The position numbers were made by a program, and so were the translations under genes. This document shows, one piece after another, positions 1 to 32,000 of a DNA stretch of 32,000 bases. The DNA comes from Thalassobaculum sp. (GTDB taxonomy: Bacteria; Pseudomonadota; Alphaproteobacteria; Thalassobaculales; Thalassobaculaceae): contig JBLZTD010000001.1 of NCBI GenBank assembly GCA_048983575.1, positions 2,562,005 through 2,594,004 of the forward strand, written 5' to 3'. Below the pieces are notes generated by a model. The model saw only the letters and a list, made by a program, of their open reading frames with translations, was not told the DNA's origin and ran no database searches. Numbering within the stretch: the stretch's first letter is position 1; every line of letters starts with the position of its first letter.

Positions 1-203
1 CTGACGGGATCGGTCGAGCGTCCGATTGTCTTAGAAGACCGGGACCGGAGGCACAACCACGGCTATCGTTCTGCTATGATCGTGCTGGAGGGATGCGGGC
101 ATGTCTGTCGCCGGGAGTTGCTCGCCGGCGGATCCCTTCGCCATCGGATGGGGCCAGCCGGTATGGTCGGTCGTCCGCATCTGTGGTCTCGTCTCTGTCG
201 GGT

Positions 204-1208
204 ATGCGAATGACGGTCTCCACGAAGCGCGTTTTCGTCCTGGGGGCGACGGGTACGATCGGTCGGGCAACGGTCCGTGCCCTTGTCGATCGGGGCCATG
301 AGGTCGTCTGTTTCGCACGGCCCCGCGCGGGCGTGAACGGTCGGCTGGGCGCGGCGGAGATCGCCGCCCTCTTTCCCGGCGCCACCGTGCGGTTCGGCGA
401 CGTCACCGATCCGGGGTCGCTTTCTCGCGACGGTTTCGCCGGGGAACGGTTCGACGCGATCGTCTCCTGTCTCGCGTCCAGAACGGGCGATCCGGGCGAT
501 GCCTGGGCGATCGATCACGACGCGCACCTGGCCGCTCTGCAGGCCGCGCAGGCTGCGGAGGTTGGTCATATGGTGCTGTTGTCGGCCATATGTGTGCAGA
601 AGCCGCTGCTCGCTTTCCAGCAGGCGAAGCGGGCGTTCGAGACCGCCCTGATGGAGTCGGGCATGACCTATTCCATCGTCAGACCGACGGCCTTCTTCAA
701 ATCTCTGTCCGGGCAGGTCGAGCGTCTCAAGCGCGGAAAACCCTTCCTGGTGTTCGGGGATGGCGAGCTCACCGCGTGCAAACCCATCAGCGACAGCGAT
801 CTGGGGCGCTACCTTGCCCGGTGTCTGGAAGATGGGACCCTGCAGGACCGCGTGCTTCCCATCGGCGGTCCGGGGGCCGCCCTCACGCCGCGTCAGCAGG
901 GGGAGCTCCTGTTCTCGCTGATGGGCCGGGAGCCGCGATTCAGCCACGTGCCGGTCCGTATGCTCGACGCGGTGATCCAGGTCCTCAGTCTCGCGGGGCG
1001 GGTCTCGCCGGCCGCCGCCCGAAAGGCCGATCTCGCCCGGATCGGCCGATACTACGCGACCGAATCGATGCTCGTCTGGGATGTGGGAGCAGGGCGCTAC
1101 GATGCGGAGGCCACGCCGTCCTTCGGGGAGGACACCCTGCGCGATCACTACGCCAGGCTGATCAGCGGCGAGGCGACGGTCGAGCGTGGGGATCACGCTG
1201 TGTTCTGA
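204..1208 (+). CDS. NAD(P)H-binding Rossmann-fold reductase, DVR/BciA-like (divinyl chlorophyllide 8-vinyl-reductase family) / NmrA-like
   Basis: In-frame part of ORF 93..1208. The dinucleotide-binding motif VFVLGATGTIGRA begins right after the Met codons at 204/210, so the upstream 37 codons are probably not translated. The internal block YSIVRPTAFFKSL...FGDGELTACKPIS matches what I recall of the DVR/BciA family. The start is ambiguous (204 or 210). Confidence 0.7.
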   Translation: MRMTVSTKRVFVLGATGTIGRATVRALVDRGHEVVCFARPRAGVNGRLGAAEIAALFPGATVRFGDVTDPGSLSRDGFAGERFDAIVSCLASRTGDPGDAWAIDHDAHLAALQAAQAAEVGHMVLLSAICVQKPLLAFQQAKRAFETALMESGMTYSIVRPTAFFKSLSGQVERLKRGKPFLVFGDGELTACKPISDSDLGRYLARCLEDGTLQDRVLPIGGPGAALTPRQQGELLFSLMGREPRFSHVPVRMLDAVIQVLSLAGRVSPAAARKADLARIGRYYATESMLVWDVGAGRYDAEATPSFGEDTLRDHYARLISGEATVERGDHAVF

Positions 1209-1225
1209 AAGCATCGTCGATATTG

Positions 1226-1244
1226 TTCGTTTTAATGGAACGAA
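1226..1244. promoter_or_regulatory. Inverted repeat TTCGTT-N7-AACGAA (reads as TTCG-N11-CGAA, LysR-box-like) in the AT-rich gap upstream of dabB
   Basis: Read directly: ttcgttttaatggaacgaa, with 6-bp perfect arms. It sits in the only AT-rich stretch (1209-1280) between the reductase stop and the dabB start. No cognate regulator gene is seen next to it. Confidence 0.3.
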
Positions 1245-1324
1245 TTGATAGAAACATTGTAATTTTTGTGTGAATAGGGCTCCGCTACATACCGCCGACC
1301 CAATTGCTCTTACCGGAGTCGGCC

Positions 1325-2899
1325 ATGTCATCTCTTGCCCCCGTTCTTGCGCTTGCGGCACCGCTCTGTCTCGCCGGTGCTGCCGTCCTCGCCGGCACGC
1401 AACCCGGGCGTCGACCGGTGCGGGCGCTGTCGGCGGGGACGCTCGGGACGGGCGCCGCCCTGGCGGCCGCCGTTCTCTCGGCTTTACTCCTTGTGTTGAA
1501 CGCCCCCGTCCAGCCACGGGGCGCGACCTCCCTTGTGCCGGTGCACCTCGATGCGATCAGCGCGGTCATGCTGGTCCTGGTGACCTTCCTTGGAGCGGTG
1601 ATCGTTCGTTTCAGTCGGAACTATCTCGACGGCGATGAGCGTCAGGGGCTCTTCACCGCCTGGCTCTGTCTCACTCTGGCGGCGGTCGCGACGCTGGTGA
1701 TCGCGGGCGATCTCTTTCTGCTGGTCGGTGCCTGGATCGCGACTAGCCTCGCGCTGCACAGGCTGCTGACATTCTATCCGGGCCGGCGTCTGGCCATCGC
1801 CGCGGCCGGTAAGAAATTCATTACCGCCCGGGCCGGCGATGTCTGCCTGATCGCGGCAGCCGTCATGCTCTATCTCGCTTTCGGATCGACGGACGTTGCC
1901 GCGATCCTGGACACCGCGGAGCGGGGCGGCGCCGGGGAGGCGGGGGGACTGGTTACCGCGGCCGGCCTGCTGATCGCCTTTGCGGCGCTCCTCAAGTCGG
2001 CGCAGTTTCCGACCCACGGCTGGCTGCTGGAGGTGATGGAGACACCGACGCCGGTCTCCGCTCTGTTGCACGCGGGCGTCGTCAACGCCGGCGGCTTCCT
2101 GGTGCTGCGGTTCGCCGATGTGATGCTTCTGGCGACCGGCGCGTTGCCCCTGCTGGCGATCGTCGGAGCGGCGACGGCCCTGATCGGGTCTGCCGTCATG
2201 CTGCGGCAGACCAGCGTCAAGGTCTCCCTAGCCTGGTCGACGATCGCGCAGATGGGCTTCATGCTTCTGCAATGCGGGCTTGGGGCGTTCTCCCTTGCCG
2301 CCCTGCATATCGTGGCCCATTCGCTCTACAAGGCCCACGCCTTCCTGTCTTCCGGCAGCGTCGTGGATCTCGCCCGGTACGCACAGCCGGTTCGGGTCGA
2401 TACCCCGCTTGCCGTGCGCAGCTTCCTGCCCGTGCTACTAGTCGCACTTGCGGTCGCCTACGGGATCGCTTTCTCGGCCGGACTCGGGCTGCACGAGGAT
2501 GCGGGCGAGCTGGCTCTGGGCGCGATCCTGGTCATGGCGCTCTCGATCCTGCTGACCCGTCAATCGGCGATGCGCTCCGGCACTCGGCTGGTGTTCAGGA
2601 GCGCGCTGCTCGCCGGATCGGTGACGGGCGGCTATCTCGCCCTCCACGCGGCTGCGTCCTGGGTGCTGGGTTCCGCCCTGCCGGCGGCTCCGGAACCGGG
2701 TCCGATCGGTCTGCTGATCCACGCGGCGATCGTGCTCTCGTTCCTGGCGGTCACCGTCGTCCAGGTCTGCGGGTATCTCGGCGCCGGTGATCGAGGTCCA
2801 CGCGGCTTCACCGTGCATCTCGCCAATGGCTTCTACGCCAACGCTTGGTTTGACCGGCTCGTCGGCAGCTACCGACTGACCGGACACGGGCGTCGTTGA
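1325..2899 (+). CDS. dabB: DabB, NuoL/Nad5/MrpA-type proton-conducting membrane subunit of the DAB inorganic-carbon pump
   Basis: ORF 1304..2899 (TTG). I prefer the ATG at 1325, preceded by GGAG at 1315-1318. The protein is polytopic and hydrophobic, with PF00361-like blocks (KSAQFPTHGWLLEVMETPTPVSALLHAGVVNAGGFLVLRF; WSTIAQMGFM). It stands alone without other complex I or Mrp subunits and lies immediately upstream of a DUF2309 gene. Confidence 0.85.
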   Translation: MSSLAPVLALAAPLCLAGAAVLAGTQPGRRPVRALSAGTLGTGAALAAAVLSALLLVLNAPVQPRGATSLVPVHLDAISAVMLVLVTFLGAVIVRFSRNYLDGDERQGLFTAWLCLTLAAVATLVIAGDLFLLVGAWIATSLALHRLLTFYPGRRLAIAAAGKKFITARAGDVCLIAAAVMLYLAFGSTDVAAILDTAERGGAGEAGGLVTAAGLLIAFAALLKSAQFPTHGWLLEVMETPTPVSALLHAGVVNAGGFLVLRFADVMLLATGALPLLAIVGAATALIGSAVMLRQTSVKVSLAWSTIAQMGFMLLQCGLGAFSLAALHIVAHSLYKAHAFLSSGSVVDLARYAQPVRVDTPLAVRSFLPVLLVALAVAYGIAFSAGLGLHEDAGELALGAILVMALSILLTRQSAMRSGTRLVFRSALLAGSVTGGYLALHAAASWVLGSALPAAPEPGPIGLLIHAAIVLSFLAVTVVQVCGYLGAGDRGPRGFTVHLANGFYANAWFDRLVGSYRLTGHGRR

Positions 2900-2912
2900 G
2901 GAGGATGAACCG

Positions 2913-5429
2913 ATGAATGCTCAGACCGGACTCAAAGCCGCGGCCGATGTGCAGCCCGACCGGGCCTGGACCGAAACCAATGCGCGGGACCCGATGGCAC
3001 CCATTGAAACAGCGCTGCGTCGGATCGCGCCTCTCTGGCCGCTCGACAGGTTTGTCGCCGTCAATCCGTTCCTCGGACTCGACGACCACAGCTTCGGCGA
3101 GGCCGTTACTCGGATCGAACAGGTGTCCGGCGGCCGCATGCTCATGGATCGCGCGTTCTTCGCGGAAGCTCTGAAGACGGGACGGATCGAGGATCGGGAT
3201 ATTGCCGACGCCTTGGCGGCCGTCGGGACGCGGCCGGGGCTGCCGCAGTCGGTGGCGGATGTCAAAGCGGCGCTCTCCGACGACCAGCACGTCCCCTCAG
3301 CCACGGCACCGATCAAGACGGTGGCGGATCTGGCGGCCGCTCTGACGGGGACCGACTGGGTGCAGATCCTCGTGCAGCAGATCTCGCAATCCGCGGCGGC
3401 GTATTTCGGATCGCACGCCGACGGTCCAAGGGGAACGATGTCCCGGTCGGGCTTCTACGAGGCTTGGCGCTCGACGGTCGTCGCCGACCGGACTCCGGAA
3501 GTCCTCGGTCTCAAGGGCGCGCGCCGGCATGCGCAGCATCTTCCGGACGATGCGCGGGACATGGTCGTCGAGGGCCTTCGTCTTCTCGGCGTGACCGGGG
3601 CCGGGAGCGAATTCTACTGCCATCGGCTGCTCATGAGCGTTTCCGGCTGGGCCGGCTACGCCCGGCACCTGCACTGGGAGGCGGAGCTTGCCGGCGGCGG
3701 CGACGATCACCTGCTCGAGCTGCTGGCCGCCCGGCTGGGCTGGGAGGTCATTCTGCGGGGCAGTCTGTTCGACGATATCGACATGTCGTCTCTCTGGTCC
3801 GTGGAGCGCTCCCGGTATGCGTCCGACGCGGGCGGATCTTCGGATCGGGCGTTAGAGGAACTGCTCCTGTCGGCCTACGAGCGGGCTTGGCAGCGGCGGT
3901 TCGTTCTCGGATTGGCTGGGCGCGAAGCTACCCCCGCCGCACTCCGGCCGGCGGTGCAGGCCGCGTTCTGCATCGACGTCCGCTCCGAGGTCTTCAGGCG
4001 GGCCTTCGAAAGCGTCTCCCCGGATATCGAGACCATCGGTTTCGCCGGGTTTTTCGGTCTGCCGCTGGAGCATGTGCCGTTAGGGGCCGAGCGGGGCCTC
4101 AGCCACTGCCCGGTTCTCGTTCCTGCGGGCATTACTGCGCGCGAGGCGGCGTCGAGCGAGGCGGAGAACCGGGCCCTGACAGAGACGCGGCAGGTGCGGC
4201 GGGGCCTCCTCGATGCGTGGAGCAAGGCGAAACGCGCGTCCGTCTCGAGCTTTCCGTTCGTTGAAGTCGCGGGGCTCGGTTACGCCGTGAAGCTGGCCAC
4301 CGATGCCCTCGGGATCACGCGGCCGGTGGAGGATCCGAAGCGGGCGGGGCTCACGCCGGCCGAGAAATCGCGTCTCGGTCCGGGTGCCGATCTTTTCGCC
4401 GTCCAGGACGGGACACATGGCATCGGGACCGCGCAGCGGGTCCAGATGGCGACGTCCATCCTGAAGGGAATGTCCCTAACGCGGCGTTTCGCTCCCCTGG
4501 TTCTGCTCGTCGGACACGGGGCGTCGACCGTCAACAATCCTCATGCGAGCGGACTGGATTGCGGCGCATGCGGCGGTCAGAGCGGTGAGGTGAATGCCCG
4601 GGTGGCGGCGGCGATCCTGAACGATCCCGAGGTCCGCAACGGTCTCGCGGAGAGCGGACTCGTCATCCCCGACGACACGCTTTTCGTCGGCGCTCTGCAC
4701 GATACAACGACGGACGAGGTGACCCTTTTTGCCGACGGCGCCGACTCGTTGCGCCACGTAGCCGTCCTCGACGACTGTCGGGAATGGCTGGCCGCCGCCG
4801 GCCGGATCGCCCGGCTGGAGCGGATGCCGAAGCTGAACGGCGCTGACCCCTCAGACCAGCTTGCGGCGGTTCAGGCGCGGGCCCGCGACTGGAGCCAGGT
4901 TCGGCCGGAATGGGGGCTGGCCGGGTGTGCGGCGTTCGTCGCGGCACCCCGCGGTCGGACCGCCGGTCTCGATCTCGACGGTCGGGTCTTTCTGCACAGC
5001 TACGACTGGAAGAGCGATCCCGAGTTCGCGGTTCTTGATCTGATCATGACGGCACCGATGGTCGTCGCCAGCTGGATCAACCTCCAGTACTACGGGTCGA
5101 GCGTCGATAATGCCGTGTTCGGCAGCGGCAACAAGACACTGCACAACGCGGTCGGCGCCATCGGCGTGTTCGAAGGCAACGGTGGCGACCTGCGGACCGG
5201 TCTGCCCTGGCAGTCGGTCCATGATGGCGAGCGCTTGGTCCACGAACCCATGCGGCTGTCCGTCTTCATCGAAGCCCCGCAGGCGGCGATCGACGGGGTG
5301 ATCGAGCGGCACGAGGCGGTCGGCCGGTTGGTGCGGAACGGCTGGATCGCTCTCTTCTCGCTGGACGAGACGGGGAACGCTGCCCGGCGCTGCGCCGCAC
5401 CGGACCGGTGGGAGCCGGTGGAGCCGTGA
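2913..5429 (+). CDS. dabA: DabA (DUF2309/UPF0753), putative zinc-dependent CO2-hydrating subunit of the DAB pump
   Basis: 838-aa ORF with SD GAGGAGG 6 nt upstream, 13 nt after the dabB stop. Family-typical blocks are WPLDRFVAVNPF, FCIDVRSE, GHGASTVNNPHASGLDCGACGG and SWINLQYY. Candidate ligands are C353, D355, H535 and C550. Confidence 0.9.
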   Translation: MNAQTGLKAAADVQPDRAWTETNARDPMAPIETALRRIAPLWPLDRFVAVNPFLGLDDHSFGEAVTRIEQVSGGRMLMDRAFFAEALKTGRIEDRDIADALAAVGTRPGLPQSVADVKAALSDDQHVPSATAPIKTVADLAAALTGTDWVQILVQQISQSAAAYFGSHADGPRGTMSRSGFYEAWRSTVVADRTPEVLGLKGARRHAQHLPDDARDMVVEGLRLLGVTGAGSEFYCHRLLMSVSGWAGYARHLHWEAELAGGGDDHLLELLAARLGWEVILRGSLFDDIDMSSLWSVERSRYASDAGGSSDRALEELLLSAYERAWQRRFVLGLAGREATPAALRPAVQAAFCIDVRSEVFRRAFESVSPDIETIGFAGFFGLPLEHVPLGAERGLSHCPVLVPAGITAREAASSEAENRALTETRQVRRGLLDAWSKAKRASVSSFPFVEVAGLGYAVKLATDALGITRPVEDPKRAGLTPAEKSRLGPGADLFAVQDGTHGIGTAQRVQMATSILKGMSLTRRFAPLVLLVGHGASTVNNPHASGLDCGACGGQSGEVNARVAAAILNDPEVRNGLAESGLVIPDDTLFVGALHDTTTDEVTLFADGADSLRHVAVLDDCREWLAAAGRIARLERMPKLNGADPSDQLAAVQARARDWSQVRPEWGLAGCAAFVAAPRGRTAGLDLDGRVFLHSYDWKSDPEFAVLDLIMTAPMVVASWINLQYYGSSVDNAVFGSGNKTLHNAVGAIGVFEGNGGDLRTGLPWQSVHDGERLVHEPMRLSVFIEAPQAAIDGVIERHEAVGRLVRNGWIALFSLDETGNAARRCAAPDRWEPVEP

Positions 5430-5442
5430 ACCCTTCGGGCCG

Positions 5443-6030
5443 TTAGCGGCCGGTTCCGGCCAGCGCGCTGTCGATCAGGGTCTTGGCCATGGATTTGGCG
5501 GTGCCGGCCGCCTCCGGCATTCCCCGGACCTGCGCGGTCACGATGGCGCCCTCCTTCAGCAGGGCGAGCTGTTCCGCGAGTTCCTTCGGATCGCGTGCAC
5601 CGATCTCCGTGCAGAGTGTGACCAGGTAGTCGACGATCTGCTGCTTGTGCTCGGCCGATGTCCGGTGCGCCGGATGGTCCAGCTCGGCGAACTCGCCGGC
5701 TGCGTTGATGAAGGCGCAGCCGGAAAAGCCGAGCCCTTCGAATGCGCGCCCGCGGAACCAGTCCTCCAGCGCATCGAACATCGCGAGAAGCCGATCGCGC
5801 GGATCGGCGGAGGCCCTTTCCATCTCTCCCGTCAGCCAGTTCCGGAACTGCTCGTCCCGGCGCTGCAGAGTGGCCAGGATCAGTTCGTCCTTGGATCGGA
5901 AGTGCTTGTAGAGGGTCATCTTCGCCACCCCGGCCTCGGCCAGGACCTTGTCGATTCCGGTGGCGTGGAAGCCTTGGGTGTAGAACAGGCGCAGGGCGGT
6001 ATCGACCAGCTCGTCTCGGCGCGATTTCAC
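5443..6030 (-). CDS. TetR/AcrR-family transcriptional regulator
   Basis: ORF 5443..6048 (TTG). The GTG at 6030 is preceded by AAGGAG with an 8-nt spacer, so I prefer 6030. The N-terminal HTH is TGIDKVLAEAGVAKMTLYKHFRSKDEL. The gene is convergent with dabA (13-nt gap). Confidence 0.88.
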   Translation of the reverse strand: MKSRRDELVDTALRLFYTQGFHATGIDKVLAEAGVAKMTLYKHFRSKDELILATLQRRDEQFRNWLTGEMERASADPRDRLLAMFDALEDWFRGRAFEGLGFSGCAFINAAGEFAELDHPAHRTSAEHKQQIVDYLVTLCTEIGARDPKELAEQLALLKEGAIVTAQVRGMPEAAGTAKSMAKTLIDSALAGTGR

Positions 6031-6067
6031 GGCACTCGCTCCTTCCAAAGGCTCAGAGGAAATTATG

Positions 6068-6084
6068 CAGACAGGTCTGTATAT
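6068..6084. promoter_or_regulatory. Operator candidate copy 1 (CAGACAGGTCTGTATAT) containing the inverted repeat CAGAC-N2-GTCTG
   Basis: An exact 17-nt sequence is repeated at 6160-6176. This copy lies about 38 nt upstream of the TetR start, in the divergent intergenic region. Confidence 0.5.
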
Positions 6085-6159
6085 GTATCGGTTCCTGCTG
6101 GATTTAAAGGAGAATCCGGGCTGGACCCGAAGAAATGCGATTTAGGACTTGTGAAAAGA

Positions 6160-6176
6160 CAGACAGGTCTGTATAT
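6160..6176. promoter_or_regulatory. Operator candidate copy 2 (CAGACAGGTCTGTATAT)
   Basis: Exact 17-nt repeat of 6068-6084, about 50 nt upstream of the AhpD-like gene start at 6226. Confidence 0.5.
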
Positions 6177-6225
6177 ATCTCTTCATCGCAACGGCGCGCT
6201 GGCGCCTGATCCGAGGAGAGTCCCG

Positions 6226-6774
6226 ATGACCCGTATTCCGCTTCCCGCCACCATCGACGCGGCGCCCGCCGCAGCCCGGCCGTTTCTCGAAGGCGTGGAA
6301 AAGATGCTCGGCAGTGTGCCGAATCTGTTTCGCCTGACCGCCAACAGCCCGTCCGCATTGGAAGGCTATCTCGGCCTGAATTCGGCCCTGTCCAAAGGCG
6401 CGCTCAAGCCGCAGACGCGGGAGCGCATCGCGCTCGCCGTGGCGCAGATCAACGGCTGCGACTACTGCCTTTCGGCCCATACCTATCTCGCCAAGAACCT
6501 GGCAAAGCTCGACGATGCGGAGATCGCCGCGAACCGAGCCGGTTCTTCGAGCGACCCGAAAGCCGATCTGGCGGTGCGGTTTGCCGTGCAACTCGTGCAA
6601 CAGCGCGGCCACGTGACCTCCGCAGACGTCGAGGCGGTCCGTCTTGCGGGCTACGGGGACGGCGAAATCGTCGAGATCGTGGCGCATGTCGCGCTCAACA
6701 CGCTGACCAACTACCTCAACGAGGCTTTCGGGACGCCGATCGACTTCCCGACCGTCAGCGCGAACGCCGCCTGA
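6226..6774 (+). CDS. Carboxymuconolactone decarboxylase / AhpD-like alkylhydroperoxidase-core family protein
   Basis: In-frame part of ORF 5647..6774. The ATG at 6226 is preceded by GAGGAGAG. The CxxC motif INGCDYCLSAH is typical of the AhpD-like core. The long N-terminal extension of the ORF is antisense to the TetR gene. Confidence 0.85.
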   Translation: MTRIPLPATIDAAPAAARPFLEGVEKMLGSVPNLFRLTANSPSALEGYLGLNSALSKGALKPQTRERIALAVAQINGCDYCLSAHTYLAKNLAKLDDAEIAANRAGSSSDPKADLAVRFAVQLVQQRGHVTSADVEAVRLAGYGDGEIVEIVAHVALNTLTNYLNEAFGTPIDFPTVSANAA

Positions 6775-6849
6775 CGAACTCCGCGCTGCGGGTGGATTTC
6801 ATTCCCGCCCGCGGCGCGGCCCTCTCGGGATCGAAGAAGGAGACATCCG

Positions 6850-7314
6850 ATGACCCGTCCGCCCTGTCCACCGTTCGACGACGCCACGGCCCGACTGAAG
6901 GTGCGTAAGGCGGAGGACGCCTGGAACAGCCGATCTCCCGAGCAGGTGGCCCTGGCCTATACGGCGGACAGCCTCTGGCGGAACCGGGCCGAGACCTTCA
7001 CGGGCCGCGATCGGATCGTGGAGTTCCTGAGCCGGAAATGGGCCCGCGAGCACGAATACCGCCTCATCAAGGAACTCTGGGCTTTCGGGGGCGACCGCAT
7101 CGCCGTCCGATTTGCCTACGAATACCGGGACGACGGCGGCTTCTGGCTCCGGGCCTATGGCAATGAGAACTGGGAGTTTGCGCCGGACGGCCTGATGCGG
7201 CGGCGCATCGCCTCAATCAACGACCTGCCGATCACCGAAGACCGGCGGCTGTTCCACTGGCCGCTCGGACCACGTCCGGAGGATCACCCAGGGCTGTCGG
7301 CATTGGGCCTGTAG
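6850..7314 (+). CDS. DUF1348 / NTF2-like (SnoaL-like fold) family protein
   Basis: 154-aa ORF with SD GAAGGAG upstream. The sequence ([22 protein letters not shown]...[22 protein letters not shown]...) matches my memory of DUF1348 proteins. Confidence 0.75.
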
Positions 7315-7488
7315 CGCAAGAACCGCAGCCACATAGAACCTGAGCGCCGTCCTCTGGGCGCCCGCCATCCATCGAGACGGACCCACCCCCCGCGGGCAGC
7401 CCATGCCCGCGAACGGGAGAAGTTTGCCCCGACCGACCGCGGCGGACCTCGCGTCCGTCCCACCCTAACCGAGAGAAGGAGCACTGCA

Positions 7489-8355
7489 ATGGATACCAAG
7501 CATGATCACGTCCACGACCAGCACTGCGGCTGCGGCGCCACGCATGAGCGCGTCGACCTGGCGCGCCGCCGCCTGCTTGCCGGTGCGGCGGGAGCCACGA
7601 TCGCCGGCGCCGCCGGGGTGAGCGGGACCGCCATGGCCGCCACCGACGACGCCCGGGCCCTGTACGCGGATCCGGATCAGCCGGGCCTGCCGCAGATCGA
7701 CGTGGTCGTCGATCCGGGCCGGACCGCGCTGGTCGTTACCGACCCGCAGATCGATTTCCTGTCGGAGAAGGGGGTCACCTGGGGGGTCGTCGGTGAAAGC
7801 GTCACCGAGCAGGGGACGGTCGACAACATCGAACGCCTGTTCGTCGCCGCGAAGGCCGCCGGCATGCCGGTGTTCATCTCGCCCCATTACTACTATCCGC
7901 ACGACCACCGCTGGCAGTTCGAGGGCACCCTGGAGAAGACCATGCACGGGATCGGCATGTTCGATCGGCCGGGCCCCCTGTCTCTCGAGGGCTTCGATGG
8001 ATCGGGTGCCGACTGGATGCCGCAGTACAAGAAGTACATCGAGGATGGCGAGACGATCGTCTGCTCGCCCCACAAGATCTACGGTCCGGCCCAGAACGAT
8101 CTCAACCTGCAGCTCCGCAAACGCGGCATCGACAAGGTCATTCTGGCGGGCATGTCGGCTAACCTGTGCACCCAGGCGCATCTCTACGAGCTCCTGGAAC
8201 TCGGCTTCGAAGTCGCGGTCGTGCGGGACGCGACCGCCGGTGCCAAGGTTCCCGAGGGGGACGGCTATCTGGCCGCCATCATCAATTTCCGGATGGTCGC
8301 CAACGCCGTCTGGTGGACCGAGGAGGCCGTGGAGCGGATCGCGCGCGGTGCCTGA
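7489..8355 (+). CDS. Isochorismatase-family cysteine hydrolase with twin-arginine (Tat) signal
   Basis: 288-aa ORF with SD AAGGAG upstream. The Tat-like leader is RRRLLAGAAGATIAGAAGVSGTAMAA. Isochorismatase-type blocks are ALVVTDPQIDF and ILAGMSANLCTQAH (candidate catalytic Cys). Confidence 0.8.
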   Translation: MDTKHDHVHDQHCGCGATHERVDLARRRLLAGAAGATIAGAAGVSGTAMAATDDARALYADPDQPGLPQIDVVVDPGRTALVVTDPQIDFLSEKGVTWGVVGESVTEQGTVDNIERLFVAAKAAGMPVFISPHYYYPHDHRWQFEGTLEKTMHGIGMFDRPGPLSLEGFDGSGADWMPQYKKYIEDGETIVCSPHKIYGPAQNDLNLQLRKRGIDKVILAGMSANLCTQAHLYELLELGFEVAVVRDATAGAKVPEGDGYLAAIINFRMVANAVWWTEEAVERIARGA

Positions 8356-8391
8356 GGACGACCGCTCCGCAAGCCGTCGATCTCCGAATGG

Positions 8392-8427
8392 CTCCGGTCC
8401 GGCGCGTTTGGTCGCGCCGGACCGGAG
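8392..8427. terminator. Perfect 15-bp stem / 6-nt loop hairpin between convergent genes (bidirectional terminator candidate)
   Basis: Read directly: ctccggtccggcgcg-tttggt-cgcgccggaccggag. It lies between the isochorismatase stop (8355) and the SulP stop (8450). There is no clear U-tract. Confidence 0.6.
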
Positions 8428-8449
8428 GGCCTATTCACTTGGAGGGCTG

Positions 8450-10248
8450 TCAGGCCGACTTCTTAAGAGCGGCGGGCTGCTCCAGGATATCCGGACCCAG
8501 ATCGACGGCCGCGTCGTATTGCGAGAGGTAGATCTTCCCGGTCAGATCGTCGATGAAGTGCGTCCGCAGCAGCCGGTCCATGACCGGTCCCTTCACCTCG
8601 GAGAGGTGGAACCGAATCCCCAGGAGGTCCAGGCGGTGATTGATCGCCTCCAGGGATTCCAGCGCGCTGCTGTCGATCTCGTTGACCGCCGAGCACATCA
8701 GAATGACATGCTTCAGTTGCCGGTCGCCGGCCGCCCGGTCGTAGATGTAATCCTCGAGAGACCGGGCGTTCGCGAAGTAGAGACTTCTCGTCTACCCGCA
8801 GGGTGAAGACGGTCGGCACCGTCTGGACGGCGTGGCGCCGGATGTTCCGGAAGTGCTGGGTGCTTCGGGACCAGACCGACTTCGGCGATGTGGGGGCGCG
8901 AGGTCTTGAAGAGGAACAGGAGGATCGATAATGCGACCCCGGCGGAAACCCCGGCTTCGACTCCGAGGCCGAGGGTGACGGCGATGGTCGCGGCGGCCGC
9001 GGCGAAGTCGGTCTTGGAATATCCCCAGGTGCGTTTGAGGACCGTGAAGTCGACCAGGGACAGAACGGCGACGATGATCGTGGCGGCGAGCGTCGCCTTC
9101 GGCAGGTCGTGCAGCAGCGGGGTCAGGGCGAAGGCGGCGAGACAGATGCCGACCGCCGTGAAGGCGCCCGCCGCCGGTGTTTCCGCGCCGGCGTCGAAAT
9201 TGACGACCGAGCGGGCGAAGCCCCCGGTGACGGGATATCCGCCGGTGACCGAGGCCGCCACGTTGGCGGCGCCCAGGCCGATGAGTTCCTGATCCGGGGC
9301 AATCCGCTGGCGTTTCTTGGCGGCAAGGGTCTGGGCGACGGAGACGGACTCGACAAATCCGATGACCGAGATCAGCACCGCCGAGCCGAGCAGGCTGGTC
9401 CACAGATCCATGTCGAAAACCGGGATCGTGAGCGGCGGCAGGCCTTGCGGTACGGTCCCGACGATGGCCACGCCGACGGAGTCCAGGTCGAGAATCCGCG
9501 TCGCCAGGATCGTCGCCGCGACGGCGGCGACCGGGCCGGCCCTGGCCAGCAGATCGGCCATCCGGCCGCCGATCCCCATACGGATCAGCAAGGGCTTCAG
9601 ACCTTTGCGGACCCAGAACAGAAACGCCGTCGCGGCGGCGCCGATTGCCAGGGTGACGGGGTTCGTCTCCGACAGATGGGTGACCAGCGACCTCGCCAGC
9701 TCGTACAGATTGTGGCCCGAGGCGTCGATGCCGAGGATGTGCTTGAGCTGGCTGGTCGCGATGATGATACCGGAGGCGGTGATGAATCCGGCGATCACCG
9801 GATGGCTGAGAAAGTTCGCCAGAAAGCCGAGCCTCAGGGCTCCCATCGCCAGAAGAATGAGACCCGACAGCAGGGCGAGCACGATGGCTGCCGCGGCGTA
9901 GTCCGCCGGGTTGGTGAGCCCGAGATTTCCGATTGCGGCCGCGGTCATGAGCGAGACGACCGCCACCGGCCCGACCGCCAGGGCGCGGCTGGTCCCGAAC
10001 ACCGCGTAGGCGACCAGCGGCAGGATTGAGGCATAGAGCCCCATCTCGGCCGGGAGGCCTGCGAGCAGCGCATAGGCCAGAGACTGCGGGATCAGCATGA
10101 TGGTGACGATCACCGCCGCCATCAGGTCGCTGGCCAGCGTGTCCCGGTCGTAGCGCGCCCCCCAGTCGAGGATCGGCAGGTATCTGGCGAGCGGTCGCGC
10201 GGCGGGGGGCGCCGCTCCCGCCGGCATCTGGGTCTGAGGGTCGGACAT
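8450..10248 (-). pseudogene. SulP-family anion transporter with C-terminal STAS domain, frame-disrupted (2 sites)
   Basis: ORF 8713..10248 carries the membrane domain. The family-typical continuation ...STQHFRNIRRHAVQTVPTVFTLRVDE / SLYFANARSLEDYIYDRAAGDRQLKHVILMCSAVNEIDSSALESLE... (STAS) is split across three frames. The frame jumps lie at about 8864 and about 8786. The 1799-nt span minus 2 nt gives 599 codons. Confidence 0.85.
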
Positions 10249-10275
10249 GCCGTTTCGGCTTTCGCTCTGGTGTCG

Positions 10276-11975
10276 TCAGGCGCCAGTGGGGCCGGCGCTC
10301 ACCTTCTCGGGCTTGGCCAGCCATTCGCGGCCGCGCAGCATGGCCCGCCAGTAGATCGGCGGCAGAAACCGCTCCTTCAGCAGCCATGCCAATCGGCTCG
10401 GCCTGCGTCCCGTCGATCAGCCAGCCCGGGAAACTCGGCAGCAGCTTTGCCGCCATAGCCGAATTCGGCCAGAACGATCTTGCCCCGCTCCACGGTCAGC
10501 GGGCAGGAGCCGTAGCCGTCGTAGTGCGCCATGCCTGCGCCTTCCCGGCCATGTCGGCCACCACGTTTTCGGCGACGATCGGCGCCTGCTTGCGGGCGGC
10601 GGCGGCGGTCTTGGCGTTCGGCGCGTTCATCACGTCGCCGAGGCTCCAGACGTTGGCGTACGTCCTTATGGCGCAGGGTCTCCTGGTCGACATCGACCCA
10701 GCCCGCAGCATCGGCGAGCGGGGAGACCCGCACGAAATCGGGTGCCGTCTGCGGCGGGCAGACATGGATCATGTCGAAGCCGACCTCCACCGTCTCCGGC
10801 GCCTTGTCCGGTTTGGTCGACCTCGAACCAGGCTTTCTTCGCCGGGCCGTCGATCGCTGTCAGATCGGTGGAATGAAGTTGAGCTCGCGCATCGTAACGC
10901 TCGACATACTCCATCAGGGCCGGGACGTACTCCTTCACCCCGAACAGCACGCCGCCGGCGTTGTAGAAGCCGACATCGATGTCCCTGAGCCGGCCGGTGC
11001 GGCGCCAATGATCGGCCGACAAGATACATCGCCTTTTGCGGTGCGCCGGCGCATTTGATCGGCATCGGCGGCTGGGTGAACACCGCTTTGCCGCTCCTCA
11101 ACCCCTGCACCAGGTCCCAGGTATAGGGCGCGAGGTCATAGCGGTAATTTGACGTCACGCCGTTGCGTGCCGAGCGTGTCGACGAGGCCGTCGACCCCAT
11201 GCCAGTCCAGCTTCAGACCCGGGCAGACGATCAGGCGCTTGTACTTGACGACCCGGCAGCCATCGAGAATGACGGCGTCGGCCTTGGGTTCGAACGCGGC
11301 CACCGCGGATTTGATCCAGCGCACACCCTGCGGGATCAGCGAGGCCATGGTCTTGGCGGTTTCGTCCGCTTCGAAGATGCCGCCGCCGACCATGGTCCAG
11401 CCCGGCTGATAATAGTGCACGTCCGCCGGATCGATGATCGCGACGTCCAGGCTCGGCACGCGGGCGATCAGGCTCGCGGCGACAGAAATTCCGGCGGCCC
11501 CGCCGCCGACGATGACGACGTCGTGGGAGGCGTCGCCGGTTTCCGTCGGCGTGCGGCCGCCGTTGGCGATGCGCCGTACGACACCCGCCATGTCGTAGCC
11601 CGCCGCCTTGGTGCGGGCCAGGATGTCCGGCAGCGGCCGAGTGCCGGCTTCCGAAAGCGCCCATAGAGTGGCGGAGCGGGTCCCCGTGCGGCAATAGGCC
11701 AGCACCGGCTTCGGCAGTTCGGCGAGAACCTTGCCGAATTCGGCGGCATCCTCGTCCCGCACCATCCCCGAGGTCACCGGCTGGTACCGAGCTTCCATAC
11801 CGGCCGCCGCCGCCGCCTTCTGGATCTCCTCGAATGTCGGCTGATCGGCGCCTTCCCCGTCGGGGCGGTTGCAGATGACCGCCCGGAATCCTGCCGCCGC
11901 GGCCTCGGCCATGTCGGCGGGGGAGACCTGCGGGCGGACCGTGAGCCCGTCGGTGAGCTTTCTGTTCTCTTCCAT
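10276..11975 (-). pseudogene. DUF442/TIGR01244 (PTP-fold sulfurtransferase-like) domain fused to an FAD-dependent sulfide:quinone-oxidoreductase-like flavoprotein, frame-disrupted (7 sites)
   Basis: Starts at the ATG at 11975 (SD GGAGG upstream), inside ORF 11136..12923. Contains CRTGTRS and the FAD motif VVIVGGGAAG. The canonical SQR-like sequence can be followed through ORFs 10769..11200, 10666..11022, 10377..10790, 10496..10765 and 8792..10456 to the stop at 10276. Frame jumps lie at about 11168, 11020, 10815, 10661, 10533, 10445 and 10407. Confidence 0.8.
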
Positions 11976-12019
11976 ACCGAGATCCTCCCTGGATTCTTTT
12001 CGCGGGTACCCGCCGATCT

Positions 12020-12908
12020 TCAGAGCGCGTTGACCGGCAGTTTGAGGAAGGTCCGGCCGTCCCTGTCGGGCGGGGGCAACTGGCCGGCCCGCATGTTCAC
12101 CTGAAGCGACGGCAGGATGAGCGCGCGGCATGTCCAGGGTCGCGTCGCGCGCTTCCCGCATGGCGACGAACTCGTCGCGGGTCTTGCCGCCGCCGACATG
12201 GATGTTATGGGCCTTCTCGTCCCGGACCGTGGTCTCCCACCGGATCTCCCGGCCGTTGGGGCCGTAGTCGTGGCACATGAACAGCCGCATATCGTCGGGC
12301 AGGGCCAGGACCTTCTGGATCGAGTCGTACAGGGTTCCGGCATCGCCCCCGGGGAAATCGGCCCGTGCGCTGCCGCCGTCGGGCATGAACAGCGTGTCGC
12401 CGACAAAGGCGGCGTCACCGATCACATGGGTCATGCAGGCCGGCGTGTGGCCGGGCGTGTGCATTGCGAAGCCTGTCATGCCGCCGATCCGGTACGTGTC
12501 ACCGTCGTCGAACAGCCGGTCGAACTGGCTCCCGTCCCGCTGGAATTCGGTGCCCTCGTTGAACACCTTGCCGAAGGTCTCCTGGACCACCGTGATGTTG
12601 CGGCCGATGCCGAGCTTGCCGCCGAGGGCCTGCTGGATATACGGCGCCGCGGACAGATGGTCGGCATGGACATGGGTCTCGATCAGCCACTCGACCGTCA
12701 GGCCCTTGTCCCTCACATAGGCGATGATGGCGTCGGCGTGATCGTAGGTGATCCGGCCGGCCGCGTAGTCAATGTCCATTACCGAGTCGATGACGGCGCA
12801 GGCGCTGGACGCCGGGTCCTTCACGACATAGCTGATCGTATTGGTGGCCTCGTCGAAGAAGGCCTCGATCTCCGGTCTGGTGGACATGTCGATGGGATTG
12901 TCGGTCAT
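12020..12908 (-). pseudogene. MBL-fold persulfide-dioxygenase-like hydrolase (Blh/PDO type), one frame disruption
   Basis: N-terminal part of ORF 11136..12923. I prefer the ATG at 12908 because GGAGGAA lies 6 nt upstream. The metal motif is HVHADH. After ...DATLDMPR the family-typical tail LILPSLQVNMRAGQLPPPDRDGRTFLKLPVNAL continues in the frame of ORF 12020..12418. The jump lies at about 12122 in a gcgcgcg run. Confidence 0.8.
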
Positions 12909-12930
12909 CGGGTGTTCCTCCATTTGGTCG

Positions 12931-13396
12931 TTATCTGGTGGCTTGGGGCCCGGGCTCCGATTGGGCGGCGGACGGGCCGGTGCCGCTCGGTTTGGGAAGC
13001 ATGCGGGCGGCCAGGATGCCGGCGACGACGGCGGCCACGAACGCCGCCATCTCGATGCGCCCTGTTCCCAGGGCCGGCAGCGCGCCGCCCGGGCAGAAGC
13101 CGGCGATCCCCCAGCCGATGCCGAAGATCGCCGCGCCCGAGATCAGTCTCGTGTCCAGATCCCGCCGGGTCGGAACCTGGAACGTCTCGGCCAGGACGGG
13201 GGCCGGACGGCGAAGGACCAAGCGGTAGCCGAGGGCGGTGACCGCCAGCGCGCCGCCCATCACGAAGATCAGGCTCGGATCCCAGGTGCCGGCGACATCG
13301 AAGAAATTCAGCACCTTGGCGGGGTTCGCCATGCCGGAGATGACGATGCCAAGTCCGAAGACGAGACCGATCAGGTAGGCGGTGAGGACTTCGCAT
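12931..13396 (-). pseudogene. DUF6691 / YeeE-YedE-like sulfur-transport membrane protein (second half-transporter), start region frame-disrupted
   Basis: ORF 12931..13332 has GIAGFCPGGALPALG. The expected first TM helix (EVLTAYLIGLVFGLGIVISG) is in frame upstream of Met-13332, but the only ATG (13396) is offset by one base (ATG-c-GAA...). The alternative is an intact shorter CDS at 12931..13332. Confidence 0.6.
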
Positions 13397-13398
13397 GA

Positions 13399-13830
13399 TC
13401 AGCCTCCGATGCCGTGCCGAATGACGAAGACGGTCGTCGCGGTGGTCGCCATGAACACCAGCGTCGCCGCAATCGACCGGGGCGAGAGTCGGGCCATGCC
13501 GCAGACCCCATGGCCGGAGGTGCAGCCGTTGCCCAGGGACGCGCCGAAACCGACGATCACGCCGCCGACGATCAGGTAGGTCAGCGAGACGGGAACGGTG
13601 ATCTCGGGGAGGGCGCCGGTTGCCAGAAGCATGACCGTCGGCGCGCTCGCCATGCCGGCAACCATCGCCGCCCGCCATACCCATTCCTGAAATCCGGAGG
13701 GCAGCACGATCCCCGACAGAATTCCTGTCGCGCCGGCGATCCGGCCGTGCAGCGCCATGAGAAGGACCGCCGCCAGCCCGATCAGAAGGCCGCCTGCGAG
13801 TGACGCGAAGGGGGTGAAAGTGGTTTCCAT
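13399..13830 (-). CDS. YeeE/YedE-family sulfur-compound transport membrane protein
   Basis: 143-aa ORF with SD GGAG upstream. It carries the conserved Cys-containing motif GNGCTSGHGVCGMARLS. Confidence 0.85.
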   Translation of the reverse strand: METTFTPFASLAGGLLIGLAAVLLMALHGRIAGATGILSGIVLPSGFQEWVWRAAMVAGMASAPTVMLLATGALPEITVPVSLTYLIVGGVIVGFGASLGNGCTSGHGVCGMARLSPRSIAATLVFMATTATTVFVIRHGIGG

Positions 13831-13890
13831 GCAGCAAGCTCCACGTCTACGGAAATGGCGTATGTAATATGATCCACCAATCCGCCGGAC

Positions 13891-13915
13891 CCGTCGGTGA
13901 CAAAGTCACCAACGG
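13891..13915. promoter_or_regulatory. 25-bp near-perfect palindrome CCGTCGGTGAC-AAA-GTCACCAACGG (operator candidate, copy 1)
   Basis: Read directly, with 10/11 complementary arm positions. Its centre lies 73 nt upstream of the YeeE start codon in the 101-nt gap after the peroxiredoxin gene. The core is shared with 15987-16009. Confidence 0.5.
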
Positions 13916-13931
13916 GCCGCGATGCGGGCGG

Positions 13932-14570
13932 TCAGCCGAGCATCCGGGTCGAGAAGTACCAGTCGGTCGTCTTATAGCCCTCTGACGCCCGGGCTTCGGC
14001 AGCGGCGGCGGTCGCGGGCGGCGGGACAATGACCGCCTCGCCCGGCTGCCAGGCTTCCGGAGTCGCGACCTTGTTGGCGTCGGACGTCTGAAGCGCCTGG
14101 ATCAGCCGATAGAACTCGTCGATCGAGCGTCCGTTCGTCATCGGATAGTAGACCATCGCCCGCAGGATGCCGTCGGGGTCGATCACGAAGGTGGCGCGGA
14201 CCGCCGACGTATCCGAGGCCCCCGGCTGGATCATGCCGTAGGCCTTGGCGACCTCCATCGACAGGTCGGCGATGATCGGGAAGGGGATCTCGACGCCGAA
14301 ATTGTCCTTGATGTTGCGCATCCAGGCGATGTGGGCGTAGTGGCTGTCGATCGAGAGCCCGAGAAGATCGCAGTTGAGTTTGGCGAAGTCGTCGGCCCGG
14401 CGGGCGAAGGCCATGAACTCCGTCGTGCAGACCGGGGTGAAGTCGGCCGGATGCGAGAACAGGATGAGCCACTTGCCGCGGTAGTCGGCGAGCCGGCGCC
14501 GACCGTCGGTGGTCGGGGCGTCGAACGCCGGAGCGGGTTCGTTCAGCCGGGGGAATTGAATCTCGGTCAT
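13932..14570 (-). CDS. 1-Cys peroxiredoxin (Prx6-like)
   Basis: 212-aa ORF. The peroxidatic motif is FTPVCTTE, followed by LLGLSIDSHYAHIAW. No resolving-Cys motif is evident. Confidence 0.9.
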   Translation of the reverse strand: MTEIQFPRLNEPAPAFDAPTTDGRRRLADYRGKWLILFSHPADFTPVCTTEFMAFARRADDFAKLNCDLLGLSIDSHYAHIAWMRNIKDNFGVEIPFPIIADLSMEVAKAYGMIQPGASDTSAVRATFVIDPDGILRAMVYYPMTNGRSIDEFYRLIQALQTSDANKVATPEAWQPGEAVIVPPPATAAAAEARASEGYKTTDWYFSTRMLG

Positions 14571-14619
14571 GGAATGGATCCTTTCTTTGGTAGTGGGACT
14601 CGGGAAGGAGCGGGAGCGG

Positions 14620-15222
14620 CTACTCGCTTCTGACGAACATCTTTTCCCGGTTGAGCGTGTATCCCCACGGCAGGCCGCTGTTCTTCCAGCCGTCCTTCAG
14701 GCGCCAGGGCCCGTTGGGGTGGTCCTTCAGGGCGCCGCCCTCGAAGCCGTCGACGACGACGTAAACACGCTCGAACCCTCGACCCTCCAGGGCCTTGGCG
14801 GAAGGCGCCCCGCGGGATCCGCCGGAGCGGCACATCAGAATGACCGGTGCCGACTTGTCGAGACCCTGTGCGGCGAGGGCCGCATCGATGGCATCTGCGA
14901 AGCCCGGGTTGCGCTCCATCAGGAACACAGATTTCTTCGCGTTCCAGGCCCCCGGATTGGAGAGCAGGAAGGGGATGTTGACGTCGACCACGTCCGTGAA
15001 TCCGGTGAACATGATCTCGATCGGATCGGGGACGTCGACGAACAGCACCTTGCTGCCTTCGGCCGTCTTCATGTCGTGGGCTTCCTTGGCCGTGAGGTAC
15101 AGGCCCCAGGGCGTCTGCTTGGCCGGATCGCTCGGGGCGTCGGCCGCATGGGCGGGAAGGGGTCCGAGCGTCAGGGCGCAGGCCATGGCGCCGGCCAGAA
15201 CCGCTCTTCGTAACGTGGTCAT
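14620..15222 (-). CDS. Rhodanese-domain sulfurtransferase with N-terminal signal peptide (periplasmic)
   Basis: 200-aa ORF with SD GAGGAGG upstream. The signal-like N-terminus is MTTLRRAVLAGAMACALTLGPLPAHA. The active-site loop is CRSGGSR. Confidence 0.85.
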   Translation of the reverse strand: MTTLRRAVLAGAMACALTLGPLPAHAADAPSDPAKQTPWGLYLTAKEAHDMKTAEGSKVLFVDVPDPIEIMFTGFTDVVDVNIPFLLSNPGAWNAKKSVFLMERNPGFADAIDAALAAQGLDKSAPVILMCRSGGSRGAPSAKALEGRGFERVYVVVDGFEGGALKDHPNGPWRLKDGWKNSGLPWGYTLNREKMFVRSE

Positions 15223-15235
15223 CGGTCGTGCCTCC

Positions 15236-15691
15236 TCAGAAACTCAGGACCCGGGTGTCGTCGTCCATCAACCGGGCAGCCATCGCCGGCGGTTTGGCGA
15301 CGGTCACGCCGTCGATCAGGGCGCCGGCCCCGACTCCCCGGTTCGGCAGATAGAGGGCGCAGACCTGCACCGATGTGCCGTGGGCCTGCATGATTTTCTT
15401 CATCAGTCCCTGCGGGCTCATGTCCTTGGGGGCCTGGGGGGCCGTCGCCGACGCGGGGGCCTCCTTGAGGGCGATGTCCCCGCCGGGGCCGCACAGCAGG
15501 ATGTGGCCCTTGGCCCCCTGTTGCACCGCCTGCATCGTCAGCACCATTGCCATCAGCTGGGTCTGCGGATCCGGCGACGTGACGACGGTCACCAGCGCCT
15601 TGTCGTCCCCGGCCAGGGCGGCGGAAGCGCCCATCACACCGGTAATGGCAAGTAGGGCAGAGGCGGCGATCGTGTTGCGAAGAAATCGCAT
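15236..15691 (-). CDS. DsrE/DsrF-like family protein with signal peptide
   Basis: 151-aa ORF with SD GGAG upstream. The signal-like N-terminus ends AALAG. It has the DsrE-like layout with conserved Cys residues (ILLCGPGG, VCALYLP). The family call is from memory. Confidence 0.65.
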   Translation of the reverse strand: MRFLRNTIAASALLAITGVMGASAALAGDDKALVTVVTSPDPQTQLMAMVLTMQAVQQGAKGHILLCGPGGDIALKEAPASATAPQAPKDMSPQGLMKKIMQAHGTSVQVCALYLPNRGVGAGALIDGVTVAKPPAMAARLMDDDTRVLSF

Positions 15692-15716
15692 GGCGAACTC
15701 CTGTCTGAGAGAGGTT

Positions 15717-15929
15717 TCAGATCCGGCAGGTATTCATGCCGAGCAGCCGATAGAGCGGGCAGAATCTCAGGCCGGCGGTCAGGACGAGAACGGCGCCGAC
15801 GACCGGGACGCCGAAACGGGCCACAGGCATGTCCCAGAGGGCGAATTCGGTGACGAAAGGCAGGGCGATGAGCGCCACGCCCAGAACCAAGCGGGCGATG
15901 CGGTCGAAATTTCCGACGTTTGCAGTCAT
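15717..15929 (-). CDS. DUF2892 (YgaP-like) small membrane protein
   Basis: C-terminal part of ORF 15717..16007. The ATG at 15929 has GGAGAA upstream. Family-typical features are NFDRIARLVLG... and the C-terminal RFCPLYRLLGMNTC. The longer ORF start would translate the palindrome at 15987-16009. Confidence 0.75.
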   Translation of the reverse strand: MTANVGNFDRIARLVLGVALIALPFVTEFALWDMPVARFGVPVVGAVLVLTAGLRFCPLYRLLGMNTCRI

Positions 15930-15986
15930 GGCGGCTTCTCCGGGTGCTTCGTTGAACACCCGTACCTTGGCGGTTTGCCGCGAGGA

Positions 15987-16009
15987 CGTCGGTGACATTG
16001 TCACCAAGG
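15987..16009. promoter_or_regulatory. Palindrome CGTCGGTGAC-ATT-GTCACCAAGG (operator candidate, copy 2)
   Basis: Shares CGTCGGTGAC-N3-GTCACCAA with 13891-13915. Its centre lies 69 nt upstream of the DUF2892 start and about 60 nt downstream of the Crp/Fnr gene stop. Confidence 0.5.
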
Positions 16010-16067
16010 CTATGGCAATGCGGAAAGACCGTCCGTACCCCAGCCGGGGCGTCGGTGGGACCTTAGG

Positions 16068-16724
16068 CTAGGCGGCGGCGAAGGCCTCGAGCGCGCCCTG
16101 GTCGCGCACCGTGATCCGTCCCCGCGCCGCGGCGATCCACCCGCGCCGCTGAAACTCCTGAAGCTGGCGCGAGACCACTTCCCGTGCGGTGCCGAGCTCC
16201 GTCGCAAGTTGGTGATGCGTGAGCTGAATGTCGCCTTTGTCGCTCTCAAGTTCGAGGAGCTTCTGTGCCAGGCGGATATCCACCCGCTGGAAGGCGATCT
16301 CCTCGATCACCATGAAGAGATCGGTGATGCGCTTCGAATAGGCGGTAAAGACGAAACTCCGGAACACGCTCGAGCGGACGATCATGTCCTCGAAGACGTT
16401 GCGGGGAATGGCGGCCGCGGAGACATCGGTTTCGGCGATGCCTTCGGCACTGTAGTCCTCGTAGGCCAGGAGGCAGGCCGTCGTCAGGACGCAGCTTTCA
16501 TGGGCATGGACCCGGTACAGAACGATCTCGCGTCCGGACTCGGAGACCTGTTGAACCCGGACGACGCCCGACAGGAGAAGTAACAGGTTTTCCGGCGCCT
16601 TTCCCGGTCCGAAGATCACGGTGCCGGCCGGTACCGTGACGATCCGGCTGCGTTCCGTCAGGGTTTTCCGGAGATCCGCATCCAGCCGCGAGAGCCCGGG
16701 AAACTGGTCGATCCAATCAGACAA
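16068..16724 (-). CDS. Crp/Fnr-family transcriptional regulator (cNMP-binding-like domain + C-terminal HTH)
   Basis: 218-aa ORF with a TTG start preceded by GGGGAGGG with a 7-nt spacer. The C-terminal HTH is LTHHQLATELGTAREVVSRQLQEFQRRGWI. It has no FNR-type N-terminal Cys cluster. Confidence 0.88.
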   Translation of the reverse strand: MSDWIDQFPGLSRLDADLRKTLTERSRIVTVPAGTVIFGPGKAPENLLLLLSGVVRVQQVSESGREIVLYRVHAHESCVLTTACLLAYEDYSAEGIAETDVSAAAIPRNVFEDMIVRSSVFRSFVFTAYSKRITDLFMVIEEIAFQRVDIRLAQKLLELESDKGDIQLTHHQLATELGTAREVVSRQLQEFQRRGWIAAARGRITVRDQGALEAFAAA

Positions 16725-17101
16725 GACGCGTCCCTCCCCGATGCATTGTGAAAGACATATAGCACTCCCCGGCTTCAGTGCAGTCTAAGGGCGCGATCTG
16801 TCGCGGCCGGATGGGAGATTCGCGGCAGGTCCGGAGAGGATATCGAACCGTCGCAGTAGGACCGGAGGTCCAACCGGCCTTAGCCCGGCTGGCTGGAGAC
16901 ACCGGCCGACGTCTTCTTCGGGCGCAATCGGATCATCATCGGGAATCGCAGAAGGGTCAAAGAGGCAACTCTCCGAGCCAGACGCCCGGCACACCCAAAC
17001 CAAGCCGCACACCATCAGCGAACGGGAGCCAGATCCTCCGTTAGCAACCGAAATCAACAGGCCCAATCACCCCGACGATGGACCCTTCGGCGGCCATGAG
17101 G

Positions 17102-18151
17102 TCAGCAGATACGCGGAAGCTGTTCGCCGCTGAGCATGTCGATCATCCGATCGATTCCGAGCGCTCCCCGACATCTGACCTGGCCGGCCGGCCCGTCCTG
17201 CACCCTTCCGATGACGACGGAGTCCCGCGAGACATCAAACCGGCGCAGCTCGTCCAAAGCGTGGTCCGCGTCATTCGGAGCGACAAAGGCGATGAAGCGT
17301 GCCTCGTTCGCAACATGCAGCGGGTCGAGGCCGAGCAGCTCACACGCCGCGGATACCTGGGAACTGACCGGGACAAGGGCCTCATCGATGGCCATAGCCA
17401 GCTTTGCCGTTTCGGCGATCTCGACCAGGGCGCTCGCCAGCCCGCCCCGGGTCAGGTCGCGCAGGCAATGGAGTCCGATCCCCGCTTCGACCATCGCCGA
17501 TACGGGGGCGTTGACCGCGGCACAGTCGCTTTCGATTGCCGGCTCGAACCCGAAGCCTTCCCGGGCCGCCATGACCGCCATCCCGTGCCGGCCGATATCG
17601 CCGCTGAGAATGATCGCGTCGCCGTCGCGCACGGCCTCCGGGCCGATCCGGCCCTCGGTGATGACCCGGCCAATCCCCGACGTGTTTACGAACATGCCGT
17701 CCGCCTTGCCGCGATCGACCACCTTGGTGTCGCCGGTCACCAGCCGGACCCCGGCGGCTCTCGCCGCATCGCGCATGGAGACCGCAACCCGGCGCAGGGT
17801 TTCGAGCGGCAAGCCTTCCTCCAGGATCAGGCCGACGCTCAGATACAGCGGGCGGGCGCCGCACATGGCGAGATCGTTGACCGTCCCGTTGACCGCGAGC
17901 GTCCCGATGTCCCCGCCGGGAAAGAACAGCGGCTCCACCACATAGCTGTCGGTCGTGAACGCGAGCGGTCCGTCGAGATCGAGTGTGGCGCCGTCGTGGC
18001 GCCGGCCCAATTCGGGATCGTCGAAGATCGGCAGCAGGATCGAGTCGAGCAGATGCGCCATGCGTCGGCCGCCGCCGCCATGGGCGAGCTGGACCGTATC
18101 GGTCGTGTTGACCGGTAGGGGACACACCACGCCGCCGCTTCCGTCGCCCAT
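17102..18151 (-). CDS. hypE: Hydrogenase maturation protein HypE
   Basis: ORF 17102..18157 (TTG). I prefer the ATG at 18151, which lies 2 nt after the hypD stop. It has an AIR-synthase-like fold sequence and the diagnostic C-terminal PRIC. Confidence 0.92.
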   Translation of the reverse strand: MGDGSGGVVCPLPVNTTDTVQLAHGGGGRRMAHLLDSILLPIFDDPELGRRHDGATLDLDGPLAFTTDSYVVEPLFFPGGDIGTLAVNGTVNDLAMCGARPLYLSVGLILEEGLPLETLRRVAVSMRDAARAAGVRLVTGDTKVVDRGKADGMFVNTSGIGRVITEGRIGPEAVRDGDAIILSGDIGRHGMAVMAAREGFGFEPAIESDCAAVNAPVSAMVEAGIGLHCLRDLTRGGLASALVEIAETAKLAMAIDEALVPVSSQVSAACELLGLDPLHVANEARFIAFVAPNDADHALDELRRFDVSRDSVVIGRVQDGPAGQVRCRGALGIDRMIDMLSGEQLPRIC

Positions 18152-18153
18152 CG

Positions 18154-19260
18154 TCAAGATAAGGCCGCCCGCATGTCGGCCCGGCGGTACCGATGATAGG
18201 CGGCGCAGGCACCCTCGGACGACACCATGGTCACGCCGAGCGGATGCTCCGGTGTGCAGCGGGTCCCGAAAGCCGGGCAGTCGGTGGGTTTGCTGTCACC
18301 GCGCAACACCGCTCCGCTGATGCAGTCACCGTCCGGGGCATTGTCGGTCAGGACCGCGCCGAACCGGTTCTCGGCGTCCAGTTCTGCATAGGCGTCGGCG
18401 AGGCCCAATCCGCTCTCGGGGATGTCACCCAGCCCGCGCCACGAACGCGGCACGACGCGGAACACCTGGCGCATGATCTCCAGCGCGGCCGGGTTGCCGT
18501 CGGCGCGCACTGCCCGGGCGTATTGGTTCTCGACCACGCTTTGCCCCGACTCCAACTGCCGCAGACAGAGATAGATGCCTTCGAGAATGTCGAGAGGCTC
18601 GAACCCGGTCACCACGATCGGTACCTGGTAGCGGCGGGCGATCGGCTCGTACTCGCGGGTTCCCATGATGGTGCAGACATGACCGGCTGCCAGGAATCCG
18701 TCGATCCGTCTGCCGGGTCCGTCGAGCACGGCTCGCAGCGCCGGGGGGACGAGCACATGCGATGTCAGCATGGAGAAGTTGGCCAGACCGGCGCGCCGGG
18801 CCCGGTAGGCCGCCATGGCGTTGGCCGGCGCCGTCGTCTCGAAGCCGACCGCAAAGAAAACGACCTCCCGATCGGGATGGGTCGCCGCCAGGTCGACCGC
18901 GTCGAGCGGCGAGTACACGGCGCGGACATCGGCCCCCCGGGACTTGGCCGCGAACAGGTCGTCGCGGCTTCCGGGTACGCGCAGCATGTCACCGAACGAG
19001 CACAGGATGACATTCGGGAGCCCGGCGATCTCGATCGCCTTGTCGACGAATTCGACCGGCGTCACGCAGACCGGGCAGCCGGGTCCGTGAATCAGCTCGA
19101 GCCCGTCCGGCAGCAACCCGTCGATCCCGAAGCGCAGGATCGCATGGGTCTGGCCGCCGCAGACTTCCATGATCGTCCAGGGGCGGGTCGCCGTCCGGGC
19201 GATCGCCTCGGCCAGAGTGCGGGCGGCGCCGGCATCGCGATACTCGTCGCGGAACTTCAT
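18154..19260 (-). CDS. hypD: Hydrogenase maturation protein HypD
   Basis: Starts at MKFRDEY (ATG 19260) inside ORF 18154..19611. Motifs are [10 protein letters not shown] and [10 protein letters not shown]. It overlaps the hypC stop by 4 nt. Confidence 0.92.
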
Positions 19261-19511
19261 GACGTCCTCGCTTCGCCGCGTACCAGGTCGTCGATCTCGC
19301 GCAGGTGCTCGAACATCCGCATCGCCTCCGCCTCGTCGATCACCGAGATCGCGAAACCGACATGGACCAGCACGTGGTCGCCGACCGTCGCCTCGGGCAC
19401 GTAGGCCAGGTTGATCGTCTTGGTGACGCCGCCGAAATCGACGCGCCCCGTGCGCATCAGCGGGTCGTCCCCCTCGATGTCGAGGATCCGGCCGGGGACG
19501 GCTAGACACAT
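19257..19511 (-). CDS. hypC: Hydrogenase maturation chaperone HypC
   Basis: 84-aa reading from MCLAVPGRI (N-terminal Cys2 motif) inside ORF 19257..20210. It overlaps the hypF stop by 10 nt. Confidence 0.9.
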
Positions 19512-21826
19512 GACCGCTCCTCCCGCGTTTCCATCCAGGTTGCCCAGGCCGCCTGTCCCACCGCCAGACCGCCGTCGTTGGGCGGAAGTTCCCGGTGCCA
19601 GAGCGGCGCAAATCCAGCGGACTGGAGCGCGTCGACGGCGGTCTCCGTCAGCCGCACGTTCTGGAAGCATCCTCCGGTCAACACGACCTTCGGCTCTCCG
19701 ATGCGCCGGGCGACCGTCACGACCGATCCGGCCAGACCGTGATGCAGGGCGGCGGCGATCTCGGCGACCGGGCGTCCGCACCGGAGATCGGCGACGATCA
19801 GGTCGAGGGCCGGGTGCCAGTCGATTTCGAGCCCCGGCGCGCCGTCGGTGTCCCTCACCGGGAACGGATAGGCGGCGGAGAAGGGCAAAGATCCTGCCGC
19901 TGCTTCCAGGGCGGTGGCTGCCTGACCCTCGTGTCCCGACCGCAGACCGAGGCCGCACAGGGCCGCGATCCCGTCGAACAGTCGGCCGACACTGGAGGTG
20001 AGGGGGGCGTTGAAGCCACGGGCGATCGCTCTGCCGATCACCGCCCGCTCGATCGGATCGAAGTCCGCGACGGGGAGCAGATCGTCCATCGTCAGCCAGC
20101 CATCCCCATAAGCCGCCTGGAGCAGCCCGATGGCGGACCGGCGTGGTTCGCGGATGGCCGCATCGCCTCCGGGAAGGCGGAACGGTCGGAGCCGGGCGAC
20201 GCGCTGCCATCCGGTCCGGTCGAGCCGCAACGCTTCCCCGCCCCAGACGGTGCCGTCCGGCCCATATCCCGAGCCGTCCCAGGCGAAGCCCAGAGCGGGC
20301 GGCGCGGACCCATGTTCCGCCAGACAGGCGGCGATGTGGGCCACGTGATGCTGGACGACGGTGACCGGCAGGCCGCTCCTCTCCGCCGCAGTACTCGACG
20401 GATAGTCGGGGTGCGGGTCGCGGACGGCCAACCTTGGCGCGACGGCGTGCAGTCGGGATATGTCCGCCACAGCGTCCCCGTGCGCCCGCCGACCGTCGGC
20501 GGTCTCGAGATCGCCGATATGCGGGCTGCAGAGGATGCCGTCCGTCGTTGTCAGGGCCACCGTGGTCTTCAGATGGCCGCCATAGGCCAGGATGCCGCCC
20601 GCAGGATGCTTCAGCGGTGCCGCGAGCAGACCATACCCGCGCCCGCGTCGCAGAACCTGCAGACCGTCGCAGACCACCTGCACCACGGAATCCTCGATGG
20701 GCCGGACGATCGGGCGGTTGTGGGTGAGAAACAGGTCGGCGACCCCCGACAACCGCTTGAGAGCGGCGGCATCGTCGCGGACAATGGGCTCACCGCCTCG
20801 GTTGCCGCTGGTCGCGACCAGCGGGAAACCCAGGTCCTGCAGCAGAAGATGATGCAGCGGCGAATATGGCAGCAGGGCGCCGAGACGCGGATTGCCCGGC
20901 GCCACGGAAGGCGCCAGCGCCGCTCCGGCTTTCGGCAGCAGCAGGATCGGGCGTGCCGGGCTGGTCAACGCCGCCTCGGCGAGGGCATCCAGACGGCAGT
21001 GCCGACCCACCGTCGCGAGGTCTGGGAACAACACGGCGAACGGCTTCGTTTCACGATCCTTTCCGTCGCGCAGTCGCCGGACGGCCCAGTCGTTCCGCGC
21101 GTCCGTCATGAGGTGAAAGCCGCCAACACCCTTCACCGCGACGATCTGTCCGTGCCGCAACGCCGCCGCGGCTTCCCGCAGCGCATCGTCTCCCCGAGGC
21201 CGCATGTCGCCGGATGACGCGAGCAGCGACAGTTCGGGGCCGCAGGCCGCGCATGCGGTCGGTTCGGCATGAAAACGCCGGCTGCCGGGATCTCCGTACT
21301 CCGCCGAGCAGGCCGGGCAGAGGGCGAACGCCCGCATGGCGGTCCGCGCCCGGTCGTACGGGAGGTCTTCGATGATGCTGTAGCGAGGACCGCAGTCGGT
21401 ACAGTTGATGAAGGGATAGCGATGGCGTCGGTCCGCGGGGTCGGCCATTTCCGCGAGGCATGTGGGGCAGGGGGCCAGATCGGCGAGAACGTGTGCGGCG
21501 CGGTCGCGGCCCGCCATGCTCCGGTGGATCTCGAAATCGGCCGCGTCTTCCAGCGCGACGGCTTCGGCCGTTATCTCGATGATCCGGGCGTTGGCGGGGG
21601 GACGGTGCCGGAGGGCCTGTTCAAACGCTGTCAGTTCCGCCGTATCGCCTTCGGCTTCGATCAGCACGGCGTCAGACTCGTTGCGTACCCAGCCGGTGAG
21701 GCCCCGTTCCGTCGCCATGCGCCAGACGAAGGGCCGGAAGCCGACCCCCTGGACCACCCCGCGGATGCGCAACCGCCACCGCTCGCGGCTGGGGCGACAA
21801 ACGGCCTGGGAGGCGATCGGCGTCAT
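19502..21826 (-). CDS. hypF: Carbamoyltransferase HypF
   Basis: 774-aa ORF. It has an acylphosphatase-like N-terminus ([17 protein letters not shown]), two CxxC...CxxC zinc fingers (CPTCLAEM...CTDCGPRYS; CPACSAEY...CAACGPELS), and YrdC- and Kae1-like regions. Confidence 0.92.
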
Positions 21827-21831
21827 CGTCG

Positions 21832-22095
21832 TCAGGTCTCCACCTCGACGCTCTCGATCACGACATCCTGCGCGTTCGCATGGTGGATGTCGTCCGAGAG
21901 CGTGATGTCGAGGGCAGCCCCCTCGGCGATGGTACCGGCCGCCGCTTCCCGAAAGTGCTCGACGAAGTGGGTTTCGGACATGTGACTGAGCGCACCGAGC
22001 CAGACCTTGACGCCGACCACGCGGCTGGCGTTCTCGGCACTGGCAAGGCGCTCGATCTGGGCCATCATGGCTGCGATCAGAGAAGCCTCATGCAC
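21832..22095 (-). CDS. hypA: HypA-like nickel metallochaperone, short form lacking the CxxC-CxxC zinc domain
   Basis: 87-aa ORF with a GTG start. The N-terminal MHE nickel-binding motif is present (MHEASLI...). There are no cysteines anywhere in the protein. It sits between the endopeptidase gene and hypF. Confidence 0.7.
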   Translation of the reverse strand: MHEASLIAAMMAQIERLASAENASRVVGVKVWLGALSHMSETHFVEHFREAAAGTIAEGAALDITLSDDIHHANAQDVVIESVEVET

Positions 22096-22583
22096 GGCGC
22101 GCGTCCTCCGTCTCCGATGCGGCCAACACCTCCCGCCGTATGCGGTCGCAAACCTCGCCGACGGCGGCGGTCACAGGCGGCGAGACCGGCCGGCCTGCGT
22201 CGAAGGACTGGCCGTCGATGGCGTAGACGACGCAACGCGACGGCAGCCGGCCGAGGACCCGGCCCAGCTCGATCGCCTCGGCCAGACCGAACCCGTGACT
22301 TGACAGGGTGAACGCATCCTGCGGTAGCGGCGCGGCGGCGACGTCGAAGCGATGCACCGTGCCGGCGGGAGCCGTCGAGGCGCAGGCATCCACGAGCCAG
22401 GCGGCCGACGCGTCTTCCAGGTGGCTCAGCAGCGACGTTGCTTCGCCGCCGTGCTCGACGACCTGGACATGCAAGGGCAGCGTGCCGAGGAGTTGCCGGG
22501 CGACCGCCCGTCCCGGCGCCGTCGTCGCCGCGATCGGGATTGCCGATACCGATGACGCGTAACACGGATGTCGCAGCGGCCAT
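22088..22583 (-). pseudogene. [NiFe]-hydrogenase maturation endopeptidase (HoxW/HycI-like), one frame disruption
   Basis: The N-terminus LRVIGIGNPDRGDDGAG lies in the frame of ORF 22077..22592. The continuation RAVARQLLGTLPLHVQVVEHGGEATSLL... lies in the frame of ORF 22088..22474. The jump is at about 22511 (gccggg-a-cgggcg). The 496-nt span minus 1 nt gives 165 codons. Confidence 0.75.
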
Positions 22584-22588
22584 GCTCC

Positions 22589-23881
22589 TCACCCCCGGTC
22601 CATGTCGAGCTTGAGGAAATGCGTCGCGCAGGAGATGCAGGGATCGTAGTTCCGCACCGTCTGCTCGCAGCGGTGGCGCAAAGCCTCGTCCGGGAGATCC
22701 AGAAATCCGCCGACGAAGCTCGCAAGATCCTCCTCGATGGTCGCCTGGTTCTGCGAGGTGGGCGGCACGATCTGGGCCTCGGCGATGGCGCCGTCCTCCT
22801 CCAGGCGGTAGCGGTGATAGAGCAGGCCGCGCGGCGCTTCGGTCGCCGCGAACCCGGTTCCGGCCCTCGGCTCGATCTCGATGGCGGGGCGGTCCGGTTG
22901 CTCGTACGCGTCGATGATCCGAAGCGCCTCCTCGCAGGCCTGCAGGATCTCGATCGCCCGAACGACGATGCTGCGGTACGGGTTGCGGCAGGTTTCGGCC
23001 AAGCCGGCCTCTCTGGCGGCGGCTTGTGCCGGCGCCGACAGCCGGTCGAAGTTCAGGCTGTAGCGCGCCAGCGGACCGACCAGATAGGCGGAGCCGTCGT
23101 CCCGCATTCGCGCGTGCAAAGCCGTCGACCGCTCCACATGCAGCTCCTCGAAATGGGCGTCATAGTCATTCGCCTCGATGTCGAGGCCTCGGTTGGAGAC
23201 GATCCGCCCCTCGTTGAACGGGTATTCGTCGTCGTGGCGAAGGGCGACGAAGTCGTAGTCGCGCTCCCGGTCGGGGAAGTTGAACCCGGCGACCCAGCGC
23301 ACCGTCTCCAACGCCGCATCGCGCGCGGATTTCATGCGGTCGGCCAGAGCGGCGAGATCCCGCCGCCGGGGCGCCTTGTAGAAGCCGCCGACACGGACGT
23401 TGATCGGGTGGATCTCGCGTCCGCCGATCAGCGACAGAATCTCGTTCCCGGCCTTCTTCAGATCCAGGCCCCGGCGGACGATATCGCCATGGTCCTTCGC
23501 CATGTCGACCGCTCCGTCGTAGCCGAGGAAGTCGGGCGCGTGGAGCATGTAGACATGGAGTGCGTGGCTCTCGATCCATTCGCCGCAGTACAGCAGCCGG
23601 CGCAGCTCCCGGATCGGACCGTCGACGGTGACGCCGAGTGCGTTCTCCATCGCGTGTACCGCGCTCATCTGATAGGCGACCGGGCAGATGCCGCAGATCC
23701 GGGCGGTGATGTCGGGCGCCTCGGTGAAGGCCCGGCCGCGCAGGAACGCCTCGAAGAAGCGTGGCGGCTCGAAGATGTTGAGTTCCGTCGATTGGACCTG
23801 CCCGTCGCGCACCACAACCTTGAACGCGCCTTCACCTTCCACCCGAGCGAGGTAGTCGACCTTGATCGTCTTACGGGCCAT
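22589..23881 (-). CDS. [NiFe]-hydrogenase large (alpha) subunit, group 3b-like
   Basis: 430-aa ORF. Motifs are RVEGEG, the N-terminal [10 protein letters not shown] and the C-terminal DPCISCATH followed by a short cleavable tail (FLKLDMDRG). Its small size and AsrA/AsrB-like partner subunits fit the group 3b (sulfhydrogenase/NADP-coupled) type. Confidence 0.92.
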
Positions 23882-24654
23882 GGCGCTCGCTCTCGTCGCT
23901 GAAGTCGGGGGCCCCCGCGTTGAAGGTCCGGTAGAACCGTTGAAGCGCCGGGGCCTCCATGCCGAGATCCGTCAACGCCTCGCTCAGCGCCGGTGCATTC
24001 GCTGAATTCCTTCGGTCCGTAGCAGCCGTAGCAGCCGCGGTCGTAGGCCGGGCAGATGGCGCCGCAGCCGGCATGGGTCACCGGACCCAGGCACGGTGTG
24101 CCGTGCGCCACCATCACGCAGACATGGCCCGCGAGCTTGCATTCCAGGCACACGGCGTGAGCCGGCGTGACCGGGCGACGGCCCGCCAGATAGGCGGTGA
24201 TGACTTCCAGCAGCTGATACTTCGAGATGGGGCAGCCACGCAGTTCGAAATCGACCGGGATATGTGCCGCGATGGGGGTCGAGGTCGCCAGCGTCTCGAT
24301 GTAGTCCGGCCGGGCGTAGACGACCGATGTGTACTCCTCGACATCGGCGAAATTGCGCAATGCCTGGATGCCGCCCGCCGTCGCGCAGGCGCCGATGGTG
24401 ATGAGCGTGCGGGAGCGGCGCCGTACCTCTTGGATCCGCTCGGCATCGTGCGCCGTGGTGATCGACCCTTCGACCAGCGAGACGTCATACCGTCCCGTCG
24501 CGGCCGCGCGCTTGGCTTCGGGAAAATACGCGATGTCGATGGCACCGGCGATCGCGAGCAACTCGTCCTCGCAATCGAGAACGCTCAATTGGCAGCCGTC
24601 GCAGGAAGCGAACTTCCAGACGGCCAGGCGCGGCTTGCGGGCTGTGCGCGCCAT
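23871..24654 (-). pseudogene. [NiFe]-hydrogenase small (delta) subunit, one frame disruption near the C-terminus
   Basis: Starts at [24 protein letters not shown] (ATG 24654) inside ORF 23665..24753. After ...[11 protein letters not shown] the sequence continues as [32 protein letters not shown]...HGP in the frame of ORF 23871..24074. The jump is at about 24003. The stop overlaps the large-subunit start by 11 nt. Confidence 0.8.
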
Positions 24655-24655
24655 T

Positions 24656-25516
24656 TCAGAGTTCCTTGCGGCCGAGCATGGCGCGGATCCGGTCAAAGCT
24701 GAAGACCGGGCCGTCGCGGCAGACGACGACCGTTCCGAACTGGCAATGCCCACATAGGCCGATCGCGCATTTCATGTTGCGCTCCATCGAGAGGAAAATG
24801 GCCTTTTCGTCGAGCCCCGCGTTCCGCAGAGCGTTGACCGCGAACCGCATCATCACTTCCGGGCCGCAGATAAACGCTGTCGTCCGTGACGGGTCGGGTG
24901 TGGCGCGGGCCAGCAGCGTCGTCACCACGCCCACATGCCCGTCCCAGGTCTTCGTCGCGTGGTCCACGGTCACCTGGACGTCCAGATCCAGCCGGCGGCG
25001 CCACGACTGCAGCTCCCGATGGAACAGGATGTCGTCGGGGCTGCGCGTTCCGTAAATCAGCGTGAGCGTGCCATAGCGGTGGCGTTCGGCCAACAGTCGG
25101 TAGAGTGCGGGTCGCAGCGGCGCGAGACCGAGGCCGCCGGCGATCAGGAGAATGTCGCGACCGGTGATTTCCTCGACAGGCCAACCGGTGCCGAACGGCC
25201 CCCGGATTCCGACCGGGGCGCCCGGACGCAGATCGGCCAACGCGGCGGAGACCGGTCCGACCGCGCGGACCGTATGGAGCAGACGCCCGCCGTCGGCCGG
25301 GTCACCGCTGACGCTGATCGGCACTTCGCCGACGCCGAAGACGGTCAGCATGTTGAATTGACCGGGGGCGAACGGCGCGATGCCGCCGTCCTCCGTCCGC
25401 AGGTCGAGAGTCCATACCCCAGGCCCGTCGCGCCGCCGGCGCCGAACGCGCGCGATCAGCGGGAGCATCGGGTCGCGGACCTGTCCGCTCGCGTCAGTCG
25501 GAAGCGCCATAGACAT
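24656..25516 (-). CDS. Hydrogenase gamma subunit: FAD/NAD(P)-binding ferredoxin-reductase-type protein with C-terminal 2Fe-2S motif (AsrB/PyrK-like)
   Basis: 286-aa ORF. It has a flavin/NAD-binding layout ([14 protein letters not shown]) and a C-terminal Cys cluster, [10 protein letters not shown]...CRDGPVF. The start could be 25516 or 25510. Confidence 0.85.
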
Positions 25517-25955
25517 CCATGATCTGCATGCGGGTCGCCTGCAGTCGGTCGACGAGGATCGGCAGGAAGCGTTTCATCATGTCGTATCCGAGGGCGGGAT
25601 CGTCATCGCACTTGCCGCGCAGACAGGTCGCGTCCATGGCGATGGCCCGGACGAGGTCGAGCGCGCGGGCGTCGTACGCCCAGCGGTACGGTGGAATGAG
25701 CCAGGAGACGCCGACGATCTCGCCCTCGCTCACGGTCTGGAAGGTGAGGGGGCCGCGGCCCGGCATTTCGACCTCCAGCGCAACGCGACCGTGCCTCAAC
25801 AGATAAAACTGATTTGCGTCCCCGCCTTCCTGGAACAGGTACTGCCCGGGGTCGAACCGGACGTTCCTCGCGCAGCCCGACACGATCTGGCAGTACCCGG
25901 CGTCGAGCCCGGCAAAGAACGGATGCTCGCTGACGAACCGTTCCAACCCTTCCAT
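25494..25955 (-). CDS. Stand-alone cyclic-nucleotide-binding-domain protein (no DNA-binding domain) encoded within the hydrogenase operon
   Basis: Starts at [14 protein letters not shown] (ATG 25955, SD GGAGG 8 nt upstream) inside ORF 25494..26165. It has the cNMP-binding beta-barrel signature ([31 protein letters not shown]). It is 153 aa, and its 3' end overlaps the gamma-subunit start by 17-23 nt. Confidence 0.8.
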
Positions 25956-25986
25956 CTCGTGCCTCCGTCCCGGCGCAGTTCGGCGC

Positions 25987-27108
<1,122 letters not shown>

Positions 27109-27237
27109 GATCGCTGTCCCCCTATGGGTTCTATCGTCCGCTTTGGTCGCGCTGCCCGCATCTCAGGTTAGCGCCATCGCCCCCCGTTACGATAGTGCGG
27201 CGAAAGCGCGGCCCGTGTTCGTGAAGCCCGGTCGTCG

Positions 27238-28609
27238 TCAGATTTCATAGGCGCTGTGCGGGCCCGGCAACTCGACCCGGGTGTCGGCCAGCGCCTTGGC
27301 CAGCGGCTTGCGGCTCCGGTCCTCGCCGTAAATCAGGAAGGTGCGGGACGGCTTGCCGGTGCGGCCGTGCCAGTCGATCAGGTCGGCCTTGCCGGCATGG
27401 GCCGAAAAGCCGTTGATCGTATGGATCTTGGCCCGGACCGGGATCTCGTCGCCGAACAGCTTCACCGACTTCGCCCCGTCGATGATGATGCGGGCCAGCG
27501 TGCCCTCCGCAGCGAATCCGACGAAGATCACACTGCAATCCGTGTGCCCGAGGTTGTAGCGCAGATGATGCCGGATCCGGCCGCCGGTGCACATGCCTGA
27601 CCCGGCGATGATGAGCGCGCCCGACCGGATGCGGTTCAGCGCCATCGAACTCCGACGCTTCTCGGGTGAAATGGACGCCCGGCAGCCTGAACGGATCCGT
27701 GTCATCATGCAGAAGCGCAGCGATCTCGGGCTTCATGGCGTCGGGGTGTCGCGCGAACAGCCGCGTCGCGGAAATCGCCATCGGCAAGTCGAGGAAGACG
27801 TTCAGGTTTGCCGGCAACCGGCCCGTCAGCCTGCCCTCGCGCAGGTAGAACAGGAGCTCCTGGGCCCGCTCGAGCGCGAAGGTCGGGATCAGCACGTTGC
27901 CGCCCCGGCTGTCGGCTTCGGTCACGGCATCGAGAAACTCGGTCACCGACGCTTCCAGCGACCGGTGATCGCGATCGCCGTAGGTGCTCTCCATGACGAC
28001 GATGTCCGCGTCCGAAGGCGGGGAGGGCGGGTTCAGCAGCGGGCGCTCCCGCGGACCGATATCGCCGGAGAAGAGCAGTCGTGTCTTCTTGCCGCGCTCA
28101 GTCACATCGATGGCGATGCTGGCCGATCCGAGAATGTGGCCGGCATCGTAGAACGTGGCTGTAAGGTCGGGGCCGAGCTCCATCGGTTGGCCGTAAGCGG
28201 CCTTTCGACCGAACCTGTCGAGACTGGAGAGCGCGTCGAGGGTGTCGTAGAGCGGACCGTCGCGCCCACCCTTGCGGCGGCGCCAGCGGGCTTCCTCCTC
28301 ATGCAGGTGGGCGGAATCGAGCAGCACAAGCCGGGTGAGGTCCCGTGTCGCCGGCGTGCAGATGATTTCGCCTTCGAACCCGCGTTTCGCCAGCAGCGGA
28401 ATCCGGCCGCAATGGTCGAGGTGAGCGTGGGTGAGAAGCAGTGTGTCGATCGACGCCGGGTCGAAACCGAACGCTTCGGCGTTCTCCTCGGTCAGCTCGT
28501 GCCCGCCCTGGAACATGCCGCAGTCGACGAGAATGTTGCGGCCATTTGCGGACAGCAGGTGGCAGGATCCGGTGACCCCGCCCGCGGCGCCGTGGAATGA
28601 CAGCTTCAC
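27238..28609 (-). pseudogene. MBL-fold beta-CASP family (RNA-metabolising metallo-beta-lactamase-like) protein, one frame disruption
   Basis: GTG start at 28609 with AAGGAG upstream. It has the HAHLDHCG motif. After ...VHFTREASE the sequence continues as SMALNRIRSGALIIAGSGMCTGGRIRHHL... in the frame of ORF 27238..27708. The jump is at about 27648. The 1372-nt span minus 1 nt gives 457 codons. Confidence 0.8.
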
Positions 28610-28628
28610 GCCAGTCTCCTTTTCAATC

Positions 28629-29583
28629 CTAGTCGATCAACCTAACACCGGCGCGTTCGTACCAGCGCAGGATATCTCCCCATATCTCCTCGGCGGTCTC
28701 GGCGTACCAGAACAGGTCGCGGTCCTCCTGATCGATGACCCCTTCCTCGACGAGGAAGTCCGGGTCGAACGCCCGTTTCCAATAGTCCTTTCCGACCAGG
28801 ATCACCGGGACAGGTGCGATCTTCCGCGTCTAAATCAGGGTCAGGGTCTCGAACAGTTCGTCCATCGTCCCGAAACCGCCCGGAAAGACGACCAGCGCCC
28901 GCGCGCGCAGGAGGAAGTGCATCTTGCGTATGGCGAAATAGTGGAACCGGAAACACAGTCCGGGCGTGAGGTAGGGGTTGGGATACTGCTCATGCGGCAG
29001 GGTGATGTTGAGACCGACCGTCTTCGCCCCGACATCGTGGGCGCCCCGATTGGCCGCCTCCATCAGGCCGGGACCGCCGCCGGTGACCACGACGAGCCTT
29101 CTGTCGGCGCGGTTCTCCGCCTTGCCGACCAGCCGACCGAAATCCCGGGCGACGTCGTAGTAGTGGCTCTTGGCCAGGATCCGGCGGGCGATCCGGAGTG
29201 CCCGCTCGGTCTCCGCGTTGCCGGGGGATTCGGCCAGCGCGGTTTCCAGTTCCTCCACCCGTCGCCGCGCATGGCCGGGCTCGGTCACCCGCGTGCTGCC
29301 GAAGACGACGATCGTATGGGCGATGCCATGCGCCTTTAGCAATTCGTCGGCTTTCAGGAAATCGAGTTGGAGGCGCAGTCCGCGGGTCGAAGTCCTCCTG
29401 CAGGAAGTCCATGTCTCGATCGGCCTCACGATACTCCGGACTCCGCACGATCGCCGTCACCAGACCGCTGGCGCTCGGATCGTCAAGGTCCGGCTTCGGA
29501 GAATCCCACGGGAGGGCCGATCTGCGCGCGACCGGATGGGCCGGTTCCGGCATGGCGTCGTCGGGGGCCGTTTCGGGTTCCAT
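28629..29583 (-). pseudogene. LOG-family (TIGR00730, lysine-decarboxylase-like) protein, one frame disruption plus one in-frame TAG
   Basis: ATG at 29583 with AGAGGAGG upstream. Motifs are GGGPGLMEA and PGGFGTMDE. There is a frame jump at about 29385 (DFLQEDFD / [16 protein letters not shown]). The TAG at 28830-28832 interrupts ETLTLI*TRKIAPVPVILVG, after which the same frame stays open to 28629. Confidence 0.8.
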
Positions 29584-29798
29584 GACAGCCTGCCTCCTCT
29601 CAGCCGTTGCCGGCCGGGCAATGACGGAGCAATTCATCAGAGTATTGGCTTCGTCCAGCCCATGCCCCGATGGCACGATATCCTTCGCCGTCACCGGCGA
29701 CCAGACAGCACGGCCGGGCGAGCTGCGGTGCGGAGATGGTGACGGGTGCCGACGCGTCTGCCGGAACTCACCCGGAGCTACGGATCATTCTAGCGGGC

Positions 29799-30797
29799 TT
29801 ACAAAAGCCCGTCGAAACCACTATCGACCGGTGATCCGATGAGACTGAGCGCGACCGGGATTCCGACAATCCGGTCACCCTCCGTCGGGTCGAAATCCAT
29901 AATGATGTCCGCTGGATCAACCAGGAACAGGTCGGCGCCGTCTCCGCCGAAGAGCGTGTCGGCACCGAGGTTGCCGATCAGAACATCGTCTCCGGTCCCG
30001 CCGAAGAGCACATCATCGTCCTGTCCGCCATAAAGCGTATCAGCGCCGTCTCCGCCGGAGAGGCTGTCGGCGCCACGGTTCCCGTAAATCAGGTCGTCCT
30101 CAGCTCCGCCGGTCGCCATATCGTCGGATTGACCACCCAGGAGCGTGTCGTTGCCAGCGCCACCGGACAGGTCATCGGATCCCTGGTTCCCGTAGACGAG
30201 GTCATTTCCGCCTTCGCCGTGGATCGTATCGTCTCCGGCGCCACCCAGGACTCGCCCGCCCCCGTCGCCATGCAGGATCGTGTTGCTCTGCGGCGAGGGG
30301 CCGTAGGCGGCCTGAAAGGCTTCTATATCCTCGCTGCCGAGTCGGCGTGCCCTGCTGCCCACGTAGGAGTAAATCGTGTCCCCGGGAGAGGCTGCCGGGT
30401 GGTCAACGAAGCCGAAGGCATGACCGACTTCGTGCGCGGCGACCCGGGCCGGATCGAAACTCGGGATCAGGGACGCATCCAAACCTACATACGCCTTCCG
30501 TCCGATGACGTCTCCTGAGGTATCGTCTGTGATCACAATGGCCAGCCCGGCATAGTCGGCGGTCATATCGAACGCCAGTTTCAACTCTTCGAGCATGACG
30601 AAGACGATATCGGAATCCGTTCCAGGCGCGACCTCATTAAATCCGATATCGCCGACGCTTTCCCATAACGCCAGACCGGCACGGATCTCTGCGGGATCGT
30701 AATTCACGTTCTGATTGATTGAATACGAAAGCGTATTCCCGGCCCAATAAATAGGGTTTGCCAGCATTGCAGATCGTCCTCGCCAGGGGCGGCGCAT
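29799..30797 (-). CDS. Secreted zinc metalloprotease-like protein with C-terminal RTX (GGxGxD) calcium-binding repeats
   Basis: 332-aa ORF with GAGGAGG 6 nt upstream of the ATG at 30797. It carries the zinc motif HEVGHAFGFVDH and 12 consecutive nonapeptide RTX repeats. It has no N-terminal signal peptide, which is consistent with type I secretion. Confidence 0.85.
   Translation of the reverse strand: MRRPWRGRSAMLANPIYWAGNTLSYSINQNVNYDPAEIRAGLALWESVGDIGFNEVAPGTDSDIVFVMLEELKLAFDMTADYAGLAIVITDDTSGDVIGRKAYVGLDASLIPSFDPARVAAHEVGHAFGFVDHPAASPGDTIYSYVGSRARRLGSEDIEAFQAAYGPSPQSNTILHGDGGGRVLGGAGDDTIHGEGGNDLVYGNQGSDDLSGGAGNDTLLGGQSDDMATGGAEDDLIYGNRGADSLSGGDGADTLYGGQDDDVLFGGTGDDVLIGNLGADTLFGGDGADLFLVDPADIIMDFDPTEGDRIVGIPVALSLIGSPVDSGFDGLL
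29922..30245 (-). repeat. 12 tandem 27-nt coding repeats (RTX nonapeptides GGxGxDxLx)
   Basis: Residues 185-292 of the protease ORF parse as 12 x 9 aa: GGAGDDTIH, GEGGNDLVY, GNQGSDDLS, ... GGDGADLFL. Confidence 0.85.
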
Positions 30798-30886
30798 CGT
30801 GGAGCGCCTCCTCAGTTCCAGCGGGCAATCTGCCGGGTACTTTTTCAGATACCGTTAAATTATATAGTAAATTTTATATTTATAAT

Positions 30887-30909
30887 CCGATAGTGATAGC
30901 TACTATCGG
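30887..30909. repeat. Perfect 8-bp inverted repeat CCGATAGT-N7-ACTATCGG
   Basis: Read directly. It lies in the AT-rich region upstream of the protease gene. Its function is unknown (protein-binding site or RNA hairpin). Confidence 0.4.
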
Positions 30910-30946
30910 CTGCTGTGATGTTTCCGGTTGTGTGTGCGCATGAAAC

Positions 30947-30970
30947 GGGGCGTCCCGAATGGGACACCCC
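30947..30970 (-). terminator. GC-rich hairpin (10-bp stem with one mismatch, GAAT loop); possible terminator of the 31091..31927 gene
   Basis: ggggcgtccc-gaat-gggacacccc. On the minus-strand RNA the stem is followed by GUUUCAUG, which is only a weak U-tract. It lies about 120 nt downstream of the ORF stop. Confidence 0.3.
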
Positions 30971-31090
30971 TGAATTGAAAAATCAGTGACGAGTTATTTG
31001 CAACGCTGTCGATTGAAGGCCAGTCCGCCGGGTAAAAATCCTGGAAGAGCGGGCGTGGAAATACAAATTATTTTCCCAGCCGAAGTGATT

Positions 31091-31927
31091 TTATGAGGGG
31101 TAAGGCAGTTTTGAAAAATATGTTTCAAAACGCGATAGTATTTTTTCCTGTCTATTGGAATTAAAAGATAAAATATCAATAATATTAAATATATTTATGT
31201 TTATATTATTTATTTCGTGTTTGACTGACCAGTAAATTAATACGTGTGATCCGGATCTATTTGTCACCGGATGGCGGTGCAGTTTGGTGGCGTTACTTTT
31301 TTTACTCTGGGAAATCCGAAGTTGTGGGTTGAAAAAAGGAAATCCTTTATGTTGCTGGGGTAAATAATCGTAGAGCCCAAGATCCGAAATGAAAAGCTGT
31401 GACATCTCGATGCGTGAGGGAAGCGGCTCAAAGATAAAATATGAGAACCGTCTCTTTCTTAAGTTGTACAGAAAGCTTTCTATGTCTTCTGAGGTCTGGT
31501 AGATTTTCTTCAATTCCTTGACGTCAACGACTATATTGCTGGAATCCGGAAGCTCAATGCAGTCGGGTAGAACGAAATTACAGTCCTGTTCAAACTCATC
31601 TGTCCAGTCCGATGGTAGAGAACTCGCGATCTTCGTGAGCAATCTTGCTGTTGGCGACCAGTCGTCGGAAAGAACGCGGTGAGTCTGACTGGTCGAAACG
31701 TTCGCCTGTAAGGCAAGTTTGTATGGAGATATGCCGTTTTCTTCGATCCAAAATCTCGCCATTTCCCGCATCCGGAAAATCTCAAGTTCTAGCTGATAGA
31801 CTGACTTGGGTAGATAAAACAGGGCGGATTCCTCCGCTGGAATAGTCAGTTTATGAGTGGTTGATTGATGATCTGAGCAATGGGCTCTATAGGTTGTTTC
31901 TGTGCATAAAGTCGAATTTATCGTCAT
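31091..31927 (-). CDS. Hypothetical protein with XRE-like helix-turn-helix region and uncharacterised C-terminal domain (AT-rich orphan gene)
   Basis: An 837-nt open frame in AT-rich DNA, where stop codons should be frequent. AGGGGGA lies upstream of the ATG at 31927. Residues of about 55-105 (ARFWIEENGISPYKLALQANVSTSQTHRVLSDDWSPTARLLTKIASSL) look like an HTH_3/XRE motif. I do not recognise the rest. Confidence 0.6.
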   Translation of the reverse strand: MTINSTLCTETTYRAHCSDHQSTTHKLTIPAEESALFYLPKSVYQLELEIFRMREMARFWIEENGISPYKLALQANVSTSQTHRVLSDDWSPTARLLTKIASSLPSDWTDEFEQDCNFVLPDCIELPDSSNIVVDVKELKKIYQTSEDIESFLYNLRKRRFSYFIFEPLPSRIEMSQLFISDLGLYDYLPQQHKGFPFFNPQLRISQSKKSNATKLHRHPVTNRSGSHVLIYWSVKHEINNININIFNIIDILSFNSNRQEKILSRFETYFSKLPYPS

Positions 31928-32000
31928 GGAATAGTCCCCCTAGTCCGGCGCATAAAGTGCCCCTACAAGTGGAAATAACAACAGGCTTTCAATTTTCCAA

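Follow-up and report, generated by a model that had tools for sequence, protein, structure and literature searches.

A probable DAB2-type inorganic-carbon complex encoded in a marine alphaproteobacterium

Two adjacent genes in a 32-kb window of DNA (the whole stretch analysed here) from a Thalassobaculaceae-like alphaproteobacterium would be labeled by standard pipelines as "NADH-quinone oxidoreductase subunit L" and "DUF2309/YbcC family protein". This raises the question of whether they jointly encode an energy-coupled CO2-hydrating complex of the DAB family, and what such a complex would be used for in this organism. The pair is a complete, undamaged example, carried by a marine alphaproteobacterium, of the membrane-energised DAB (DabB/DabA) system already known to turn CO2 into bicarbonate; it is real but ordinary. 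Very probably it specifies a two-subunit complex of the DAB2 type, also referred to as DAC or MpsAB-like, an explanation that includes bicarbonate supply at low CO2. The analysis shows homology, intact catalytic and proton-path residues, an operon structure and a conserved operator; from homology we infer the DAB activity, and the coupling ion, the regulator and the physiological role are also inferences.

Architecture of the gene pair

The two open reading frames, 1304..2899 and 2913..5429, lie on the forward strand, and both display a GC3 of approximately 0.80, as do real genes in this window of 67% GC. A preliminary description made from the sequence proposed two linked genes encoding 524 aa (counted from ATG 1325) and 838 aa, the second with its own GAGGAGG and 13 nt from the first, and the coordinates and sequence agree exactly: the dabB stop codon (TGA) occupies 2897-2899 and the dabA ATG begins at 2913. 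A spacing of 13-14 nt also occurs in related loci L001, L004, L007 and L009. The position of GAGGAGG over the dabB stop codon makes translational coupling of the two genes likely. The dabB start is assigned to ATG 1325 on the basis of the block CCGGAGTCGG(C/A)CATG, which is invariant across four orthologous loci (Table 1); an upstream candidate, TTG 1304, displays no conservation among these loci and was rejected. Several 1-nt frameshifts in other genes of the window indicate imperfect sequence quality, and dabB and dabA are both intact and full length.

Adjacent, co-oriented dabB and dabA genes, the arrangement expected of a DAB, DAC or MpsAB complex, are thus present. In a survey of 92 related loci, every locus with sufficient sequence has dabB immediately 5′ of dabA and in the same orientation, and natural dabB-dabA fusions are found among the homologue matches (P0069, P0091, P0115). 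The closest named relatives of the pair are from Thalassobaculaceae (72% and 63% identity). The interval from 1209 to 5443 lacks a third, small membrane gene, and no open reading frame from the promoter to the convergent TetR gene fits DabC. Moreover, DabA carries the motif NNPHASGLDCGACGG, versus the strictly conserved NNPYESALDCGACGG of DAB1. On the basis of the missing DabC and this motif, the pair is filed as DAB2-type.

Table 1. Positions of features of the dabBA locus and of one hydrogenase gene match in the window
Feature	Position	Strand	Description	Basis or equivalent
dabB	1325..2899	+	NuoL/MrpA-like proton-conducting membrane subunit, 524 aa	PF00361 and PF00662; best PDB match DabB2
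dabA	2913..5429	+	beta-carbonic-anhydrase-like cytoplasmic subunit, 838 aa	PF10070; PDB 9rd0_A
dabB Shine-Dalgarno GGAG	1315..1318	+		inside invariant block, four orthologous loci
dabA Shine-Dalgarno GAGGAGG	2898..2904	+	overlaps dabB stop codon	read from sequence
Bipartite operator-like site	1225..1265	+	GTTC-N9-GAAC dyad (LysR-type T-N11-A core inside), then AAACATTGTAATTT	weight matrix match
C353-I-D355-V-R357-S358 codons	3969..3986	+	first zinc ligand, Asp-Arg dyad, water-network Ser	DabA2 C351, D353, R355, S356
E451 codon	4263..4265	+	glutamate of membrane-inserted finger/elbow motif, proposed proton path	DabA2 E444
H535 ... NNPHASGLDC550GACGG	4515..4577	+	second and third zinc ligands, DAB-specific loop motif	DabA2 H524, C539
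DWSQVRPEWGL669 motif	4887..4919	+	final Leu replaces Gln/His of ordinary beta-CAs	DabA2 L658
Oxidored_q6 match	23665-24753		hydrogenase small subunit, no nuo gene	

Active site of DabA and proton path of DabB

The 838-aa product was expected to be a DUF2309 protein, and the profile check gave a match to PF10070 "DabA" that spans the whole profile (positions 1-747 of 747) and scores 881.3 bits, where the cut-off is 25. At least 4004 DabA homologues were counted, and the best solved relative is DabA2 of H. neapolitanus (PDB 9rd0_A, 641.7 bits, 45% identity). Four residues had been put forward as zinc ligands, C353, D355, H535 and C550, with codons at 3969-3971, 3975-3977, 4515-4517 and 4560-4562. 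These coordinates are exact, and the residues align with C351, D353, H524 and C539 in the active site of DabA2, but only three of the four assignments stand: in solved DabA2 the zinc site is Cys2-His-H2O, and D353, the counterpart of D355, belongs to an Asp-Arg dyad keeping the zinc-bound water in place rather than acting as a ligand of the metal. Together with R357 and S358, all four residues are invariant among 18 homologues.

This correspondence extends throughout the catalytic center. Every one of the 21 DabA2 positions checked, which are those named in 10.64898/2026.03.13.711513, is identical in the window DabA, including C353, H535, C550, the D355-R357 dyad, L669 and E451. The beta-CA-type zinc site is complete, with Cys, His and Cys plus the Asp-Arg dyad at the equivalents of DabA2 351, 524, 539, 353 and 355, and L669, within DWSQVRPEWGL, provides the leucine that takes the Gln/His position (DabA2 L658). 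By alignment, E451 probably serves as the finger/elbow glutamate, E444 in DabA2, and DAB2 activity is abolished by E444A and also by E444Q (10.64898/2026.03.13.711513). The DAB-specific motifs GFAGFFG, NNPxxxxLDCGACGG and DWxxxRPEWGL are all found in the window DabA; the latter two have been described in the literature (10.64898/2026.05.01.722082). Purifying selection on 21/21 residues of the catalytic site and tunnel points to CO2 hydration as the function under selection.

DabB matches PF00361 (146 bits) and PF00662 (33 bits), and its best PDB match is DabB2 (9rd0_B, 272.6 bits over residues 7-513), compared with 146 bits for NdhF. Eight of eight DabB2 positions checked are identical: I138, R169, D172, K224, H249, H328, H332 and K336 correspond to DabB2 I151, R182, D185, K235, H260, H339, H343 and K347. 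The K235/D185 ion pair and I151 are named in 10.64898/2026.03.13.711513, and the remaining positions are our equivalents of NuoL channel residues. DabB is thus a stand-alone PF00361 partner with a conserved proton path and an isoleucine at the NuoL-E144 position, and its closest solved relative bears out the initial view of a stand-alone NuoL-like subunit.

The only NCBIfam model above threshold is NF006029, "NADH-quinone oxidoreductase subunit L" (384.7 bits, cut-off 380), which would favor an interpretation of dabB as a remnant or accessory component of either respiratory complex I or an Mrp antiporter, with an incidental DUF2309 neighbor. This interpretation is already contradicted and is exceedingly improbable: DabB2 exceeds every complex I subunit among solved relatives by 126 bits, the isoleucine at the NuoL E144 position is the same as in DabB2, and the two genes adjoin in every related locus examined. 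In addition, a Pfam search of all sizeable open reading frames found no other nuo or mrp gene in the 32-kb window, as the preliminary description had anticipated. Indeed, each of the in-silico checks proposed there for the DAB assignment gave the predicted outcome.

A DAB2-like mechanism can be proposed for the pair. CO2, having diffused into the cell, would arrive at the buried Cys2-His zinc site of DabA (C353, H535, C550), where D355-R357 would hold water and CO2 would be hydrated to bicarbonate. Protons moving down the membrane gradient would pass through DabB (K224, H249, H328, H332, K336) and E451, which is located on a DabA finger predicted to be inserted in DabB. This flow could gate or drive hydration such that it proceeds in one direction only and bicarbonate builds up in the cytoplasm. 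Co-transcription of dabB and dabA would presumably begin at a promoter within the AT-rich gap of 116 nt that precedes dabB.

The coupling ion of the family is debated, with H+ for DAB2 and Na+ proposed for MpsAB, and the host of the window is marine. A complex that acts primarily as a cation translocator, either Na+-coupled or generating membrane potential, with ion or pH homeostasis as its main role and bicarbonate secondary, would suit that habitat; S. aureus MpsAB was first described as membrane-potential-generating and complements a Na+ transporter mutant (cited in 10.64898/2026.03.13.711513), and dabBA of relative L010 has a Na+/H+ exchanger gene and a P-type ATPase gene as neighbors. However, DAB2 does not rescue an nhaAB mutant and works without sodium (10.64898/2026.03.13.711513), and the window pair conserves both the proton-path residues of DabB2 and a complete carbonic-anhydrase site, so that a primary role in cation transport appears improbable.

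Upstream control and physiological role

The operator-like site upstream of dabB was located with a weight matrix derived from 14 dabBA loci accompanied by a divergent LysR gene, all outside the family of the window. It is the top match on both strands of the whole window (34.5 bits) and is retained in related loci L001, L004 and L007; when the intergenic region was shuffled 2000 times, no shuffle attained this score. A tblastn search found no LysR homologue in the window, and the divergent LysR gene that lies directly upstream of dabB in LysR-regulated dabBA loci (COGNAT clade A) is absent from that position. A sigma-70 consensus scan of 1000-6400 found no promoter. Based on its DAB-LysR-type operator, dabBA is probably under the control of a hypothetical regulator of the LysR type whose gene lies in another part of the genome. 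It is conceivable, if doubtful, that the Thalassobaculaceae dabBA lost the neighboring LysR gene and kept the operator, through which a trans-encoded, CO2/bicarbonate-responsive LysR still activates the pump. If so, GTTC-N9-GAAC plus AAACAATGAATTTT would mark an as yet undescribed regulon for inorganic carbon, widespread among heterotrophic Proteobacteria, and the motif would allow its members to be located across whole genomes. The regulation and use of DAB outside autotrophs are still poorly understood, and the dabB operator is a possible handle on the regulator and regulon of inorganic-carbon uptake in heterotrophs.

The genes for Rubisco, carboxysome shell and phosphoribulokinase (PRK) that would denote a carboxysome-linked CO2-concentrating (CCM) locus are absent from the 32-kb window by Pfam search of all sizeable open reading frames, and PROSITE Rubisco and BMC patterns likewise have no matches there, in keeping with the initial reading; the BMC pattern does find CsoS1-like shell genes beside 9 other DAB loci. 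Other parts of the genome may still carry Rubisco, PRK or canonical carbonic anhydrases. The weight that the initial reading placed on the non-carboxysomal context is not supported. The original DAB paper already described DabA homologues in Rubisco-less genomes and in heterotrophs (Desmarais et al., 10.1101/476713), and experimental work on DAB homologues in heterotrophs exists for MpsAB (PMC6689103, PMC8552792), so DAB away from carboxysome genes is the expected situation, reported many times before. Nor is the DVR/BciA-like assignment of the upstream gene supported, beyond a generic NmrA-like/atypical-SDR similarity. The most likely role of the pair is to provide bicarbonate for the carboxylases of the cell at low ambient CO2, as a substitute for or supplement to carbonic anhydrase, rather than to feed a carboxysome.

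Alternatively, DabBA bicarbonate could serve autotrophic or mixotrophic CO2 fixation by Rubisco and Calvin-cycle genes elsewhere in the genome, with hydrogen or reduced sulfur as a possible energy source. Many DabA-bearing genomes contain form I or form II Rubisco (10.1101/476713), Thalassobaculum-like 16S sequences were recovered in 13C-bicarbonate-labelled DNA (PMC3463544), and the window itself encodes a [NiFe]-hydrogenase with hyp maturation genes and a sulfur-handling cluster (a persulfide-dioxygenase-like fusion, rhodanese and YeeE-like transporters). Against this, there is the absence of Rubisco, PRK and carboxysome genes within 32 kb, and synteny beside dabBA in relatives is limited to SDR, TetR, CMD, DUF1348 and isochorismatase genes. 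Moreover, the hydrogenase subunits (Fer4_22, NAD_binding_1/DHODB, Oxidored_q6 and a 430-aa large subunit) resemble the soluble bidirectional group-3 type, which is not known to be used for lithoautotrophic growth. Overall, a link to CO2 fixation seems unlikely. Renaming the products DabB and DabA is safe, and the pair represents one further marine, apparently non-carboxysomal alphaproteobacterial member of a family of thousands, with little significance beyond annotation.

Comparison with known systems

Similar gene pairs have been described elsewhere. The LysR-linked nuoL-ybcC operons reported as "clade A" (Klimchuk et al. 2017; PMC5700660) have the same gene order as the window and share its promoter architecture, the GTTC-N9-GAAC dyad and AAACAATGAATTTT box, but in the window and three Thalassobaculaceae relatives the divergent LysR gene is absent and a co-oriented SDR gene takes its place. 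The CupA/CupB systems of cyanobacterial NDH-1 (NdhF3/D3, NdhF4/D4) resemble DAB in performing energy-coupled, one-way CO2 hydration on a NuoL/NdhF-type subunit; however, they have no kinship with DabA and operate within the redox-driven, multi-subunit NDH-1, and ndh and cup genes are absent here.

S. aureus MpsAB and the MpsAB-like pair of B. subtilis share the order of a NuoL-like gene followed by a DUF2309 gene. MpsAB of S. aureus, a non-autotroph, is proposed to supply dissolved inorganic carbon and so to be able to replace carbonic anhydrase (PMC6689103, PMC8552792). It differs from the window pair in its Firmicutes origin and in the Na+ use argued for it, and the relatedness of the two is known through shared Pfam families alone. 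DAB1 (DabA1/DabB1/DabC; Thermocrinis albus structure, 10.64898/2026.05.01.722082) has its catalytic principle in common with the window pair, as well as three DabA motifs, the lid GxxGFFG, NNP....LDCGACGG and DW...RPEWGL. Nonetheless, DAB1 depends on a third membrane subunit, DabC, for which the window has no gene, and has a longer DabA, in which the zinc Cys-to-His spacing is 245 residues, compared with 182 in the window DabA and 173 in DabA2. Its strictly conserved YESA is replaced by a DabA2-like HASG in the window protein.

The closest correspondence is with DAB2 of H. neapolitanus (PDB 9rd0, 9rd8, 9rd9). Its host is a carboxysome-bearing chemolithoautotrophic gammaproteobacterium, whereas that of the window is a Thalassobaculaceae-like alphaproteobacterium with no CCM genes within 32 kb of sequence, and the N-terminal domain displays little conservation between the two, as is general in the family. 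Like the window pair, DAB2 consists of two subunits with no DabC, and full-length identity is 45% for DabA and 44% for DabB. Both systems contain the same zinc site, Asp-Arg dyad, leucine at the Gln/His position, tunnel-lining residues and finger glutamate in DabA, and the same Lys/His/Lys proton path and isoleucine at the NuoL-E144 position in DabB.

Identity of the pair and conservation of functional residues

The preliminary description recognised a DabB/DabA (DAB) pair at this locus, and both the observation and its interpretation are judged correct. DabA covers the entire Pfam profile PF10070, now named 'DabA', with 881 bits, which bears out the earlier assignment of the 838-aa ORF to DUF2309, and DabB matches PF00361 (146 bits) together with PF00662. 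Against all PDB chains, the sole match of DabA is DabA2 of the Halothiobacillus neapolitanus DAB2 complex (9rd0_A, 642 bits, 45% identity, residues 31-835 versus 21-824), and the top match of DabB is its partner DabB2 (9rd0_B, 273 bits, residues 7-513). A reading of DabB as a complex I or Mrp remnant is rejected, given this top match, the lower score of the best complex I/NDH-1 subunit in the PDB (146 bits), and the lack of nuo or mrp genes nearby; as previously claimed, Pfam scans of all sizeable ORFs in the 32-kb window found none.

Residues named as functional in the 2026 DAB2 structure paper (10.64898/2026.03.13.711513) were mapped onto the window proteins via these alignments. In DabA, 21 of 21 mapped positions are identical to DabA2 (see table). 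In DabB, the D172-K224 ion pair, R169, H249, H328, H332 and K336 are identical to DabB2, and I138 corresponds to the DabB2 isoleucine found in place of NuoL E144. Four DabA zinc ligands had been proposed earlier, with exact nucleotide coordinates; C353, H535 and C550 stand, and D355 does not, since the Asp seen in the solved structure does not coordinate the metal and, with Arg, holds the zinc-bound water (10.64898/2026.03.13.711513).

By homology with DAB2 and DAB1, CO2 would reach the buried zinc site of DabA along a hydrophobic tunnel, proton movement via DabB and the DabA finger glutamate may gate or drive hydration, and bicarbonate would exit to the cytoplasm, with the back reaction blocked. 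Aligned to DAB2, the window pair conserves all the residues to which these steps are ascribed.

The pair is prone to misannotation. NF006029 ('NADH-quinone oxidoreductase subunit L'; 384.7 bits, cut-off 380) is the only NCBIfam model above threshold for DabB, and NCBIfam contains no model whatever for DabA, so that public records name the proteins NuoL and DUF2309/YbcC.

Features of the window and of related dabBA loci (L-numbers; L001, L004 and L007 are the window's three closest relatives)
Feature	Location or residues	Strand	Basis or remark
SDR gene (NmrA-like/atypical), conserved dabBA neighbour in the lineage	window 204-1208; L001 7284-8282; L007 7299-8297	+ (window)	
Bipartite operator-like site	window 1225-1265; L001 8300-8340; L004 8291-8332; L007 8312-8353	+ (window)	GTTC-N9-GAAC dyad + AAACATTGTAATTT
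dabB ORF	1304..2899 in mechanical ORF list	+	ORF listing; 524 aa from ATG 1325
dabA ORF	2913..5429	+	ORF listing; 838 aa
SulP/STAS transporter gene	8450-10248	-	Pfam; two 1-nt frameshifts (near 8868 and 8787) interrupt the C-terminal STAS domain
Sulfur-handling group	11136-16724	-	Pfam
Complete soluble-type [NiFe]-hydrogenase cluster	17102-27108	-	Pfam
Beta-CASP/RNase J-like nuclease gene	27238-28609	-	two overlapping ORFs, each with part of the Beta-Casp domain; frame change near 27655
RTX-repeat metalloprotease gene	29799-30797	-	Pfam
278-aa ORF	31091-31927	-	no Pfam match
CsoS1-like shell genes, 2-4 kb from dabB	L006, L019-L021, L023, L026, L027, L031, L092	upstream, same strand in 8; opposite in L092	metagenomic
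DabA zinc ligands	C353, H535, C550		identical to DabA2
DabA dyad	D355-R357		identical to DabA2
DabA water network	S358, H596, D601		identical to DabA2
DabA Gln/His position	L669		identical to DabA2
DabA tunnel 1	A378, F380, A714, P715, F377, H695, V707, I711		identical to DabA2
DabA tunnel 2	R664, W667, L641		identical to DabA2
DabA membrane finger	E451		identical to DabA2

Gene boundaries, relatives and neighbourhood

The two co-oriented ORFs lie exactly where they had been placed, and their GC3 of ~0.80 and codon-position GC pattern are those of real genes (window GC 67%). The reported 13-nt spacer and GAGGAGG ahead of dabA can be read directly at 2898-2913: the dabB stop codon (TGA, 2897-2899) overlaps the GAGGAGG (2898-2904), and the dabA ATG is the next one in the long frame. 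The true start of dabB is likely ATG 1325, because the block CCGGAGTCGG(C/A)CATG there is invariant in four orthologous loci and the upstream TTG that opens the mechanical ORF is unconserved.

At least 4004 DabA homologues are present in the protein collection, and no identical sequence was found on record. Among the matches listed, the nearest are two metagenomic proteins (94% and 78%), a Thalassobaculaceae MAG (72%) and Thalassobaculum sp. OXR-137 (CP139715.1; 63%); a scan of genome contigs returned only a distant Vulcanimicrobiota locus (47% identity). The MAG has the gene order of the window (SDR, dabB, dabA, TetR on the opposite strand, CMD, DUF1348, isochorismatase), the 78% relative retains only SDR-dabB-dabA, and Thalassobaculum only dabB-dabA. 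In 92 related loci from genomes and metagenomes, dabB immediately precedes dabA in the same orientation wherever the sequence suffices. The upstream SDR gene had been labelled DVR/BciA-like, a reading that nothing tested supports: the matches obtained are generic ones to NAD(P)-binding, NmrA and PCBER-like families. In relatives this gene adjoins two SQS_PSY genes and an amine-oxidase gene, a set resembling squalene/hopanoid synthesis (HpnCDE).

Consistent with the preliminary description, Pfam scans of the sizeable ORFs found no Rubisco, phosphoribulokinase or carboxysome shell genes in the window, and the PROSITE BMC pattern is absent from it. As a positive control, the same pattern finds CsoS1-like shell genes near dabB in 9 of 93 sequences scanned, and these nine loci are examples of a carboxysome-linked DAB arrangement. 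The SulP gene, whose family also contains the bicarbonate transporter BicA, is 3 kb away from dabA with unrelated genes between; its split STAS domain marks either a pseudogene or a sequencing error. The division of the beta-CASP gene is the third apparent frameshift in the window, and suggests indel errors in the assembly.

In the sulfur-handling group, one 595-aa protein fuses a metallo-beta-lactamase (persulfide-dioxygenase-like), a BLH-phosphatase-like and a flavoprotein domain; the group also has two YeeE/YedE-like sulfur-transport genes and encodes a 1-Cys peroxiredoxin, a rhodanese and a Crp/Fnr regulator. The hydrogenase cluster comprises four subunits (Fer4_22, NAD_binding_1/DHODB Fe-S, Oxidored_q6 small and a large one of 430 aa) and a HycI-like protease, and then HypF, HypC, HypD and HypE. 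The Fer4_22 gene is overlapped at its end, in a different frame, by an ORF that encodes a cNMP-binding domain (25494-26165). At the window's end (29799-32000), GC declines over the final 1-2 kb, from ~0.66 to 0.42, and this segment may be horizontally acquired DNA.

An operator-like site upstream of dabB

The 116-nt gap upstream of dabB is AT-rich, conserved among relatives and holds a GTTC-N9-GAAC dyad. Three loci of more distant organisms (Roseitalea, Pseudovibrio and Rhodanobacter) have a divergent LysR gene beside dabB, as do 25 in all of the 59 distinct loci having enough upstream sequence; examples of these DAB-linked LysR genes are L010 5374-6303, L011 5437-6315 and L012 5400-6296. LysR linkage of nuoL-ybcC operons was reported in 2017 (PMC5700660). 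Beside the LysR start, the LysR-linked intergenic regions share GTTCTATTAAA(A/G)C(A/G)GAACGAT, followed after 6-7 nt by AAACAATGAATTTT, and the window's site matches this consensus from 25 other dabBA loci. A weight matrix built from 14 LysR-linked loci, none of the window's family, scores highest at this site (34.5 bits) when both strands of the entire window are scanned; in 2000 shuffles of the intergenic sequence the score was never reached (maximum 24.4). With a uniform background the site scores 24.0; the 11 LysR-linked loci that were held out span 7-25, and 28 of 30 LysR-less loci outside its family score lower than the window's site. Significance holds only for the bipartite matrix from independent loci, the dyad alone being insignificant (two matches in the window, equalled by 11 of 100 shuffles). 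No description of the operator itself was found in the literature.

No LysR homologue was found in the window, nor is a LysR gene adjacent to dabB in its three closest relatives; we infer that the regulator of dabBA is encoded elsewhere in this lineage. The TetR gene is unlikely to fill this role because it is convergent with dabA, divergent from the CMD-DUF1348-isochorismatase unit, and missing from two loci that retain dabBA and the operator, L004 and L007. Between 1000 and 6400, a sigma-70 consensus scan yielded no promoter and all terminator-like matches fall inside genes; no RNA element was found by Rfam at gathering thresholds, and no tRNA.

Relationship to known DAB systems

The preliminary description laid stress on the non-carboxysomal context, which is not unusual: a DAB without carboxysome genes nearby is a known situation. 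The original DAB study (10.1101/476713) described DabA homologues in Rubisco-less genomes and heterotrophic pathogens, and proposed that they supply bicarbonate to biotin carboxylases or serve pH control. Experiments on MpsAB, the Staphylococcus aureus counterpart, showed that such systems substitute for carbonic anhydrase in non-autotrophs (PMC6689103, PMC8552792), and the 2026 DAB1 paper (10.64898/2026.05.01.722082) states that DABs are used by 'even many heterotrophs'. Nothing decisive was found in the literature tying Thalassobaculum or Thalassobaculaceae to Rubisco. By analogy with characterised systems, we infer the activity, the coupling ion (H+ versus Na+) and the physiological role of the window's DabBA.

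What defines DAB1 is that a third subunit, DabC, is essential and that a NNPYESALDCGACGG motif is strictly conserved (10.64898/2026.05.01.722082). In the window, the ORF listing contains no dabC, dabB and dabA being the only genes from the promoter to the convergent TetR gene, and DabA reads NNPHASGLDCGACGG at the motif site. Its Cys-to-His spacing is 182 residues; that of DabA2 is 173 and that of T. albus DabA1 is 245. On these sequence features, the pair is therefore filed as a two-subunit DAB2-type system, and overall it is a well-preserved but ordinary member of the large, structurally characterised DAB family.

Follow-up and report, generated by a model that had tools for sequence, protein, structure and literature searches.

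The sensors of reactive sulfur named in a review of August 2026 are CstR (CsoR family), SqrR/BigR (ArsR family), FisR (sigma-54 type), some MarR-type proteins and global regulators (PMC13467558). Among the described systems closest to the locus analysed here, the fisR-pdo-sqr locus of Cupriavidus pinatubonensis JMP134, with a counterpart in Acinetobacter baumannii, likewise combines a type II persulfide dioxygenase (PDO) with a type II SQR, the latter having at its N-terminus, as here, a rhodanese-like DUF442 domain with an active-site cysteine; in C. pinatubonensis, PDO and the DUF442-SQR fusion have been characterised (PMC9163753). That locus, however, is under FisR, a sigma-54 enhancer-binding activator, whereas the regulator of the present cluster is a Crp/Fnr-family protein with a palindrome of its own; in addition, the cluster has a SulP-STAS transporter, a split YeeE, a DUF2892 protein, an exported DsrE-fold protein with a rhodanese, and a 1-Cys peroxiredoxin (Prx). 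The sulfide-responsive units of Xylella and Agrobacterium (bigR), Rhodobacter capsulatus (SqrR) and Escherichia coli (ygaVP) contain overlapping parts, namely, an MBL sulfur dioxygenase, a DUF442 sulfurtransferase, YeeE-like proteins or a YgaP-type segment, and their sensors use a two-cysteine switch with polysulfide bridges (PMC5823870; PMC13467558). These sensors are ArsR-family repressors, unlike the Crp/Fnr-family protein considered here; moreover, DUF442 is fused to PDO in Blh but to SQR in the cluster, and YgaP has a rhodanese domain of its own, whereas DUF2892 stands alone. Finally, the cst operon of Staphylococcus aureus (tauE-cstA-cstB-sqr) resembles the cluster in encoding SQR, a persulfide dioxygenase, sulfurtransferases and an anion exporter, and apparently shares with it the logic of a single, dedicated thiol-based sensor. 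However, CstR is a repressor of the CsoR family, the dioxygenase is of type III and fused to a rhodanese, and export is by TauE instead of SulP.

Here, we analysed a ten-gene cluster in a window of 32,000 nucleotides (the whole stretch of DNA under study, from a marine alphaproteobacterium of the genus Thalassobaculum). We consider it likely that the cluster is a sulfide/persulfide-oxidation regulon under a dedicated Crp/Fnr-family regulator, and that the frame breaks in several of its genes are assembly errors. Reinspection of positions 8450–16724 bore out the gene order given in the first-pass annotation, with all ten genes on the minus strand and intergenic gaps of 2–138 nt (138, 25, 13, 49, 101, 2, 7, 44 and 27 nt), and database matches reassigned none of the ten open reading frames to other families. 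The annotation had passed over the fact that the reading frames of four of the genes are broken in the deposited sequence. The features, in the order of transcription, are as follows.

16068..16724, minus strand: Crp/Fnr-family regulator, 218 aa, TTG start (Pfam HTH_Crp_2 and cNMP_binding)
15989..16007, minus strand: operator 1 (predicted), palindrome core GGTGAC-AAT-GTCACC, scored with a position weight matrix (PWM)
15717..15929, minus strand: DUF2892 / YgaP-like two-helix membrane protein, ~70 aa (Pfam YgaP-like_TM)
15236..15691, minus strand: exported DsrE-fold protein, 151 aa (fold match, without a Pfam match)
14620..15222, minus strand: exported single-domain rhodanese, 200 aa (Pfam Rhodanese)
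13932..14570, minus strand: cytoplasmic 1-Cys peroxiredoxin, 212 aa (Pfam AhpC-TSA and 1-cysPrx_C)
13894..13912, minus strand: operator 2 (predicted), palindrome core GGTGAC-TTT-GTCACC, PWM
13399..13830, minus strand: YeeE/YedE-type half transporter, 143 aa (Pfam Sulf_transp)
12931..13396, minus strand: DUF6691 half transporter, second YeeE-like half (Pfam DUF6691)
12020..12923, minus strand: type II persulfide dioxygenase (Pfam Lactamase_B, HVHADH metal motif), predicted
10276..11975, minus strand: DUF442 fused to type II SQR (Pfam BLH_phosphatase and Pyr_redox_2), predicted
8450..10248, minus strand: SulP-family anion transporter with C-terminal STAS (Pfam Sulfate_transp and STAS, in separate frames)

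Rather than a single Crp-headed operon, the cluster probably comprises three transcription units: the crp gene, which has no palindrome of its own and would form a separate unit; DUF2892-DsrE-Rhd-Prx, probably headed by DUF2892 behind operator 1; and YeeE-DUF6691-PDO-SQR-SulP, probably headed by YeeE behind operator 2. The listed TTG start of DUF2892 (16007) falls inside the operator 1 palindrome, and the true start is probably the ATG at 15929, which yields a protein of 70 aa; a GGAG ribosome-binding site lies ahead of this ATG, and the YgaP-like_TM match begins at residue 27 of the 96-aa open reading frame.

The enzymes of the cluster are of known, ordinary kinds, and the regulator is the new part. 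Type II PDOs have an MBL fold, an HxHxDH iron site, a length of about 295 aa and the extended C-terminus of proteobacterial PDOs. The intact PDO orthologue matches PDB 9g8t, 4efz and 4ysk at E values of 1e-105 to 1e-115 and the SDO half of the NCBIfam Blh model at 392 bits, and the protein is, judging by its sequence, a type II PDO. Likewise, the flavoprotein is predicted to be a type II SQR with a fused N-terminal DUF442: the intact orthologue matches human SQOR over residues 151–546 (E 1e-94), its DUF442 domain matches structure 2f46 (5e-24) and TIGR01244 (above cut-off), and the CRTGTRS loop, of the CxxGxR type expected for DUF442, is present in the window; the hallmark of a type II SQR is a flavoprotein disulfide reductase fold nearest to that of mitochondrial SQOR. 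Intact 598-aa SulP orthologues match TIGR00815 above its cut-off. The peroxiredoxin has the PVCTTE motif and a match to NCBIfam PRK13189 above cut-off, the DUF2892 protein carries C-terminal cysteines (CPLY...TC), and the rhodanese combines an RR-containing, signal-like N-terminus (by eye) with a CRSGGSR active-site loop. YeeE/TsuA is a single protein of ~330 aa with two homologous halves, three relay cysteines and a YeeD/TusA partner; here, there are two half-size genes with Cys motifs present, one matching the C-terminal half of the Sulf_transp profile and bearing GCTSGHGVCG, the other DUF6691. The NCBIfam TsuA model gives 28 bits (cut-off 400), and the cluster has no YeeD/TusA gene. The DsrE-like protein matches no Pfam model, that of DsrE included, though the initial DsrE-like call is upheld by its fold: the AF2 model (pLDDT 86) matches YchN, SSO1126, DsrEFH and TusBCD in Foldseek (probability 1.0, TM 0.66–0.79), and by this predicted structure the protein belongs to the DsrE/DsrF/TusD fold family, which is marked by three alpha/beta layers and a conserved active-site Cys. 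It has at least 1497 homologues, cysteines C67 and C111 that are invariant in the alignment, and a signal-like N-terminus ending in ALA|G, as judged by eye.

These family assignments suggest a pathway in which H2S would be oxidised at the membrane by the type II SQR, the sulfane sulfur would be handled by the fused DUF442 sulfurtransferase domain, and glutathione persulfide would be converted to sulfite by the type II PDO, with SulP-STAS probably exporting the oxyanion products. Transport of a sulfur anion across the membrane may fall to the split YeeE/DUF6691 pair, and the handling of periplasmic sulfane sulfur to the exported DsrE-fold protein and rhodanese.

The regulator has the beta-roll, dimerisation helix and winged HTH of the Crp/Fnr superfamily and matches Pfam cNMP_binding (7.8e-14) and HTH_Crp_2 (4e-17); its AF2 model (pLDDT 90, with a helix at residues 79–87) displays the Crp/Fnr elements as expected, and the top 50 among the fold-search matches listed are all Crp/Fnr-family proteins. 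Its only two cysteines, C78 and C84, are spaced as C-x5-C in the beta-roll helix of the predicted ligand pocket, and the N-terminus has none. All 38 orthologues keep C78, and 36 of them keep C84; the two without C84 are also without PDO/SQR neighbours. Within the recognition helix, ELGTAREVVSR, the residues A-R-E-V-x-S-R are invariant among the 37–38 orthologues compared. Among solved structures, the closest is that of an uncharacterised protein of the Crp/Fnr family from Eubacterium rectale (PDB 3DV8; E 2e-27, Foldseek E 9e-19). Only 29% identical to the regulator and with no known function or DNA site, this protein nevertheless has a C-x5-C pair where the two cysteines align.

FNR proteins carry an N-terminal Cys cluster that, together with a central Cys, ligates [4Fe-4S], and bind a TTGAT-N4-ATCAA box; we reject membership of this subgroup given the absence of the Cys cluster, the GTGAC-N3-GTCAC site and a score of 17.9 bits with the NCBIfam Fnr model (cut-off 228). 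The CRP subgroup, with its Arg-Ser/Thr-Ala phosphate-binding cassette and TGTGA-N6-TCACA site, is rejected as well, on 38 bits against the NCBIfam CRP cut-off of 266 and a core spacing of N5; in a manual alignment by eye, an invariant Tyr (Y91) occupies the position of the cassette Arg. Identity with CstR/CsoR, SqrR-BigR/ArsR or FisR/sigma-54 enhancer-binding proteins can be discarded because only Crp/Fnr models match the regulator, the winged-helix models MarR_2 and Rrf2 remaining below their cut-offs. Profile searches across the ten cluster proteins detected no ArsR, CsoR or sigma-54 activator domain, and no gene for a regulator of these types lies in or beside the cluster, in agreement with the original statement that its sole regulator is of the Crp/Fnr family.

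The 19-bp palindrome TCnGTGACwwwGTCACnGA is present in one copy upstream of DUF2892 and one upstream of YeeE, centred 69 nt ahead of the DUF2892 ATG, a position kept in relatives, and 73 nt ahead of the YeeE ATG, where it is retained in genomes G008, G020 and G004. When a PWM built from other genomes was scored over the 4.8-Mb genome, operator 2 was the best site (27.9 bits) and operator 1 the second best (27.5 bits); of only three exact copies genome-wide, the third lies within a coding region. The bases flanking the search pattern are conserved, too (T 79%, C 60%). The GTGA-N5-TCAC spacing is one base less than the N6 of CRP/FNR and is atypical for the family. Most likely, the palindrome is read by a dimer of the adjacent, dedicated Crp/Fnr-family protein.

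The association of the regulator with the downstream genes extends well beyond this genome. A neighbourhood check revealed the same ten genes in the same order in a congeneric MAG (G008), which agrees with the proposed co-conservation, and a seven-gene version with both palindromes in another congener (G004). In a 300-genome sample of Alphaproteobacteria, a Crp orthologue was found in 22 genomes (about 7% of the class as sampled); of the 20 loci fetched, which come from different families, all have the palindrome (≤1 mismatch) within ~170 nt of crp and 12 have PDO adjoining it. Many loci anchored on DsrE, including one in a Pseudomonadales MAG, encode a Crp orthologue (41–92% identity) beside PDO, DUF442-SQR, SulP and YeeE. 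DUF2892 is the gene most constantly downstream of the operator, with 58–80 nt between the palindrome centre and its ATG in 22 of 24 loci, and in relatives the palindrome also fronts the genes for 1-Cys Prx and for the periplasmic DsrE-like protein, occurring ≤250 nt upstream of the latter in 12 of 80 loci versus ~1.4 expected. In 18 of these 80 loci, the DsrE-like gene has a rhodanese gene as its partner. In divergent layouts, the first gene after the palindrome is the 1-Cys Prx; at L071, the sole divergent locus annotated, it is followed co-directionally by the genes for cytochrome bd subunits I and II, the DsrE-like protein and rhodanese. DsrE-like, rhodanese and Prx genes make up a movable accessory module.

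We propose that the regulator is a class-II-type activator, which would be switched by modification of its two (nearly) invariant cysteines, for example, by a polysulfide bridge linking C78 to C84; the helix that carries them would correspond to the one binding the cNMP phosphate in CRP. More broadly, and more tentatively, with the chances somewhat short of even, this Crp/Fnr clade could be one more structural class among the dedicated sensors of reactive sulfur, in which the cNMP phosphate-binding helix was rebuilt as a C-x5-C thiol switch that activates from the 19-bp palindrome, with DUF2892 as the ancestral partner and with SQR, PDO and periplasmic sulfur carriers recruited repeatedly, joined in at least one relative by cytochrome bd; the clade would span about 7% of evenly sampled Alphaproteobacteria and many other Pseudomonadota. 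Alternatively, the Crp-type protein might control these genes but sense oxygen limitation, peroxide or general thiol/disulfide stress, the sulfur genes being part of a respiratory-stress regulon. The cytochrome bd oxidase in the L071 regulon and the peroxiredoxin in several relatives could be so explained, and the two cysteines could equally make a plain disulfide. Furthermore, in another class, the regulator's only companion is DUF2892, without any sulfur enzyme, so that its primary role may be broader than sulfide oxidation. However, the regulator lacks the cysteine cluster that FNR has at its N-terminus, its site differs from an FNR box, and the associated genes are mostly sulfur-specific (SQR, PDO, DUF442, rhodanese, DsrE-fold, YeeE); cytochrome bd is a sulfide-insensitive oxidase and hence fits a sulfide response, too. 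We therefore regard this alternative as unlikely.

Compared with three relatives in which the genes are intact, the window contains ~15 extra single bases (~13389, 12122, ~11168, ~11022, ~10886, 10874, ~10865, 10817, 10662, two near 10533–10550, ~10448, ~10405, 8863 and 8786), and neither single-base deletions nor nonsense substitutions specific to it. One extra base near 13385–13389, just past the ATG, breaks the DUF6691 frame (by comparison with the relative L013), that at 12122 shifts the last ~33 codons of PDO, ~11 fall in DUF442-SQR, and those at 8863 and 8786 are both in the linker of SulP-STAS; in the deposited sequence, PDO and DUF442 run together with the start of SQR into one false 595-aa open reading frame. 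True pseudogenisation of the distal half (DUF6691, PDO, SQR, SulP), which would leave the pathway dead in this strain, could account for the concentration of all these insertions in 4.9 kb, with zero in the upstream 3.3 kb, and for an error density of ~3 per kb, above that of rpoBC (~0.6 per kb). Yet, the essential rpoB and rpoC are themselves split, into 3 and 4 frames, respectively, in the same assembly, which consists of 2 contigs and is 80% complete; all of the breaks are insertions; every gene fragment is 85–97% identical to intact relatives; and substitutions relative to them amount to 14–20% at third codon positions but 2–6% at positions 1 and 2, the signature of purifying selection. 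Gene decay is thus quite improbable, and the breaks in the four genes almost certainly are assembly errors. Least probable is that the palindromes are bound by a regulator encoded elsewhere, with the adjacent Crp-family gene a bystander: the odd 15-bp core spacing is atypical of Crp/Fnr proteins, but the site keeps close to crp across families, the invariant recognition helix parallels the invariant GTGAC half-site, and no other regulator gene is consistently present across the surveyed loci.

The suggestion that the cluster represents an undescribed regulatory and trafficking arrangement is supported with qualifications: PDO with DUF442-SQR was already known (PMC9163753), whereas for the Crp-type regulator with its own palindrome beside these genes we found no paper. 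If our interpretation is correct, a widespread Crp/Fnr-type regulator would add another class to the three main sensor families that at present account for sulfide-oxidation genes in heterotrophic bacteria and would explain how SQR and PDO are switched on in many marine Alphaproteobacteria, the Roseobacter group included, as well as the switching of cytochrome bd in at least one relative. Three poorly understood families, those of DUF2892, of the exported DsrE-fold protein and of the 1-Cys Prx, would likewise gain a testable physiological context, and regulons can already be predicted from the operator motif in genomes and metagenomes.

The ten minus-strand genes that the first-pass annotation had listed, and their order from 16724 to 8450, are confirmed by ORF and Pfam reading, with the caveat of frame breaks in the deposited sequence.

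Gene content of the cluster (window coordinates, strand, product and matches)
16068-16724, minus: Crp/Fnr regulator (HTH_Crp_2, cNMP_binding)
15717-16007, minus: ORF of a YgaP-like TM protein (DUF2892); the Pfam match begins only at residue 27, so that the ATG at 15929 is the likely start
15236-15691, minus: DsrE-like protein, 151 aa (no Pfam match; identified by fold)
14620-15222, minus: rhodanese (Rhodanese)
13932-14570, minus: 1-Cys peroxiredoxin (AhpC-TSA, 1-cysPrx_C)
13399-13830, minus: YeeE-type half (Sulf_transp)
12931-13396, minus: DUF6691 protein (DUF6691)
12020-12923, minus: persulfide dioxygenase, PDO (MBL fold)
10276-11975, minus: DUF442-SQR (BLH_phosphatase, Pyr_redox_2)
8450-10248, minus: SulP-STAS (Sulfate_transp, STAS)

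The intergenic gaps, from the regulator gene (crp) to SulP, are 138, 25, 13, 49, 101, 2, 7, 44 and 27 nt, and a promoter and terminator scan yielded no signal exceeding shuffled expectation. The window corresponds to G000:C1:2562005-2594004, and its GC content is ~67%; at its right end (30001-32000), it falls to 42-58% from about 66%. Directly upstream of crp lies a hyp/hydrogenase block (17102-27200) which has no counterpart at the equivalent position in the congeneric G008, a Thalassobaculaceae MAG in which the cluster abuts a homologue of window 27236-29584; thus, the hydrogenase adjacency is not conserved.

In the deposited sequence, the MBL domain, DUF442 and the first 130 flavoprotein residues form a single 595-aa ORF, the remainder of the SQR is spread across several frames, and STAS and the SulP membrane domain are in different frames. 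The genes are intact in three relatives, G020 (91% identity) and two members of the same genus, G008 (84%) and G004 (80%), where they encode a PDO of 295 aa, a DUF442-SQR of 562 aa and a SulP-STAS of 598 aa. Relative to each of these, the window shows the same single-base insertions, at ~13389, 12122, ~11168, ~11022, ~10886, 10874, ~10865, 10817, 10662, two near 10533-10550, ~10448, ~10405, 8863 and 8786, and no window-specific single-base deletions. We attribute the breaks to consensus errors in an error-prone assembly rather than to gene decay, because all four bases occur among the insertions, which mostly lie outside homopolymers, marker completeness is only 80% (in 2 contigs), the essential genes rpoB and rpoC, outside the window (G000:C1:1799591-1807949), are broken into 3 and 4 frames, respectively, substitutions relative to G020 affect 14-20% of third codon positions versus 2-6% of the others, and each broken-gene fragment retains 85-97% protein identity to the relatives. 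Indel errors seem to extend across the whole assembly, so that any “pseudogene” there should be confirmed from the reads. The locus in G020 has a peculiarity of its own (L009:2552-2857): about 600 bp are absent relative to the window, and YeeE and DUF6691 are collapsed into a 101-aa hybrid ORF, which could have arisen by recombination between the two homologous halves or through faulty MAG assembly.

The enzymes of the cluster are of ordinary, known kinds. The PDO matches the type II enzymes 4ysk, 4efz and 9g8t (E 1e-105 or better), and its HVHADH iron site, as well as the CRTGTRS loop of DUF442, can be read directly in the window. The N-terminal 140 residues of the intact SQR orthologue match TIGR01244 (DUF442) and PDB 2f46. 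Given the match of this orthologue to human mitochondrial SQOR (E 1e-94), we assign the SQR to type II, in preference to the NCBIfam “type III SQR, selenoprotein subtype”, which scored 188 bits against a cut-off of 525. An N-terminal DUF442 is likewise fused to SQR in Cupriavidus pinatubonensis JMP134, where the fusion has been studied biochemically (PMC9163753); the operon of that strain, however, is driven by the sigma-54 activator FisR (PMC13467558), whereas the Thalassobaculum cluster has a Crp/Fnr-type regulator instead. Elsewhere in the genome, a second PDO-like MBL gene (G000:C1:1341135-1342352; 77% DNA identity to the cluster PDO) is solitary (C1:1341459), with MFS, GGDEF, RTX and ferrochelatase neighbours and no sulfur or regulator genes beside it.

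The DsrE-like protein has no usable match in Pfam or NCBIfam, yet its label proved right at the fold level: a search with the AF2 model (pLDDT 86) recovered YchN, DsrE/DsrF-like proteins, DsrEFH and TusBCD with probability 1.0. Residues 1-30 of the model are disordered, consistent with a signal peptide. The homologues, at least 1497 with lengths of 138-161 aa, come mostly from marine Alphaproteobacteria (Thalassobaculaceae, Nisaea, Roseovarius, Hyphomicrobiales); in their alignment, the N-terminus is variable and hydrophobic, and two cysteines, in LLCGP and VCAxYLP, are invariant.

Conservation of the association between crp and the sulfur genes was assessed from two independent anchors, namely, the DsrE-like gene (80 loci from named genomes) and crp itself (300 genomes evenly drawn across the class; orthologue cut-off E<=1e-30). 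In 17 of the 80 DsrE-anchored loci, there is a Crp orthologue (41-92% identity) no more than 10 kb away, and in 14 a PDO; from the other side, 22 of the 300 genomes encode the Crp orthologue, and in the 20 loci fetched, PDO adjoins crp in 12, mostly with DUF442-SQR and SulP, and DUF2892 is present in 14. With the ten-gene order identical in G008, crp is co-conserved with its downstream genes, as the first-pass annotation had required of its proposal. Other layouts are either co-directional, for example, DsrE-Prx-Crp-DUF2892-PDO-SQR-SulP, or divergent, with Prx...DsrE-Rhd on one strand and Crp-DUF2892-YeeE-DUF6691-PDO-SQR-SulP on the opposite one, as in Rhodobacterales, a Ferrovibrio MAG and a Pseudomonadales MAG. 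G004 carries a seven-gene version without DsrE-Rhd-Prx, which indicates that this trio was inserted into an older crp/DUF2892/YeeE...SulP arrangement. In the one divergent locus annotated (L071:6719-10967), the unit starting at the palindrome described below comprises 1-Cys Prx, cytochrome bd subunits I and II, a DUF2474-like small ORF, DsrE-like and rhodanese genes; in several other divergent loci, Prx and the DsrE-like gene are likewise ~2.7 kb apart. Cytochrome bd is a sulfide-insensitive terminal oxidase. Because the regulon includes 1-Cys Prx in either layout, the embedded peroxiredoxin that had looked unusual at first is not there by accident. A Crp-anchored locus that lacks PDO has, around the site, rhodanese, a TehA/SLAC1-type anion channel and an ArsC/LMW-phosphatase-like gene.

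The palindrome, a candidate operator, occurs twice in the cluster:

Candidate operator sites (window coordinates)
15991-16005: GGTGAC-N3-GTCACC, centre 69 nt before the DUF2892 ATG
13896-13910: GGTGAC-N3-GTCACC, centre 73 nt before the YeeE ATG

The 4.79-Mb genome contains 3 exact GTGAC-N3-GTCAC sites versus about 5 expected by chance; the third (C1:687908), with a GC spacer and a location within a Zn-alcohol-dehydrogenase ORF, was rejected as an operator. The core, with at most one mismatch, is found beside the crp orthologue in each of the 20 Crp-anchored loci and in nearly all of the crp-containing DsrE-anchored loci, and bases beyond the search pattern are also conserved (consensus TCnGTGACwwwGTCACnGA). 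With a weight matrix trained solely on other genomes, the two window sites rank first and second genome-wide (27.9 and 27.5 bits; next match 24 bits). That next match (C1:3394120) was discarded as a one-base variant of an unrelated 21-mer. The latter (GTCGGTGAATTTGTCTCTAAA and its complement) is present at least 9 times in G000:C1, for example, at 139986, 966101, 1457203, 2191081, 2342531, 2457945, 3394120, 4375570 and 4450365, and might represent either the end of an IS or a REP-like element. The palindrome centre is 58-80 nt from the DUF2892 start in 22 of 24 loci and 50-60 nt from that of the divergent Prx in 9 of 10, and a site falls within 250 nt upstream of the DsrE-like gene in 12 of 80 loci versus about 1.4 expected. 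Upstream of crp itself, there is no operator-like site even at 3 mismatches, making autoregulation through the palindrome unlikely here. Taken together, the positions of the palindromes, their conservation and the lack of one before crp support three putative transcription units and direct control by the adjacent Crp-type regulator. The constant promoter-proximal position would agree with class II activation, a sign of regulation that we infer.

The regulator itself has only two cysteines, C78 and C84, within ...E-S-C-V-L-T-T-A-C..., conserved in 38/38 and 36/38 orthologues, respectively; the two orthologues without C84 are the most divergent and have no PDO/SQR neighbour. A 37-sequence alignment shows no variation at C78, T81, C84, Y91 or the helix residues E-L-x-x-A-R-E-V-x-x-R. 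In the AF2 model (pLDDT 90), residues 79-87 form a short helix between beta-roll strands 66-73 and 94-97, which puts it at the predicted position of the phosphate-binding cassette of cNMP-binding domains; by manual alignment, the cassette arginine appears to be replaced by the invariant Tyr91. The N-terminal FNR cysteine cluster is absent from the regulator, all NCBIfam Crp/Fnr equivalogs score far under their cut-offs, and the closest structure, the uncharacterised 3DV8, shares C-x5-C. The A-R-E start of the recognition helix suits a GTGA half-site, as in CRP-DNA contacts, but the core spacing is N5 in the palindrome versus N6 for CRP.

Beyond the class, the regulator has a match at E<=1e-25 in 115 of 400 genomes of a phylum sample that is uneven, in that a single small-genome family from another class predominates. 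Six loci of this family all retain C-x5-C and the recognition helix, with the palindrome (at most one mismatch) beside crp in five and DUF2892 after it in four, and neither SQR nor PDO near crp in any. Hence, the minimal conserved unit looks like regulator, operator and DUF2892, resembling ygaV-ygaP of E. coli. In L114, L115, L120, L121 and L122, small-genome loci of that other class, Crp (C-x5-C), palindrome and DUF2892 form a stand-alone pair amid unrelated genes, for example, those for a radical SAM protein, a fatty-acid hydroxylase and an AI-2E transporter.

The regulator-operator pair is thus well supported by comparative sequence evidence. A review of August 2026 gives the regulator classes as CsoR, ArsR and Fis, plus MarR-type and other global regulators (PMC13467558), and the full-text literature searched, with most subscription journals outside its coverage, yielded no paper tying a Crp/Fnr regulator to sqr/pdo. 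Accordingly, the proposal of an undescribed arrangement stands for the regulator-operator pair, which appears undescribed, but not for the enzymes, the DUF442-SQR fusion being known (PMC9163753). The gene content, that is, SQR, PDO, DUF442, rhodanese, DsrE and YeeE, plus cytochrome bd in L071, points to sulfide as the common theme, and we infer that the signal sensed by the regulator would belong to it.
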